A stretch of DNA of 64,000 nt from Acidobacteriota bacterium (GTDB taxonomy: Bacteria > Acidobacteriota > Blastocatellia > Pyrinomonadales > Pyrinomonadaceae), in contig JAHBSM010000002.1 in assembly GCA_019639115.1 (NCBI GenBank), positions 301,425-365,424 of the forward strand, given 5' to 3'. A model generated the notes under the pieces. That model worked only from the letters and a program-made list of their open reading frames with translations, was not told where the DNA came from and did not search any database. Both the position numbers and the translations under genes were made by a program. Within the stretch, counting starts at the first letter, position 1. Every line of letters starts with the position of its first letter. Of the stretch, positions 1-64,000 are shown in pieces.

Positions 1-121
1 TACTTGCATCTCCGGTAAAGATCGGGCCTTGTGCAGAAGTCAGTTGGGTGAAAAGCAACATTAATCCGAGCGGCGCCAGTGCAGGCACATGGCTTTTAAT
101 AAGTGTCAGTAGTTTTTTCAT
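1..121 (-). CDS. N-terminal fragment of an exported protein (runs off the left edge)
   Basis: Reverse-strand ATG at 121-119 is preceded by GAGGA about 7 nt upstream. Translation MKKLLTLIKSHVPALAPLGLMLLFTQLTSAQGP... looks like a signal peptide and stays open to position 1. Absent from the ORF track because it is under 60 aa. Confidence 0.4.
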   Translation of the reverse strand, partial: MKKLLTLIKSHVPALAPLGLMLLFTQLTSAQGPIFTGDAS

Positions 122-260
122 AGTCATCCTCGCTTTTTAAGTTTTCATTGACGAACCCGGAAAAAGGCAACGGATACATCAATACTTTCACTCGCTCTGC
201 AAGGTTCGTGCCGTTCGTTGATCGGCATCGGTGGCACATCGGTTGCGAAGGGCGGGTGAT

Positions 261-1040
261 ATGAAAAAACGAATCACACACCCGATCACATTGTTCTTGC
301 TACTTTTTGCTGGTTTCCCTTTAGATTCTAGAGCGCAGGAAAAACAACTGGTTTCTCGAACTTCACTCGGAAGAATGGATGTACTTTCACGTGCCAGATT
401 GTTCGAGGCGACGATAGATAAAGCCGCAAAAAGTGAAGGTGTCGACCCGCTCATCCTATGGACTATTGCCTATAACGAAACGCGGTTCCGGCCATGGCTG
501 ACCAGTCCAAAGAACGCTCAGGGATTGATGCAGTTCATGCCCGCGACTGCTGCCAGGTTTGGGTTAACTGACCCGTATGAGCCGACCTCATCGCTGTATG
601 CGGCGGCGAAGTATGTGAAGTATCTGGGACGCCTATTTGATTGGAGACTTGAGTCTGTTTTAGCCGCCTATAACGCCGGCGAAGGCACCGTTTCTGCGTA
701 TCTTTATGGAAGAAATCTAATGGCGAACGGACGATTAATCAATGCCTCGCAACGGAGGACGGTCAACGGTGTCCCGCCGTATAAGGAAACTCTGGGCTAT
801 GTTTCGCAAGGCGTGCAGGTATATCGCTGGCTCAAGCAGCAAGGCAGATTCGGCACGCCTCCAATTCAATTCGCCGCCGAGAGATATCCCAGGAGTGAAA
901 GGGAGATAAAGGCAACGGAGGTTCAGGAAAGCAAAGCAATTTTGGTTTTTTACGATCCGCGAACCGGTAGACGGAGCCTGATCTCTGGTGAAACTTCAGA
1001 CGAGCCGAAACAACTCAGTTTCGGCCCCGTTATTATCTGA
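261..1040 (+). CDS. Lytic transglycosylase (SLT domain, VirB1-like)
   Basis: ORF 231-1040; preferred start is ATG 261, giving MKKRITHPITLFLLLFAGFPL (signal peptide). SLT motifs: AYNETRF (catalytic Glu context), GLMQFMPATAARFG, AAYNAGEGTV. Confidence 0.8.
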   Translation: MKKRITHPITLFLLLFAGFPLDSRAQEKQLVSRTSLGRMDVLSRARLFEATIDKAAKSEGVDPLILWTIAYNETRFRPWLTSPKNAQGLMQFMPATAARFGLTDPYEPTSSLYAAAKYVKYLGRLFDWRLESVLAAYNAGEGTVSAYLYGRNLMANGRLINASQRRTVNGVPPYKETLGYVSQGVQVYRWLKQQGRFGTPPIQFAAERYPRSEREIKATEVQESKAILVFYDPRTGRRSLISGETSDEPKQLSFGPVII

Positions 1041-1273
1041 CAAAACATTCCAGCAAATTCAACTCGGCGAGCTCGCTCAACCTTTGCCGGAGAAATTGTT
1101 TTATCAACCCACGATCGATAGTCGGCGAATTTTCGAGTCAACTGCGGACGACTTTCGCACCGTTCGGCAAATTTTTCTGCCGATGTGGAGTTAGAAGCAG
1201 ACTCTCGACCCGAGAGTGGCTATTTCGCGTCTGGCACTGCGTTTGCCATTAGCCCTTCCGAGACCGAAATCTT

Positions 1274-2068
1274 ATGAAACCAAATGAAACAAAAATCGAA
1301 CCGCCTGATTCAGGGAACATAGTGAACGGGTCGCCAACTTACCTTACTCGCGACCCGGATGACATCGTCACGATCGCATCGCTATTGAAGATCCTCGGCG
1401 TGTTGCTGTTTGCCCTCGTTCTGAGCGGCTGCGTAAACATGTTCCTGATCTTTAGAAAGGCAGACCGGATTGTGGTCGATAAATCGAGCGGACGAGTTGT
1501 CGAACTAAACAACCGTGATTACGGTTCGACCGAAACCGTCAGCATCACGCCGGACGTTCCTACATCAACTGACAAGAAGTATCTGGTCAAGGAATTTCTA
1601 ACCGCTCTTTACGAAGTCGAGCAAACGACGCGTGAGACGCAAGTAAACAAACTGCTCCGAATGCTCGACCCTGATCTTTCGATGGCGATGGCCAATCGAT
1701 TAAAGCAGAACGGCGTTCTCGCTGCCGAGAAGACAGAAAGCGTGAATTCGTCATGGGAACTACAGGACTTATCCGTAGATGAAAGCGACCCCTACATTCT
1801 GCGAGCGATCGGCACACGCAAGATAAGGCGCAAAGCCTCAGGCCAGGATGTGGAAGAGTCCGTTCAGCTCAAATGTAAATTTCTGTTGAAGGACAGCCCT
1901 TCGACCCCAATCCGTAATGACAACAACCTGAGAACCGGTTTCACCATTCTTCGGTTTCGCGTCGAACCCGTAAACGGCAAGACCATCTCGCCTTTATCGC
2001 TCATCGGCGATGCGGAGGAAACGTCATCAGCAATTCAACCCGGCAGTGAAACAACTGGCGGTAAGTAG
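1274..2068 (+). CDS. VirB8/TrbF-like bitopic membrane protein (tentative)
   Basis: 264 aa with a short N-terminus, one TM helix (ILGVLLFALVLSGCVNMFLIF) and a ~190-aa periplasmic domain ending in a TGFTILRFRVEP-type strand, resembling NTF2-like VirB8. Sits between the VirB1-like and VirB9-like genes. Confidence 0.45.
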   Translation: MKPNETKIEPPDSGNIVNGSPTYLTRDPDDIVTIASLLKILGVLLFALVLSGCVNMFLIFRKADRIVVDKSSGRVVELNNRDYGSTETVSITPDVPTSTDKKYLVKEFLTALYEVEQTTRETQVNKLLRMLDPDLSMAMANRLKQNGVLAAEKTESVNSSWELQDLSVDESDPYILRAIGTRKIRRKASGQDVEESVQLKCKFLLKDSPSTPIRNDNNLRTGFTILRFRVEPVNGKTISPLSLIGDAEETSSAIQPGSETTGGK

Positions 2069-2088
2069 CAAGGAACATCATCTGAATT

Positions 2089-3366
2089 ATGAAAACTTTA
2101 AGCATTTCAAATCTGGGAAAATACACCACGAGGATATTAGGAATCTCTCTCGTCGTCCTGTCGGCATTTGTTGTCAATGTTTATCCGCAGAGCCGGAAGC
2201 CTGTTCACAAACCTAAGGTAAAGAATGTCGTTCGTCCGGTCTTGACCGAGACTAATCAGACCTCAAATGAAAAGGTCGTAAACATTTCCGCAGTCGCCAA
2301 AGAAATACAGCCCGTCGCGGTAATTAACGCTCCGCTCCCTGATTTCCTGTCGGGAGAAGCAAATGTAACGGTCAACCCGAAGCAGCCTACTGTTGTGCGT
2401 CTGGGACTGGCTCAAAACGCAGTTTCTATTGTCGAGTTTCCCGCATCGGACGGAATCTATTACATCCATGAGGGAAACCCCAAGCTTGCGTCAGTGTTTC
2501 AGTCTCCGACAAAAGAAACCGATCGATCGATAACCATTTATCCGGGAGAAGGATTCGTCCCTTCAAAAGACGGGGCGACCTCTGCCGCGATCAGCCTGCA
2601 GATGAGGTCCGGTCTGGTTTTGATTCTCGAACTAGTACCGGTCAGCGACCTTAAGAAAAATGCTCACAGATGCGTTATCTCATATGACCGCGAAGCAGTT
2701 GTCTCGGCGCGGAAGGTTGCAGGACTCGCGTTTGACCTTGGCGGTGACATCAAGAATTCTCCTCCGATCAACTCACGCGCACTATCCAAACTGATCGGTT
2801 CAACGCGGCCCGCCGAAGAGAAGATATCTGATTCTCCAATGTCGGAGTTGAACTCAATCTCAAACGCTGTTTTCGCCGAAATACCCGAATCGAAACGGGC
2901 AGGGTCGAAGCGAGCAATTACCGATGCTGAGATATCGAAGGCTGCAAACAAGCGGTTGGCTGACGTTCTTCGAGATCAAAAGAAGCACCTCTCCGCGTGG
3001 TCCTCACCTCTTCACGGTCTGGAACTATCACTGACCCGCGTCACCGATCTTGATTCCGAAAACCGTATTGTTGTTATTGCGATTCGCAGTTCTGCATCAA
3101 CAAATCTAAGGCTCGTTCGAGGTTCACCTGAACTTCAGATCCAGACACTCGACAAGGACGGCAACAGCCTACTTACCACCAAACTCGATATCCGCTATTT
3201 GGAGACGACCGCGTTTGAGGGCCTTGTCCAACCAGGCTCTACTACGTTCTATGCTCTTGTCTACAAATCTCCGCTCCTTGGGGTTAATCAGAAGATTCGA
3301 GTCGCCGTTGCTCAAACCGAAGCTATCGACGCCCCAATCTCGGCAACTCTTAACGGATCGAAATAA
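2089..3366 (+). CDS. VirB9/TrbG-like secretion-channel protein (tentative)
   Basis: 425 aa with a signal/TM at the N-terminus. The segment PTVVRLGLAQNAVSIVEFPASDGIYYIHEGNPKLASVF...SITIYPGEG resembles the VirB9 N-terminal domain pattern. Gene order is B8-B9-B10. Confidence 0.45.
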   Translation: MKTLSISNLGKYTTRILGISLVVLSAFVVNVYPQSRKPVHKPKVKNVVRPVLTETNQTSNEKVVNISAVAKEIQPVAVINAPLPDFLSGEANVTVNPKQPTVVRLGLAQNAVSIVEFPASDGIYYIHEGNPKLASVFQSPTKETDRSITIYPGEGFVPSKDGATSAAISLQMRSGLVLILELVPVSDLKKNAHRCVISYDREAVVSARKVAGLAFDLGGDIKNSPPINSRALSKLIGSTRPAEEKISDSPMSELNSISNAVFAEIPESKRAGSKRAITDAEISKAANKRLADVLRDQKKHLSAWSSPLHGLELSLTRVTDLDSENRIVVIAIRSSASTNLRLVRGSPELQIQTLDKDGNSLLTTKLDIRYLETTAFEGLVQPGSTTFYALVYKSPLLGVNQKIRVAVAQTEAIDAPISATLNGSK

Positions 3367-3378
3367 AGGAGACACGCA

Positions 3379-4716
3379 ATGCAAACTACGTTAACTACGA
3401 ATTCCGATATTCCGACTGCCTTACCGGACATCGAGGCAGATGAAGAACGCGAGAAAATGTTAGTGGACGATCAGAATGAACTTTCGAAGAATGAAGTTGA
3501 TGATGATGAATTGGATCTTGAAACCGGATCGGAACGAAAAACTTCCCGAACGGCGAAGGTACTAAAAACCGCTGCCGCGTTCACAGTATTCTTGTTACTG
3601 ATGGGTACAGGGATCACCTGGTTCTTCGGTATGGGTTGGTTCGCTACGCCGAATCCCCAGGCCGTCAATCGAACGAGCCAAAAGGATTCATCCCCGGCTC
3701 CAATGACCGAGGATGAGAAACTCAAGGCCGCCCTCACAATGGTAGCGTCAAAAGAGCCAATACCAAGCAAGGACTCTGTGGTTGGGCAATCCAATGAACC
3801 GATATCAGTCGACAAACCCGCTTCTGTTAACACCGAGTCAAACGATATCTCTTCGATGTCAGCATCGCGAACGAGAACTGAGCCTTCCTTCAATCTTGGC
3901 ACTGATATCTCCTCCCGGGACGCTCTCAAACGAGAGGATCAGCCCACCAACCTGGAGACGAAGAAAAATTCTCCACAAGGTAACGACACTCCACTGTCAA
4001 AATCTGTATCGTCAACCGAACCCTTAGGACGCTCGCTGTTCTTTGGAGTAACAAGGGTCAGAGATGAGCAATTTCGCAATAATAATAGTGCAGCGACTAC
4101 AGCGACAACCTCGGACACACCAAAACCAAAAGTAAGTGGCTCACTGCCCTTTGGCTCACTGCTTACGGTCCGCCTTATTGGAGCGATCTACACGCTTAGA
4201 AATTCAGGAGGGGTCGTCCGTTTGGAATTGACACAACCGGTTGTAGGAAAAGGTTATTCCTATCCGGCAGGCACGATTTTAATTGGTAATCTACGGGGCG
4301 GTGAATCCGTAAGAGCGTTCGTCAACATTATCGGCCTGATCGATCCGGTTTCTGGTGAAATGGTGAAGTTCACCGGCGAACTATTGGGAACTGACGGTGC
4401 CTCAGGGATTCCCGGAAACAGGAAAAGAGTCACCGGAAAATGGACCCGATTCTTTCGAGGCATAAAAGATACTGCCGGCTCGATATTGGGATCGGTCGGT
4501 TCGTTCGGTTCAGGGGGAACAGTAGTAATATCTGAGCCACTGCGTAGAGGATCCGAAAAACTGTCTGAGGACACCAGTCAGTCACTATTTGGAAACGAAC
4601 CCGAGGACACATTCCTAGAGGTCTTAGCCGGAACCACCGGATATGTACTTGTGACGCAACTACCCGAACCGAACACTTCAATTGCCAACACAGAAACGGG
4701 AGCAAAAAAGGAATGA
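3379..4716 (+). CDS. VirB10/TrbI-like protein
   Basis: 445 aa: acidic N-terminus, one TM (AAAFTVFLLLMGTGITWFFG), a long Ser/Thr/Pro-rich linker, and a C-terminal block GSLLTVRLIGAIYT...VVRLELTQPV...YPAGTILIGNL typical of the TrbI/VirB10 barrel domain. Confidence 0.5.
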   Translation: MQTTLTTNSDIPTALPDIEADEEREKMLVDDQNELSKNEVDDDELDLETGSERKTSRTAKVLKTAAAFTVFLLLMGTGITWFFGMGWFATPNPQAVNRTSQKDSSPAPMTEDEKLKAALTMVASKEPIPSKDSVVGQSNEPISVDKPASVNTESNDISSMSASRTRTEPSFNLGTDISSRDALKREDQPTNLETKKNSPQGNDTPLSKSVSSTEPLGRSLFFGVTRVRDEQFRNNNSAATTATTSDTPKPKVSGSLPFGSLLTVRLIGAIYTLRNSGGVVRLELTQPVVGKGYSYPAGTILIGNLRGGESVRAFVNIIGLIDPVSGEMVKFTGELLGTDGASGIPGNRKRVTGKWTRFFRGIKDTAGSILGSVGSFGSGGTVVISEPLRRGSEKLSEDTSQSLFGNEPEDTFLEVLAGTTGYVLVTQLPEPNTSIANTETGAKKE

Positions 4717-5801
4717 TTCCGTTTGACGCATCCCGTCCACAGATCAACCCTCGCGAACTTGTTTCAGACGGAAAGCATGGTGAGCTTTTCCAACTGATGG
4801 CTGGACACGGATACGTGCCCGACGAGCAAGTATTCGAAGACTTCTGTGAAAGTCTTAAGTCGGGACGGGCATGGCTTATTTCCGGCACTCGCGGCAGCGG
4901 GAAGACTGCATTTCCCGAAGCGTTAGCCGCCGCCTGTAATCTTTCAATGTGCGTTGTCGCCGGACGGGATGGGTTAAAACAGGAAGAGATCCTCTATGAC
5001 TGGGATAATGAAGAGCAAGCCGTGTGGATGAGAGAACACCTCGCACTCGCAAAGCGACTGCCACTTGAAGAGCAGGCCGAGTTTCTCGACAATGCCCGAC
5101 GCTTTAAGTGGCAGCGCCGATTTCTGATTCTTGGTGAAGTAGGAATGGCATACGACTTGGCGGCAAGCGCGGCGTCGAGCACTCCAATGAAACCTCCGCC
5201 GGTGTTGATCCTGGATGAAAGCGATAAGTTTGGGGCCAGCATTGAAGATTCACTTCTGATGCCGCTCGAACGTGGACTGATCTACATTCCGCGATTCGAA
5301 GGCGGAACGATAGGCGTATCCGACTGGAATTCGAGACCGATCGTGATCACGACCTCAAATGATCTGCGTCACAAACTCAGTTCGCCGTTCATTTCGAGAC
5401 ACGTTTACAGCCGGTTCGCGAGTCCTTCGCTGGAAAAGGAGCTTGAGATCTTATCGACTAGAAATAAACGCGCAACTTCAACCCACTTGGCTCTTACAAC
5501 CAAACTAATAGACGCCGTTCGCGGTATAGCGGGAATGGAAGATCATCCGAGTGTACGTGAGTCGATCGATATCGTTGCAGCTCTCGAACGCGACTTGGTT
5601 GAGTCTCTGAATTCGAAAGACTTAGTCCGATATTTTTGCTATTTCGTAAAGACCGGAGCATCCAGAGAACTGCTCACCCTTCAGCTCGATTATCTTTTGG
5701 CGATGACGCAAGCCTTCCACCCGGACATCGATTCTTGGCTAGGCTCGCGCGATGCCAGTTGGAAGATTAGATGGCCGCAGCTCGCCGACAATTCGCTATG
5801 A
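4713..5801 (+). CDS. AAA+ ATPase, MoxR/AAA_5-like
   Basis: Walker A GTRGSGKT, Walker B PPVLILDESDKF, then LLMPLERG and FISRH (sensor-like). ATGA start/stop overlaps with both neighbours (4713-4716, 5798-5801). Confidence 0.6.
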   Translation: MIPFDASRPQINPRELVSDGKHGELFQLMAGHGYVPDEQVFEDFCESLKSGRAWLISGTRGSGKTAFPEALAAACNLSMCVVAGRDGLKQEEILYDWDNEEQAVWMREHLALAKRLPLEEQAEFLDNARRFKWQRRFLILGEVGMAYDLAASAASSTPMKPPPVLILDESDKFGASIEDSLLMPLERGLIYIPRFEGGTIGVSDWNSRPIVITTSNDLRHKLSSPFISRHVYSRFASPSLEKELEILSTRNKRATSTHLALTTKLIDAVRGIAGMEDHPSVRESIDIVAALERDLVESLNSKDLVRYFCYFVKTGASRELLTLQLDYLLAMTQAFHPDIDSWLGSRDASWKIRWPQLADNSL

Positions 5802-6526
5802 ATAGAACAGAATCCAGATTGGGGCTTTTTTCGACGATAAAACAGTCGGTCGTTCGCACTCAATACGCTGGCCTACTGGTAGTCGTTTGCGTGGTCGGCA
5901 TCTACGGATTTGTCAGAATATTGATGCCGCAGAGCGAAACGGCCCAGGTTCGATTTGTAGAAACTCGTGGGCATGAATCTGAAAAAGAGTCTTCGCCGAC
6001 CGGATCGCAGACCGAAGACCCGTTCTCCGGCCCCGAGTATGATAATGCGGTAAGACTCAGAGAAACGTCGGCTTTGGGAATGGCGATCTCGTTGTCTGTG
6101 TTGTCGCTGAATACTCAAAACGGAAGACTCCCAGAGAATGTCGATCAAATAATTCGCCACGTTAATGCCGCCCGACTACTGCCGCCCGGGATTCAATCAA
6201 ATTCAGCAACTATTACTTCCGAGCGGAGCACGTTTCATATCGTATATCGGCGCGAACCCTTTTCATTTGAAGTACTGGCCGTACCAAAATCCGATCTAGG
6301 CTCACAATTACTTTTCAGATTTCCGCTACCTCAAAGCGAATCCAATACCGTTCTATATTTTGAAGCGCTCCGCGATAGACCCGTTCCGGCAGCTCTTTCA
6401 ACTGTTGAACAATTGAGTGCGTCAGGCTGGAGGATACGGCACTGGCGAGGTGATGTATCGTCCATTACTTCGGCGACATATGATTCGCTGAAAGAACAGA
6501 GTGATTATCTTCGTAACACACGGTAA
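5798..6526 (+). CDS. Hypothetical membrane-anchored protein
   Basis: ORF 5771-6526; preferred ATG 5798 forms an ATGA overlap with the upstream stop. N-terminal TM YAGLLVVVCVVGIYGFV. No recognisable motif. Confidence 0.4.
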   Translation: MNRTESRLGLFSTIKQSVVRTQYAGLLVVVCVVGIYGFVRILMPQSETAQVRFVETRGHESEKESSPTGSQTEDPFSGPEYDNAVRLRETSALGMAISLSVLSLNTQNGRLPENVDQIIRHVNAARLLPPGIQSNSATITSERSTFHIVYRREPFSFEVLAVPKSDLGSQLLFRFPLPQSESNTVLYFEALRDRPVPAALSTVEQLSASGWRIRHWRGDVSSITSATYDSLKEQSDYLRNTR

Positions 6527-6537
6527 CTGATCAAGCT

Positions 6538-8556
6538 ATGTTTTCGCGTGAATGGATTGAGAAATTCGACGCTTCCTACGGTATTCCAAGGAAAGCAAAT
6601 GAGCAGTATCTGCCATCGTATCAAGCGTTTTGGCAGTGGTCGGCTGACATTGGCATGTGTGTATTCTTCTTTGCTTTGGGATTACTAGGTTCAATAGTCT
6701 GTTTGTTTGCGGGATATCTTTTAGACGTTTATGGTCTGATAACTTTGGTCTTTTGGGCGATGGCTCTGATCTGTATTGCGGGCTCGCTTGTAGATTCCTA
6801 TTCACTAATGTGGGCGTACCGCGTTCGACGAATGAGGACCGCCCATGGCTCAGCTCGGTGGGCGAAGGCAACTGATCTGATTCGCTGCGGTCTGATGAAT
6901 CGGATCAGAGGATTGCCACTACCTGCAAATGCGCTTCCGCTCGCCAAAGCATTTTGGGGTCGCGATGTATTTCTTCCCGCAAGTCAGTGGCTTCGCCACT
7001 TTGTTATGTTCGGCCCGACCGGTTCCGGTAAATCAAAGACTTTTTTCATGTCCATGATCCGGGCGATCCTCAACAAGTCGTCATGTCTGGTTTACGATCC
7101 AAAAGGCGAGCTTTTCGCCCCGACGGCCGGCTCCGCCAAAACAATTTACCGTTTAGACCTTAACGATCCGACAAAAAGTGATCGGTGGAATTTCATTCCG
7201 AAATGCAAAAGTGATCCGGCGTTTGCGTGTCAGATTGCCGGGATGATGCTCGGTATAGAAGGCCGACGCCGGACGAATGCGGACCCTTTCTGGGGTGATG
7301 CCGAACAGATAGCTTTGACGGCAATTTTGCTTCACATCGCGGAAGTTTACCGTGAGAAAGCTATCCCAGCTTTCGCGGCCGACTTTCTACTCTTCCTGAG
7401 CGGTGACGGTGATCAGGCCTTCAACGATGCGATGATGAATTCGCCAAGCCTCTACGCGAAACAAGCGTATTTGGCTTTTCGCCAGGCACCGGTTCAGACT
7501 CGCGGATCCATTTTGATAGGTTTGTACAACAAGCTTCGGCCATTCACACTTGCACCTGCTCGGATGGTGATGACGCCGCCAACCAAAGACGAAACGGTAC
7601 TTGGTTGCCGCTCGATAAACTTTGCAGACCTTCGCAAACCCGGTACAGCAATTTACCTTGTCGTGTCGGAGGGTGCCGCTGACGTCTATAAAGAGTTTAT
7701 CGCTACCTTCATCGGACAGGCCGTTATGGAAATGAGGCTCGATGGTGTAAATGAACCGGAGCACCCGTGCTTCGTTCTCATAGACGAGGCTTACCAGTTG
7801 AATGTATCGGAGGTTAAGAGAATATCAGGTATCGGGCGTGGACGCGGTGTTGGACTCGGTCTTGGATACCAGGACCTACCGCAAATGTACGACCAATACG
7901 GTCGTGAGCAGGCGAATGCGATACTCGGCACCATAATGACCAAGATCTTTCTGCCTGGCCTTGACGATGTGACTGCCGAGTACGCTTCAAAGCAGCTGGG
8001 CGAAACGACGATCTTTTCAAAAACATTTCAGGACTTTCCGGGAAAGAAACAAGACAACACCAGATACGCGGAGCAAAAGCGTGCCCTCATGCTGCCGAAT
8101 GAGATTCGACAAACAGCAGCTCATTCCGAAGTGTTGATTATCAGCGACACCGCCCCGCCAATCCGCGCTGCATACCCGCCTTTTGCGGTTCATAAAAACA
8201 CTTATTCCGCCGCGACCAAAGGCACACCCCGCGAAATCCACCTTGGAGATATTGATCCTCAATTCTCATTTACGGACTCTGGCCATGTTAATCAGGCTAC
8301 CGAACATGACAAGGCAGCTCTCAAAGAAGTTATCTCATCTGAGGTCGATCGAATCTGTTCGAACGAACGTCTTTCAGAACTGGCTTTTCCATCTGGAAAA
8401 GAGTCAACACTTGACTCGCTGGAACATCAAAAAGACGGTGAATCGGCGAAAAAGGATCCAGTTTACAACGCTCTCAACAACCTTCCTGTCGAGGTAGGAT
8501 ACTTTTCTGCCCAAGGCAATAGAGGTTCTTTGGTGATTGAACACGCATCTATCTAA
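6538..8556 (+). CDS. Type IV secretion coupling protein (VirD4/TraG/TraD family)
   Basis: 672 aa with N-terminal TM helices, Walker A FGPTGSGKSKTF and Walker B CFVLIDEAYQL. Size and architecture fit a T4CP. Confidence 0.8.
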   Translation: MFSREWIEKFDASYGIPRKANEQYLPSYQAFWQWSADIGMCVFFFALGLLGSIVCLFAGYLLDVYGLITLVFWAMALICIAGSLVDSYSLMWAYRVRRMRTAHGSARWAKATDLIRCGLMNRIRGLPLPANALPLAKAFWGRDVFLPASQWLRHFVMFGPTGSGKSKTFFMSMIRAILNKSSCLVYDPKGELFAPTAGSAKTIYRLDLNDPTKSDRWNFIPKCKSDPAFACQIAGMMLGIEGRRRTNADPFWGDAEQIALTAILLHIAEVYREKAIPAFAADFLLFLSGDGDQAFNDAMMNSPSLYAKQAYLAFRQAPVQTRGSILIGLYNKLRPFTLAPARMVMTPPTKDETVLGCRSINFADLRKPGTAIYLVVSEGAADVYKEFIATFIGQAVMEMRLDGVNEPEHPCFVLIDEAYQLNVSEVKRISGIGRGRGVGLGLGYQDLPQMYDQYGREQANAILGTIMTKIFLPGLDDVTAEYASKQLGETTIFSKTFQDFPGKKQDNTRYAEQKRALMLPNEIRQTAAHSEVLIISDTAPPIRAAYPPFAVHKNTYSAATKGTPREIHLGDIDPQFSFTDSGHVNQATEHDKAALKEVISSEVDRICSNERLSELAFPSGKESTLDSLEHQKDGESAKKDPVYNALNNLPVEVGYFSAQGNRGSLVIEHASI

Positions 8557-8561
8557 AACGC

Positions 8562-9086
8562 ATGCTAAATAGACTCAAGATCTCGCTCATCCTAGCCCCG
8601 CTGGCCTTAACAATTTTGATCGGCGTCTATGTCTACTCCCTTTGGTCGCAGGAACGAAAGCGAAGCTCGGAAATCCCCGTTGACGCAACCGCATCGATGA
8701 ACAGAGATCTGGTCAAGTTCCACCAAAAACGCGGATCGTTCCCCGCAATGCTGAAAGATTTAGAAGGCGTCGTCTGGGAAAAGAAGGATCGAAATTACGT
8801 TTCGGACGGACATTCAATGATTCACAGAAACTACTTCTATCTTTACTCAAGAGTTGACCAAAATCGGTTCACTCTCTGGGCCATCCCAATCGGCAAAGAG
8901 CGTGAGGAGGCATCAACTTTATTCTTAGTAGGAACGCCAATGAAGAAAAGAACATGGAAAGGAGCCGCTCTCACTGTAGAAGATGTCGGCAAACTACCCC
9001 GGTTGTTACCGGTCGAACAGGATCTGGCTCTTAGAGGAATGGTTGAGCAGGTAGATCACAAAGCAGTGTACTCGAATTCGAAGTAA
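8562..9086 (+). CDS. Hypothetical membrane-anchored protein
   Basis: 174 aa with N-terminal TM ISLILAPLALTILIGVYVYSLW; starts 6 nt after the T4CP stop. No motif recognised. Confidence 0.4.
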   Translation: MLNRLKISLILAPLALTILIGVYVYSLWSQERKRSSEIPVDATASMNRDLVKFHQKRGSFPAMLKDLEGVVWEKKDRNYVSDGHSMIHRNYFYLYSRVDQNRFTLWAIPIGKEREEASTLFLVGTPMKKRTWKGAALTVEDVGKLPRLLPVEQDLALRGMVEQVDHKAVYSNSK

Positions 9087-9101
9087 AGTATTTCTTTGCG
9101 A

Positions 9102-9124
9102 AAAGTACCGCAAAGTGGTACTTT
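9102..9124. promoter_or_regulatory. Perfect 8-bp inverted repeat AAAGTACC-N7-GGTACTTT just upstream of abiEi (candidate operator, alternatively a weak terminator)
   Basis: Read directly: aaagtacc gcaaagt ggtacttt at 9102-9124, between the stop at 9086 and the abiEi start (GTG 9125 or ATG 9143). Confidence 0.4.
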
Positions 9125-9961
9125 GTGCAAAGGATTACTTTCATGAGAGCACAAAGTTCGCAACTTAGAGTCGAAGAATGGGTAGATAAGGAAATTGCTT
9201 TCGGCCGGAGCGCTTTCTCTCTGGATCGAGTTGAGAGTGAGCTGCCGCAGTATTCTGAAACCGCGATCAAACGTTCTCTGAACCGATTATCGCGAAAGGG
9301 CACAATAATTTCAGCCCACAAGGGCTATTACGTTATTGTCACGCCTCAATACTCTTCACGCGGGATTCTTCCTCCGGCACTATTTATTGACGGACTAATG
9401 CGTTTCTTGGAGCGTTCATATTACGTTGGGCTTTTAAACGCTGCTGCATTTTACGGCGCGGCACACCAGGTGCCTCAAGAGTTCTTTGTTTTTACGAGTT
9501 TACCGCCCTTGAGGCCGACCGTGAAGAAGGGGATAAAGGTAAATTACATAACCAGAAAGGAGATCCCAGATGACCTTCTCGAAGACCGAAAGACCGAAAC
9601 CGGAACTGTTAAAATTTCCTCGCCGGAACTTACCGCCGCCGATTTGGTGCAGCACCATAAAAGAGTCGGCGGTTTGAACCGAGTAGTTGAAGTGCTCTCA
9701 GAGCTGACCGATGCTATCCGCGTCGAGAAACTTAACAAAGAGATTATTCAGTTCGTTCCAACTGCCGTAATTCAACGGCTCGGTTATCTGCTTGAAACAG
9801 CAACAGGTGCAGAGTCCCTTGCCGACGAGTTGTATAAAGCCGCGGCGTTAAACGTCGAAAGGTTCTTTCCTGTGCCATTAAGCACAACAAAAGGGAAACG
9901 TGGATTTCCGGTTGAAACGAGATGGAATGTAGTTGTAAATGAAACGATAGATACCGAATAG
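9125..9961 (+). CDS. abiEi: AbiEi-family antitoxin / transcriptional regulator (type IV TA)
   Basis: 278 aa. N-terminal wHTH-like region (AIKRSLNRLSRKGTIISAHKGYYVIV) and the typical block YYVGLLNAAAFYGAAHQVPQEFFVFT. Its stop overlaps the abiEii GTG start by 1 nt. Alternative start ATG 9143. Confidence 0.7.
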   Translation: MQRITFMRAQSSQLRVEEWVDKEIAFGRSAFSLDRVESELPQYSETAIKRSLNRLSRKGTIISAHKGYYVIVTPQYSSRGILPPALFIDGLMRFLERSYYVGLLNAAAFYGAAHQVPQEFFVFTSLPPLRPTVKKGIKVNYITRKEIPDDLLEDRKTETGTVKISSPELTAADLVQHHKRVGGLNRVVEVLSELTDAIRVEKLNKEIIQFVPTAVIQRLGYLLETATGAESLADELYKAAALNVERFFPVPLSTTKGKRGFPVETRWNVVVNETIDTE

Positions 9962-10749
9962 TGATTCCGAGCGCATATATCACCCAATGGGCCAATTTTG
10001 TCCCATGGCAGACAAATGAACAGGTCGAGCAGGACCTTGTGATCACACGCGCCATTGTGGAAATCTTTTCGGATGATTTCCTACGCGAACGCCTGGCGTT
10101 TCGCGGCGGCACCGCTCTTCATAAACTTTATTTGAATCCGCAACCTCGGTATTCCGAAGACATCGATCTCGTTCAGATCAAACCCGAACCAATTAAAGAA
10201 ACGCTTGCTCGCCTTCAAAGCAGGCTTGAATTCGTTGGTCCGGCATCTGTGGCTCAGAAGAAAGACAATAATACTCTGCGTTTTCGATTTGAATCGGAAA
10301 TACCTCCGGTCCAACCTTTGAAACTAAAAGTCGAAATAAACTGCCGCGAACATTTTAACGTGATGGGCTTGCAGGAGTTTCCCTTTGCAACGGAATCTGA
10401 CTGGTTTAGTGGAAGTATTGATATTGTCACGTACAGGATCGAAGAGCTTCTCGGAACAAAGCTTAGGGCTCTGTATCAGCGTCGCAAAGGGCGCGACCTC
10501 TACGATCTTTACAAGGCGTATCAAGAGCAACGGCCTGATTCCGAAAAGATCATTGAAGTTTATCGAAAGTATATCGCTTTTTCCGTAGACAATCCGCCAA
10601 CAAGAAAACAGTTTCTCCGGAACCTCGAAACCAAGATGCAGGACGACGAGTTCCTCGGCGATACACGGGCGCTATTGAGACCTACGGAACACTATGATGC
10701 CCATAAGGCCTTTAATTTCATAAAGGATGAACTAATTGAAAAGCTCTAG
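9961..10749 (+). CDS. abiEii: AbiEii/AbiGii-family nucleotidyltransferase toxin
   Basis: 262 aa with FRGGTALHKLYL...RYSEDIDL (NTase G-x-x and DxD-type motifs characteristic of AbiEii); paired with abiEi. Confidence 0.8.
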   Translation: MIPSAYITQWANFVPWQTNEQVEQDLVITRAIVEIFSDDFLRERLAFRGGTALHKLYLNPQPRYSEDIDLVQIKPEPIKETLARLQSRLEFVGPASVAQKKDNNTLRFRFESEIPPVQPLKLKVEINCREHFNVMGLQEFPFATESDWFSGSIDIVTYRIEELLGTKLRALYQRRKGRDLYDLYKAYQEQRPDSEKIIEVYRKYIAFSVDNPPTRKQFLRNLETKMQDDEFLGDTRALLRPTEHYDAHKAFNFIKDELIEKL

Positions 10750-10790
10750 GCTTCTGGTTTGCCAATCAGGTAAATCGAGGCTTACTTAGG

Positions 10791-13076
10791 CTACCGAATA
10801 CGCTCGGACGTAGTTTGAAAATGGTCATCCCGACTTCTAACGCCTGCGGACACCGAACGCGTGGAGAATGGAAAACGATCTTTGGATAGCTCCTTGTCAC
10901 TAAATGGATTAACAATGCTGCTGAGTTCGGAAGTTAGCAATTGTCTCGCGTCGTTATTCGCACTTCTTGCTCCAACTAAACTCAAATGATCGTCTAGGAT
11001 CATATTGGTTCGTTCCTGAACAAACTTCGGATCGGCGTTTGCGAGTGACAATTCGAGCAGCTCGGTTTTCAGCGCTGCTTGAAGCTTGCCTGGTTGGAGA
11101 TCGGGCGTGGATTGGTTAGTTCCTTCGATGACGGGACCTTTCGATTCTTGGGCGGTCAGTCTGGCCGTTGTATCTAGCTTTTCCTTCTGCTCGGTCGCTA
11201 CTTGATAAACAAAATCCCTTTCGGCAGGCGGCAGTTTGCTGTAAAGTTCGCTGTGGTCGAAGTTGTTTTTGAAGCGGAGTTCCTCATTCGGGGTTTTGAG
11301 ACTCTGTAGAAAATGCTTTGTTGCTGATAAGGAATCGTTCAGGTACTTTCTTTCCATTCGAGATTCCAGACTTTCGATCAATTGCTGGGCCTCTGGGCTG
11401 GGTGCGATCTCGCCTTTTTTCAAAGCCTCAGTTCTGGCTTTTGTTGTCTCGCGGTCACCCGAATAGTTTAGTTTCGCTACGATCATTTCGGATGTGTAGT
11501 GCCGAGGCGACTGTTCGGTAAACAACATTTGCATCTCCTTCTGTGTCAGAGACGGAAGGTTCTTAGCGTCTCGATTCTGGGCATTCTGTAGCCTTTGAAG
11601 CCCAACAGAGGCATTCTCAATCCGTATCCTTGATGACGCTTCGATAACTTCCTCACGCGACTGACAGCGATCTAACATCTGTGCGTAGTCTCGATACCGT
11701 TCGTTAAAATGTCGAAGTCTCGTTTCAGGTTGATTTAGTTGGTGCTCAAGGTACGCAGATGCTAATCGAAGGTCCTCGTAATTTAGCTCCTTTCCTTTCA
11801 CATCGTTCTCGATCGGTTTATCAGCTTTTGCCTTAAACAGCTTGAAAATTATGGAGGGCGAAATACCATTCTCCAGGGCATCGTCCAGTGCCGGAAATTT
11901 GACCTCGGCCCAGTGTTTTATGTCTTCTACGGAGATTTCGGAAGCGAGCAGCGTCAGGCCTTTACTCTCAAGTTCGATGCGCTCAAACCCGAGAGTACTA
12001 TTAACGTGTTCAGAATCTCGTTCCGTTGCAAGATGCTCGATGGTTTCACTAGGTTCTTCGACCGATCCTCGAAATTGATGTTCCGTATCGTGGAGATCAG
12101 GCTCGAGAAACTGCTCATACTGGATCGAACGGTCAGTTGGTTCGAGCTTCTCCATCTCACCCGCAACAATTGCGATTTCTGCTAGAGTCCGATCGAATCG
12201 CTCTGTCGTCGATTCTGCTTTCGACTGATCGCGATCCCGATCCAAAAACTCTCGTTTCCCGTCCAGCGCGTCGTAGATCCAACGAAAGACCTTTGCCTCG
12301 GTCTCTCGATCTGCATTGCTGCCGGCGATGGCTTTTCCATAGTCAAGGATCTGTGGTGCGACTTCACGTGCTTTGTCTGACCCGACCAATGGTTCAAGCC
12401 GCACAACTCCGTAGTTAAGAGTTGCGAGTTGGAGCGGTGATTTTCGATCGTGCGACTCCTTCGGAATTATCAGAACGCCATTTTGAACGGTTCCTCCACG
12501 CTCGTATGTGTCACGGAGAAACTGTGATCTGCTGTTCAAGTACGAAGCGTGCTCGCTCCTGTTGCGGCCATCTGTGTCGTCAAGTTTTGAAAGCTCAAGG
12601 TCTGCTCGACTAACCGAAAGGATCTCGTTGATCGCTCTTTCTGTACGAGGATTAGAAGGATGAAAGTTTGAATCTTGGGTAATCGCATGACGTGAGGCTC
12701 GATTCAGCTCTTTGACATCAATTGCCTTCGCAACTTTCTCAATCGCGAGCTTAACAACATCTGCGTGACACGTCTGCCCTGCCCGACAGAAACACGTGAT
12801 CGAAATCGGCTGTCCGTTCCGGAAGGCATCGCCAAGCAAAACCATACCATCCCTCAGTCCGCCATCATTTTGTTTGTAGCTGTTTCGCAGCCGTTCGGAG
12901 TAAGCGAAAAGTGCGGCTTCGCGACCGCTACCCCGTGGTGCAATTTCGTTCCGGTTGGGTGAAAGAAGCCCCAATTCTGGAGTGCTAATATTCCCGAGAT
13001 CGAGACTCCTGTTTGGAAGCGTAGACTCTGCTTCATTCAAGCGAGCAACTACCTTATTGCTCAGATCATATTTCAT
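10791..13076 (-). CDS. Large hypothetical protein with a DUF4326-like Cys/His N-terminal module
   Basis: 761 aa. GGAGGGG lies upstream of the ATG. N-terminal ISITCFCRAGQTCHADVVKLAIEKV resembles the C-x-C...CH-x-D-V signature I associate with DUF4326. The remaining ~600 aa looks helical with no motif recognised. Confidence 0.5.
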   Translation of the reverse strand: MKYDLSNKVVARLNEAESTLPNRSLDLGNISTPELGLLSPNRNEIAPRGSGREAALFAYSERLRNSYKQNDGGLRDGMVLLGDAFRNGQPISITCFCRAGQTCHADVVKLAIEKVAKAIDVKELNRASRHAITQDSNFHPSNPRTERAINEILSVSRADLELSKLDDTDGRNRSEHASYLNSRSQFLRDTYERGGTVQNGVLIIPKESHDRKSPLQLATLNYGVVRLEPLVGSDKAREVAPQILDYGKAIAGSNADRETEAKVFRWIYDALDGKREFLDRDRDQSKAESTTERFDRTLAEIAIVAGEMEKLEPTDRSIQYEQFLEPDLHDTEHQFRGSVEEPSETIEHLATERDSEHVNSTLGFERIELESKGLTLLASEISVEDIKHWAEVKFPALDDALENGISPSIIFKLFKAKADKPIENDVKGKELNYEDLRLASAYLEHQLNQPETRLRHFNERYRDYAQMLDRCQSREEVIEASSRIRIENASVGLQRLQNAQNRDAKNLPSLTQKEMQMLFTEQSPRHYTSEMIVAKLNYSGDRETTKARTEALKKGEIAPSPEAQQLIESLESRMERKYLNDSLSATKHFLQSLKTPNEELRFKNNFDHSELYSKLPPAERDFVYQVATEQKEKLDTTARLTAQESKGPVIEGTNQSTPDLQPGKLQAALKTELLELSLANADPKFVQERTNMILDDHLSLVGARSANNDARQLLTSELSSIVNPFSDKELSKDRFPFSTRSVSAGVRSRDDHFQTTSERIR

Positions 13077-13189
13077 AATTCGCCCCTCCCCGTTTCGGCT
13101 CGTTGGCTAACCGCCCCCGAAGAAATGGCAAATCATGTGCCTAGAAGTCAGCCAACCAACTATGGTTTGGCTTTCTATACATTTAGATA

Positions 13190-15571
13190 TCAAGTCCGTT
13201 CGATTCCGGTCCTAATACCTCGACCAATCGTCACATCTTCCCTCTCGGGCCATCCTCCTTTTTCATGTGCAGTCGAATCTCGTTCTTCGCCAGACCCTGC
13301 TTTTGTTTTGAGCTTGACGACCGATACTAGAAGCTCCTTGAAGTTCGTTCCATCAATTCCGGCTAAGTGTTTGAGTAGCGAGTTCAGGTGCTTTGCTTCC
13401 CGGCTGCTCGATGTCATCGTGATGCGTTTCTCGATCTCAGTGATCTCGCTTGTTGTGAAGATAGGCTGGTAAGTGAGATCCGCAGCACTACCCAACAGGG
13501 ACAGTTGCTTAAACTCGGAAGCCTCTTTGGCCGCATTCAGCGACAGTTCTTTGGCGGCCGCCACGTCCGCTTTGAGACATCTCTCGCGATCCTTTGCTCG
13601 GTCTTCGATCTGGCGTCTTAAGGTTCGATGATCTTTGCTCTCTAACAGTAGATTCAGTGCTTGGTCAAGAATCGAGCTTTTTCGTGGTAGATCGACATCG
13701 TCGAGACTCAGATAACTCATCGAACCGTTCGATTTGTCCTCGAGCGCAAATCTGTGAAAACGCTTCGAGCTTCGGTAGAAAGCTAGGTCTTCTTTTGTCT
13801 TATTCAGTCCGATATTGCAAAGAATTTCTCTTGCCAATGCGCGGCCCACGATCGCGTGAGAAAGATTCCCGGCTTCGTCGGGGCCGATCTTTCCTTTGGC
13901 TCCATGTTGGCTGGGCACCGCCCCTTGAATCGATGTTCTTTGGAGATTCCAATTGGATGCGTATTCTTTGGGAAATTTGAGTTTTCTTGAGAGTGTGTCA
14001 ATTTCGATGATCTGATCGGCAGAAAACACTGGCTTCACTGTATGCAGGGTGCTGCTTCGATAAAGGACTTCACTCAGAGCCCCAACAATCTTTTGCTCCT
14101 GCCGCATCGATTTGTGCATTTGCAAGGATTGTTCACTCAGAGAACTATTGACCGAATCAAATAGAAAAACTTCCCTTGACTTGGAATTTCGGCTTGAGGG
14201 CTTGTTGGTCAGGTATTCGATTGCCGAGCGAATGCTTTGGAGAACAGAGCGACCATCGTTTTCGATATCATTTTGACGAGCTATCATCGCCAAAGAGACT
14301 GGATCGTTTCCAACCTTCACCTTTCGGTAATACGCGTTGTCTTTGAAGTCCGAGAGCTGCCGCTGATGTAGCTGCATCCTCATTTCAGAAACCGCTTTTT
14401 GTCCAGCGAGAAGTTCAAGATCAGAAACAGTTCTAGGTGCGATTTCTTTCTTGTTCTCAAGGTCGGTTCTAACCTGCTCAAGATAGCGAAATTCTCGCAC
14501 TTTCGTGTTTGCTAGACATTCGCTTTGAATTTCATCGAGTTCTTGCTTATTGAATGCCGGCGTCGGTACTTTTACTCCTCTTTTTCTGTAGTCGGTTCGG
14601 ATCTGATTTGCTTCACCACGAATAGATGCAGTTTCCTCTTTGAGTTTGAAGAATTCCGATTCTTCCCGGGCGAGTATGCTGTTGGTTATCGCTATGATCT
14701 GGCGTGATCGCGGTGTTTTGCTCCAGTCTTCTGAGTTGGTTGCTGATTGCCTTAGCTCTAAGAGCGAGACTCTTAGCGTTATTGCTTTCTCCGGATCCCT
14801 GATCGGAAACTTGAGGCTCTCACGATTTTCGATAAGAAAGGCAATTTTCTCTTCCTTAAATTTGAGTTGATATTCGGCAAGAATACCCCGTCGGAGGATC
14901 TCTCGTTCGCGAATATTTCCGTCGCCCTTTTGAAACTCAATGGCGTCATGTTTTTGTGGAGCATTTCGATTGTGCTGCTTGTCATTGGCATGTTCCCGCG
15001 AAGGTGTCCGTTCCGCAACGAGCTCCTGAAGTTTTTGCTTCGCGGATTCGATCAGAATACCGTCGACAATCCGTTTCTCTCCATCGATAATTTCAAAATG
15101 TGGAAGCGCCTCCCGCGGAATCTTGTTCAGCGATCTACCCTGAAGATCTTTGGTCAGATATTGCTTTTGAATTGCGATATGAACGTGAGGGTTTGCTGTG
15201 TTGCGATGAACGGCGCCTGCCCAGGCAAGCCGCTCGCTTTGGATACTCTTTTCTAGCTGTCCGATGGCAAATCTTGTGACGATTTTTACTTGCCGCTGGC
15301 GTTCCTCATCAGTCGAACCAAGTTGTTGAAAATCCTCCCGTCGAAACGAAAGAACAAGATGGTGAAGTTCGTTGTTTGAGGGACGGCCTTTGCCGCAATT
15401 GGATTTAAGAAAGTTGTTTGCGCTCCTTACCGTAAGATGATCGGTAAATTCGTTAAAAAGTTCACGACCTTTTTCGGGCTCTGCATTCCGGTCGATCTTA
15501 CTGTGCGCTAGATAATGAATGAGACCGCGAGAACTGCCTCTTTTTGATTGAACGCTGGCAATAACTCTCAT
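13190..15571 (-). CDS. Conjugative relaxase (MOB-family nickase)
   Basis: 793 aa. N-terminal relaxase-like block (LIHYLAHSK...) and histidine-triad-like motif HRNTANPHVHIAI. Start overlaps the upstream accessory-gene stop (TAATG). Confidence 0.75.
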   Translation of the reverse strand: MRVIASVQSKRGSSRGLIHYLAHSKIDRNAEPEKGRELFNEFTDHLTVRSANNFLKSNCGKGRPSNNELHHLVLSFRREDFQQLGSTDEERQRQVKIVTRFAIGQLEKSIQSERLAWAGAVHRNTANPHVHIAIQKQYLTKDLQGRSLNKIPREALPHFEIIDGEKRIVDGILIESAKQKLQELVAERTPSREHANDKQHNRNAPQKHDAIEFQKGDGNIREREILRRGILAEYQLKFKEEKIAFLIENRESLKFPIRDPEKAITLRVSLLELRQSATNSEDWSKTPRSRQIIAITNSILAREESEFFKLKEETASIRGEANQIRTDYRKRGVKVPTPAFNKQELDEIQSECLANTKVREFRYLEQVRTDLENKKEIAPRTVSDLELLAGQKAVSEMRMQLHQRQLSDFKDNAYYRKVKVGNDPVSLAMIARQNDIENDGRSVLQSIRSAIEYLTNKPSSRNSKSREVFLFDSVNSSLSEQSLQMHKSMRQEQKIVGALSEVLYRSSTLHTVKPVFSADQIIEIDTLSRKLKFPKEYASNWNLQRTSIQGAVPSQHGAKGKIGPDEAGNLSHAIVGRALAREILCNIGLNKTKEDLAFYRSSKRFHRFALEDKSNGSMSYLSLDDVDLPRKSSILDQALNLLLESKDHRTLRRQIEDRAKDRERCLKADVAAAKELSLNAAKEASEFKQLSLLGSAADLTYQPIFTTSEITEIEKRITMTSSSREAKHLNSLLKHLAGIDGTNFKELLVSVVKLKTKAGSGEERDSTAHEKGGWPEREDVTIGRGIRTGIERT

Positions 15572-16320
15572 TATTCGCTCGCTATTTGATTCGCGGGTTT
15601 AGGCAAGGAATCGATTCGCTGTTTTAGTATTCGTACCTTGGTCGCAAGGTAGCTGTTGTCAAGGGATTCGTTTCCTGAGACGTGCTCGTGGAACAGGAGA
15701 CATTTCTTAAGATCGGACACGGCGTGTTCGATCAGCTCAGCCATTGCAGTAGAGGCGATAACGACACTTTGTTTCCGGTCGTTCGGTGATGATGAAGTGT
15801 ATTCGATGAGCTTTGTGAAAACGAGATTTAGCGAGGAGATCGACATGCTCGACATCGAGTAGATTTCGGTAGTCAGCGAGCTTGCTTGACGTAGCAGTTC
15901 TAGTGCATTTTCGAGTTCCGATTCCATTCGATCAATGCTTTCTCGAATCTCGCCGACGCTGTCGCTTACCGCAAGATCAACCGTCTCGTTCTGGCGGCCG
16001 GTTCGTACAAGCCAATCAAGCTTTTCCTCACAGCGACCCGAAGCAAAATGCTGGTGTCTATCGGTCAAGGCGAAATGGATCATTCGACGGACAATCGCTG
16101 ACTTATTCTCACCGGTTTCAGCTGCGATCTCTTCAAGTTTTTTGTGATCCTCATCATAGGGCCTGACGCTGATCGGCCGTCCCTGCTTTGACTCGATACC
16201 CAACTCGATGTTTTTTACTATTTTCTCTCTGTCTCGCTTTCTCATCTCTCGATTTTTATGGCGGCGTTTTGTCACCAATTCGTCGGTTTGTAATTTCTCC
16301 GACCATTTGGACATGAGCAA
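15571..16320 (-). CDS. Relaxosome accessory / ribbon-helix-helix protein (MobC-like, tentative)
   Basis: 249 aa. Basic N-terminus followed by an RHH-like segment RPISVRPYDEDHKKLEEIAAETGENKSAIVRRMIHFAL. Translationally coupled to the relaxase. Confidence 0.5.
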   Translation of the reverse strand: MLMSKWSEKLQTDELVTKRRHKNREMRKRDREKIVKNIELGIESKQGRPISVRPYDEDHKKLEEIAAETGENKSAIVRRMIHFALTDRHQHFASGRCEEKLDWLVRTGRQNETVDLAVSDSVGEIRESIDRMESELENALELLRQASSLTTEIYSMSSMSISSLNLVFTKLIEYTSSSPNDRKQSVVIASTAMAELIEHAVSDLKKCLLFHEHVSGNESLDNSYLATKVRILKQRIDSLPKPANQIASE

Positions 16321-16348
16321 AATACGTGCCTTTTGCGAGAAATATGGC

Positions 16349-16559
16349 GAGAACTGCGGTTTGTAATTTTGATGACACCGCGTAACCTATTGACAGTGTG
16401 AGGCTTACCCCAATTACAAGGGTTGGTTCTTGGTCTATCCTGTCATACACCTGCCGCTGTAATTTTTGTTTTTTTACGGCCCCCCTCGATCCGCCTCTTT
16501 TTCTACGCCAAAAGCGGTTCGTTTATTCGCCGCCCGTTGCCACAAATACCGCAGTTCTC
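16349..16559. promoter_or_regulatory. Divergent-promoter / candidate oriT-operator region bracketed by an 11-bp inverted repeat
   Basis: GAGAACTGCGG at 16349-16359 and its exact reverse complement CCGCAGTTCTC at 16549-16559. Between them lie TTGTAATT (16361-16368), AATTACAA (16412-16419) and CTGTAATTTTT (16457-16467). Confidence 0.3.
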
Positions 16560-16628
16560 TGCTACGGCACGCCGATTGATTTACCAACCGGGCCAGTAAA
16601 TTCGCCAACTTAAGGAGACCAAATACCA

Positions 16629-16886
16629 ATGAACGATCAGAGCAATATCACCCCCTCTATAAAGCAGAATTTCGAGCGTCCGCTGCTGCAGATAAACCGC
16701 TTGAATTTCGTAAAATTGAACACACGTGTACTCGAAACCACCGAAAGCAAACTGAAACAATATCTTCAGTTCGCGTCCATCAGCATGAATACCGATATCA
16801 CCAATGACGATGTTGTCGAGTACGCGCTAAACCACCTTTTTGAGCGCGATCCGGCATTCAAAAGCTGGCTTAAAACTAGAGGTTAA
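16629..16886 (+). CDS. Small hypothetical protein, possibly RHH/CopG-like
   Basis: 85 aa; AAGGAG about 8 nt upstream of the ATG. C-terminal DVVEYALNHLFERD resembles an RHH helix 2. Confidence 0.45.
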   Translation: MNDQSNITPSIKQNFERPLLQINRLNFVKLNTRVLETTESKLKQYLQFASISMNTDITNDDVVEYALNHLFERDPAFKSWLKTRG

Positions 16887-16897
16887 AAGAATATGAG

Positions 16898-17551
16898 CTA
16901 GGCGGAAAATGCAGAAGGAAGTGTTCCAATCCCATCGAAATTTGCAGCGGGAACGAACGACCGATGAGATGATTTGTATTGGGACAGAATCATTTCAAGC
17001 TTCAGCTCGAATTCGCGGATATCCAACCGATCTGAGCCGTGATACAGAAGCCTGCCCAATTGCTCCATATCAGCTTCTGAAACGTCACAGCGTATTCTTG
17101 CCGTAGCACGGGCTAGACGGTCGGCAACTTCCTGAAACTGCACTCCCGAATGTCCTTTTACCCACCGCCAGGAGACATGATGCCCGTAGCAGGCTTTGAC
17201 TAGACGCGACCAAAACGAGCGGTTTGCGCGCATGTGGTTTCGGCCCATCATCGTATCTATTACATATCTTGAGTCTGACACGATCTCTATACGACAATAT
17301 CTGCGAAGCTGCTCCAACGCATACGTGCATGCAAGGATCTCGGCCTGCTGATTGGTGATCTGTCCCAAATATTTTGAAACCAGTTTTACCTCCAGTCGGT
17401 TGTGATCAAGCATGACCACACCGCAGCCCGCCGACGAGTCGATCGAGCCGTTCCTAATGCATGATGCATCCGCGTAGATCGTCACAAGAGGCGCATATTC
17501 CGCCGTACTCTCTATCCCGCCATTATTCTCAACTAACTTGGTAACGCTCAT
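16898..17551 (-). CDS. RNase H (type 1) domain protein with a ~70-aa C-terminal extension
   Basis: DEDD-like pattern: IYADASC, QQAEILACTYAL, IVSDSRYVI, VKGHSG...EVADRLA. Confidence 0.75.
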   Translation of the reverse strand: MSVTKLVENNGGIESTAEYAPLVTIYADASCIRNGSIDSSAGCGVVMLDHNRLEVKLVSKYLGQITNQQAEILACTYALEQLRRYCRIEIVSDSRYVIDTMMGRNHMRANRSFWSRLVKACYGHHVSWRWVKGHSGVQFQEVADRLARATARIRCDVSEADMEQLGRLLYHGSDRLDIREFELKLEMILSQYKSSHRSFVPAANFDGIGTLPSAFSA

Positions 17552-17630
17552 TGTCCACCTCTCGTTTTTCTCTATAGGAAACTAGGGCACGGCACCGACG
17601 CTATGCCCCAGCTCGTAGAAACAACCTACC

Positions 17631-18074
17631 TCAGAACTGATCAATGAACGGCTCATTGACCGGTGCCTCTGGAACAGCCGTGCCCGTGAATTCGGGAACG
17701 TCCGGCTCGGGGCTGTCAGCAGTAGGTTCCTCGTCCGTTTGGCCGCCCGAACGGTTCGATCCGACAAACTCGAATGAGAAGAGCGAGATCTCGGCACCTG
17801 ATCTGGGCTCGCCCTTATCTGTGCTCCACGGGCTGAACGAGAGCCTGCCGTGAACAAGGAGATGCGTTCCCTTTTTTATATGCTCGGCAAGCGTCTCCGC
17901 AGTCTTGCCAAAGGCAACCACATTGAACCAATGTGTGACCTGCATGCGCCCTTCCGGGCCGTTCTTGAACGAGTTTGAAGCGATCGGAAAGCTCGCGACC
18001 GGGGTGCCCTTTTCCGAATATTTCAGGCTCGCATCGCGGCCCGCATTTCCAAGTATCGAGATATTTGCTGACAT
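17631..18074 (-). CDS. ssb: Single-stranded DNA-binding protein (paralogue 1)
   Basis: ORF 17631-18134; preferred start is the ATG at 18074 giving MSANISILGNAGRD..., parallel to SSB2. The OB-fold pattern includes WFNVVAFGKTAE and GRLSFSPW. C-terminus is ...VNEPFIDQF. Confidence 0.8.
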   Translation of the reverse strand: MSANISILGNAGRDASLKYSEKGTPVASFPIASNSFKNGPEGRMQVTHWFNVVAFGKTAETLAEHIKKGTHLLVHGRLSFSPWSTDKGEPRSGAEISLFSFEFVGSNRSGGQTDEEPTADSPEPDVPEFTGTAVPEAPVNEPFIDQF

Positions 18075-18209
18075 GGTTTTTTCTTGCTCCTTTTTTGGTT
18101 TATTTGTTCTCCGAACGGAACGGCGTTTCGCCATCTGCGAGAGTTTTTCAAGGCGTTCTGCCTAAAATACTGGCCGCCGCTCCTTTCGTTAAATATTGCT
18201 CTTCAATTT

Positions 18210-19895
18210 TCAGGCCGCATGCACGACCTTAACCTGTGTTCGCTGTACAGCAGGCTGCGTGAAGAGGCTCGCCTGGATCGTGCGATTCGAGCGAACGGTC
18301 TCGTTTAGTTCTGCATCTCGTGCCCTCACCGCGTCCCACAATTTCTGTTTCTCCTGCCGCTTGAATGCCCTCGCGGCCGGGTCGTTATAGAGACCGAATT
18401 TTAGAAAACGTAGCTGTCCAAGAGTCGCCGTTTCGATCTTTCGGAGCCATCGTTTCGCGTCGATTGAAAGTTGATTCTTCAACCTAACTTCCTGAGATTT
18501 TGCGACGGTGTTGAGCGCCGTGAACTCCTTAAGGGAAAGCTTCTTTTGATCCTTAAAATCCGCGTATGCTTTCTTCTTCAGATCTGCTACTTCGGCCGTA
18601 TCGGTCGTGCCTCGGATCGCAAGATAAGTCTCTTGATAGGCATCGTGGCGAAGGCTTCGCAGATGAAAATCGGCGTATTGACGCTGCCACAAAAGACGCA
18701 GGACAGAAGCCGCGTACTGCATCTCTTCAAAGTCAGGATTGATCTCCTGATCGACAAGAATCTCGATACTGCTGCCTTTACCGAATGAATATATACGGCG
18801 TGCTGAACGAATCGCTTTGCCCTCATAGATTCGATCGAGTGAAAGTGCCATCCATTCCTCGAACTCATGATCCGAGAACGGATGTCTCGAAGGCATCGCC
18901 CATCCAGCACAGTTGATTGTCCGGCGTCCTTCCTGAACGGCATTGCCGCCTAAAGTGTGGCCGACAAATAGCTTCGGCAGTTGTGAGGAAAGCTCTCTGG
19001 ATTCATGCGGAAGACAATTCGCATCGATCTCACAATCGAGGTCAAAGACAACCACCGAACGCTGGCTTGAACTCATTGTTATGCCGATAAGACCATTCTC
19101 ATCAAACTGCTCAAGTTGATCGAAAGTCGTGAAGTCTCTGTCGAGTTCTTCGACTGATTTATCGCCGTCTTCCAGATAGAATTCCGCAAAATCATCGAAC
19201 ATCATACGGCTTACTTTTTGCCGACCGACTCGCTTCATAACAGCACTCATCTCATCGTCGAAGTTTGGGCATTTTGGCGGCAGCGGCCTGCGATTCTTAG
19301 CAACTTCCTGAACCCTGCGTTGGTCAGCAACACAAAGTTTTTGTTCTCTTGTTCGAGATTCCTCGAAGCTGATCTCTCGATCTGCCGAAGTCGCCGTAAC
19401 AGCTTCTAACTGCATGCCGAGCAGTCCCATTTCGTGGAGAACCTCGCCAACACCTCGTCGCCTAATCTCACCGTAGTAGTAGGCTGCGATCTGTTCGAAT
19501 TCATACTGCCCGGCGTCCGGGCTCGCGATTGCTTTTACGCATCTGACGAACTCTTTGGCATCGGTCTCGTCGGACAAAACCTTCATTGCATATTCGAGCG
19601 ACATTATCCGCACGCGGTCCAACGCTTCCGGTTCAATTTCGTCGGCGATTCGAACGACAACATCGCCCAAGATCGAGTACTCTTCAAGCTCTCTTCGTCG
19701 CAACGGATGCGATGAAAGATGCGCACACCAGTCCTGCATCGGCGAACCGGTATTGACCGGCATGAACGCCAGCATCGGGTTGTTCGGAGCGTGCTTTCTG
19801 AGCTGTTCAATATTGATTCTTTCTGCCATAACTTCCTCTCTTGATCGGCCTGATGCCGAATCGAAAACGCGTAAATTTAAGGGCCGCATTTTCAA
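18210..19895 (-). CDS. Hypothetical 561-aa protein (orphan, leading-region-like position)
   Basis: Long uninterrupted ORF co-oriented with its neighbours; I recognise no motif. Confidence 0.6.
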   Translation of the reverse strand: MKMRPLNLRVFDSASGRSREEVMAERINIEQLRKHAPNNPMLAFMPVNTGSPMQDWCAHLSSHPLRRRELEEYSILGDVVVRIADEIEPEALDRVRIMSLEYAMKVLSDETDAKEFVRCVKAIASPDAGQYEFEQIAAYYYGEIRRRGVGEVLHEMGLLGMQLEAVTATSADREISFEESRTREQKLCVADQRRVQEVAKNRRPLPPKCPNFDDEMSAVMKRVGRQKVSRMMFDDFAEFYLEDGDKSVEELDRDFTTFDQLEQFDENGLIGITMSSSQRSVVVFDLDCEIDANCLPHESRELSSQLPKLFVGHTLGGNAVQEGRRTINCAGWAMPSRHPFSDHEFEEWMALSLDRIYEGKAIRSARRIYSFGKGSSIEILVDQEINPDFEEMQYAASVLRLLWQRQYADFHLRSLRHDAYQETYLAIRGTTDTAEVADLKKKAYADFKDQKKLSLKEFTALNTVAKSQEVRLKNQLSIDAKRWLRKIETATLGQLRFLKFGLYNDPAARAFKRQEKQKLWDAVRARDAELNETVRSNRTIQASLFTQPAVQRTQVKVVHAA

Positions 19896-19983
19896 AACCC
19901 TGAATTAAAAGCACTTTCATTCAGGCTTGAAAATCCCTCTCAAGGTGCAGGAGAAGTGTGTTAGGAGAAACGAGATCGGTCGA

Positions 19984-20373
19984 CTATAAGGAAAGTTCTG
20001 CTAGTCGCTTTTCAAGATAAGCGAAGGTAAGCGGTGCTCGGTTTTGGAGTTGAGCCCGGCCGGTTCCAAGGCCATTTGCGGGAATGACGATAGTCTGTTC
20101 AGGAGTGGTACTTATACATGACAAACGATCAAAGGCATCATCGATCGCCGCCTTATTCTGTTCGAATTCTACGTCTGTAAAGAAGGCTTCTTTGCGATTG
20201 CTGGGGAGTTTCTTGGTCGGTATCCCAACTACATTCGGTTCGCCTCTCATCGCAGCCGCTTGTCCGCCAAGACCACGCCGGATAAGGTTGTCGCCAAACA
20301 GAAAGATGTGATCGCGATGCTCTCTTACGAACGCTCGGGTGATCCACATCATTCTTACGATTCGATATCGCAT
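19984..20373 (-). CDS. Small conserved-looking hypothetical protein (~130 aa)
   Basis: ORF 19984-20577, but its first 68 codons are Arg/Cys-rich and overlap the SSB2 3' end. Preferred start is M69 (20373). Motifs IFLFGDNLIRRGLGGQAAAMRGEPNVVGIPTKK and IVIPANGLGTGRAQL suggest a small nucleotide/ligand-binding fold; the family is not assignable by eye. Confidence 0.5.
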   Translation of the reverse strand: MRYRIVRMMWITRAFVREHRDHIFLFGDNLIRRGLGGQAAAMRGEPNVVGIPTKKLPSNRKEAFFTDVEFEQNKAAIDDAFDRLSCISTTPEQTIVIPANGLGTGRAQLQNRAPLTFAYLEKRLAELSL

Positions 20374-20452
20374 GGCAGGTTCCCATCTGCAAAAGAACTG
20401 CCGCCTGAAGAAAGTTCTCTCCAAGCGGCAGATAGACCTGAGTCGAATTGGA

Positions 20453-20854
20453 TTAGTAAGCTGCGGCCTGCTGAAGTTCAACCGGTGCGGTTTGTGCCGT
20501 CTGCATTGCGGCTCCGTCTCCTTCCTCATCGCGGCGGCCCGACAGGAACTGGAACTCCTGCAGGACGATCTCCGCACCAGCTTGCGGCGAATCGCTCTGA
20601 TCTACCCACGGGTTAAAGGTCAAACGGCCCTGGACATACAAACGGCTGCCCTTGCGAACGTATCGTGCAAGCGTCTCTGCCTGCTTACCGAATGCGGTCA
20701 CGCGGAACCAGTCGGTCTTCTCAACGCGTCCCTCCGCGCTGTTTCGGAACGAGTTCGAGGCCATTGAAAAGCTCGCCACGAGGGTGCCGTTATCCGTGAT
20801 CTTAGTTTCCGGTGTCTTGCCGAGATTGCCGATGATCGAAATATTTGCTGACAT
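20453..20854 (-). CDS. ssb: Single-stranded DNA-binding protein (paralogue 2, no acidic tip)
   Basis: 133 aa starting MSANISIIGNLGKT..., with WFRVTAFGKQAE and GRLTFNPW. AGGAG upstream. C-terminus ...PVELQQAAAY lacks the canonical D-D-D-I-P-F-type tail. Confidence 0.8.
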   Translation of the reverse strand: MSANISIIGNLGKTPETKITDNGTLVASFSMASNSFRNSAEGRVEKTDWFRVTAFGKQAETLARYVRKGSRLYVQGRLTFNPWVDQSDSPQAGAEIVLQEFQFLSGRRDEEGDGAAMQTAQTAPVELQQAAAY

Positions 20855-21123
20855 TTTCTTAATTCTCCTGTGTGATTAAATTTCCGAGGTTCACGATTAG
20901 TGAAGCCTTAAAACCTTCTCTGAAGGCACATCTTATCTGCAGCTGGTTATTTGTTTTGTTAATCGTGATGGGTGGAAACGAAAGGACCTTTGTGAATCGC
21001 GGTAGCGTCCTATCGGCCGGAAGGCAGTAGCTGTCGACCGGATTATCGGTCTTGTAGGGATAATTCGTTCTCGAGATGAAATCCAAGGGCGAGATTTCAA
21101 TGATGCCCCCCTCCCAAGACAAA

Positions 21124-22650
21124 TTAAATATAGTACTTGAAGGCAAGCGGGGGTGCCTTAATGTCCGCACTTGCAGTTAAGATTTCCCCAATCTTGTCGG
21201 CAAAACGCAGAGTTACAGGCATGCCATCTGCGAACTGACAGGAGTTATAGTTCAGCTTTGTCAACGCCATGATATCCGAGAGAACTTGCTTGATATCGGC
21301 TGATCCCTTATTTATCTCAACGAAGAGAGGGTTAGGAACTTCCATTGACATTGCGGTTTGCGTTTTGGGGGCGTATCCGACAGTCCAAAGAAATGCGCTT
21401 TTGTCGTCGATAAGGTAAGCGAGACCTCTCATTACCGGATAATCCCCAGTTTGTCTGTATAACTTCAATGGTTTGGACCGCGACATCGATACGCCAACTA
21501 GATTGACGCCAGAAGGAGCAGCCTGTTGGAACGCTTCCCATTCCTCCCTATTGAAGCGCGTTTTAGCGTGTATGAATACCTCTTCCGGATTTTGTCCATT
21601 ATTTTGCTCGCGATAAGATTCGATGGCCTGGATTAACAGAGACTTAGCCTCCTTCGGATCTAAATGAAACTCTTCTCTTTCAGGATTCCACCACTCACCT
21701 ATCTCACCTTTAAAGACCGTCCCGTCGCCATTATCCAAGAACATTTGAGCAGCACAACAAGCATTTTTCGGGTTCTTGCTTTTCTCTAGTTGCTTGTAGA
21801 CAAGTCCCAAATAACATACTCCGCTCCGTATATCTGATAGCTTCCATGGCTTCCCTCCCGCCTTATAAAAGACGCCCGTCGAAAACGTCCATGCTAAATG
21901 CCCTTCGATTTTTGAGAAGTCACGAATCGGGACACCCCGACCGTTCGTAAACTCTCGCCAAGCAAGTGTACTTTCGCGAACGATCTGCGTTGGAATTGTG
22001 TGGCTGAGGAGCCTAGCCTTTAATTGGTCATGGAACTGGGCATCAAAAGTGTAAGCGAGAGCTTCCTCTTCTTTTGCTCGATTATCCTCGTCCAGCTGGG
22101 AAAAGAGACTTGGTGCAAATCGAAAACTCTTTGCCTGAGCCTTTGAGATAGTTCGCTTTGTCTGAACAAGATATTTCGGCAACGTTTGATTCGGACGACA
22201 AAACTTGTAAATCTCGTCTGGAACGACTACGAACCAAACATCGACAGTCTCATCGGTATTCTTATTCGCTGTAACAATTTTTTCTAAGAACAAGGAGACA
22301 AGGTCATAGGTTCGTTTATGAGTATTCTCGTTATAGAGAAAATGATCGATCTCTTCTTTCCGAACTTCTTGATAATACATATTATTGGATTCCCATTTGC
22401 AATTAAATACGGCTTCAAACCCAGGAAACATTGGCCGGGTTACGTTGTTCGCATTATATGTTGGCTTTTGCAATCCATCGACAAAGTCTCTGAAAATTTG
22501 CAGGCCTCGCTGAGTCGCGACAACACCGCTACGAATACCATATATTTTGTTTACTGGGCCGTACATCGCCAATCCATCCCTCACGTCCGTACATTTCTGG
22601 TCGTAAGCAAATAAAAGGTTCGGTTCGGGAATATAAATAAGTGGTTTCAT
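21124..22650 (-). CDS. Short prokaryotic Argonaute (MID-PIWI only, predicted catalytically inactive)
   Basis: 508 aa, too short for N/PAZ domains. MID-pocket-like H207-x3-K211 (FHDQLK), TQIVRE and YKAGGKPWKL. PIWI region has YLGLVY and IHAKTRF where active Agos carry G-x-D and R-D-G. ATGA overlap with the upstream TIR-APAZ gene. Confidence 0.85.
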   Translation of the reverse strand: MKPLIYIPEPNLLFAYDQKCTDVRDGLAMYGPVNKIYGIRSGVVATQRGLQIFRDFVDGLQKPTYNANNVTRPMFPGFEAVFNCKWESNNMYYQEVRKEEIDHFLYNENTHKRTYDLVSLFLEKIVTANKNTDETVDVWFVVVPDEIYKFCRPNQTLPKYLVQTKRTISKAQAKSFRFAPSLFSQLDEDNRAKEEEALAYTFDAQFHDQLKARLLSHTIPTQIVRESTLAWREFTNGRGVPIRDFSKIEGHLAWTFSTGVFYKAGGKPWKLSDIRSGVCYLGLVYKQLEKSKNPKNACCAAQMFLDNGDGTVFKGEIGEWWNPEREEFHLDPKEAKSLLIQAIESYREQNNGQNPEEVFIHAKTRFNREEWEAFQQAAPSGVNLVGVSMSRSKPLKLYRQTGDYPVMRGLAYLIDDKSAFLWTVGYAPKTQTAMSMEVPNPLFVEINKGSADIKQVLSDIMALTKLNYNSCQFADGMPVTLRFADKIGEILTASADIKAPPLAFKYYI

Positions 22651-24005
22651 TCGGGTTCTGGAATATCATCTAGGGCATTGTCAATCTCCTCAACGGTTCC
22701 TATGTTTGAAATCTCGACTTCCTCGGACAACGTGTTCTTTATGGGTTTCTTATAAGTTGCAGGTGCGACGAAAGTTACAGGCTCGGTTCCGACAACGATT
22801 TGTTCTTCGCTCCCTACGTTAAACTTCAATTCGCTCGAATTTGTTCCGAGATAGCCAATAAGAGCCATAAGAAGTCGGCGCCATTTTCCATTCCACCAGT
22901 TCTTACCAAGTCGTCGTCTTGCGGAGTGTTGCGTGGCATCAGACTCTATGAGGTCTATTCCATTAGTTGTGAAGAAAATGTGAGATGAGAAGACGAAAAC
23001 GGGAAATGGATAAAGCTTCGCTGAGGGCGAAACACCGTAATGCCATGTATTCTCGTGATCTTTTCCAAGTAACTGTACTTTATTGAACTTATCCCGTTCT
23101 AAAGTGTCCTTTTCAATCCAGTATGCTAGGCGATTTGACATCTCGTAATCGCGGAAACCTGCTTCAACCATAAATCGAGCAGAAGCTTGGTTAAGTAAAT
23201 CGACGACAAGTCTCTTACATTCACTGGGACGAATAAAATTCGTCTCTTTAATGGTACCCGTAAGAATATCAGTCATGGGAATTCTGACGCTCCAACTGCT
23301 AAGGTAAGTACTCGTTTCCGGAAATTCATCAATAAAATCATATTCCCACGCGAACGTAGCAAGATATTTACCGTATCTGGCAGTTGGATATTTAATCCCC
23401 GGCGAATTACGATTTTCAATTACGCGGCGTGGAAACTCATGAAAGCGTAACTCCTCAGGAAATGAAATGATCGGGAACCAATTGGATTGGTAAACTTCTT
23501 CTTCGGCAATAGCTCCCTTGTCGTGTAAAAATATTTGCTGGTATAGCAAGGAAGTTAGTTCGGGATTTGGACTACTGCACGGAACCTCTTGCTTTTCCAG
23601 AGCTTCTAGCAGGTCCCTTAATCCAGCGGCCCAAGAAGTCCTAAAATTTACAGCATTTAGTCTAACGGCCTCGATATTAATATCGTCGAACGAAAGATTT
23701 TGATCAATCATCAGCGGGATGATAAACGCATCGTCATCCAACACCTTCTTAACCTTCTCGGCTACCGCAAGTTCTTTCAGGACTCCTTCCCTTCGATTCG
23801 AGAAGACGGATAAAACGGGCAAGACTTTTATGCTATTCTCACGTATTTCCCTTTCAATGGCTGCCCAATGATCAACCCCCTTGTCTAAGAATTTAAGATC
23901 GCACCAAACCTCATAGCCTAATGCGATAAGTTTCAACGTGATCCATTTGGTGAATTCATTGTCGATTACCGTATCGCCATGGCTAATGAATAGGGTTTTT
24001 CTCAT
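22647..24005 (-). CDS. TIR-APAZ protein (SPARTA NADase effector subunit)
   Basis: 452 aa. N-terminal TIR-like region: LFISHGD, LGYEVWCDLKFLDKGVDHW, IEREIRENS, GVLKELAVAEKVKK (conserved Glu at residue 78). The C-terminal ~300 aa (NWFPIISFPEELRFHEF...GKNWWNGKWR...) matches my recollection of APAZ regions of characterised SPARTA proteins. Confidence 0.85.
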   Translation of the reverse strand: MRKTLFISHGDTVIDNEFTKWITLKLIALGYEVWCDLKFLDKGVDHWAAIEREIRENSIKVLPVLSVFSNRREGVLKELAVAEKVKKVLDDDAFIIPLMIDQNLSFDDINIEAVRLNAVNFRTSWAAGLRDLLEALEKQEVPCSSPNPELTSLLYQQIFLHDKGAIAEEEVYQSNWFPIISFPEELRFHEFPRRVIENRNSPGIKYPTARYGKYLATFAWEYDFIDEFPETSTYLSSWSVRIPMTDILTGTIKETNFIRPSECKRLVVDLLNQASARFMVEAGFRDYEMSNRLAYWIEKDTLERDKFNKVQLLGKDHENTWHYGVSPSAKLYPFPVFVFSSHIFFTTNGIDLIESDATQHSARRRLGKNWWNGKWRRLLMALIGYLGTNSSELKFNVGSEEQIVVGTEPVTFVAPATYKKPIKNTLSEEVEISNIGTVEEIDNALDDIPEPE

Positions 24006-24142
24006 CTTTTAGGTTTTGATTATAGCCAAATTGCGACCAGGAAGCAGGTCGAACAAATCGGACAGATCAAAATCAAATTGGAGAGCATCATCGCAGTGCA
24101 CCGACCATCGAGACAGGTTTACAAATGCATGGTTCAAAATAG

Positions 24143-24346
24143 TCATTTTGGTGCAAAAATAAACCAATGCTGGATGATTAATGCTCCAATACAATTAGCA
24201 ATACGTTTCAACGTCCTCATCAATCCGGAATGACCGATTCCTAGTTGCGGAGCCGCCCTTGTTCGATTGCTATTGATCGCGAGGGCATTTCTGAGAAAAT
24301 CTTGTTGTATTCCCTCAAAATACAATCCCATCCGATCGCCGGGCAT
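24143..24346 (-). CDS. Mini-ORF with a Fis/NtrC-type HTH_8 motif (small regulator or gene remnant)
   Basis: 67 aa. FEGIQQDFLRNALAINSNRTRAAPQLGIGHSGLMRTLKRI resembles the C-terminal HTH of Fis/sigma54 activators (AL..t.GN...AA..LGI.r.tL.rKLk). An in-frame stop lies 7 codons upstream of the ATG and no AAA+ part is present. Confidence 0.3.
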   Translation of the reverse strand: MPGDRMGLYFEGIQQDFLRNALAINSNRTRAAPQLGIGHSGLMRTLKRIANCIGALIIQHWFIFAPK

Positions 24347-24659
24347 AAAATCAGGGACGGAGTGTTAGGAGTTTCCGCGGCACACGTCTTGCATCTGCCT
24401 ATTCACCGAGCATACACAGATCGAGAGATTCGAGACGTGCTAGATAATTTTTGTTTACATTTGCGCGTCGTAAGTTGTATAACAGTCAATACTTAAGCAG
24501 AACAGGAGTTCAATGGCTGGTTAGAAAGAAGGTAACTTTTCTAACCTCTGAAAAAGTGTCTCTACGAATAATGCTTAGTTATCGATAAGAACGCTGGATA
24601 ACGCCATTGGTTAAACGTATGAAGTTGTCGTAACGAGTGCGGTAGAGCGAAATAGAATT

Positions 24660-25352
24660 GTGGATAACCCGATCCTTTCCAAGTTGCAAACCTCACCAGG
24701 CGATCCGCCGAGTGGGTCAGATAGCGCGCTTGATCGGGAGGGCTTTTTTGCAGAATCGTTAAAGCTGATTCGCAAAGTAATCGCTGGTCGTCGATCCGTT
24801 ATGGCCGATGACGTGCCGGATATTTCGCAAGAGGCTGCGTTAAGGCTTTGGAGGTGGCGCTCGAAGTTTGAAGATAAAAGCTCGCAAATGGCAGAAGGCG
24901 ATTGGAAGTCTTTTGTCGCTCGTACTGCTCACAACGAAGTAAATCGCAACCTCTCAAATCGGAACAAAAAGATCGAGACCTCTCTCGATGAAACCGAGGC
25001 GCTCGGTGACGAGGTAAATGCTTCGTCCGCAGAGACTTTTGTTTTGGTCAAAACGGTTTGGCAAGGTATTTGCAGGCTGAGTCTTTACCAACGGCAATCG
25101 CTTATTTTCAGTTCAGTGGATCTCGTACTTTATCTTTTCCAGTTTGGAATCGAAGAGGATGACCTGTTAGCAGAGCTAGAACTGACGAAGGAGTCTTGGG
25201 AAAGGATTTCAACACGTATGCCTCTAACCGATATCGAAATAGCTGAGATAGCAAACCCGAATTCGGCCAATGGCCAAAGAGTGGCAACCGCAGGCGCGGT
25301 TAAGAAGGCGAGATTTGACGCTCGCAAGAGACTTAAGGAGTTGATGAAATAA
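24660..25352 (+). CDS. Sigma-70 family (ECF-like) RNA polymerase sigma factor
   Basis: 230 aa, GTG start. Region-2-like ISQEAALRLWRW...ARTAHNEVNR. Region-4-like LSLYQRQSLIF and C-terminal EIAEIAN...AVKKARFDARKRLKELM. Confidence 0.6.
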   Translation: MDNPILSKLQTSPGDPPSGSDSALDREGFFAESLKLIRKVIAGRRSVMADDVPDISQEAALRLWRWRSKFEDKSSQMAEGDWKSFVARTAHNEVNRNLSNRNKKIETSLDETEALGDEVNASSAETFVLVKTVWQGICRLSLYQRQSLIFSSVDLVLYLFQFGIEEDDLLAELELTKESWERISTRMPLTDIEIAEIANPNSANGQRVATAGAVKKARFDARKRLKELMK

Positions 25353-26261
25353 ATGAATCAAGATCACTTATCAGCTGCTGAGGTCGCCATGTTTCGGGAA
25401 GACAGTTTTTCTTACCGATCGATCGAGATCGGCCGCCATCTCCTCGCCTGCAAAGAATGTCGAGCAAAATTACCATCGGTAACGCCGCAAGAGTTCCGGG
25501 AATGTGTTCTCGGTGCCAACGGGGAGGGCCTGGATGAATCTGAATACAAGTACCGATTTTTCGATTTTCCAATATTGTCCTTTGCGAGGGTAACGGCATT
25601 TGCAGGATTCGCAATTCTGCTTCTGGCGGGAATCTATTTTGTTGGTGTTCAAAAGTTTACTACGTCGAATACTGTTGCAAAAAGCGAGAATAACGCAGTC
25701 ACGAATGAGCTGAATCCAGTTCCGGACAGCGTTGCCAATCAGGCAAATCACGAGAAGGAACAGTTACCGATAAAGAGTTTGGACGTGCCCAGTAGAGATT
25801 CGAGACCAAAGCTTCCCTTGACAAAAACCGACCAAAGGAAAAAGGCAGGCGTTACTGCAAGTGGGCCGAAGTTGCAGAACGCCGAAACTCGCGGAAGCGA
25901 AAACCCTTGCTCGCGCGGGGCCACGATCAGTCTTGAATCCAAAGCCGATGGGAAAGAGGTCTTTCTTAAATGGAATTCTGTCAAAGGGGCAGAGTCCTAC
26001 GACATTTATATTTCTGACCTCGATGAGAACATGATCGATCATTTCGAGTCTAAATCTCAAACACATTACCGTTCTGCGGTGAGGCTTGATCCGGCAAAGT
26101 CCTATCGCTGGAAGCTGATCATTACGCTAAAGAACGGCAAAAAGATCGTTGGCCCGCCCCAAATTCTTACTTCGGGAACGTCCACGGAAGACAACATAGA
26201 ATCCGGAGCCATGGAAAGACAACGAGGGTCGTTTGAACTGAGGTGTGTGGTATCAAAATGA
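25353..26261 (+). CDS. Anti-sigma factor (zf-HC2) with TM helix and extracytoplasmic FN3-like domain
   Basis: Starts directly after the sigma stop. H-x3-C-x2-C motif HLLACKECRAKL, TM VTAFAGFAILLLAGIYFVGV, and a C-terminal beta-rich segment (VFLKWNSVKGAESYDIYISD...YRWKLI). Confidence 0.6.
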   Translation: MNQDHLSAAEVAMFREDSFSYRSIEIGRHLLACKECRAKLPSVTPQEFRECVLGANGEGLDESEYKYRFFDFPILSFARVTAFAGFAILLLAGIYFVGVQKFTTSNTVAKSENNAVTNELNPVPDSVANQANHEKEQLPIKSLDVPSRDSRPKLPLTKTDQRKKAGVTASGPKLQNAETRGSENPCSRGATISLESKADGKEVFLKWNSVKGAESYDIYISDLDENMIDHFESKSQTHYRSAVRLDPAKSYRWKLIITLKNGKKIVGPPQILTSGTSTEDNIESGAMERQRGSFELRCVVSK

Positions 26262-28183
26262 ACAGAATAAATCACTACCAAATAAAGTTTCGGTCGCTGG
26301 CGGTTGTCCTCTTTTGCTTGCTCGTCTCAGTCCACGGGCAGCAGTCTGACGATCTTCCAGTGCCAGCTAGCTTCCGATTAGAGGGTGTTCCGCGCATCAA
26401 GAATCAAGATGTCAAGCACCTTTTCTTTGAACCATCTGCGATAAAGAGCAATTTGATCTGGGACGTCGATCGAACCGCTCGCAAATTACTTGTCACCGAT
26501 GAAAAGAACGCCATCTACTCTGTGGATTCTCCCTTGGCCACGCCAAAGTTGGCGCTGGACGGAAGGGTGCCAAGCACTCTTCGGGTAAATCCAACTTCGT
26601 CGGTCGTTGCCTTCAACAATGACAAGGAAGATCCCGACAATTACGCCCTTTTCCTTTGGGACGGAAAATCGGAGGCTCGAAAGCTAACGCGTTTTGACGG
26701 TAAAGACGATTCAATCGATTCGTTTGTCTGGGATCGGAATGGAAAGAGTATCTATTACACCCTGAACGACTACGAGGCAAAAACGACAAAGATCTGCCAA
26801 AGCGATCTCACAGCGAGCAAGTGCTTCGCGGTGGAGCTCAAGGGACTATGGAATGTAATTGACAACGACCAAGGCAACATTCTGCTTAAGTACTGGAAAT
26901 CTTCGAGCAACCAGCACATCTACCTATACTCGATAGGAAGCGGGAAACTCACACCTCTCTCCGAATCAGGAAATGCAACAAAGGCATTTTTCTTGGACGG
27001 AAGGCCACTCGCGTTAAGCGAAGACTCGCCAGAATGTGGTGGAGGTCGGTGCTTAATTTCGGTTAATCCGCGAACGGGAACGAAGGAGATTATAAGCCTA
27101 AAAGAAGTTCGCGGACATCTGGGGGACATAAAACCCTCGCCGGATGGGAAATCGTTACTGATTCAAGAAGCGTTCGATGGAATCGACAGTCTATGGATCG
27201 GAAAACTGAAGAGCGAAAGCATTGTACCGGTAGTTCCAAACTTTCTTAGCGGTTCGTACGTTGTTTGGAACACCCGTTGGCTTTCAAGTAGCGAGGTTGT
27301 TTTCACTGTAGAGAATATCGGTCAACCCGCTTTTGTAAAGTCGTTCGACTTGAAGACGAAAAAAACAACAGTTTGGACAAAACCCCGACTTCCAGAGGTC
27401 CTTACGGGGACGGTAAGCCCTCCAGAGAAGATACGCTGGAGATCCTCAGATAGTAAGGAGATTTCGGGATATATTGTAAAACCCGCCAAGATCGAGAAGA
27501 AAAGCCCCGTGCTTGTGTTTATCCATGGTGGGCCTCAAGTCATTGACCGTCCCACATTTAGTTCTCTCGATGTCCGGTTTGCGACGTTTCTCGGATTGTC
27601 AATTATCCACACCAACATCCGAGGGTCGAGAGGATTTGGAAACGACTTCATGGACGCTGACAACGGGGCCAAAAGAGAGGACGCTGTTCGAGATATTAGC
27701 TCGCTTCTCGATTGGATCGAGAAGCAGCCAGACCTCGATGCGGATAACGTATTCATCCGTGGCGAAAGCTACGGCGGGTTTGTCGCTCTAGCGACGGGGC
27801 TCAAGGAATCTTCCCGAATCCGGGCTGTCATCGCCGAATATCCGCTCGTGTCGATCAGGAATTATCTGCAGCAGAGTTGGATCGATGAATTTGCAAAGAA
27901 TGAATATGGCGATCCAAAAGACGAAATCTTAATGAAAAAGCTTGATGAGCTTTCTCCGCTGAACAATGCTTCGAAATGGAAAGGAACGCCGTTGTTCTTG
28001 ACCAGGGGAAAACTCGACTCAAGGGTCCCAGAAGGGGACGTTCTTGGTCTCAAATCTCAACTTCGAGATGCAGGGGCCGATGTGTGGTTCATATTTGCCA
28101 ATGAGGCGGGACATGGCGTCTCAGGACGCTTCGTCACAGCGGCTATGTATGAATTTATTAAGACTCACCTAAGGAGGAAATGA
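26258..28183 (+). CDS. S9 family serine peptidase (prolyl oligopeptidase / dipeptidyl aminopeptidase-like), secreted
   Basis: ORF 26243-28183; preferred ATG 26258 (ATGA overlap with the anti-sigma stop). Signal peptide, beta-propeller-like N-terminal half, and a C-terminal alpha/beta hydrolase with VFIHGGPQ, nucleophile elbow GESYGG, GKLDSRVP (Asp) and EAGHG (His). Confidence 0.8.
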   Translation: MNRINHYQIKFRSLAVVLFCLLVSVHGQQSDDLPVPASFRLEGVPRIKNQDVKHLFFEPSAIKSNLIWDVDRTARKLLVTDEKNAIYSVDSPLATPKLALDGRVPSTLRVNPTSSVVAFNNDKEDPDNYALFLWDGKSEARKLTRFDGKDDSIDSFVWDRNGKSIYYTLNDYEAKTTKICQSDLTASKCFAVELKGLWNVIDNDQGNILLKYWKSSSNQHIYLYSIGSGKLTPLSESGNATKAFFLDGRPLALSEDSPECGGGRCLISVNPRTGTKEIISLKEVRGHLGDIKPSPDGKSLLIQEAFDGIDSLWIGKLKSESIVPVVPNFLSGSYVVWNTRWLSSSEVVFTVENIGQPAFVKSFDLKTKKTTVWTKPRLPEVLTGTVSPPEKIRWRSSDSKEISGYIVKPAKIEKKSPVLVFIHGGPQVIDRPTFSSLDVRFATFLGLSIIHTNIRGSRGFGNDFMDADNGAKREDAVRDISSLLDWIEKQPDLDADNVFIRGESYGGFVALATGLKESSRIRAVIAEYPLVSIRNYLQQSWIDEFAKNEYGDPKDEILMKKLDELSPLNNASKWKGTPLFLTRGKLDSRVPEGDVLGLKSQLRDAGADVWFIFANEAGHGVSGRFVTAAMYEFIKTHLRRK

Positions 28184-28184
28184 A

Positions 28185-28418
28185 ATGAAACGAACTAAAG
28201 CACTTCTCTTGGCGTTGACCATGACAACTTTGTTGACTGGCAACATTTTCGCGACAGGCGGGGCATTGCCAGCGGCCAACAGTATCGTCACCTATGCGTT
28301 GACGGCTCTGCTCTCGCTCGCTGGCGGCAATGATCAATGTCCCCTGCGGCAATGTACGACCTGTAGACCAAATAATGAGGGTGGTGACAACGGTGATTGT
28401 CGACCTACACCGGACTAG
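28185..28418 (+). CDS. Small exported Cys-rich peptide
   Basis: 77 aa, starting 2 nt after the S9 stop. Signal peptide MKRTKALLLALTMTTLLTGNIFA, a second hydrophobic stretch, then CPLRQCTTCRPNNEGGDNGDCRP (4 Cys). Confidence 0.45.
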   Translation: MKRTKALLLALTMTTLLTGNIFATGGALPAANSIVTYALTALLSLAGGNDQCPLRQCTTCRPNNEGGDNGDCRPTPD

Positions 28419-28429
28419 GAGTAATGTTG

Positions 28430-30974
28430 ATGAGAAACAAACCGAACATGTGGGCTAATGCGAAAAGGTCGATTCTGGTCGTCTTCGCATTAGTTCTCAT
28501 GTCGGAAATATCTCTGAGCCAATCCGGCTCGCAAACTATATCTAGTCTGTATTCTAGAGGTTATTTTGATGAAGTAGCCCGAATTGCACCCGCACAGATT
28601 TCAAGATTCTCTCAATCCGGACGGGTCGCAGAGGCGTCTGATCTGGCCGTCTTAACTTGTCGGACTTTCATACAACTAGGGCGGCTTGACGAAGCTGCTC
28701 AAATCGTTGAGCGATTCATTTCTGATTCCAGCTTACGAACTCGCTCGCCTGGATCTGTCGCTTCTCTTTACCTCTGTAAGGCAGGAGTTTCTCGCTCGAA
28801 GCGCGATTCTGGAGCGGTCCTCGAAAACCTGCGACTAGCTCATTCATTATCGGCAAATGACTCGAAAACACTCGCTGCTTACCAATTGGAAGTTGGTCGC
28901 ACTCTATATTCAGCAGGACATGACTTTGCAGCGATCGTGTGGTTAGAGAATGCGGAGAGAGAGGCCTTGGCGAACGGCCAGACTTCGATCTACTATGACG
29001 CACTTCGATTTCTGAGCTTAGCTTGGACTGCGAAATTCTATTATGCCAATGCACTTTCGTACGCGGAAAAATTAGTTACAAAATCCTCGATCGGAGAGTA
29101 CGAACATAGAAGTAGGATCGCCCATCTTGAGCTCGCAAGCCTCCTCGATCTTACTGGCCAGCCGCGACGATCGAAGGACCTATATCTCAAAGGCCTTGCC
29201 CTTTCGACTCGAGCTAAAGTGAACTATCACGCCGGACAGTTCCTTTCCAGTCTCTTGCTTCGATCGTTATACGAAAATGATTCCGAGTCCGCGAGAAGCT
29301 ACTTAGCCAGGTTGGAGACTATCGATAAAGAAAAGCAATTCAGCTTTGAGCGTCTTTTAGGTAGAGCCTTGGTTGAGAACTTCAACGGAAACCGTACCCT
29401 TTCAGACGAGTACTTCTCAAAACTGGCAAACGAAAAAGGCACATCCGATTACGTAGTGCCCTATTGGAAAGGCACGATTGCTGAGAAAGAGCAGAACTGG
29501 AAGGAACTTATCGCCAATGCTCACCATCTCCGCAAATTGACCGAAGACGAGAATTTTCAAGATGATCTCCCGCGAATCTATTACAAACTCGCTTTGGGTT
29601 CGTGGCGACTAGGCGAAGAGAAATCCGCGAGAGAATATGCGGCAAAAGCACTCTCATTGTTCGAGCCATTTAGAAACGCAACGACAGTGGATCTTTCGAT
29701 TGCAATGATGGAAGCCCACCATTCCGTTTATCGGCTACTCAGCGAGATTCACGTGACCAGCGATTCCACGAAAGCCTTTGAATATTCTGAGCTACTCAAA
29801 GCGAATCTGCTCAGGGACAGGATTGAAAGGTCCATGCTGAAGCCTCGTCCAGATCTATCCGATCCTATTCGGAACCAACTTCTCACGACTTCTCGTAACT
29901 ATATTGACGGAAAGGAAAATCAAGCGGCTCTAATGAAGCTTGAAAATGGCATCGTAGCCGATAAGCAAACAGCGAGGCTGCAAACTCAGGATTTCTCGAC
30001 GCAGGATTTAAAACTTCCGAAAGACGTGACGATCGTTTCCTACGAATTCACGCCGTCCGGTCAGCTCCTCGCATTTGTTCTCGAATCAGGAAAACCGCTA
30101 CGTGCGGTTAAGCTTACCGTTAACGAAGAGCGGGTGGTAAACCTCGCCTCAGAAACCCAGTCTAAGATGAAGGATCGCATTTTCTTCAAAATCGATGGGA
30201 AAAAAATCTACGATCTATTGTTGAAACCGTTGGACTTGAACTCAAGTCACATAGTTATCGTCCCCGACAAACAATTGTGGAGAATACCATTCCATGCCCT
30301 AAGCCCAGACGGTAATAAATATTTGATCGAGACGAAAACGGTTTCGTATTCGCCGTCTGTCTATTTGCTAAAGCAACAACTCCTATATGAACCGCCAAAT
30401 AGAAAAACTATACAGATCTTTGCGAATGATACCTTCAACCGTCAAAAACTTGGCTACGTGAACAGCGAGGCGGTGAGTATCGGAAAGTTGTTCGGAGCCT
30501 CACCTCGGCTGAATGCCTCCCAAGTCGGCAGCGGAAACGGATATCCTTCATTTCGCTATGCACGCCCAACTCGATAGCGATAATCCTCTATCTTCTTTTC
30601 TTGCCTTTCAGCAAAATTCCACGGACTCTGGCAGACTGACCGTCAGCGATCTCCTATCGGTCCGCCTCAAGCCGAACAACTTAGCATTCCTCGCATCCTG
30701 CGACACGAGTAAGGTGCATAGCGGCGAAGGGCTGGTTAGTATTCCATGGGCAATGATGGGAGCTGGGAGCTCATCGGTAGTATCGTCGCAGTGGGAAGCA
30801 AGCGATCGTGCAACCCAAAAATTCAGTGGAATTTTCTACCGAGAACTTTTTAAAGGGTCATCGACGGCGTCGTCACTTCAAGCTGCAGCATTCGAATTGA
30901 TTAACGACAAGTCATCAGGATTTCACGAACCTTATTTCTGGGGAGCTTTCACACTCCTTGGAGACTTTAGATAG
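28430..30974 (+). pseudogene. TPR-CHAT protease-like gene, split by a frameshift near 30520-30535
   Basis: ORF 28397-30577 (signal/TM, long TPR-like helical repeats, start of the CHAT domain IVIVPDKQLWRIPFHAL) ends prematurely. ORF 30513-30974 in the +1 frame continues with the CHAT catalytic context ILHFAMHAQ (His) and LAFLASCDTS (Cys). The AGGAG position favours a start at 28424/28430. Confidence 0.7.
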
Positions 30975-31107
30975 CGGGCGGGCAAACTGCCGGGTTGGCT
31001 TCTGACACCATTTCTCTCAGTTTTTCATTGACTACCTGCCGGAGATGGCAGTCTGTGTTTATCCTTCCCACTGTCGATCCTGCCCTAGAGTGCCAATCAT
31101 TTCTGCG

Positions 31108-31116
31108 TGGTATAAT
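31108..31116 (+). promoter_or_regulatory. Candidate extended -10 promoter element (TGgTATAAT) upstream of hsdM
   Basis: Read directly: tgg tataat at 31108-31116, about 42 nt upstream of the hsdM ATG. No convincing -35. Confidence 0.25.
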
Positions 31117-31157
31117 TTCGATGTAAATCGTAGCTATTCACGTTTATCCAGAATGAT

Positions 31158-32900
31158 ATGAGTTTTTCTTCTCTCGCCGCATTTCTGTGGTCGGTTGCCG
31201 ATCTTCTTCGCGGTGATTACAAGCAATCGGATTACGGTAAGGTGATCCTTCCCTTTACTCTGCTTCGACGGCTCGATTGCGTTCTCGACGCAACGAAGGC
31301 GGGGGTTTTGAAGGAATACGAAGCGAGAAAGAATACTGGTATTGCGATGCAGCCTTTTCTACTGCGGGCTGCGAAACAGAGTTTTTACAATACTTCACGA
31401 TATGACTTCCAGAAGTTCCTCGATGATCCGAACAATATCAAGGCCAACATCATCGACTACATTCAAGGCTTTAGCGAAAATACGCGCGACGTTTTTGAGA
31501 AGTATGAATTTTCGAGTCAGATCGAACGTTTAGATAGTGCCAACCTTCTATTTCAGGTAACGCAGAAGTTCGCGGCAATCGATCTGCATCCCGATGCTGT
31601 GTCGAACGACCAAATGGGGTTGATCTTTGAAGAATTGATCCGCCGTTTTGCGGAACTTTCGAACGAGACGGCTGGAGAGCATTACACTCCGCGTGAGGTA
31701 ATCCGTCTGATGGTGAACCTGCTGTTCATCGAAGACGACGACGCGCTTACCAAACCTGGAACTGTCCGCAGCCTTTACGATCCAACCGCGGGAACCGGCG
31801 GAATGCTTTCGATCGCTGAAGAGCATATTCGGGAAATGAATCCGAACGGCAAACTAGTTGTCTTTGGCCAGGAGCTTAATCCGGAGTCATACGCGATTTG
31901 CAAGGCCGACATGCTGCTAAAAGGACAGGACATTTCAAATATCAAATTCGGGAATACTCTCTCGGATGACGGGCACGCTGGCCGCGATTTTGACTACATG
32001 CTGTCCAATCCGCCTTTTGGCGTGGAGTGGAAAAAGATTGAGAAGGAGATCCGCAAGGAGCACGATCAGAAAGGCTATGCCGGACGATTCGGCGCAGGAT
32101 TGCCGCGAGTCAGTGACGGTTCTCTACTTTTCCTTCTGCACCTGATCTCAAAGATGCGGGCGGCCAAGGACGGCGGTAGCCGCTTCGGGATCGTCCTCAA
32201 TGGCTCCCCGCTGTTTACTGGCGGAGCCGGATCGGGAGAGAGCGAGATACGCAAGTATGTACTAGAGAATGACATGGTCGAGGCGATCATCGGACTGCCC
32301 ACCGACATGTTTTACAATACCGGCATCAGCACTTATGTCTGGATCGTCAGCAATCGAAAGCCCGAGCACCGTATGGGCAAACTGCAATTAATCGACGCTA
32401 GCAGTTTCTGGCAAAAGATACGCAAGAGTCTAGGGAGCAAACGCAAAGAACTCAGCTCTGACCAAATAGAAGAGATCACCCGACTGTTCGGCGATTTTCA
32501 CGAATCAAATAAGGACGGAGTGCCGATCAGCCGCATTTTTAATAACAAGGATTTTGGCTACCGTACGATAACGGTTGAGCGTCCTTTACGTGACGAGTCG
32601 GGCCAGATTATTCTTGGCACAAAGGGAAAATTCAAGGGCAAACCGCAGCCTGACGCAGGCCTTCGAGACACCGAGAATGTGCCGCTGAGTGAGGATGTCG
32701 AGATGTATTTCAAACGTGAGGTCCTGCCACACGTTCCCGACGCCTGGATCGATCACGAGAAGACGAAAATCGGCTACGAGATCCCGTTCAACCGGCATTT
32801 CTACGTCTTCAAGCCATCGCGCGAACTTGCCGAAATCGACGCTGAACTAAAGGTCGTGACGGACCGAATCTTGACGATGATCGGAGGGCTTTCAAAATGA
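31158..32900 (+). CDS. hsdM: Type I restriction-modification system, methyltransferase subunit
   Basis: 580 aa. HsdM N-terminal pattern LWSVADLLRGDYKQSDYGKVILPFTLLRRLD, AdoMet motif DPTAGTGGML, catalytic NPPFG. Confidence 0.9.
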   Translation: MSFSSLAAFLWSVADLLRGDYKQSDYGKVILPFTLLRRLDCVLDATKAGVLKEYEARKNTGIAMQPFLLRAAKQSFYNTSRYDFQKFLDDPNNIKANIIDYIQGFSENTRDVFEKYEFSSQIERLDSANLLFQVTQKFAAIDLHPDAVSNDQMGLIFEELIRRFAELSNETAGEHYTPREVIRLMVNLLFIEDDDALTKPGTVRSLYDPTAGTGGMLSIAEEHIREMNPNGKLVVFGQELNPESYAICKADMLLKGQDISNIKFGNTLSDDGHAGRDFDYMLSNPPFGVEWKKIEKEIRKEHDQKGYAGRFGAGLPRVSDGSLLFLLHLISKMRAAKDGGSRFGIVLNGSPLFTGGAGSGESEIRKYVLENDMVEAIIGLPTDMFYNTGISTYVWIVSNRKPEHRMGKLQLIDASSFWQKIRKSLGSKRKELSSDQIEEITRLFGDFHESNKDGVPISRIFNNKDFGYRTITVERPLRDESGQIILGTKGKFKGKPQPDAGLRDTENVPLSEDVEMYFKREVLPHVPDAWIDHEKTKIGYEIPFNRHFYVFKPSRELAEIDAELKVVTDRILTMIGGLSK

Positions 32901-34231
32901 GCTTTCCTAGATATCCGAAGTACAAAGTCACCGGAATCGAGTGGCTGGGTGACGTGCCGGAGCATTGGGAGGTCCGCCGACTACGCCAGATTGGTCCGAT
33001 ATTAAAAGGTAGTGGGGGATCGAAAGAGGACGTCGTTGAAACTGGATTGCCGTGCGTTCGCTATGGAGATCTTTACACGACACACCAGTTTTTTATCAGA
33101 CAGGCGAGGACGAACATTTCAGAAACACGGATAAAAGACTATTTTGAGATACATTTCGGCGATGTATTGTTTGCCGCATCCGGCGAGGATATTGAGGAAA
33201 TCGGACGTTCAGCCGTCAATCTAATTGAGGGTGTCGCCTACTGTGGAGGTGATGTCATCGTGCTTCGACCTTCGGTTCCCAATTTTCCTGCGTTTCTCGG
33301 ATATTCCGCTGATAGCCGAATAGCGAAGGCACAGAAAGCATCGATGGGACGGGGAACAACGATCAAGCACATATATCCGAGTGAGCTTAAGGGACTAATT
33401 CTCCCTTTCCCTCCACCGGACGAGCAAATCCGGGTCGCAACGTTTCTTGGCCGAGAGACGGCGAAGATTGACGCCTTGGTTGGCGAGCAACGTCGGCTTA
33501 TTGGACTATTAAAGGAAAAACGCCGCGCTGTCATTTCCCATGCTGTCACCAGAGGCCTGGATCCTCACACCCCCATTAAGGCCTCCGGCATCGAATGGCT
33601 CGGCGATGTGCCTTCACATTGGGAGGTTGGTCGAATGGCGAACGTGTTTCGCGAAGTCGCCGAATCTGGAGTGGGTGATCTTCCAATTCTAAGTGTATCG
33701 ATCCATCATGGCGTTTCTGATAAAGAATTCAATGCCGAAGAAATGGATCGAAAGGTAACGCGGAGTGACGATCGCTCCAAATACAAGCGGGTCGCTCCCG
33801 GCGATCTCGTTTACAACATGATGCGGGCTTGGCAGGGCGGTTTTGGAACAGTGACCGTCGAGGGGATGGTAAGTCCGGCGTATGTAGTTGCCAGACCCAA
33901 AACATCAATAACGACGGCTTATGTGGAGCATCTACTGAGAACTCCTCAAGCGATTGAGCAGATGCGTCGCTATTCCCGGGGGATTACAGACTTTCGCCTT
34001 CGACTCTATTGGGATGAGTTTAGGAACATCCAGATCCCGTTGCCGCCGGAACAAGAAGCCGTAGAAATATGTCGCGCAATCAAATCGATGGATAACAGCT
34101 TTAATGAGCTCACGGCTGAAGCCGAACGAGCGATCCAATTGCTTCAAGAACGCCGCGCCGCTCTGATCTCAGCTGCCGTCACAGGCAAGATCGACGTCCG
34201 CGATATACGTGACCAACAATTGACTAAGTAA
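32897..34231 (+). CDS. hsdS: Type I R-M specificity subunit
   Basis: 444 aa, ATGA overlap with hsdM. Two TRD halves, each introduced by GIEWLGDVP(E/S)HWEV (residues ~13 and ~229). Conserved helical spacers (LLKEKRRAVISHAVTRGLD, LLQERRAALISAAVTGKIDV). Confidence 0.9.
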   Translation: MSFPRYPKYKVTGIEWLGDVPEHWEVRRLRQIGPILKGSGGSKEDVVETGLPCVRYGDLYTTHQFFIRQARTNISETRIKDYFEIHFGDVLFAASGEDIEEIGRSAVNLIEGVAYCGGDVIVLRPSVPNFPAFLGYSADSRIAKAQKASMGRGTTIKHIYPSELKGLILPFPPPDEQIRVATFLGRETAKIDALVGEQRRLIGLLKEKRRAVISHAVTRGLDPHTPIKASGIEWLGDVPSHWEVGRMANVFREVAESGVGDLPILSVSIHHGVSDKEFNAEEMDRKVTRSDDRSKYKRVAPGDLVYNMMRAWQGGFGTVTVEGMVSPAYVVARPKTSITTAYVEHLLRTPQAIEQMRRYSRGITDFRLRLYWDEFRNIQIPLPPEQEAVEICRAIKSMDNSFNELTAEAERAIQLLQERRAALISAAVTGKIDVRDIRDQQLTK

Positions 34232-34233
34232 AT

Positions 34234-36117
34234 ATGGAAATCCAACCGGACAAACAAAATCTCGATCAGACATTCTCGACTACGGTCTATTTCATCGACT
34301 TCTATCAGCGTGACTACAAATGGACCGAAGAGCCGGTTAAACGGCTCCTAGATGACGTTTTTTATCAATTCGAGGAAGTCTACGCAAAACACTCAGACCT
34401 TGAAGCCAATAAAGAAAATATCAATTCCAAGTATCCTTGGTACTACCTGAATACCTATGTCACGAATACGGTTGGCGGACGGGTATTTGTTGTAGATGGC
34501 CAGCAAAGGCTAACCACCTTGACGCTAATATTATTGAAACTTCTCGCGATGGCTAAAAGTGAGAAGTTCAATTCGAAAACCGCCGGTTGGATCGAGCGAA
34601 AGATAGCAGGCTACTCAGGCACGGAGCACGAGTTCTGGATGAACCACGTACGCCACCTGGACGTATTAGAGAAGTTAATGGATGGGGCTGACCCTTCAAC
34701 CATCGATACGTCCACAGGCATCACCGCCGTAAATATGGTGAAAAATTACGGGACGATCAGTAAAGATCTCGATATCCGTCTTACGACTCCTCACAAGTTT
34801 GACACATTTGCTCACTATTTCTTGTTCCGGCTCGTCCTCATCAACCTCTCGGTTGATACGCAGCACGTTCCGATGGTGTTCGAGGTAATCAACGATCGCG
34901 GCGTTCGTTTGAAACCCTACGAGATCCTCAAAGGAAAGTTGCTCGGGCAGGTCGACAAACTGGAGCTAGACAGCGGACGTTTCAATGAGATCTGGGAAGA
35001 ACGGACGCAGGCCGTCAACCGATTTCGAGATGACGAGATTGATAGTTTTTTTCGGTATTGGCTAAAGGCAAAGTTTGCCGACAGCAGGAAGAACGGACAG
35101 AAATTCGATGGAGATTACCATCGTGAAATGTTCGCCACCGACCTCGATGAGCTTGAGAAGTTAGAACACAATCCTTCTGAGGTTAAAGCTTTCCTGAAAG
35201 GAGCGTTTCGTTATTTCACGAGCCTTTACGAACGCGTTTGGGAAGCGAGCCAGTCTCATTCGCCGAGCTATCCGTCGGTGTATTTTAACAGTCTCAATGA
35301 ACTCGATTCCCAGTTCATGCTTATTATTTCGGCTTGCAGCGTCGATGATCCTGACGAGGCGGCAAAGATAAAAGCAGTCTCCGCTGGACTTGATCGAATG
35401 TTTTCCGTGCTGCAGCTACAAGGGGCCTACGATTCAAACGAATTCGCAGCCCGACTATTTGACGTAAGCACCGAAATTCGCGAAAAGTCCGCAGACCTCA
35501 TTCCCGCCATTTTTGAACAGCACATCATTGAGGAACTGATCGAGCGAAGAGGAGTCCAGGTATCGGAAGCCTTTTCTTATTCGCTTTTCCGCCCCATGTC
35601 GATAGATCGGTTGAACACAAGATTTACCCGACACGTTTTCGGAAGAGTCGAGATGCTTCTAGCGGAGGGAATGAAGCAGAAGCCAAAGCATGAGTTGAAA
35701 GATCTGGTCACGCTAAGGGGAGCGGTATCAGGTTTTCACGTAGAGCACATTCTCTCAAGAAACGCGGAGAATTTGGCATTGTTTCAGGGCGATGAAGAGA
35801 GATTTGATCTAGAACGAAATCGACTTGGAGCGATCCTTTTGCTGAAAGGTAAAGACAATATTTCAAGTAACAACGAGACCTATCATCAAAAGCTGAAGAC
35901 GTACGCGAACTCGCTTTATTGGAATGAAACGCTACGGGAAGATTGCTACAAAAGTAAACTCGATTTTACCTCGTTCATTCAGGCCAACTCCCTAGAGTTC
36001 GAGCCATTGTTAGCTTTTGGACCTGACGAAGTTGAATCTCGCCAGCGACTTTTATTCAGCTTGGCGAAGCTCATTTGGCCTGAAATCGTAGCGACCGAAG
36101 ACGAAGCATATGCCTGA
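34234..36117 (+). CDS. DUF262/DUF1524 protein (GmrSD-like nuclease family) embedded in the R-M operon
   Basis: 627 aa. DUF262 motifs IDFYQRDYKW and DGQQRLTTL. C-terminal His-Me/DUF1524-like HVEHILSRN...RNRLGAILLL. Starts 2 nt after the hsdS stop and overlaps hsdR by 8 nt. Confidence 0.8.
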   Translation: MEIQPDKQNLDQTFSTTVYFIDFYQRDYKWTEEPVKRLLDDVFYQFEEVYAKHSDLEANKENINSKYPWYYLNTYVTNTVGGRVFVVDGQQRLTTLTLILLKLLAMAKSEKFNSKTAGWIERKIAGYSGTEHEFWMNHVRHLDVLEKLMDGADPSTIDTSTGITAVNMVKNYGTISKDLDIRLTTPHKFDTFAHYFLFRLVLINLSVDTQHVPMVFEVINDRGVRLKPYEILKGKLLGQVDKLELDSGRFNEIWEERTQAVNRFRDDEIDSFFRYWLKAKFADSRKNGQKFDGDYHREMFATDLDELEKLEHNPSEVKAFLKGAFRYFTSLYERVWEASQSHSPSYPSVYFNSLNELDSQFMLIISACSVDDPDEAAKIKAVSAGLDRMFSVLQLQGAYDSNEFAARLFDVSTEIREKSADLIPAIFEQHIIEELIERRGVQVSEAFSYSLFRPMSIDRLNTRFTRHVFGRVEMLLAEGMKQKPKHELKDLVTLRGAVSGFHVEHILSRNAENLALFQGDEERFDLERNRLGAILLLKGKDNISSNNETYHQKLKTYANSLYWNETLREDCYKSKLDFTSFIQANSLEFEPLLAFGPDEVESRQRLLFSLAKLIWPEIVATEDEAYA

Positions 36118-39100
36118 ACTTCACAAAGAAAACATTTTTGAAAAGGAGATTGTCGAGTATCTAGCCAAGAACGATTGGCTAGAAGGCGATCACTCGAAAT
36201 ATGATCGCGAAAAAGCTATCTATTCCGAGGATCTCGTCTGGTGGCTTCGCGAAGTGAACAAAATCGACTGGCAAAAGCTCTCGATCAAATCTGAGGACGA
36301 CAAAGAAAAAGCACTGATAGTTCGTGTTTGCGACGAGATGAACAAGAACGGATCTCTCTCCGTCCTTAGGCACGGGTTCAAACATCTCAATGCAAAATTC
36401 CACGTCAGCCAGTTCAAGCCCGGAAGCAAACTCAACCAGGATGTTCAGGAACGATATTCAAAGGTGCGGTGCCGTGTTGTTCGTCAGATTCGATATAGTC
36501 TCGGCAACGAAAAGTCTATCGACCTGGTATTTTTCGTCAACGGCATCCCAGTCGCAACGGCTGAATTAAAGACCGACTTTACTCAGAACGTAAACGACGC
36601 GATACGGCAATACAAATTTGACCGGGAGCCAAAAGACCCTATCTCTAAACGTGAAGAACCGCTTCTGGCATTTAAGAAGCGAGCATTGGTGCATTTTGCC
36701 ATCAGTTCGGACGAGGTCTACATGACTACCGAACTAAAAGGTAAAGACACATTCTTTCTGCCGTTCAATAAAGGCTTTGACGAAGGTGCCGGCAATCCAC
36801 CCAATCCCGTTACCGGCTACCGAACGGCGTATCTATGGGAAGAGGTTTTGCAGAAAGATAACCTCTTAAAGATTCTTGGCAGATTCGTTCATCTCGAAAA
36901 AGAGGAGAAAACGGACGATAAGGGTAAGACGAAGGTCGTCGAGAAACTAATATTCCCTCGCTACCACCAGCTCCAGGCCGTTAATAAACTGATCGACTCC
37001 GTCCGGGAGGAAAAGGCGGGTGAGAAATACTTGATCCAACATTCGGCCGGTTCTGGAAAGTCCAATTCCATCGCCTGGCTGGCTCATCAATTGTCCGACC
37101 TTCACGACGATAACGACGGGAAGATCTTTGACAGCGTAATTGTCATCACGGACCGTACCGTTCTGGACGACCAGCTTCAGGAGACTATCTATCAATTCGA
37201 GCACAAGGCAGGTGTTGTTCGCAGAATCAAAAAAGAAGGTGTGAAGTCCGATCAACTCGCAAAAGCCTTGATTGAACGAGCCCCGATCATTATTGTAACA
37301 ATCCAGACATTCCCTTTTGTCTTGGACGAGATCCGTCAGAACACTTCATTGAAGGAACGGAAGTTCGCAGTGATTGCCGACGAGGCCCACTCATCACAGA
37401 CCGGCAACGCAGCCAAGAAACTAAAATTGGCCCTCACTGCCGAGCAGATCGAGGAAGGCGAAGAGATCAGCGCCGAGGACGTAATGCTCGCGACGATGGA
37501 AAGCCGCGTTCAACCACACAACATTAGCTATTTCGCGTTTACTGCAACGCCAAAAAGTAAAACCCTGGAACTGTTCGGACGGCCCGGCGAAGCGGGCCTG
37601 CCCGAACCTTTTCACCTCTATTCGATGCAGCAAGCGATCGAGGAGGGATTTATTCTCGATGTGCTAAAGAACTACACACCGTATCGGTTGGCCTTCAAGC
37701 TTGCACACAATGGTCGAGAGTACGACGACGCTGCGGTCGAAAAGAGCGAAGCCCTAAAGCAGGTAATGCGTTGGGTAAGGCTGCACCCATACAACATAAG
37801 CCAAAAGGTCTCGATTATCGTGGAACATTTCAAGGAAAATGTTGCAAATCAACTTGGTGGGCTTGCGAAAGCTATGGTTGTAACGGCCTCTCGTAAAGAG
37901 GCAGTTCGTTACAAGGTCGCGATCGACAAATACATTCGTGAAAACGGCTACGCAATAGGAACTTTGGTCGCGTTCTCAGGTGAAGTGATCGATCCGGATA
38001 GCGGTTTTGGTCCTCTAACCGAAGGGAAAATGAATTCGACGAAAAGCAACGATATTCGCGAAACTTTTGATACCGACGAATTCCAGGTCTTACTCGTGGC
38101 AAACAAGTTCCAAACGGGATTCGATCAACCTAAGCTCGTGGCCATGTATGTCGATAAGAAGCTCTCTGGCGTTACGGCGGTACAAACCCTTTCGAGACTC
38201 AATAGAACTTATATAGGCAAGAATGAGACTTTCATTCTCGACTTCGTAAACTCAGGAGAAGAGATCCTAAAAGCATTTCGCACCTATTATAAGAAAGCCG
38301 AACTATCTGACGTTTCTGATCCAAACCTTATTCACGACTTGCAGGCAAAGCTTGACGACTCGCTCATATATCTGCCCTCTGAGGTCGATGCTTTTGCAGA
38401 AGCGTACTTTGACTCAAGAGGAACTCAACAAGCACTTCAGGCCCACATAGCTCCCGCAGTTGACCGCTTTCGGGAGAAACAAAAGACAGGAAAACTAAAT
38501 AACGACAAGAAACTGCTGGATGAGCTTGAAATCTTTCGCAAAGACCTCGGGAATTTCACGAGAACATATGATTTTCTATCTCAGATAATCAATTACGGTG
38601 ATACCGAATTGGAAAAGCGATCAGTATTTTACCGGCACCTTGCACCTTATTTGAAGGGTTCGAACACGAAAAATCCATTGGACCTTTCCAGTGTCGAATT
38701 GACGCATTACCGTATATGGGATCTCGAGAAAAGAAACTTTGCACTCGGCGAATCGGATGACGACGATAAGCTCAAGCCACTGACCGAGATCGGTTCCGCC
38801 GAGCCGCATGACCCGGAGTTTGCGTTCCTTTCCGAGATACTGTCGCAGATGAACACGCTCTTCGAAGGCGAATTGACAGAAGCAGATCTGCTTAACTATG
38901 CAAACCACGTCCGCGATAAAATGCTCGAAAATGAGACCTTAGAAAATCAGGCGAAAAGCAACACAAAAGATCAATTTGCTCTCGGCGATTTCCGCAAGGT
39001 AATGATGGACAACGTCATGGAAGGACTTGATAACTACACCTCGATGGCTACCCAAGTACTGAACGAAGAAAAAATTCGAGAAGGGTTTGCAAATATCCTG

Positions 39101-39139
39101 TTAGAGATGGTCTATCGAGGATTTCAGAAGAAGGAATAG
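36110..39139 (+). CDS. hsdR: Type I restriction endonuclease, R subunit
   Basis: 1009 aa. N-terminal nuclease region (SIDLVFFVNGIPVATAELK), helicase motif I HSAGSGKSNS and motif II VIADEAHSSQTG, later FQTGFDQPKL. Confidence 0.9.
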   Translation: MPELHKENIFEKEIVEYLAKNDWLEGDHSKYDREKAIYSEDLVWWLREVNKIDWQKLSIKSEDDKEKALIVRVCDEMNKNGSLSVLRHGFKHLNAKFHVSQFKPGSKLNQDVQERYSKVRCRVVRQIRYSLGNEKSIDLVFFVNGIPVATAELKTDFTQNVNDAIRQYKFDREPKDPISKREEPLLAFKKRALVHFAISSDEVYMTTELKGKDTFFLPFNKGFDEGAGNPPNPVTGYRTAYLWEEVLQKDNLLKILGRFVHLEKEEKTDDKGKTKVVEKLIFPRYHQLQAVNKLIDSVREEKAGEKYLIQHSAGSGKSNSIAWLAHQLSDLHDDNDGKIFDSVIVITDRTVLDDQLQETIYQFEHKAGVVRRIKKEGVKSDQLAKALIERAPIIIVTIQTFPFVLDEIRQNTSLKERKFAVIADEAHSSQTGNAAKKLKLALTAEQIEEGEEISAEDVMLATMESRVQPHNISYFAFTATPKSKTLELFGRPGEAGLPEPFHLYSMQQAIEEGFILDVLKNYTPYRLAFKLAHNGREYDDAAVEKSEALKQVMRWVRLHPYNISQKVSIIVEHFKENVANQLGGLAKAMVVTASRKEAVRYKVAIDKYIRENGYAIGTLVAFSGEVIDPDSGFGPLTEGKMNSTKSNDIRETFDTDEFQVLLVANKFQTGFDQPKLVAMYVDKKLSGVTAVQTLSRLNRTYIGKNETFILDFVNSGEEILKAFRTYYKKAELSDVSDPNLIHDLQAKLDDSLIYLPSEVDAFAEAYFDSRGTQQALQAHIAPAVDRFREKQKTGKLNNDKKLLDELEIFRKDLGNFTRTYDFLSQIINYGDTELEKRSVFYRHLAPYLKGSNTKNPLDLSSVELTHYRIWDLEKRNFALGESDDDDKLKPLTEIGSAEPHDPEFAFLSEILSQMNTLFEGELTEADLLNYANHVRDKMLENETLENQAKSNTKDQFALGDFRKVMMDNVMEGLDNYTSMATQVLNEEKIREGFANILLEMVYRGFQKKE

Positions 39140-39179
39140 AACAACAAGAGTCTAAACTCGATCGTAGTGCTCAACATAT

Positions 39180-41102
39180 ATGTGGACTGATAACGAAACA
39201 AAAACTGACCTGATCGGATTCAGGGTCCATGCGGATCTTATTCGAAGTGTCGTTACGGACAAAAATCTACTTCCAGTGGTGCTCGGCGTCTTTGGAGACT
39301 GGGGCGGAGGCAAGTCTAGCATCATGCAGATGCTACAGGACGACCTCGATAAGGAAGAAAATGCGGACACATACGCAGACGTAGTTTGTCTCTATTTTAA
39401 CGGCTGGATGTTTGAAGGGTATGAAGATGCAAAAACAGCGTTGCTTACTTCCATTCTGGTTCAACTCGGTGAGCATAAACGGTTTGGGGCGAAGCTAAAG
39501 GACAATGTCGTTGCGTTGCTTAAGCGAGTGAAGTGGATAGAAGGTCTGAAAATGGGTGCGAAGTTCGGATTTAAGTATGGAGTACCGTTAGGAATTACGG
39601 CACTTTCAGGAGGAACTATTCCTGCGTATCTGTTGCCGTTTTTGGCCGATCTAGCCGGGAAAAAAGAGGATAGCCCTACTGACGATGAAGAAAAATCGGA
39701 CTCCGGCGAAGTTAACTGGTCTAAGTTGATCGAGGAGGGCAAAGGTAATGCAGATCTGCTCGAAGTCAGAAAATTTCGTGATGACTTCGAGACGATGTTG
39801 GCAAAGACGAATATCAAATCTTTGGTTATTTTGATCGATGACCTGGATCGTTGCCTTCCGGAACGAATAATCGAAACTCTTGAAGCGATTAAGCTGTTTG
39901 TCCTCGTACCCCGAACGGCGTTTGTTATTGGAGCAGATCCGCGAATCGTTAGACACGCGATCGGAACGCGCTACGTCAAGCAGCAGATTGGAGAATCCGA
40001 ATCGACAAGGTCAGAAATTGAAGATCTTACGAAGGACTATCTTGAAAAGCTTATTCAGATCCCATATCACTTACCGAGACTTTCGCCCTCGGAGGTGGAA
40101 ACGTATATCAACCTTCTCGCCTGTCAGAAATTCTTAGACGCGGATAGGAACGAGGTTGTCTTAAAGGACTGGGCTGAAAAGCGCAACGCCAACTTTTATT
40201 CTGCCTATCAAATCGGAGCTATACGGTCCGCCTTAGACAACGGGAATCTTCCTATTGGATTGGAGCATCAGCTGGCATGGAGTAACGCTATTGCACAAGT
40301 TGTAGCGGAAGGACTAAAGGGTAATCCTCGACAAGTAAAAAGGATGCTTAACGCCCTGTTACTTCGTAAGAAATTAGCTGATGTTGCCAAAATTGAAATA
40401 CGTGACGAGGTTTTGGCTAAGCTAATGGTTTTGGAATACTCACATCTAGCACGCTTTTATGAATTGAACGACTGGCAGGTAAGAGAAGAAGGTCGACCAA
40501 CGAGGTTAAAAAAATTAGAAGAGGCGGCATTAAAAGGTGGTAACGAGGAGAATGCTGTAGACGACAAAGATCCTGAGTGGCAAAAAGCGTCACTGCTAAA
40601 ATGGCTTCAAATGGAGCCACCACTTAGCGATGTTGATCTACGAGATTATTTCTGGTTGGCTCGTGACCGCACAAGTTCGACACTCGCGGGGGTCAACATG
40701 GTTTCACCTCTCGTCAGGAGACTCTTTACAAGTCTTACCGATGGTAACGATGGTGAAAAAGAGATGGCCGGAAAAGAGGCTCTGGCTCTTGAGGACGCGG
40801 ATCGCGAAGCATTATTTGGCTTATTACAACAGCATTTAACTCGTCACCCATCCGAATCGAACGGCTATGACTCGCTGCTCAAACTTGCTGGTCTGAAAGT
40901 GCCTGGCGCCGCCCGACTATTGCTAACGTCGATTAAGGAGGGATCTCCGGATTCAATTCCAGCCGCTGTCGCTCCAAAAATCAGATTACTCGGTAAAGGG
41001 GATGAATCGCTGGCCACCGAAACTAATAATCTGCTTACATATTTTGTGGAGAACCATCCCAAGACTACATTTGGCAAGGCAGCAGAGAGGGCGATGAAAT
41101 AA
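39180..41102 (+). CDS. qatA: KAP-family P-loop NTPase (QatA-like)
   Basis: 640 aa. Walker A GDWGGGKSS, Walker B ILIDDLDRC, with an insertion between the motifs typical of KAP NTPases. First gene of a 4-gene coupled operon. Confidence 0.8.
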   Translation: MWTDNETKTDLIGFRVHADLIRSVVTDKNLLPVVLGVFGDWGGGKSSIMQMLQDDLDKEENADTYADVVCLYFNGWMFEGYEDAKTALLTSILVQLGEHKRFGAKLKDNVVALLKRVKWIEGLKMGAKFGFKYGVPLGITALSGGTIPAYLLPFLADLAGKKEDSPTDDEEKSDSGEVNWSKLIEEGKGNADLLEVRKFRDDFETMLAKTNIKSLVILIDDLDRCLPERIIETLEAIKLFVLVPRTAFVIGADPRIVRHAIGTRYVKQQIGESESTRSEIEDLTKDYLEKLIQIPYHLPRLSPSEVETYINLLACQKFLDADRNEVVLKDWAEKRNANFYSAYQIGAIRSALDNGNLPIGLEHQLAWSNAIAQVVAEGLKGNPRQVKRMLNALLLRKKLADVAKIEIRDEVLAKLMVLEYSHLARFYELNDWQVREEGRPTRLKKLEEAALKGGNEENAVDDKDPEWQKASLLKWLQMEPPLSDVDLRDYFWLARDRTSSTLAGVNMVSPLVRRLFTSLTDGNDGEKEMAGKEALALEDADREALFGLLQQHLTRHPSESNGYDSLLKLAGLKVPGAARLLLTSIKEGSPDSIPAAVAPKIRLLGKGDESLATETNNLLTYFVENHPKTTFGKAAERAMK

Positions 41103-41878
41103 TGGGAACATCAAAAGGCTATGGCATGCCCACGGGCGGGGAATGGACGCCTCTAAAGAATGAGGCCAGCAGATTCGTGAAGGTCATTGCTGGTAGTGGA
41201 GACGGGTCGTCCGGTGGTTCCACCCCAGCGTCGCCCGGACGGGTTCTCGAACGTTATCTCGGAGCCCTCGGCGGTTCCAGAAAGGTCTCGTCCGGTCGGG
41301 GTGGGGCCGGAGGCAGCGGCGGGATTGGTCGTTCCGCGGGCAAGACCGGCGGAGTATTAGGTGGATTTCTCTCGGGTGTAAATAGCCATGGCTTAACCGA
41401 AACCCTTCGTGATCTTGGGCTTTCCGACCTTGTCGGTAAATCGGCAGACGAAGTCGCGAACGGTCTACTCGATGCTTTTTGCGCCCCAGCGAGTACTCTC
41501 GACGAGGAGGCCGTCCGAACAGCTCTGTCTGACGTTTATTCTGAAATGTTGGAAGCAGCTGAAACTTACGAGGAAGTTGAGAGAATCTTTTCTGAAACCG
41601 TAGGTGAGAAAGGGGTAACTAAAATTCTTGTCGATTTTTTTGGTAAGTATCTTTACCGGCTCTTTTGTCGGGATTTTTACGAAGGCTGGCAAAAGAGGGT
41701 CGGGGCGGCTCAAGCAAATCGGAAGTTGGGCGATGTGAAGGACTATATATTTTCTTCTCTGAAAACGAAATTCGCTGGCGAGGATACGACACATAAAAAC
41801 TGGAGTGGCAGAGAAGGGCAGCTTCTCAGTCAAAAAATAATGCAGGATACCTTGTACGTATTTGAAGTCGCGCAATGA
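41102..41878 (+). CDS. qatB: QatB-like protein (no known domain; Gly-rich N-terminal half)
   Basis: 258 aa; 1-nt overlap with the qatA stop (TAATG). Low-complexity SSGRGGAGGSGGIGRSAGKTGG. Assigned by its position between the KAP NTPase and the QueC-like gene. Confidence 0.6.
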   Translation: MGTSKGYGMPTGGEWTPLKNEASRFVKVIAGSGDGSSGGSTPASPGRVLERYLGALGGSRKVSSGRGGAGGSGGIGRSAGKTGGVLGGFLSGVNSHGLTETLRDLGLSDLVGKSADEVANGLLDAFCAPASTLDEEAVRTALSDVYSEMLEAAETYEEVERIFSETVGEKGVTKILVDFFGKYLYRLFCRDFYEGWQKRVGAAQANRKLGDVKDYIFSSLKTKFAGEDTTHKNWSGREGQLLSQKIMQDTLYVFEVAQ

Positions 41879-43236
41879 AGATAAACATTCAATTAGATGA
41901 GCAGAAGCGGCACGACGACGGGCTGGCAGATATCGAAATTGAGATTCCCGACATCGGTGTTTCCAGACGTCTAGACCTATCGTTCGCTGAATTATTCAAC
42001 CATTGCCGCGTTCCTGATGAGACAGTTCTGGACTTTTTGATCGTTGGAAGTCTCGTCTACGTAGCGGACAAAACGATTCCACGGTCTAGATCATTTGATT
42101 TCTGGACCCGTGAGATCGAGATCGAATTTCCAGTTGGAGATCCAGTGCTTTGGAGCGGCGTGTCCGACATACTAGAGGAGACCTTGAACTTCCTTACAGG
42201 TGATACGTGGAAATTTTCATTCCGAAAGAGAAATAACAGCCTTTTTGTCCAGCCGTCACGTGAACGAAAAAGAAGGCCTCTCCCTCAAAAGCTGGAGAAT
42301 ATTGTAGCCGTTAGCTCTCTTTCAGGCGGCACCGACTCCCTCACCGGGGCACTCGATCTTCTTGAAAAGAACAATAGAGGCGCCGTTCACTTGATCGGAC
42401 ATTACGATGCTCCCGGGGCAAAAAAGGCTCAACAAAAACTATTCGAAGCTATTCGATCGACCTACGCGGAGAAAGCGAATCTTACACAGGTAAGAGTCAG
42501 TCATAGACCACTAAAAGCAAAGGAAGCTACTTTGCGGAGTCGCTCGCTTGTATTTATGGCAATTGGGATTTTTGCAGCGAGAGCGGCTGGGCCGGAAATT
42601 CCAGTCTTTATGCCTGAAAATGGATTCATCGCGATGAACCTCCCGCTCACGCCGGCCCGGGTAGGTTCATGCAGTACCAGAACGATGCACCCGTTCTATC
42701 TGAACAGCTTAAGGAAAACACTCGTCGGTCTAGGGATTCACAATCCGATCGTGAATCCGCTTGAACTCAAAACGAAAGGAGAGTGCATAGCGGAAAGCTC
42801 AAACTTTGGACTGTTGCGATCCATCATAGGCGAGACCGTCTCTTGCTCTCACGGAACTCGAAAGCAGCATTGGATTAGAAGGACTAAAGAAATTAGGAAC
42901 TGCGGATATTGCGTTCCTTGTATCGTGAGACGCGCGGGAATGCACAAGGCAGGATTGGATAACGGGCATACATACGGTCTCGATCTATGCGTGGGAGAAA
43001 TCAAAGCGAGTGATGAAACAGACAGGGCGAACGATCTGCGGGCGATCATTAACGCGGTCGTACAAAACAGGTCTGTTGGGGAAATTCAAAGGGAGATTAT
43101 TACAGTAGCTTCGGTTGATCGCTTAACTGAGAGGGCTGGGATGATAAAGCGGGGTATTGAAGAAGTAACAATTTTTCTAAACGAGAAAGGAAACGAGCAA
43201 GTGCGGCGCTCGATCAGCCCTAATAAAATGATATGA
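41875..43236 (+). CDS. qatC: QueC-like PP-loop ATPase (QatC-like)
   Basis: 453 aa. PP-loop SLSGGTDSL, Cys cluster CSHG...CGYCVPCIVRR reminiscent of the QueC Zn site. ATGA overlaps on both sides. Confidence 0.8.
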   Translation: MKINIQLDEQKRHDDGLADIEIEIPDIGVSRRLDLSFAELFNHCRVPDETVLDFLIVGSLVYVADKTIPRSRSFDFWTREIEIEFPVGDPVLWSGVSDILEETLNFLTGDTWKFSFRKRNNSLFVQPSRERKRRPLPQKLENIVAVSSLSGGTDSLTGALDLLEKNNRGAVHLIGHYDAPGAKKAQQKLFEAIRSTYAEKANLTQVRVSHRPLKAKEATLRSRSLVFMAIGIFAARAAGPEIPVFMPENGFIAMNLPLTPARVGSCSTRTMHPFYLNSLRKTLVGLGIHNPIVNPLELKTKGECIAESSNFGLLRSIIGETVSCSHGTRKQHWIRRTKEIRNCGYCVPCIVRRAGMHKAGLDNGHTYGLDLCVGEIKASDETDRANDLRAIINAVVQNRSVGEIQREIITVASVDRLTERAGMIKRGIEEVTIFLNEKGNEQVRRSISPNKMI

Positions 43237-43997
43237 TCGATGCTCACTGCCACCTGGATCTATACTCTCAACCTACCCGAATTGCGGACAGAGCAAACCG
43301 TTTGCAGGTCTTGACAGTAATGGTCACGAATCTGCCTTCGGCTTTCGAGAAAGCTGGCCCTCATGTGGCTCAGTTTGATCACATTCGTCTTGCACTCGGT
43401 CTCCATCCACTCATGGCCGAACACCACCTTTCCGAACGTAAACGCTTTCTTGAGCTAGTTGACCGAACTTCGTACATCGGAGAGGTCGGATTAGATTTTT
43501 CGAATTCTGGAAAGGAAACGAAACATTTGCAAATTGAATCTTTCCGGTTTGTTCTAAGTGCTATCGGAATCAGGCCCAAGTTTATTTCGATTCATTCCCG
43601 TCGGGCCGAGTCTGCCATACTGGAGATCTTAGACGAAATGCAATTCCGTTCTCCGTTGGTCTTTCACTGGTACAGTGGCCCCTTGAATGTTTTAGAGAAG
43701 GCGGTCGAGCGAGGTCACTATTTTTCTGTCAATCCCGCAATGACGCAGAGTTCAAACGGACAAAAAATAATCAATCGAATCCCCCCAGAAAGACTTCTGA
43801 CGGAAACGGACGGTCCTTTTGTTAAGCTTCAAGGACGAATTATTGAACCGCCCGATGTTAGGGACGTAGAAAAATATCTGTCCAACTTGTGGGCTATTCC
43901 CGAGCCAAGTGTGAGGGCAGCCGTCAGGGCCAATTTTATGAAGATTATTCAACCCATTCGGGCGATACAGAGTCCAACGAGACTGAAGGAGATTTAA
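43233..43997 (+). CDS. qatD: TatD-family metal-dependent hydrolase/DNase (QatD-like)
   Basis: 254 aa. IDAHCHLD N-terminal His motif, IGEVGLD, SIHSR, and TETDGPF near the C-terminus. Confidence 0.85.
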   Translation: MIDAHCHLDLYSQPTRIADRANRLQVLTVMVTNLPSAFEKAGPHVAQFDHIRLALGLHPLMAEHHLSERKRFLELVDRTSYIGEVGLDFSNSGKETKHLQIESFRFVLSAIGIRPKFISIHSRRAESAILEILDEMQFRSPLVFHWYSGPLNVLEKAVERGHYFSVNPAMTQSSNGQKIINRIPPERLLTETDGPFVKLQGRIIEPPDVRDVEKYLSNLWAIPEPSVRAAVRANFMKIIQPIRAIQSPTRLKEI

Positions 43998-44059
43998 TCT
44001 GCGAGCACTCAAAGGATTGGCTACGTTCAATTGCCACAGCTCTAAATTAAAAATCGGGG

Positions 44060-45121
44060 TTAATCGAGTCGTTTCACTGCCTCAAGCATCAATTCGGCAT
44101 CGGTTTCTGCATAAATGTTTGTAATGCTCATGTCGGAGTGAGCGAACAAATTTTGAACTATTATAGGATTGGTATTTCTTCTGATAAGTTCACTCGCAAA
44201 ATAGGTTCTCAGATCGTGAAAATGATAGTTTTCTTCTCGAGTTCCGTCTGGCTTGTTGATCTTGGCTCTCACGAGAGCCGGATGCCATCGCTTTCGGAAA
44301 TCGACAATTGGAAATGGAAGTTGTTTATCGGCGATTAGGTCCCGTAATACCGAGGCGGCGGTTGCATTGATCGGTACGGATCGTGGAGGTCGTCCCTTCG
44401 AGCCAATTACCCACACCCTCTGATTCTCGAAATCAATCACCTCCTCGTTCAAAGCCAATAGTTGGCCTCGGCGCAACGGCATGTTAACGGCCAATTGGAC
44501 AAGCCTGTAAAGCAGCTGGTCGGATTCAAGTTCCTTCCACAACGCTTTCTTCTGCTCGGTCGTAAGTAGGCGCTTTCTTGGCGGTGGCTCTGGTAGGGCC
44601 TTCACATACTGCATTGGGTTACGATCAAGAACGTCTTCTTCGCAAGCGAGACTGAAGATTTTCGACAAAGTCGACATAATCCTATTGATCGAGGAAGGAG
44701 ATATAGAACTTTTCTTTTTTCGCTGGTTTTTTCCGTACTGAAGTTTATTCCGGCAATCGCGACAATCCTGCGGTGTAATGGTATGCAGAGGTTGATCTTT
44801 TAGGTGTTTCAAAAGAAGTTCTATGTAAAGCTTCTTCGCTCCCTTATTGACGTTGTTTTGATCTACATATTTTCGATAGGTCGTTTCTATAAAGTCTCCA
44901 AAAGTAACGGTTGTATCTGCAACACCGAATGATCTGTCGAATAGTTGCTTTACCAGTTGTCGCTCGGCAAGTTCAGCTTCTTCCTTAGTACGGGCTGTCG
45001 GAATGACCTGATGAATGGTCTTGTGTCCTTTAACTCGTCTGTATACCCACCACCGAGCTGTCGCATACGCCGGATGCTTAGCGTTGATCCGCTTACCGTT
45101 ATATTTCTTAAAAACTGACAT
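44060..45121 (-). CDS. int: Tyrosine recombinase / integrase
   Basis: 353 aa. Core residues in context: NMPLRRGQLLAL (Arg), HFHDLRTYF (H-x-x-R), LFAHSDMSITNIYAE (His...Tyr). Adjacent to the excisionase and tRNA. Confidence 0.9.
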   Translation of the reverse strand: MSVFKKYNGKRINAKHPAYATARWWVYRRVKGHKTIHQVIPTARTKEEAELAERQLVKQLFDRSFGVADTTVTFGDFIETTYRKYVDQNNVNKGAKKLYIELLLKHLKDQPLHTITPQDCRDCRNKLQYGKNQRKKKSSISPSSINRIMSTLSKIFSLACEEDVLDRNPMQYVKALPEPPPRKRLLTTEQKKALWKELESDQLLYRLVQLAVNMPLRRGQLLALNEEVIDFENQRVWVIGSKGRPPRSVPINATAASVLRDLIADKQLPFPIVDFRKRWHPALVRAKINKPDGTREENYHFHDLRTYFASELIRRNTNPIIVQNLFAHSDMSITNIYAETDAELMLEAVKRLD

Positions 45122-45124
45122 TTA

Positions 45125-45379
45125 TTAGTAATTCGCTAACCAGGCATCCACCTCAGTTCTGTTAAAAGTTGGCCGTCCCACTCCGTGAAACGGAAGGCCA
45201 TTTTTTCGCATCCATCGATTTATCGTTGCTCCCGATTTCTTCAAATACTTCGCAACTTCGGACTTCGTCATGATCTGCGGCGGCTGAGATGAATGTATAG
45301 CTTTTTCGATGGCCCCCGCGACGGAGGTGTCGATCAAGCGAATCAGCTCTTCTTTTTCTATCGTGATAATTTCAACCAT
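45125..45379 (-). CDS. xis: Excisionase-family HTH DNA-binding protein
   Basis: 84 aa. MTKSEVAKYLKKSGATINRWMRKNGLPFH matches the excisionase/MerR-superfamily HTH pattern. Lies 3 nt upstream of int. Confidence 0.7.
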   Translation of the reverse strand: MVEIITIEKEELIRLIDTSVAGAIEKAIHSSQPPQIMTKSEVAKYLKKSGATINRWMRKNGLPFHGVGRPTFNRTEVDAWLANY

Positions 45380-45579
45380 TTCCTGAACCTCCGATCACCA
45401 GTTGGCAAAAAATGTGCCTCGCCAAAAAGCCATGAAAATAGACAGCATCGGCCATAAAAGTCGCGAAAACGCGCCATTCGGCGCAGTTTTGCACCACACA
45501 AAGGATGTTTATAAACCAGCCTGATCAGGAGTGATGATCTATGAGAGTTTTGAGCGGAAAAAGGATGACAAAAAGAATA

Positions 45580-45600
45580 CTGCAACCAACCTGCAACCAA
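45580..45600. repeat. Tandem direct repeat CTGCAACCAA x2 (11-bp register) between xis and the tRNA
   Basis: Read directly: c tgcaaccaa c ctgcaaccaa at 45580-45600. Possible recombination-directionality or arm-type binding sites (function inferred only). Confidence 0.5.
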
Positions 45601-45603
45601 GTC

Positions 45604-45645
45604 AAAAAAATGGGGCTTCCAGCAATCGCTGAAAGCCCCATTTTT
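45604..45645 (-). terminator. Rho-independent (bidirectional-looking) terminator downstream of tRNA-Pro
   Basis: AAAAAAA-TGGGGCTT-(ccagcaatcgctga)-AAGCCCCA-TTTTT. On the minus strand the hairpin is followed by a T7 run, immediately 3' of the tRNA. Confidence 0.6.
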
Positions 45646-45647
45646 AT

Positions 45648-45724
45648 TGGTCGGGACGGCGAGATTTGAACTCACGACCTCTCGCACCCCAAGCGAACGC
45701 GCTACCAGACTGCGCTACGTCCCG
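45648..45724 (-). tRNA. tRNA-Pro: tRNA-Pro (anticodon GGG), 77 nt with encoded CCA
   Basis: Reverse complement folds by hand: CGGGACG-TA-GCGC-AGTCTGGTA-GCGC-G-TTCGC-TTGGGGT-GCGAG-AGGTC-GTGAG-TTCAAAT-CTCGC-CGTCCCG-A-CCA. Has a 7-bp acceptor, G37 after the anticodon and a TTCAAAT T-loop. Confidence 0.9.
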
Positions 45725-45771
45725 AGATCAATCTATAAGGGTAAATTCGAGCCAGAACAATGTCAAACGGG

Positions 45772-46218
45772 CTATCCGCGCAGCATGTCGCGGATCTCAA
45801 CAAGCTGTTTCGCGATACCGGTCAGGGCCGAAACGTCTTGGGAACGGTTGCTGCCGTCGATCGATTCAGGCAAAGAATCGAAAAGTGGAGCCGCTGCGTA
45901 CTCCTTTTTTATTCCCGCTTCAGTGCTGACTGTCGATTCCACTCGGATCTTTTCCGGCGAACGGGAATCGGACTGAAGCTTTTTCCGGGCTCCCGCGATA
46001 GTGAACATCTCTTTGTACAAGAGCTGCTTTATCTTGAGTGCGATCTCCACATCCCGCTTTCGATAGCTGCGTTGGCCCGATTTGTTCTTTTGTGGAGAAA
46101 GCATGGGAAACTCGGTTTCCCAGTAACGGAGTACGTGAGCCTGTACACCGACAATGTCGCATACTTCGCCGATCTTAAAGAACAGCTTGTCGGGAATTGT
46201 CGTATGCGATTCGGACAT
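45772..46218 (-). CDS. MerR-family transcriptional regulator
   Basis: 148 aa. FKIGEVCDIVGVQAHVLRYWETEFPML...SGQRSYRKRDVE is a classic MerR HTH-wing. Confidence 0.8.
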   Translation of the reverse strand: MSESHTTIPDKLFFKIGEVCDIVGVQAHVLRYWETEFPMLSPQKNKSGQRSYRKRDVEIALKIKQLLYKEMFTIAGARKKLQSDSRSPEKIRVESTVSTEAGIKKEYAAAPLFDSLPESIDGSNRSQDVSALTGIAKQLVEIRDMLRG

Positions 46219-46300
46219 ATTTAGAAGACTGCTTAAAGTTGCTTATAACGCAAGCAGCCGTTATTGTATGTGTTCATTTGATTTGTGTCAATTTAGAGCC

Positions 46301-47257
46301 GTGAACGAATTTGACCTAATAGATAACATTAAAAGTCGATTCTCGCTTGATCTGGTGGGGGACGACTGCGCGGTCGTGAGTCAGCCTCTGGATGAGGACC
46401 TTCTCGTCACCACAGATATGCTGGTCGAGGATGTGGACTTCCGGCTCGAATGGGCCCCACCGAGATCTATCGGGCACAAAGCGCTCGCAGTTTCTCTTTC
46501 TGACGTTGCGGCGATGGGCGGACGTCCACGTTATGGCCTGATCTCGATAGGACTGCCTGAAAAATGTAGATCTACGACCTTTTTGACGGAACTGTATGAC
46601 GGTTGGCACGATCTAGCCGGCAAGCACGGCTTGGTATTAGCGGGCGGCGACACGTCGGGAACCCCGGACAGGCTGGTCATCGACTCGACAGTGCTTGGAT
46701 CGACAGCCCGCGGCAGTGCAATATTGCGATCTGGCGCCAGGTCAGGCGACCAGATCTTTGTAACAGGATTTCTGGGAGGGGCCGCCGCCGGGCTCGCGTT
46801 GCTCGAGAAAGGGATCGGCACGACCGACAAACTCAATGCGGCGGAGAGGCATTTGCTGCTCCGGCAGCTTGAGCCATTACCTCAGGTCACAACTGCGATC
46901 TTATTGCAAGAACATAGTTTAGCCGTTTCGATGATCGATATTAGCGACGGGCTTTCATCAGACTTGAACCATATTCTGAGGTCCAGTTCAGTTGGTGCTG
47001 AGATCGACGGCGGAGCGATCCCTGTCGATCCGGCTATCGGCCTTGCGGGATTCGATGAAGGGGCGGCCTTGGACTTAGCTCTCAACGGTGGCGAGGATCT
47101 GGAATTGCTGTTTACGGTTAGGCCCGAGAATGCTGACGCCGCCCTCGATCTTGGATTTCACCGGATCGGTGAGATCAACGATCACTCAGGCGAGGCCTCG
47201 TTGTTCCTCGGCGGTCAAAAGATCCGATTGCAGCCGCGTGGATTTACACACTTCTAG
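46301..47257 (+). CDS. thiL: Thiamine-monophosphate kinase
   Basis: ORF 46154-47257, but its first 49 codons overlap the merR-like gene. In-frame GTG 46301 gives (M)NEFDLIDNIKSRF. Motifs DDCAV, TTDMLVEDVDF, AVSLSDVAAMGG, GGDTS. Confidence 0.8.
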   Translation: MNEFDLIDNIKSRFSLDLVGDDCAVVSQPLDEDLLVTTDMLVEDVDFRLEWAPPRSIGHKALAVSLSDVAAMGGRPRYGLISIGLPEKCRSTTFLTELYDGWHDLAGKHGLVLAGGDTSGTPDRLVIDSTVLGSTARGSAILRSGARSGDQIFVTGFLGGAAAGLALLEKGIGTTDKLNAAERHLLLRQLEPLPQVTTAILLQEHSLAVSMIDISDGLSSDLNHILRSSSVGAEIDGGAIPVDPAIGLAGFDEGAALDLALNGGEDLELLFTVRPENADAALDLGFHRIGEINDHSGEASLFLGGQKIRLQPRGFTHF

Positions 47258-47375
47258 CTACGCTCGAACCACAGGCTTGTCAATATCTAGTCTTACATTT
47301 CTGTGAACCTTCAAGATATTGTGCATATTCCCGCAAAACTATGGTATAAACTAGGTTAATCTTGCGGGGAGACTG

Positions 47376-47939
47376 ATGAGCCTACTTACCGGACGAGTTT
47401 TGCTGCTTAATTTTTCATACGAGCCGCTGGGCACGGTTGGCGTAGCCCGCGCCGTCTGCTTGTGGTTTCGCGGAGCTGTCTATGTCGAGGAGAACGACGG
47501 CGACAACGTGCTTCATTCGCCTAGCACGGAGTTCCCTGTCCCGTCGGTGGTCAGGCTTCGCAATTACATTCATGTCCGTCGCAACAATCGCGAGACGACC
47601 ATGAAACGGGCCCGCATATACATACGCGACCGATACAGGTGCCAGTATTGCGGCGAACATAAACATGCGAAGGACCTTACGCTTGACCACATTCTGCCTC
47701 GTGCTCAAGGCGGCGAGTCCACTCCGCACAACCTTGTTGCCGCGTGTGTCAAATGCAACCAGCGGAAAGGCAATCGTACACCGGATCAGGCTCGGATGCC
47801 GCTGCTCACTTCGCAGAAGCTACTGCGTCTCGGGCTCGATCATGTCCTACTTTGCCACTATGCGGAGAACCGGCCTGAATGGCGAAAATACCTGTTCATC
47901 GACGATAATACAGACGAAGCCATGACCAAAGCGGCCTGA
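47376..47939 (+). CDS. HNH endonuclease family protein
   Basis: 187 aa. CQYCG...LTLDHILPRAQGG...NLVAACVKCNQRKGNR (HNH with Cys4 Zn ligands). Confidence 0.8.
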   Translation: MSLLTGRVLLLNFSYEPLGTVGVARAVCLWFRGAVYVEENDGDNVLHSPSTEFPVPSVVRLRNYIHVRRNNRETTMKRARIYIRDRYRCQYCGEHKHAKDLTLDHILPRAQGGESTPHNLVAACVKCNQRKGNRTPDQARMPLLTSQKLLRLGLDHVLLCHYAENRPEWRKYLFIDDNTDEAMTKAA

Positions 47940-47975
47940 GAGGCTGCTGCAGACACTCGATGCGATCGCGGTAAT

Positions 47976-48425
47976 TTGGAGCCGCGATCGCATTTTTACA
48001 TTTGTATGCGTTTTAGAGACGAACGAGAGATCTACGAGCTGGTCGCTGAATTCGAAGCGGCCACTATTGACCGCAACGCTTGGAAGCACGCGGAGCACCT
48101 AGCGGTAGCATTGGTTTACGTTGTCAACTTCGGCGAGGCCGAGGCACTGGAAAAAATGCGATCAGGATTGTTCATTTTGCTCGAGAAGGGCTTCTGCGTC
48201 GATCTAACAATTGAGATGCCCTATCACGAGACACTTACCGTTTTCTGGATCAAGGCTGTAGATAGGTTCAACGCAGCCAGGATGTCAGCATCGCTGCTCG
48301 AACGGGCCAACCAACTCATAGAAACGCATGACAAGGATCTGCCGCTCAAATATTACACGCGGGAGGCCCTGTTCTCTGATGAGGCTCGACGAGTGTTTGT
48401 TCAAGGCGACATTCAAACGCTTTAG
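47976..48425 (+). CDS. Hypothetical protein
   Basis: 149-aa ORF (non-ATG start in the track; alternative ATG at 48006). No motif recognised. Confidence 0.4.
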   Translation: MEPRSHFYICMRFRDEREIYELVAEFEAATIDRNAWKHAEHLAVALVYVVNFGEAEALEKMRSGLFILLEKGFCVDLTIEMPYHETLTVFWIKAVDRFNAARMSASLLERANQLIETHDKDLPLKYYTREALFSDEARRVFVQGDIQTL

Positions 48426-48472
48426 TTTTCAAAATATCTGTTAGCTGATAGCTTATATCTAACATTTGAACC

Positions 48473-49870
48473 ATGTTTCGCTTTTTTAACACATTGTCGC
48501 GTCAGATCGAGGAATTTGTGCCGCTTGAGGACGGCAGGGTCAAGATGTACATTTGCGGGCCGACCGTGTGGAATTTTGCCCACATAGGCAACTTCCGCAC
48601 TTTTGTGTTCGGGGACATACTACGACGGTATCTCAGGTTCAAGGGTTACGAGCTCACGCACGTAATGAACCTGACCGACATTGATGACCGGATCATCAAT
48701 GAAGCTGCCTCTCGCAATATATCTATAGATGAATTCACTGAGCCGTACACTCGATACTTTCTCGAGGATTTTGATGCGTTAGGTAACGAGCGGCCGGAGA
48801 TAATGCCTCGCGCAACGCATCATATACCTGAAATGATCGATATCATTTCGAGGCTGCTCGACAGCGGACATGCGTATGAATCGGACGGATCGATCTATTA
48901 CAGGATCACCTCTTTCCCAGATTACGGAAAGCTCTCGAAGATAAGATTCGAAGGCAACATTGCCGGCGGAAGCGACCGCATCGACACCGACAAGTATGAC
49001 AAAGAGGACGCACGGGACTTTGCTCTTTGGAAGTTGGTCGGTGAAAGTGAAGAGCCGGGTTGGGACGCTCCGTTCGGCCGGGGACGTCCGGGCTGGCACA
49101 TTGAATGCTCAGCAATGGCGATGCGGTACCTGGGCGAGACCTTTGATATACATGCCGGCGGACAGGACCTTCAGTTCCCGCATCACGAGAACGAGATCGC
49201 ACAGTCTGAAGGCGCGACCGGTCGGCCATTCGCTAAATACTGGATCCACAGCGAGTTCCTTAAGATCGACGACGTCACTATGTCAAAATCTAAGGGGAAT
49301 TTCTTTACTTTCCGTGACCTTACGGCGCAGGGGCATTCGCCCCTTGCGATCCGGTATCTGCTGCTTTCGGTCCCTTATCGCAAACAGCTAAATTTTACGT
49401 TCGAAGGTCTGCAGGGAGCGGGGGCGACGGTTGAGCGTTTACGGAATTTTCGATCACTTGTCCACGAGGCGGTGGGCGTCGGAGACGAAAGGGAGTCGGT
49501 AGAATCGGTGATGACGGCACTACGAAGGTTCAGCGATGCCATGGACGATGACCTGAATACTGCGGCGGCATTGGCAGCGGTGCATGACCTCGTCCGCGAG
49601 GTGAATATCGTTATGTCGCAGCGTTCCCTTTCAGAGGTCGAACGCGAAGCGGTCATCGATGCATTGGATAAATTCGAATCCGTACTCGGCATTTTTGGGC
49701 GTGCTGACAAGATACTCCTTGACGACGAGATAGAAGCCCTGATCGAAGAACGGCAAAAAGCTCGGGCCGCTCGTGATTTTGCACGGTCGGATGAGATCCG
49801 CGATGAACTGGCTGCAAAGGGCGTTGTACTCGAGGATACTAAGGACGGCGTCCGCTGGAAACACAAGTAG
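48473..49870 (+). CDS. cysS: Cysteine--tRNA ligase
   Basis: 465 aa. [19 protein letters not shown] (HIGH-type), [17 protein letters not shown] (KMSKS). Confidence 0.92.
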
Positions 49871-49882
49871 ATCCTTCGTGCG

Positions 49883-50716
49883 ATGGGGCCCGTTTCCGAG
49901 TTTCTCATTTCAACTCTTACGGTCGGGCGAAGACCGCAGGCATTCCTGGACGCTCGCTGGATCGGCTGGACGCTGGGCATTGTGCCCGAACGACGGAAAC
50001 GACTGTGGGCGTTCAGATTACTTTCGCTCAGCCCTCATTATTTCATCGACCGAAAGACGCCGGAGAACTGTTCGCTTACCGAACTTGCGTACTTTGAGAA
50101 AGCGGCCGCAGAGTGGAGAACTTCCCGGCGTCAGTTCTACGATTCTGTTCTCAAGCCGCGGCTGAACGGTGCCGCGGCGGTCATGGACCTTGGCTGCGGG
50201 CCCGGCTTCCTTTCATTTGCGATCGCCGGCGAAGTGAGTTCCGTGGCGGGCTGCGATATTTCCAGCGGAGCTCTCGCGTGTGCACAGGTTCTAAATCCGG
50301 CAGACAATCTCGCGTACTTTCGGATCGTCGATAATGAGATCGACGGCCTACTCGATGAGAGCGTGGACGCCGTCGTGAGCCTTGCGGTCATCCAGCATCT
50401 TGCAATGGATGCTTACCGAGATGTTCTCAAGCTTTGCTTTAGAAAGCTCAAACCCAAAGGCAGATGCCTTCTGCACGTCCAACTGAACGAAGGCCGTTGG
50501 CGCACGGAGGATTCATGGCTCAATGACACTACATTGAAAGGAAAGCTCCGGTATCGCTGCGGACTGCACAATTTCGGACGTCCGGCCTCTGAGCATATTG
50601 CGGCAGCCCGGGCAGCGGGCTTTGAGTCCGTCGCGATCGAGCCGATCGCGCATCTGTTCCCGGACGGACTCGCGGGGATCGGCGAACAACACATACTAGT
50701 TGCCGAAAAGCCCTGA
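49883..50716 (+). CDS. Class I SAM-dependent methyltransferase
   Basis: 277 aa. Motif I VMDLGCGPGF and post-I acidic residue; start codon uncertain. Confidence 0.65.
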   Translation: MGPVSEFLISTLTVGRRPQAFLDARWIGWTLGIVPERRKRLWAFRLLSLSPHYFIDRKTPENCSLTELAYFEKAAAEWRTSRRQFYDSVLKPRLNGAAAVMDLGCGPGFLSFAIAGEVSSVAGCDISSGALACAQVLNPADNLAYFRIVDNEIDGLLDESVDAVVSLAVIQHLAMDAYRDVLKLCFRKLKPKGRCLLHVQLNEGRWRTEDSWLNDTTLKGKLRYRCGLHNFGRPASEHIAAARAAGFESVAIEPIAHLFPDGLAGIGEQHILVAEKP

Positions 50717-52273
50717 TCACCGCACCAAGCACGGATCTGCTTCTTTTGAAAACTTCACGCTGATGATCGTCTCCGTGCCAATTTGCCGACGTTCCTTTAA
50801 GCAAACGACGTAACCGGTCGCGGTGACTTCGTCGATCAAACGACGCTCTTCGTCACGGTCCACCGTTCTAAAAACAAGCCAAAAACTGTTGTCGTTTATG
50901 CTATCCAATGCGACTCGTTCTACATCATTCATTCCACGCGGCAGAAAGTAGGCTTTGTCATTGGTCGTAACGGGCAGCCCGCTGAGCAACGCAACACGCT
51001 CCCGGCTGTTATGCCGGCCTGCGAACCACAGGTGATACGCTGCTAGGTCCTCCAAAGCAAAGATACGGGGAGGAGGTTCGGTTGTTGCTTCGATCGCACC
51101 TATTTTGTTCCCGACGGGTTCCCAGACGCACCAGACATTTTCCTGCGGCGGACGCATGATGTTGATCGCTATAGCTAAAACTGCTCCGATCCCGATGAGT
51201 CCATATACGCAGAGACGAAGCACACGCGAAGCCGCTCCATCGATAAGTATCGCTGACAATATCGTAGCCGGCGGAATCGTCGCGATCAGATGACGAGTTC
51301 CCCAAACCGAAAATGGGGACACCCAGCTCACGGCGAAGCAGGCGATCACCGGTACCAGGATAAACATAGCGGGGAAATAGATCTGCCCGAGCCTCCCGTC
51401 GTTTCCGTTCTTTGCCCGATCGGCCGAGAAATAAGCTGTTGCGACAATACAGAACGCTGCTAATAACGGCACGGAGATCGGAAGAAACGATCGAGGCTCA
51501 ATGCTGCTCGCTTGATGGTAGATCGGTTCGATAAGATTCAGCACATAGTAAAATACGTCTGCCGGCCCGGGTCGCGATATCCAACCGATGTTTTGACCGA
51601 CATCTGATCCCGACCTAGAAGCTGCGATAACGGCGGCGAGCCATGGAGCGAATGCAGCGGCTTCCGCAGCGATCAGCCAGAGAGCCCTACGCCACCATTC
51701 CCGCCGGAGCAGAACAAGCATCAGGGCCTCGGCCAATACTACGAACCAACCGAAATAGTGGGTATGGATCAAGAGCAAGTTAATGAATAGCAGAATGCCA
51801 AAGCCTTTTTTTCGCGACCACAGCCGTGCGAAAAGCCACATCGACACCAGCGAGAGGCACATCAGCATGGAGTACATCCGCACTTCCTGGGCGTATTTGA
51901 TCAACGAGCCATTCACCGCCAACAAAAAGAACGCTGCGGCTCGAACAGTAAAAGATAGGCTCAACTCGCGGCACAGGGCCAAAAACGGAGCGATTGCCGC
52001 CGCTGACCATGCAATTGAGAACAATCGGAGCCAAAGAAGGCCGTCACCGGCTATCGCCATCCAGGCCTTGAGTGCGATGTAGAAAAGCGGCGGGTGAATA
52101 AGATCGAGCGCGATAAACGAGAACATCTCGCCCCAATCGTGTTCGGCGGCGTGAACGCCGAATATCTCATCGAACCAGAGGCATCCCGCGGTTAGCCCCC
52201 ACAGTCTCAAAAGGAGATAGATGGCTGCAATGGCGGCTAGTATCGAATATCGGGCGGCACGCGGAAGCTGCAT
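50717..52273 (-). CDS. GT-C fold membrane glycosyltransferase (ArnT/PMT, GT39/83-like)
   Basis: 518 aa with many TM helices. N-terminal loop motif WFDEIFGVHAAE (DE motif) and a soluble C-terminal domain. Confidence 0.55.
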   Translation of the reverse strand: MQLPRAARYSILAAIAAIYLLLRLWGLTAGCLWFDEIFGVHAAEHDWGEMFSFIALDLIHPPLFYIALKAWMAIAGDGLLWLRLFSIAWSAAAIAPFLALCRELSLSFTVRAAAFFLLAVNGSLIKYAQEVRMYSMLMCLSLVSMWLFARLWSRKKGFGILLFINLLLIHTHYFGWFVVLAEALMLVLLRREWWRRALWLIAAEAAAFAPWLAAVIAASRSGSDVGQNIGWISRPGPADVFYYVLNLIEPIYHQASSIEPRSFLPISVPLLAAFCIVATAYFSADRAKNGNDGRLGQIYFPAMFILVPVIACFAVSWVSPFSVWGTRHLIATIPPATILSAILIDGAASRVLRLCVYGLIGIGAVLAIAINIMRPPQENVWCVWEPVGNKIGAIEATTEPPPRIFALEDLAAYHLWFAGRHNSRERVALLSGLPVTTNDKAYFLPRGMNDVERVALDSINDNSFWLVFRTVDRDEERRLIDEVTATGYVVCLKERRQIGTETIISVKFSKEADPCLVR

Positions 52274-52274
52274 C

Positions 52275-52850
52275 TCAAGTCAATGACCCCGCGACCCGCT
52301 CGCCGTCAATACTCGTGTATCCGAGCACGACCTCGCGGAAGGTGTCGGTCTCGCGGCAGAAGGTTCTGCAGCGGTCGTATGGCTTTGAGTAGATGTGGAC
52401 GCTGACCGCGCGTTCATCGAACTCTGCGGGATTGCCAACCTGATGGATCGGTTCCTCCGGTTCTACCGTTGCCGGCAATCGATGCGATAGCTCGAAATGG
52501 TCCGATTCGCGTAGCCTGCAGCGTCCGGCAAAGTCATCAAGCATCTCGACCGAAAAGTTTCGACCAACGAGCCTTCCCTCGGGTACGGTCATCCAGCACT
52601 GCTGCCCTGCGTGATCATGGATCCGGGAGATCTGTCCTACTTCCCAACAGACCACCAGCACTTCGAATCGCTCATCTTTATAAACCAAATTGCGCGTGTA
52701 ATGATCCTTGTCCCAGAAATGGAAGCGGCCAAGCGTGTCGGCGTCTATTGGACGTTCGGCCAGGAAATTGTGAATTCCTTCGAGAGTGACCTGTGCGTCT
52801 GGCATTGCCGACAGTCCATCGATCACATCCCTGATTGAGTAGGTTCGCAT
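52275..52850 (-). CDS. Cysteine dioxygenase type I-like cupin protein
   Basis: 191 aa. Cupin metal motif SRIHDHAGQQCWMTVPEGRL ... VSVHIYS. Confidence 0.55.
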   Translation of the reverse strand: MRTYSIRDVIDGLSAMPDAQVTLEGIHNFLAERPIDADTLGRFHFWDKDHYTRNLVYKDERFEVLVVCWEVGQISRIHDHAGQQCWMTVPEGRLVGRNFSVEMLDDFAGRCRLRESDHFELSHRLPATVEPEEPIHQVGNPAEFDERAVSVHIYSKPYDRCRTFCRETDTFREVVLGYTSIDGERVAGSLT

Positions 52851-52886
52851 TGGTTCGCGGGCAGCCTAGAATGCCAGATCCGGAAC

Positions 52887-54806
52887 CTAATTCTTCTCCG
52901 CTTTCTTCAAAAAGTCAACGAATTCGGGCACATTGCGTGTAAGCCCGGGAAACGATGCGATCGTCCTCAGGTCCGAATCCACGATCGCGTAGAACGGGAG
53001 CGCGACCGTACCGAACATCTCCTGTTCGAGCTGCTGGTTACGTTGATACACCTCGCCCTCACCGTCGGTGTAAAGCTGCACGAGGACAAACTTTGATAGT
53101 TCGGCCTCGACCTCTGCCTTGGGGAACACGTTTGCCTCCATCCAGCGACAGTTCGTACACGTGTATCCCGTGAAGTCAATAAATATCGGCCGATTCTCAG
53201 CTCGTGATCTAAGTCGAGCGGCGTCCAGGTCGTTCTTGATCCATTTCACAGCGCCCTCGGACGAGGAGAACTTACCGCCCGCCGAAACCTCGAGCGCAGG
53301 CGGGAGAAATGATTCGAGCTCGCCTAGGCGTGCGCCAAAGAGGCCTGTTAGCAAATAGAAGCTAACTGCCAGGCTCAGCACTGCAGCAAGCATTCGGCCG
53401 GCCCCAAGGCGTTCGGGTCTTGAGTCATGTGCCAATTGAAACTTGCCCAAGAGATAGATCGACAGAACGATCCCGATCGCGATCCACACCGCAAGGATCA
53501 CTTCGCGAGTGAAGATGCCCCATTTCCAAACCAGATCTACATTGGAGATGAACTTCATCGCCGCCGCGACCTCGAGGAATCCCATAGAGACCTTTACGGC
53601 ATTCATCCAACCGCCCGCACGAGGTAGCTGCGATACGAGCTGGGGTGCCAGCGCCAAAACGAAGAAAGGAAGTGCGAAAACCGTCGAGAAGGCAAGCATA
53701 CCCACAAGAGGCATTTGCCACTCACCCTGAGACGCCGAGACCAATATCGTGCCCACGAATGGTGAGGTGCACGTGAATGACGTCAACGTGAACGTCAAAC
53801 CCATCAGCAGAGCCCCGATGATACCGCTCCCGTCGCCTTCTTTGCTCCGAGTAAGTGAATCGAGCCGGGTAAGAACGCTCGAGGGTATCGTGATCTCATA
53901 TGCGCCGAATAGATTCAACGCGAAAAACAAGAAGATAGCCGTGATCAGCAGGTTGATCCAGGGATTTGCCGCGAATAGATTTATGCCCGCAGCACCGACA
54001 AAAACCGCCAGAAGCATTCCGAACAAGGTAAAAGTGGCGATGATCCCGAGCGAATATATTGTCGCGAGCTTTACAGCGCGACCACGATCTCCGCCGGCGT
54101 GATTAGTAAAATACGAGACCGTGATCGGGATCATCGGGAATACGCACGGCGTTAGCAGCGACAGGGCTCCCAAGGTGATCGCCAGCCATATGAAAGGCCA
54201 CAATTCGGTTGGCTGCCTGTCCGGCAAATTAGCTGGTGATGTAGCCGGCGGCACGGTCGTGGGACTCGTGTCCGAGAGGATCGGCTTTACTGCCGACGTG
54301 TTCCCCGGCCTGTCGGGCGCCTTGACACCGTCACGGGTTATCGTGATGGTCGTCGCAGGCAGACATGTCGTGTCGCTGCAGATCATGTAGCGAACACTCA
54401 ACGCCAGATCGGCCGTCGTTACGTCGGCGGTCGGACGAATGGGTACGGAAAACAATGCTCGATCGGTGTGAAACCGCGAAACGAGCGGTTTATCGTCAAC
54501 GATAAAATTCGGGTCGGGTTTAACAGTCGGCTTCGGCGAGCCGATCTTGCCGGCGATTTCGAACGGACTCCCTTCTGCGATCTTGATGGTCGTTGCTACC
54601 GGCCCACCTGGCGGTTGATCGATAGCATATAGATGCCAGCCCTGCTCGAGTTCTGCCAGAAGCTTGACATCGAAAGCCTTGCTCCTTTTAACATCGGCAA
54701 CTCCGTCATCTGCGGCCAGACTCCACTTGATCTGGCCTTGTGCGATCGCATCGCCGAGGGCACTCGCAAGGAGAAATAGTAGTAACAAAATTCTAGCCGT
54801 TCGCAT
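52887..54806 (-). CDS. dsbD: Thiol:disulfide interchange protein DsbD-like (N-terminal domain + CcdA-type membrane core + thioredoxin domain)
   Basis: ORF extends to 54974, but ATG 54806 yields the signal peptide MRTARILLLLFLLASALG. Membrane Cys motifs TPCVFPMIP and FTCTSPFVG; C-terminal thioredoxin CTNCRWME. Confidence 0.8.
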   Translation of the reverse strand: MRTARILLLLFLLASALGDAIAQGQIKWSLAADDGVADVKRSKAFDVKLLAELEQGWHLYAIDQPPGGPVATTIKIAEGSPFEIAGKIGSPKPTVKPDPNFIVDDKPLVSRFHTDRALFSVPIRPTADVTTADLALSVRYMICSDTTCLPATTITITRDGVKAPDRPGNTSAVKPILSDTSPTTVPPATSPANLPDRQPTELWPFIWLAITLGALSLLTPCVFPMIPITVSYFTNHAGGDRGRAVKLATIYSLGIIATFTLFGMLLAVFVGAAGINLFAANPWINLLITAIFLFFALNLFGAYEITIPSSVLTRLDSLTRSKEGDGSGIIGALLMGLTFTLTSFTCTSPFVGTILVSASQGEWQMPLVGMLAFSTVFALPFFVLALAPQLVSQLPRAGGWMNAVKVSMGFLEVAAAMKFISNVDLVWKWGIFTREVILAVWIAIGIVLSIYLLGKFQLAHDSRPERLGAGRMLAAVLSLAVSFYLLTGLFGARLGELESFLPPALEVSAGGKFSSSEGAVKWIKNDLDAARLRSRAENRPIFIDFTGYTCTNCRWMEANVFPKAEVEAELSKFVLVQLYTDGEGEVYQRNQQLEQEMFGTVALPFYAIVDSDLRTIASFPGLTRNVPEFVDFLKKAEKN

Positions 54807-54977
54807 ATATGATCGAGGCGTTGAATCAAATATATCACGCAAGACCGGCTCTATCTTCCATTGGCGTCTTGTTTTTGCCATAGATGGACGGCGGGGATAT
54901 AATGTTGTGTTTGCAGTAGTTCGGTGCGATCGGCTCGGAGTTTCCGTTGCGGCCGCGTCGGCACGGAGGTTCAACTT

Positions 54978-56120
54978 TTGCCAAAGACCGCCACAAGTAC
55001 AAAGAAAGTCTCTGCCAAGGCCGGACTGAATGGTTCCGCCGCCAAGACAACTCAGTCCGTTAAAGCCAACGGCAGCTCAGCCGATGATGGGTCGTACTTC
55101 GATCTCGAATTAGCCAAGGCGGAGTATGCCGCCCGTCGTGACTCACAGCTACGGTCGATCAAAACTATCGACAAGAAGCTTCTTCGCGAGATGCTCTACC
55201 AGATGGTCCTCGGGCGCAGATTCGAAGAAAAATGTGCTGAGGTCTATCGAATGGGCAAGATCGGTGGATTTTGCCATTTGTACATAGGCCAGGAAGCGAT
55301 CGCTATCGGTTCGATGATGGCACTAGAACCCAGCGATATGGTGATCACAGCATACCGCGACCATGTGCAGGCAATGGTCAAGGGGCTTTCACCCGAGAGT
55401 GTGTTGGCCGAGCTTTATGGTAAAGAAGGCGGCTGCGTCAAAGGCAAAGGCGGATCGATGCACATGTTCTCGCAGGAACACCAATTCTATGGCGGGCACG
55501 GTATTGTAGGCGGTCAGATCGGCGTTGGGACCGGGCTCGGCTACGCTGCCAAATATAAGGCGACGGGTCAGGTCGTCCTATGCTTTTTTGGCGAGGCTGC
55601 AGTCAATCAAGGCATCTTTCATGAATCCCTCAATATGGCCCAACTTTGGAAACTGCCGGTGATCTACATTTGTGAGAACAATCATTACGGCATGGGCACA
55701 TCGCAGGAACGAGCGATGAGCATCCGAAACATCGCCAAAAAAGCAGAATCCTATGGGATGGCCAACGAGTTCGTGGACGGAATGGACGTAATGGCGGTCC
55801 GCGAAGCGACATTGCGTGCGATCGATCGTGCTAGAAATGAAAGTATGCCGACCCTGCTTGAGGTCCGTGCTTACAGATACATGGGCCACTCGATGTCCGA
55901 TCCGGGAAATTACCGTACGCGTGACGAGATCGCCAGATACCAGGAGCGCGACCCGATCTTGCTATTCAAGGACACCTTAAAGGCCGCTAAAGTATTGTCG
56001 GACAAGGAGTTCGACAAAATTGAGCAGGAGGCCGCAGCGGCTGTAGAGAGGGCGGTCGAATTTGCCGAGAATAGCCCGTACCCGAGCGAGAGTGAATTAT
56101 TGACCGACGTTCTAGTGTAG
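54978..56120 (+). CDS. pdhA: Pyruvate dehydrogenase E1 component, alpha subunit
   Basis: ORF from 54924 overlaps the dsbD upstream region; in-frame TTG 54978 has GGAGG 8 nt upstream. Motifs GFCHLYIGQEA, TAYRDH, GKGGSMH, YICENNHYGMGT. Confidence 0.88.
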   Translation: MPKTATSTKKVSAKAGLNGSAAKTTQSVKANGSSADDGSYFDLELAKAEYAARRDSQLRSIKTIDKKLLREMLYQMVLGRRFEEKCAEVYRMGKIGGFCHLYIGQEAIAIGSMMALEPSDMVITAYRDHVQAMVKGLSPESVLAELYGKEGGCVKGKGGSMHMFSQEHQFYGGHGIVGGQIGVGTGLGYAAKYKATGQVVLCFFGEAAVNQGIFHESLNMAQLWKLPVIYICENNHYGMGTSQERAMSIRNIAKKAESYGMANEFVDGMDVMAVREATLRAIDRARNESMPTLLEVRAYRYMGHSMSDPGNYRTRDEIARYQERDPILLFKDTLKAAKVLSDKEFDKIEQEAAAAVERAVEFAENSPYPSESELLTDVLV

Positions 56121-56124
56121 TCAT

Positions 56125-57108
56125 ATGGCAGTTCTAACCATCCGCGATGCCCTGAATGAGGCACTTCGCGAAGAGATCCTACGGGACGAGAATGTTTTCG
56201 TAATGGGTGAAGAGGTAGCCGAGTACGACGGCGCCTACAAGGTGACCCGCGGCCTCTGGAAAGAGTTCGGCGATAAACGAGTCGTCGATACTCCGATCAC
56301 CGAACTCGGCTTTGCTGCGGTCGGCGTCGGGGCTGCAATGGCCGGACTTCGGCCCGTGATCGAGTTCATGACATGGAATTTCTCGATCCTCGCTTCGGAC
56401 CAGATCATCAATCATGCGGCGAAAATGCTGTATATGTCCGGCGGCCAGTTCAAGGTCCCGATCGTTTTCCGCGGGCCCAACGGCTCCGCGTTCCAGGTCT
56501 CTTCGCAGCATTCGCAGGCCCTCGAAGCCTTCTATGCCAATTTTCCCGGACTGAAGGTCGTTATGCCGTCAACGGCGGCCGACGCCAAAGGGCTGCTCAA
56601 ATCATCCATTCGCGATGACAACCCGGTTATCTTCCTGGAACAAGAGCGAATGTACGGGCTCAAAGGCGAGGTTCCCGAGGGCGATGATTTCATCATTCCG
56701 CTAGGTCTGGCCGACATCAAACGCGAAGGCACGGACTGCACTATAGTCGCCCGTTCTATGACCGTTCCGCTAGCTTTGCAAGCCGCTGAGAAGATACAGG
56801 CTGAGTTCGATGTATCGGTCGAGGTCGTCGATCCGCGAACTATCAAACCGCTTGATATCGACACGATCGTCGGATCTGTACAAAAGACGAATCGGCTGGT
56901 GATCGCAGAGGAATCTCACGAATTCGCATCTGTCGGCGCGGAGATCACGTATCAGGTCATGGACCGCGCTTTTGATCATCTGGATGCCCCGATCAAGCGC
57001 GTTTCTACTGCGGAGACGCCGATGCCCTATGCCAAGAATTTGGAAGCGGCGGCTTTGCCTAGCGTCGAAAAGATAATCGCAGCAGTAAAGGACGTCTGCT
57101 ACTTGTAG
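56125..57108 (+). CDS. pdhB: Pyruvate dehydrogenase E1 component, beta subunit
   Basis: 327 aa. IRDALNEALREE, VFVMGEEVAEYDGAYKVT, DTPITE. Confidence 0.9.
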   Translation: MAVLTIRDALNEALREEILRDENVFVMGEEVAEYDGAYKVTRGLWKEFGDKRVVDTPITELGFAAVGVGAAMAGLRPVIEFMTWNFSILASDQIINHAAKMLYMSGGQFKVPIVFRGPNGSAFQVSSQHSQALEAFYANFPGLKVVMPSTAADAKGLLKSSIRDDNPVIFLEQERMYGLKGEVPEGDDFIIPLGLADIKREGTDCTIVARSMTVPLALQAAEKIQAEFDVSVEVVDPRTIKPLDIDTIVGSVQKTNRLVIAEESHEFASVGAEITYQVMDRAFDHLDAPIKRVSTAETPMPYAKNLEAAALPSVEKIIAAVKDVCYL

Positions 57109-57146
57109 CAGGCTGAGTCCATATTTGGCACCGGAAACCCGAAATT

Positions 57147-58418
57147 ATGGCTGAAAAATTCTTAATGCCAAAGCTGTCGCCCACGATGGAGGAGGGACAA
57201 ATCTCGCGTTGGGTCATCAACGAGGGTGATGACTTCAGCGCCGGTGACACGCTCGCCGAGGTTGATACCGACAAAGCGACAATGGAAATGACCGCACTCA
57301 CCGGCGGCACACTCCTAAAGGTAATTAAACCCGCCGGCTCCACTGCGGCTCTGGGCGAAACGATCGCGATAACGGGAAAGAAAGGTGAGGACATCACCGC
57401 ATTGTTAGCCGAAGCCTCGTCGAACGGTTCGGAGAAAAAGGCTCCGGCTGAACCAAAGGAACCGGCCCCTGTCGCAGCCGCCGCTGTCGCTTCAACTGCG
57501 GAGGTATCTGCGCCTGTTGCGACATCTACTTCAAAAGCCGGGAACGGCCGGGTGATCGTCTCGCCGATCGCGGCCAGGATGGCTGCGGACAACGGGGTGG
57601 ACCTACGGGCGGTCATAGGCTCAGGCCCTAACGGTCGCATCATCAAACGTGACATTGAAGCCGCTCTCGCGGGAGGCGGTTCGTCCGGGTCGGGAAGGGT
57701 GGCCTTCACGCCATCGACGGTAGTTGGAGCGTCGGCCTATAACGATGAACCGACATCTCAGATGCGGCGTGTCATAGCAAGCCGGTTGGCCGAATCGATC
57801 GGCCCGGTGCCGACGTTCTACCTCACGACTGAGATCGAAATGGACAACGCTCTCGATCTCAGACGCGCGATAAACGCTTCGGTCCCCGATGAACAGAAGA
57901 TCAGCGTTAATGACATCATCGTAAAGGTAGCCGCGCTGTCGTTAGTGAAGCATCCTTACGTGAACGCCTCATACCAAGGCGACAAGATACGATTCTACGA
58001 GCAACCCGACATCGGTATTGCTGTCGCCATCGACGAAGGCTTGATCACACCCGTGGTTCGCGGAGCCAATCTCAAGGGATTCGTTGAGATCGGAGCTGAG
58101 ATAAGGGACCTTGCAGCTAAAGCCAGATCGAAAAAGCTGCTGCCCGAGGAATATACCGGAGCGACCTTTTCGATCTCGAACCTAGGTATGTTCGGTATCA
58201 AGGAGTTCACAGCTATCATCAATCCGCCGGAGGCGGGCATACTCGCGGTCGGCAACGCCGTACCGACGGCCGTCGTTCGAGAAGGTGCTGTCGTCGTTCG
58301 CAATATCATGAACGTAACGATGTCTTGCGACCATAGAGTTATCGACGGGGCGACCGGGGCCAAATTCCTTCAGACGTTCAAACAAATGCTGGAGCAGCCC
58401 GCGATGATGTTAGTTTGA
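57147..58418 (+). CDS. pdhC: Dihydrolipoamide acetyltransferase (E2)
   Basis: 423 aa. Lipoyl domain EVDTDKATMEM, Ala/Pro linker, E3-binding SPIAARMAADNGVDL, catalytic DHRVIDGA. Confidence 0.9.
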   Translation: MAEKFLMPKLSPTMEEGQISRWVINEGDDFSAGDTLAEVDTDKATMEMTALTGGTLLKVIKPAGSTAALGETIAITGKKGEDITALLAEASSNGSEKKAPAEPKEPAPVAAAAVASTAEVSAPVATSTSKAGNGRVIVSPIAARMAADNGVDLRAVIGSGPNGRIIKRDIEAALAGGGSSGSGRVAFTPSTVVGASAYNDEPTSQMRRVIASRLAESIGPVPTFYLTTEIEMDNALDLRRAINASVPDEQKISVNDIIVKVAALSLVKHPYVNASYQGDKIRFYEQPDIGIAVAIDEGLITPVVRGANLKGFVEIGAEIRDLAAKARSKKLLPEEYTGATFSISNLGMFGIKEFTAIINPPEAGILAVGNAVPTAVVREGAVVVRNIMNVTMSCDHRVIDGATGAKFLQTFKQMLEQPAMMLV

Positions 58419-58450
58419 TCGGACCAGTATTTTCGCCCTTCACCTAAATG

Positions 58451-58584
58451 AAAAAAAGCCCGCCGTAGAGGTGGGCTTTTCGTTTCGACATTGCACCGGG
58501 TTAAGCACCCGCAGAGTTGTATTTAGGCAGCGTCACTCGAGCGGCCTTCTCTTTCTTCAATCCAAGTGCCCAGTCAGCCTGCAT
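58451..58584. terminator. Bidirectional rho-independent terminator between convergent pdhC and the acyl-CoA dehydrogenase gene
   Basis: AAAAAAA-AGCCCGCC-gtaga-GGTGGGCT-TTTCGTTT. The 9-bp stem (one G-U) spans 58556-58578, flanked by A and T runs. Its 3' part overlaps the extreme 3' end of the minus-strand ORF (stop at 58501). Confidence 0.55.
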
Positions 58585-59712
58585 AAGCGTATGGATATCT
58601 CGGGTTCCTTCGTAGATAACTGCGGCTTTGCAGTTTCGCAGGTATCGTTCAACCGGGTAATCATTCGTGTAGCCGTTTGCTCCGTGGACCTCGATGGCCA
58701 TGGAGGCAGCTTTTTCAGATCGGGTTGTTGCCTGCCACTTGGCCAATGACGCCGCCTTCGCCGACGGTAAACCTTGATTCTTTAGCCATCCGCATTTTAG
58801 CCAGAGCAGGTGAGCCATCTGGTAATCAGCTTCCATCTCAGCGATCTTTTGCTTTACGAGCTGAAAACTTGCGATCTTCTGCCCTTGCACTTCGCGGGTG
58901 TTCGCGTATGCGATCGACGCATCTCGGCTCGCCCGAATGACCCCGGTCGCACCTGAAGCGACCGTGTATCTACCATTCTCGAGGCTGAACATCGCGATCT
59001 TGAATCCTTCGCCTTCGTTCCCAAGCATATTTGCGGCCGGAACGCGAACGTCCTGTAGTGAGAAGTAGCCCGTGTTCCCTGCTTTGATGCCCAGCTTTCC
59101 GTGGATAGTACCGCTTGAGAAACCGGGCATGGAACGCTCGATGATGAAACATGAGATACCGCTATGGTCACGAACCTTCATTTTCTCGAGATCCGTCCAA
59201 CAGAAGAAAAGAAAGTGATCCGCAACGTCGGCAAGCGAGATCCACATCTTCTCGCCGTTCAGGATCCAATCATCGCCGTCGCGTTTGGCATACGACCTCA
59301 TACCAACGACATCAGAACCCGCATTTGGCTCGGTCAATCCGAACGTTGCCAATTTTTCGCCTTTGGCCTGCGGAACGAGGTACTTCTGCTTCTGTTCCTC
59401 GGTCCCCCACGTCAGAAGGCTCATGCTGTTGAGTCCAACGTGAACGGACATCGCGACACGAAGAAATGTGTCGCAAGCCTCGAGTTCTTCGCAAACGAGT
59501 CCGAGCGAAATGTAATCGAACCCCGCTCCGCCGTATTCCGTCGGAATACATACGCCGAGGAGGCCCAACTCAGCCATTTTGTCGAATACGCTGCGCTCGA
59601 AATGAGACTTCTCGTCCCACTCTTTGATATAAGGGGCAACCTCGCCGGCACAGAACTCCCGAACCGTGTTCTCAAGTGCTATTTGTTCTTCTGTTAATTC
59701 AAGATCGATCAC
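58501..59712 (-). CDS. Acyl-CoA dehydrogenase
   Basis: 403 aa. LTEEQ start, GLTEPNAGSD, WISLAD, C-terminal IYEGTRDIH. Confidence 0.88.
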   Translation of the reverse strand: MIDLELTEEQIALENTVREFCAGEVAPYIKEWDEKSHFERSVFDKMAELGLLGVCIPTEYGGAGFDYISLGLVCEELEACDTFLRVAMSVHVGLNSMSLLTWGTEEQKQKYLVPQAKGEKLATFGLTEPNAGSDVVGMRSYAKRDGDDWILNGEKMWISLADVADHFLFFCWTDLEKMKVRDHSGISCFIIERSMPGFSSGTIHGKLGIKAGNTGYFSLQDVRVPAANMLGNEGEGFKIAMFSLENGRYTVASGATGVIRASRDASIAYANTREVQGQKIASFQLVKQKIAEMEADYQMAHLLWLKCGWLKNQGLPSAKAASLAKWQATTRSEKAASMAIEVHGANGYTNDYPVERYLRNCKAAVIYEGTRDIHTLMQADWALGLKKEKAARVTLPKYNSAGA

Positions 59713-59813
59713 TTTTTGTCCGTCTCCCGATAGATACCGTTGTGGTAAAGTATTGATAAATTACTAAACCAGAGTCTAGCATTTTGCCCCTTCGGTGTCA
59801 GTTGTCACAGGCG

Positions 59814-61007
59814 ATGATATCCATCAAAAACGCTAATAATTCAATAAAGCGAACTGTGCCGACGCTCGAACCTGAGGCGATCGCCATCCGTTCGTCCGTT
59901 GGACGGATCCTGGCTGAAGACATCGTCGCCGATATGGATCTACCGCCTTTTGACCGTTCGATGATGGACGGGTTTGCGGTACGGGCAGCCGATCTCGCGG
60001 GCCCTCACTCAACTCTCAAGGTAGTCGGCGAATCCGCTGCAGGACGTGGTTGGCATCATGAACTGTCCCGCGGAGAGGCCGTGCGGATCATGACCGGTGC
60101 ACCGGTGCCAAAAGGTGCGGACGCCGTGATACGCGTTGAGGATACTAGCGAAAATGACGGATCGGTGGTCATAGGTACGGTCGTCAAACGCGGCACTTCG
60201 ATCGTAAAACGCGGATCTGAGGTCCGATCCGGGCGCGTTCTGTTGTCCAAAGGAGACCTCATTACGCCGTACAACATAGCTACGATAGCAGCATTCGGCT
60301 ATGCCGAACTCCAGGTCTATAAACGCCCGACGATCTCGGTCATTTCCACAGGTTCGGAGATCGTAACGATAGCCACGACACCCAAGCAGGATCAGATCCG
60401 CAACTCTAATTCTGTGATGATCGCTTCGATGGCAGCCGCGTTGAACGCAAAGGTCGAGATCCGTCCGCATGTTATGGACGACATCGCAAATCTCAAGCGT
60501 GCTGTCGGCTCAGCGTCCGAACGTTCGGATATGGTCGTTCTGACCGGTGGCGTCTCGGTCGGCAAATATGACCTCACAAAGGACGCAATCATTGGGCTAG
60601 GCGGAAAGATCATTTTTGACAAGGTGAGGCTCAAACCCGGCAAACCTACTGTTTTCGCTATGCTAGGAAACGCTTGCGTTTTTGGTTTGCCCGGTAATCC
60701 GGTTTCGGCAGCGGTCGCTTTTCGATTGTTTGTTCAGGCCGCTATCATGCGAATGCAAGGAGCCGGTTCCCCGCTCGGCTCAGGAGGCAAGGCTTTGACG
60801 AACGCCGAACTAAAGGCTCCGACTGAGCGCGACCTGTATCAGTTGTCGAGGTCCGAGATCGACACGAAAGGAAGGTTATCGATCTCTCCGGTTCAGACCC
60901 GAGGCTCCTCCGACCTTGCAAGCATGCGAGTTGCAGACTGTTTGGCAGTGGTGCCGCGAGGCACTCGAAATCAACCGGGAGATATCGTCGATATATTATG
61001 GCTTTGA
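59814..61007 (+). CDS. moeA: Molybdopterin molybdotransferase
   Basis: ORF from 59784 (non-ATG); ATG 59814 preferred. Motifs PPFDRSMMDGFAV, IMTGAPVPKGADAV, TGGVSVGKYD, LKPGKP. Confidence 0.88.
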   Translation: MISIKNANNSIKRTVPTLEPEAIAIRSSVGRILAEDIVADMDLPPFDRSMMDGFAVRAADLAGPHSTLKVVGESAAGRGWHHELSRGEAVRIMTGAPVPKGADAVIRVEDTSENDGSVVIGTVVKRGTSIVKRGSEVRSGRVLLSKGDLITPYNIATIAAFGYAELQVYKRPTISVISTGSEIVTIATTPKQDQIRNSNSVMIASMAAALNAKVEIRPHVMDDIANLKRAVGSASERSDMVVLTGGVSVGKYDLTKDAIIGLGGKIIFDKVRLKPGKPTVFAMLGNACVFGLPGNPVSAAVAFRLFVQAAIMRMQGAGSPLGSGGKALTNAELKAPTERDLYQLSRSEIDTKGRLSISPVQTRGSSDLASMRVADCLAVVPRGTRNQPGDIVDILWL

Positions 61008-61744
61008 ACGACGATCTGCCGATGCAAATGGCACACGAAGCCATCTACGTGAGCGTGTTGAAAGTGCTCGGGAGCCATCCACGCCGCCGAATACTAGATC
61101 TGCCGGCCGGGAGGGGCTCGCTTGCCGTAAGGCTGGCCGAGCTCGGGCACGACGTTGTGTGCGGCGATCTCTACCCCGAGATATTCGCTTTTGAAGGAAT
61201 CGATGTCGTGCAAGCGAATATGGACGCGAGGCTTCCGTTTGACGACAAAGAATTTGACATCGCAGTCTGTGTAGAGGGCCTTGAACATGTGGAGAATCCA
61301 GCGAACGCGATCCGCGAATTCGCGCGGGTGATCGACACCGGTGGGCAGCTCATCATTTCCGTGCCAAATATAATGAACATCGAAGAACGGCTAAAGTGGC
61401 TTTTGAACGGATATACGTCGCACTTCAAACCGGTCACAGATTCTCACGTAGAGGAAATGGGAAAGATAACGGATGGGCGAAATGAGATAGGGCTTCACAT
61501 TAATCCGCTTGGATACGCTGAAGTTCGATATTTACTCGAATCCGCAGGATTCTCCGTGATCGATGTTCACACCGATGCAAAAAAAGGCGGGAGCATTGCG
61601 TTCGCTCCGCTTGTATGGGCGATCAGGGGAATCGGACGATTGTCATCAGCCTCGCGACGTTCGGAGCGATGGACCGACGAAATGAACTCGCCAAACGTCC
61701 TGAACGGGGGAAATACTTTGATCTTCGAGGCTAGAAAACAATGA
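60998..61744 (+). CDS. Class I SAM-dependent methyltransferase wedged between moeA and moaC
   Basis: 248 aa. Motif I RILDLPAGRGSLA and acidic GDLY. Overlaps moeA by 10 nt and moaC by 4 nt (ATGA). Confidence 0.65.
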   Translation: MALNDDLPMQMAHEAIYVSVLKVLGSHPRRRILDLPAGRGSLAVRLAELGHDVVCGDLYPEIFAFEGIDVVQANMDARLPFDDKEFDIAVCVEGLEHVENPANAIREFARVIDTGGQLIISVPNIMNIEERLKWLLNGYTSHFKPVTDSHVEEMGKITDGRNEIGLHINPLGYAEVRYLLESAGFSVIDVHTDAKKGGSIAFAPLVWAIRGIGRLSSASRRSERWTDEMNSPNVLNGGNTLIFEARKQ

Positions 61745-62208
61745 AGCAGCTATCACATTATGGCGACGACGGCAGCCCGCGAATGGTGGATATCTCGGAA
61801 AAGGACGTTTCGGTCAGGAAAGCAGCGGCCGCAGGTACCGTCTTTGCCAACATCGAGACCATCGGCCTGCTGATGAAGGGCCAAAATCCGAAGGGAGACC
61901 CGTTGGAGATAGCCCGGATCGCGGGAATAATGGCGGCTAAACGTACGTTCGAATTGATCCCGCTGTGCCATCAGATCGCGTTAACAAATGTTGATATTAG
62001 TATCTCTGTAGGTGAAGGCAGGATCGATATAACTGCTGAAGCGTCTGCAACCGACAGGACAGGCGTCGAGATGGAAGCCTTGACCGCCGTTTCGGTCGCA
62101 GCTTTGACGATCTACGACATGTGCAAAGCGGTACAGAAGGATATTACGATCGGAGAGGTACGATTGATCTCAAAATCAGGTGGTCGGTCGAACTTTCGAT
62201 CAGATTGA
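61741..62208 (+). CDS. moaC: Cyclic pyranopterin monophosphate synthase
   Basis: 155 aa. MVDISEKDVSVRKA, IPLCHQIAL, GVEMEALTA. Confidence 0.92.
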   Translation: MKQLSHYGDDGSPRMVDISEKDVSVRKAAAAGTVFANIETIGLLMKGQNPKGDPLEIARIAGIMAAKRTFELIPLCHQIALTNVDISISVGEGRIDITAEASATDRTGVEMEALTAVSVAALTIYDMCKAVQKDITIGEVRLISKSGGRSNFRSD

Positions 62209-62241
62209 TCGTATCCGAGATGTAGATCACCCGGAGGCATT

Positions 62242-63036
62242 ATGGAATTTAGATATACAATTGGCGATGACGCGAGGCCGCAGGTAAAGCTCCTGACGAT
62301 CGCTACGGTTCTGACCATCATCCTTTGGTTCGTTCCTTTTGCCGAATATCTTGTGTATCCATTCAGGCTATTTGTCACTTTCATACACGAGGGAGGACAT
62401 GCTCTGGTCTCGTTGTTGACTGGCGGCTCTGTACAAAGCTTGACGGTCGCCGCCGACGGGAGCGGTGTTGTATTTTCGGCGCCCTCAGGACGGATCGGAC
62501 AATTGCTCACATCGAGCGCCGGCTACCTCGGCACCTCGGCATTTGGCGTACTTTTGCTTTATCTGATCAGGCGAAGGCTTTCGCCCAATATCCTGCTCGC
62601 CGGCTGCGGTATAATTATAGGCTTACTGACCGTCGTATTTGGAATCGTATCGCCGGCGATGAACCTGCTCTCTCTGAACGTAGGGCTTTCGAGCGTGATG
62701 TTCACAGTATTGGCCGGAGTGTCGATCTCATCGGTCCTGCTTATCGCCGCAAAGTTCGCGAGTCAAAGGACGGCGGCATTTGCCGCGGCGTTCCTCGCGG
62801 TCCAATGTTTGATGAATGCACTGTCAGACCTAAAGACGCTCGTTTTCATAAATGCGCCTCTGGTCGGCTCAGATATTCAGACCGATGCCGCGAACATGTC
62901 GGCTGCCTCTGGAATTCCGGGCTTCGTTTGGGCCGTCCTATGGTTACTAATTTCCTTGGTTTTGGTGGTCGTAGGTCTTAGGATGTTCGCGTCATTGCGA
63001 AGCGTCTCTAAGAATGATTCACTTTTCAATGACTGA
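62242..63036 (+). CDS. M50B-like integral membrane metallopeptidase
   Basis: 264 aa, multi-TM. HExxH motif in FIHEGGHALVSLLTGG followed by DGSGV. Confidence 0.6.
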   Translation: MEFRYTIGDDARPQVKLLTIATVLTIILWFVPFAEYLVYPFRLFVTFIHEGGHALVSLLTGGSVQSLTVAADGSGVVFSAPSGRIGQLLTSSAGYLGTSAFGVLLLYLIRRRLSPNILLAGCGIIIGLLTVVFGIVSPAMNLLSLNVGLSSVMFTVLAGVSISSVLLIAAKFASQRTAAFAAAFLAVQCLMNALSDLKTLVFINAPLVGSDIQTDAANMSAASGIPGFVWAVLWLLISLVLVVVGLRMFASLRSVSKNDSLFND

Positions 63037-63310
63037 AGAGGATTCTCCCCAAGGAACGACCACTCTTGGGGCACTGTGTATCGGATCACGGCTTATGGTC
63101 CGTTCGCAAAAGAACTGGCGGCACGGTGCGATCTCTCGGATCGATGGTGAGCAGGTCGTCATAACCGTCGCTTCGCCGACCGGACGCTCTTATCGGATCC
63201 GTCGTCAGGCTTCTTCTGTTTTGTCGGTAAAAGACAGCATCGCTTACCTGCCTCGTTCACCTGAGGATCAGCTCCATACGGAATGGTGTCGATATGACGC
63301 TCGTTGGTGA
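63014..63310 (+). CDS. Hypothetical small protein
   Basis: 98-aa ORF overlapping the M50 gene end; no motif, start uncertain. Confidence 0.3.
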   Translation: MIHFSMTEEDSPQGTTTLGALCIGSRLMVRSQKNWRHGAISRIDGEQVVITVASPTGRSYRIRRQASSVLSVKDSIAYLPRSPEDQLHTEWCRYDARW

Positions 63311-63321
63311 TCCATTGCCTT

Positions 63322-64000
63322 ATGTACGATCCGATAGAATTGCTGACGCAGCCGGGCCCGCGTGGTCAGACCATCACCCAGAGGTACTGCGACGCTTTCG
63401 CTTCGTTTGGTGTCAGGTTCGCGATCGAGTCGAATTCCGCCCAAATGCTTGCCGAAATTAGGGAATTCTTGCCCGATCTGCTCGCCGGCCGGGTCGAACC
63501 GGCGATGTTGTCCGAAGCGGAGCATTTCTATACATATCTCGCACGATCAGATCTGCTCGATACATTGCTAAAGAACGGTTCGCTGCTTTCTGCATTGCGT
63601 CACCGCGATGAACTGATCCAAGTACTCAAGACCAGCATCCGCTTGTCTGTAGCTGAGAACGCACCTGATCACGTTTTCATTCACGCAGGAGTCGTGGCGA
63701 TCGAGGGATCCGCGATACTTCTTCCGGGTGAGAGTTTCGCCGGCAAATCGACGTTGGTCAAAACATTGGTTTCACTGGGAGCTGAATATTATTCCGATGA
63801 ATTCGCGGTGATAGATAGCGACGGCATGGTCCATCCATTCGCAAAGCAGCTTTCGATCCGTTCCCACGGCAGCCCAAACCAGATAGATATTCCAGTGGAG
63901 GACCTCGGCGGGATCGCCGGCAACATTCCGCTTGAGATCGGACTCGTCGTCTTTACAGAGTATTCTTACGGATCTAGGTGGGAACCGAGGATTCTAACTG
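63322..64000 (+). CDS. HPr kinase/phosphorylase C-terminal-like P-loop protein (partial, runs off the right edge)
   Basis: My own translation from ATG 63322 stays open to the window end (not in the ORF track): ...HAGVVAIEGSAILLPGESFAGKSTLVKTLVSLGAEYYSDEFAVIDSDG... The P-loop context is typical of HprK-related kinases. Confidence 0.45.
   Translation, partial: MYDPIELLTQPGPRGQTITQRYCDAFASFGVRFAIESNSAQMLAEIREFLPDLLAGRVEPAMLSEAEHFYTYLARSDLLDTLLKNGSLLSALRHRDELIQVLKTSIRLSVAENAPDHVFIHAGVVAIEGSAILLPGESFAGKSTLVKTLVSLGAEYYSDEFAVIDSDGMVHPFAKQLSIRSHGSPNQIDIPVEDLGGIAGNIPLEIGLVVFTEYSYGSRWEPRILT

Follow-up and report, generated by a model that had tools for sequence, protein, structure and literature searches.

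The operon at positions 21,124 to 24,005 of the window (the whole stretch of 64,000 nucleotides that was analysed) is, judged from its sequence, very probably an intact SPARTA system (short pAgo clade S2A) that an integrative conjugative element (ICE) carries as exchangeable defence cargo in an Acidobacteriota bacterium (Pyrinomonadaceae). The resemblance to SPARTA is far beyond chance, and orthology of the gene pair to the characterised clade S2A systems is supported by full-length matches to solved chains, PADLOC models, conserved residues and purifying selection, in agreement with the identity proposed by the first-pass annotation.

The TIR-APAZ and short Argonaute genes

The two genes lie on the minus strand in the order TIR-APAZ, then short pAgo. 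The following features were delineated within the operon:

21124-22650, minus strand: short pAgo gene (508-aa ORF; MID and a predicted inactive PIWI)
21127-21843, minus strand: PIWI domain apparently without slicer tetrad (hhalign of the short-pAgo alignment against TtAgo from pTT27)
21862-22032, minus strand: MID 5'-phosphate pocket region with H207, K211, Q222, R225, T228, H251, Y262 and K263 (residues conserved)
22647-22650, minus strand: ATGA stop/start overlap coupling TIR-APAZ and Ago (sequence)
22647-24005, minus strand: TIR-APAZ gene (452-aa ORF; TIR NADase domain, linker, APAZ, acidic C-terminal tail)
22650-22754, minus strand: acidic C-terminal tail, aa 418-452 (residue mapping; role from PMC10899771)
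23607-23990, minus strand: TIR domain core, aa 6-133 (Pfam TIR_2, 8.2e-11, 42.9 bits against a cutoff of 28)
23772-23774, minus strand: Glu78 codon, equivalent to the catalytic Glu77 of Map/Crt/Bab TIR-APAZ (residue mapping)

The minus strand reads ...cccgaATGAaacc..., so that the stop codon TGA of TIR-APAZ and the ATG of the Ago share the four nucleotides of the overlap, as had been noted in the first pass together with the two ORF lengths.

Searches of PDB chains using phmmer returned 8qlo_A, 8ifk_A and 8fex_A as matches of TIR-APAZ, end to end and with E-values of ~1e-160 to 1.5e-162, the identity to both 8qlo_A and 8ifk_A being ~54%. The PADLOC model Aga_TIR-PNTD1-PNTD2 matched residues 1-432 at 3.3e-124, which, with the full-length PDB alignment, bears out the APAZ-like region that had been proposed behind the TIR-like N-terminus. 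The TIR assignment itself is upheld by the Pfam TIR_2 match. The motif GVLKELAVA begins at residue 74, so its Glu is E78, as previously numbered; compared with 8qlo_A and 8ifk_A, the protein has one additional residue near position 11, which shifts E77 of the solved chains to this position. In characterised SPARTA the E77A mutation abolished NADase activity (PMC9097488). Alongside E78, the BB loop residues D41/K42/W47 as well as R55, R115, N175 and P148 were kept. The D/E content of the tail (418-452) is 29%, inside the published span of 21-45% (PMC10899771). N-terminally truncated TIR-APAZ alleles, suggested by 429-aa calls in some contigs, were ruled out, as their DNA did not differ from that of the window and the gene caller had merely picked an internal TTG.

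The Ago aligned over residues 1-508 with residues 1-507 of MapAgo 8fex_B (phmmer against PDB chains, E 8e-264, 70.7% identity), a chain with the same sequence as Maribacter polysiphoniae protein P0056, and was 70.5% identical to BabAgo (8qlo_B). The PADLOC model pAgo_I matched it at 4.5e-193. It consists of MID and PIWI only, without N or PAZ, long pAgos matching just residues ~257-489; this architecture had been called correctly from the letters, as had H207, K211, Q222 and YKAGGKPWKL (starting at 262). The MID pocket residues H207, K211, Q222, K263, R225 and T228 are all identical to those of characterised SPARTA, in which their roles have been described (PMC10355822, PMC11156904). Further residues kept in the Ago are Y37, D133, D137, Y262, K505/Y506, K396, H251, R72 and R243. 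Those serving pAgo-pAgo dimerisation and TIR tetramerisation, for which mutational data exist (PMC10899771), are present across the two proteins (Y37, D133, D137, Y262, K505/Y506, R55, R115, N175). Every checked residue whose mutation impaired MapSPARTA is retained here, and so are nearly all other functionally mapped residues among those checked (roles overall from PMC10899771, PMC10355822, PMC11156904 and PMC9097488).

The slicer positions were compared with those of TtAgo by profile alignment. YLGLVY (starting at 280) and IHAKTRF (starting at 360) had been said to occupy the places of G-x-D and R-D-G, and in the alignment G-L-V284 indeed stands opposite G-F-D478 and A-K363-T opposite R-D546-G. 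Overall, V284/H329/K363/D485 fall at TtAgo D478/E512/D546/D660, an hhalign result of moderate confidence (probability 54%, E 1.3e-4). We take these four TtAgo residues to be its catalytic tetrad, and the TtAgo sequence has D/E/D/D at these numbers. The DEDX tetrad is thus not intact and, as three of its four positions are lost, the PIWI domain is predicted to be unable to cut. Alignment to characterised SPARTA pairs, which had been proposed as a check, gave the expected outcome for the catalytic Glu, and the comparison with TtAgo did so for the tetrad.

The proposed check with Pfam profiles was borne out in one half: TIR_2 was found in the partner, whereas Pfam Piwi gave no match to the Ago even at E<=1. 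NCBIfam likewise gave no meaningful match for TIR-APAZ or Ago. Given the overwhelming PDB and PADLOC matches, this silence was read as a probable sensitivity gap of the profiles; a check by Pfam alone would have falsely resembled a refutation of Ago identity. The names given by NCBI are 'hypothetical protein' for the Ago and merely 'TIR domain-containing protein' for its partner. The best PADLOC models were TIR-APAZ ones, a Sir2-APAZ-pAgo fusion model reaching the Ago only at 3.7e-34, consistent with a TIR effector domain, as first proposed, and not a Sir2 or nuclease domain.

The conjugative element and its variable cargo slot

The features of the element and of the slot that holds SPARTA are as follows:

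231-1040, plus strand: SLT lytic transglycosylase of the transfer region (Pfam SLT, 2.5e-20)
6538-8556, plus strand: type IV coupling protein, VirD4/TraG family (Pfam T4SS-DNA_transf 3.7e-33, TrwB_AAD_bind 4e-22, TraG-D_C 8.6e-19)
13190-15571, minus strand: MobL-type relaxase (Pfam MobL, 9.8e-13, 48.3 bits against a cutoff of 28.5)
20453-20854, minus strand: SSB gene, conserved slot flank in the ICE backbone (Pfam SSB, 2.7e-28)
21039-24146, no strand assigned: variable ICE cargo slot (~3.1 kb) holding the SPARTA cassette (blastn and MAFFT junctions against siblings L022 and L024)
24143-24346, minus strand: short ORF directly upstream of SPARTA, with an HTH-like motif of Fis type (corresponds to the 5' portion of an L024 gene)
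44060-45121, minus strand: tyrosine integrase (Pfam Phage_integrase, 1.5e-20)
45125-45379, minus strand: HTH_17 excisionase-like gene (gene call and PF12728 match in L011/L012, mapped onto the window)
45648-45724, minus strand: tRNA-Pro(GGG), putative integration site (ARAGORN; 3' end faces the element)

Carriage of SPARTA by an ICE, as the first-pass annotation had it, is supported by the predicted tRNA-Pro, integrase, MobL relaxase, type IV coupling protein and SLT genes in the window, by the excisionase-like gene recognised through L011/L012 and by a VirB4-like ATPase directly to the left of the window (a 953-aa P-loop_TraG protein, 28.1 bits against a cutoff of 25.8). Other ORFs of the transfer region gave sub-threshold hints only (TraM, VirB5-like T4SS, DUF4141). 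The metagenome contigs L013 and L014 begin inside tRNA-Pro, at window positions 45667 and 45696. A left att repeat was sought as the 3' segment of tRNA-Pro in the window, in the 8 kb to its left and in the other retrieved loci, where only the tRNA itself was recovered, and among the CysS-gene neighbourhoods no empty integration site was found, all being occupied or represented by contigs broken at the tRNA. The ICE recurs across many metagenome samples. An apparent disruption of the coupling protein gene in assembly L008 was ruled out as a gene-calling difference, the DNA being identical to the window. A neighbouring CHAT gene is split in this assembly.

Comparison with sibling elements shows that a single slot takes several interchangeable defence cargoes, of which SPARTA is one. 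The slot lies between the SSB gene and a 230-aa gene. An identical SSB protein flanks all three cargo variants, and in the siblings the slot is filled by either a Type IIG restriction enzyme or the candidate system PDC-M48. At the other junction, the ORF at 24143-24346 resembles the 5' portion of an HTH_8 gene of 118 aa in L024 (the HTH_8 match being weak), with homology ending at 24147. Downstream of SPARTA, and on its strand, the backbone encodes two SSBs, a DUF7831 protein and an RNase H. Elsewhere the ICE carries further defence genes, namely Qat, a Type I restriction-modification (RM) system with GmrSD, and AbiE.

Proposed mechanism, selection and alternative readings

Functional SPARTA activity, and with it complex formation, guide type, NADase activity and phenotype, may be expected by analogy, and the steps given here were taken from characterised SPARTA orthologues. 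The coupled genes would yield a 1:1 TIR-APAZ/pAgo heterodimer in which the acidic TIR-APAZ tail occupies the nucleic-acid cleft, and the MID pocket (H207/K211/Q222/K263 with Mg2+) would hold small transcript-derived guide RNAs by their 5'-phosphate. Once the guide pairs with complementary ssDNA of an invader, as a rule a multicopy plasmid with strong transcription, the tail and the PIWI sensor loop would be displaced, leading to pAgo-pAgo dimerisation and afterwards to TIR-driven tetramerisation. The BB loop of one TIR would then complete the active site around Glu78 of another, so that NAD(P)+ is hydrolysed and cell death or growth arrest removes the invader from the population.

It is very improbable that the TIR instead generates a signal, as in Thoeris, or acts as a scaffold and does not deplete NAD(P)+. 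TIRs of other systems do make cyclic ADPR isomers or scaffold (PMC10899771), but the protein matches SPARTA TIR-APAZ in architecture and is ~54% identical to it, characterised SPARTA gives ADPR(P) and nicotinamide and depletes NAD, the residues of the tetrameric composite active site are conserved and the cassette is without a downstream signal-receptor gene. An improbable reading is also that the operon is a recently acquired passenger, silent or decaying and either unexpressed or inactive in the host. Its composition would suit recent acquisition, with a GC content of 0.439, lower than in the ICE backbone (0.48-0.49) and in the chromosome (0.539), and a GC3 of 0.43-0.46 against 0.605 for CysS. 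A consensus scan for sigma-70-like promoters, which may not suit Acidobacteriota, returned none upstream of TIR-APAZ, and a promoter and terminator scan around the operon gave nothing exceeding shuffled expectation. One allele from a low-coverage metagenome (L030) has a stop at TIR-APAZ codon 275, suggesting that some of the population may have lost SPARTA or bear a cost from it, and the split of the neighbouring CHAT gene can be counted on the same side. Against this, neither ORF is truncated and no key residue is missing, an identical Ago protein occurs in at least 23 contigs, which come from many samples, and the pair is under strong purifying selection: relative to the 95-98% identical L029 allele, dN/dS is 0.074 for TIR-APAZ and 0.046 for Ago (0.05-0.07) over a dS of ~0.22-0.27 within the ICE lineage. 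The dN/dS relative to the 78% relative (L027) was uninformative because synonymous sites are saturated.

An intact, biochemically active SPARTA could have been selected for the benefit of the ICE and not of the host, by killing or arresting cells that gain rival plasmids or ICEs, or by stabilising the element; we regard this reading, which takes up the inter-element conflict suggested in the first pass, as possible, though we do not favour it. The system lies within the ICE, flanked by backbone genes, and characterised SPARTA answers multicopy plasmids and gives little phage protection (PMC9097488). Short pAgo homologues were found on 90 plasmids (46 of which are predicted to be conjugative) and in none of the phage records, and the Sphingobium sp. 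YC-XJ3 plasmid NZ_CP117472.1 carries a TIR and pAgo pair with overlapping genes between traG and the relaxase gene. However, the generic defence found in the sibling slots and elsewhere on the ICE means that ordinary defence-island hitch-hiking fits equally well, and the closest non-ICE relative (78% identity) resides in a chromosomal island without conjugation genes.

An ICE makes its own ssDNA in rolling-circle replication and transfer. Since SPARTA is triggered by guide RNA on ssDNA, an ICE-borne system would have to be insulated from self-activation. Conceivably, though we consider it unlikely, the downstream SSBs, DUF7831 and RNase H could insulate SPARTA from the ssDNA of the ICE while the element uses it against rival plasmids. 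To our knowledge, functional coupling of conjugative DNA processing with Argonaute immunity has not been described, and insulation by SSB and RNase H would, if true, be a new coupling of the two.

Relation to characterised systems

MapSPARTA (Maribacter polysiphoniae; PDB 8FEX and others) shares the two-gene order and the gene overlap, has similar lengths (452 for the 8fex_A chain and 507 for MapAgo, against 452 and 508 aa here) and has in common with the present system the catalytic Glu, the BB loop, the R54/R114 equivalents, the MID pocket, the pAgo dimer interface and the acidic tail. The two differ in host phylum (Bacteroidota for MapSPARTA, Acidobacteriota here), in a one-residue insertion near Ago residue 349 and in the sensor-loop sequence, and, unlike MapSPARTA, the present system sits in an ICE cargo slot. 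The named structural residues of BabSPARTA (Bacillales bacterium; PDB 8QLO/8QLP) are nearly all identical here. The exceptions are E132 and K135 (both Thr here), the sensor loop K325/H326 (R/E here), BB loop F45 (H46) and A43 (V44), and tail positions 423, 432 and 435, where the acidic contacts D432 and D435 are replaced by N434 and T437; K135, which forms a Bab-specific salt bridge, is Asn in MapAgo. The 8IFK series, to which the 8ifk_A chain compared above belongs, is the third solved SPARTA. SPARSA, SPARDA and SPARHA likewise combine a short MID-PIWI Ago, an APAZ partner and abortive-infection logic, but with a Sir2, DREN-type nuclease or HNH effector in place of the TIR.

The locus is an ordinary addition to a family whose structure and biochemistry are well characterised and brings no new biology, and short pAgo systems have already been documented both on ICEs and on conjugative plasmids. 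In Elizabethkingia anophelis ICEs (PMC13019914), a short pAgo and its partner lie as cargo in or next to the transfer region of a conjugative element, as here, and the Sphingobium plasmid is a comparable case, plasmid pAgos being at most 41.5% identical to the Ago described here. In contrast to these cases, near-identical elements are shown here to differ in the content of the slot.

None of these findings alters how SPARTA is understood, and the gain lies mostly in annotation and ecology. Pipelines relying on Pfam or NCBI names could miss SPARTA in Acidobacteriota. The named close relatives of this MapSPARTA-type system come mostly from Bacteroidota, so that its presence on a conjugative element of another phylum points to cross-phylum spread, and near-identical ICEs differing solely in the cargo of one slot offer a ready natural comparison of what each cargo does for the element.

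The TIR-APAZ and short pAgo gene pair

Both genes are read from the minus strand.

21124..22650, minus strand: short pAgo ORF (508 aa), here called Ago
22647..24005, minus strand: TIR-APAZ ORF (452 aa)

Their junction reads cccgaATGAaacc on that strand: the upstream gene stops at TGA, the downstream gene starts at ATG, and the two share four bases at 22647-22650. The sizes, coordinates and ATGA overlap recorded by the first-pass annotation were reproduced, as were its motif positions in TIR-APAZ (GVLKELAVA begins at residue 74, so that its Glu is numbered E78) and in Ago (H207, K211 and Q222; YKAGGKPWKL from 262, YLGLVY from 280 and IHAKTRF from 360). Its identification of the pair as SPARTA was upheld by full-length alignment of both proteins with solved SPARTA chains, namely TIR-APAZ with 8qlo_A (Bacillales bacterium, BabSPARTA; E = 1.5e-162), 8ifk_A (2.1e-162) and 8fex_A (5e-160), and Ago with 8fex_B (8e-264) and 8qlo_B (1e-263). 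Counted identity is ~54% for TIR-APAZ, and 70.7% to 8fex_B and 70.5% to 8qlo_B for Ago; 8fex_B is MapAgo, since it matches the Maribacter polysiphoniae protein residue for residue. Long pAgos such as CbAgo align to Ago residues 257-489 only (~1e-9). The PADLOC models agreed (Aga_TIR-PNTD1-PNTD2, 3.3e-124, for TIR-APAZ; pAgo class I, 4.5e-193, for Ago). A check against Pfam TIR and Piwi profiles, proposed earlier, was borne out for TIR_2 (TIR-APAZ, 8.2e-11), the only Pfam match for the pair, and not for Piwi, which gave no match to Ago; NCBIfam returned nothing meaningful for either protein. The absent Piwi and NCBIfam matches are sensitivity gaps and not evidence against SPARTA membership.

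Every residue named in the structure-function literature on BabSPARTA and MapSPARTA (PMC10899771, PMC10355822, PMC11156904, PMC9097488) was mapped onto the pair. In TIR-APAZ the catalytic Glu is kept (E77 as E78, the residue assigned by the first-pass annotation), together with BB-loop D40/K41/W46 (D41/K42/W47), the tetramer-interface arginines R54 and R114 (R55, R115), the hinge proline P147 (P148), N174 (N175) and R362/K366 (R364/K368). In Ago the 5'-phosphate pocket (H207, K211, Q222, K263) is kept, so that the H207-x3-K211/Q222 motif noted earlier is conserved with characterised SPARTA pAgos, as are the RNA-specific contacts R225 and T228, H251, the cleft arginines R72 and R243, the dimer interface (Y37, N131, D133, D137, Y262, K505/Y506), K396 and the C-terminal Ile. 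The TIR-APAZ tail (418-452) is 29% Asp/Glu, inside the published range of 21-45% (PMC10899771). The differences are minor: relative to BabSPARTA, E132 and K135 of the Ago dimer-interface loop are both Thr here (position 135 is Asn in MapAgo), BB-loop A43 and F45 are V44 and H46, and tail residues N423, D432 and D435 are T425, N434 and T437; two residues differ in the Ago sensor loop.

For the slicer tetrad, TtAgo from plasmid pTT27 was compared by hhalign with a 15-sequence short-pAgo alignment. The TtAgo tetrad, whose numbering we take to be 478/512/546/660, is found at those positions as D/E/D/D and pairs with V284, H329, K363 and D485 of Ago (hhalign probability only 54%, E 1.3e-4), which leaves three of the four positions lost. 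This agrees at positions 1 and 3 with the earlier reading of G-L-V and A-K-T in place of G-x-D and R-D-G. Short pAgos are all reported to be without a catalytic tetrad (PMC9097488). As far as sequence can tell, every defining feature of SPARTA that is testable at that level is present; the observation is confirmed, the SPARTA interpretation is supported, and activity and phenotype are predicted.

The host element

45648-45724, minus strand: tRNA-Pro, 3' end facing left
Leftward of tRNA-Pro: HTH_17 excisionase-like gene and tyrosine integrase
39180-43997: complete QatABCD defence system, beside the integrase
31158-39139: Type I RM operon (hsdM, hsdS, hsdR)
Then leftward: CHAT/S9-peptidase group, SPARTA, SSB, DUF7831, second SSB, RNase H, RHH protein, MobL relaxase
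Then leftward: AbiEi/AbiEii, VirD4-type coupling protein, AAA_5 ATPase, SLT transglycosylase

From ~45.7 kb rightward the window is chromosome (GC 0.539), where AIR synthase-family, CysS and DsbD genes were recognised. Just outside the left edge of the window are a 953-aa P-loop_TraG (VirB4-like) ATPase, other transfer-region ORFs without a name and a mer operon; divergence is too great for most mating-pair proteins to be named. The tRNA-Pro gene, integrase, excisionase-like gene, MobL, coupling protein and VirB4-like ATPase around SPARTA support its placement on an ICE, which would span ~53 kb or more; a left att repeat was looked for in the window and in the 8 kb to its left and not found. 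Two metagenome contigs terminate inside the tRNA-Pro gene, as expected of a polymorphic or repeated att site. The locus is also present in Acidobacteriota/Pyrinomonadaceae MAGs (GCA_026129825.1; a 3.1 Mb contig from ERZ2606016), and Ago is labelled 'hypothetical protein' in MAG annotation.

QatABCD was recognised by its KAP NTPase QatA (5.3e-104), QatC (2.1e-95), TatD-like QatD (1.6e-63) and QatB, and a GmrSD-family gene (DUF262/DUF1524) is embedded between hsdS and hsdR. The AbiEi/AbiEii type IV toxin-antitoxin (abortive infection) pair, at 9125-10749, adjoins the coupling protein gene. Between it and the relaxase, a 761-aa ORF (10791-13076, minus strand) is kept in all sibling elements, with no PADLOC match and DUF488-N3a below threshold only. 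Directly downstream of SPARTA, on the same strand (16898-20854), are backbone genes for two SSB paralogues, the DUF7831 protein, RNase H and a 561-aa protein that matched no family; this set presumably processes ssDNA and RNA:DNA hybrids for transfer. The mercury-resistance genes (MerR, MerT-HMA, CopZ-like; L010:1-1156), which lie beyond the VirB4-like ATPase and ~7-8 kb outside the left edge of the window, may be part of the ICE, because its left end was not found.

The polymorphic cargo slot

Among loci L021-L025, contigs encoding an identical SSB protein have three different contents between SSB and a conserved 230-aa gene.

21039-24146 (to 24370): SPARTA
Second content: MmeI-type Type IIG RM (PADLOC 1.6e-272), DEAD-box helicase and T5orf172 protein
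Third content: PDC-M48B (1.6e-165)/PDC-S16 candidate system with a LexA-like protein (genes in the slot: HTH_8, LexA-like, DUF2188 (PDC-S16) and PDC-M48B)

Flank homology (~88-92% nucleotide identity) ends at 21038 on the SSB side and at 24147 or 24371 on the other, and the cassette has a GC of 0.439 versus 0.48-0.49 for the ICE backbone. The slot is a defence-cargo hotspot. Directly upstream of TIR-APAZ, at 24143-24346 on the minus strand, is an ORF of 67 aa whose product has a Fis-type HTH-like motif. It aligns with the 5' portion of the 118-aa HTH_8 gene of variant L024, with homology ending at 24147; it looks like a leftover of cargo exchange, or is possibly a small regulator. Beside the slot (24660-30974, plus strand) is a conserved group of genes for the 230-aa protein, a 302-aa protein, an S9 peptidase and a CHAT protease, to which gene calls in related contigs add a 77-aa ORF. 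The group has no PADLOC match and may be a module for regulation or defence; the N-terminus of the 302-aa protein has an H-x3-C-x2-C motif resembling, by eye, an anti-sigma zinc finger. The CHAT gene (28397-30974) is broken up into a pair of overlapping ORFs (726 and 153 aa) here and in GCA_026129825.1 and is intact (852-854 aa) in contigs L002, L003 and L005; the split is either a frameshift or an assembly error.

Maintenance, role and spread

The exact Ago protein was found on at least 23 contigs (NCBI, ENA, JGI and Logan assemblies). Against the sibling allele carried by metagenome contig L029 (protein identity 95.4% for TIR-APAZ, 97.6% for Ago), dN/dS is 0.074 and 0.046, respectively, at a dS of ~0.22-0.27, which indicates that both genes are under strong purifying selection. 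A further TIR-APAZ allele (L030:3583-4941), three nucleotides from the intact L029 allele, has a TCG to TAG stop at codon 275 in a metagenome assembly of only 5.5x coverage and may be a real SPARTA loss allele or a sequencing error.

Carriage of short pAgo systems on conjugative elements is not new, and is reported for Elizabethkingia anophelis ICEs (PMC13019914). A tblastn search recovered short pAgo homologues, with identities of 41.5% or less, from 90 PLSDB plasmids, of which 46 are predicted to be conjugative, and from no phage record. On the Sphingobium plasmid NZ_CP117472.1 (255157-258233), overlapping genes for a TIR-domain protein (519 aa) and a short pAgo (506 aa; 41.5% identical, annotated as hypothetical protein only) sit with traG/trbB on one side and rlxS, the gene for the relaxase, on the other.

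Published work, in which SPARTA activity is triggered by plasmids and phage defence is weak (PMC9097488), is compatible with the suggestion of the first-pass annotation that the ICE employs SPARTA against rival plasmids; nothing in the present data separates such a role from ordinary defence-island hitch-hiking. It is improbable that the ICE has to protect its ssDNA transfer intermediate from SPARTA, perhaps by means of the neighbouring SSB and RNase H genes, because these backbone genes also occur in siblings without SPARTA.

Of the relatives outside the cluster that have long contigs, the nearest is P0033 (78% identical), which lies in an island that differs from the ICE here and is without conjugation genes, its neighbours being a DNA methylase, Vsr, a UvrD-PDDEXK helicase-nuclease, ParE, a resolvase and RHS proteins. 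The few close relatives with a source name are mostly Bacteroidota, the rest being Ignavibacteria and Acidobacteriota MAGs. Together, the polymorphic slot, the position of P0033 in another island and the relatives in other phyla show that the SPARTA cassette moves between contexts and phyla.
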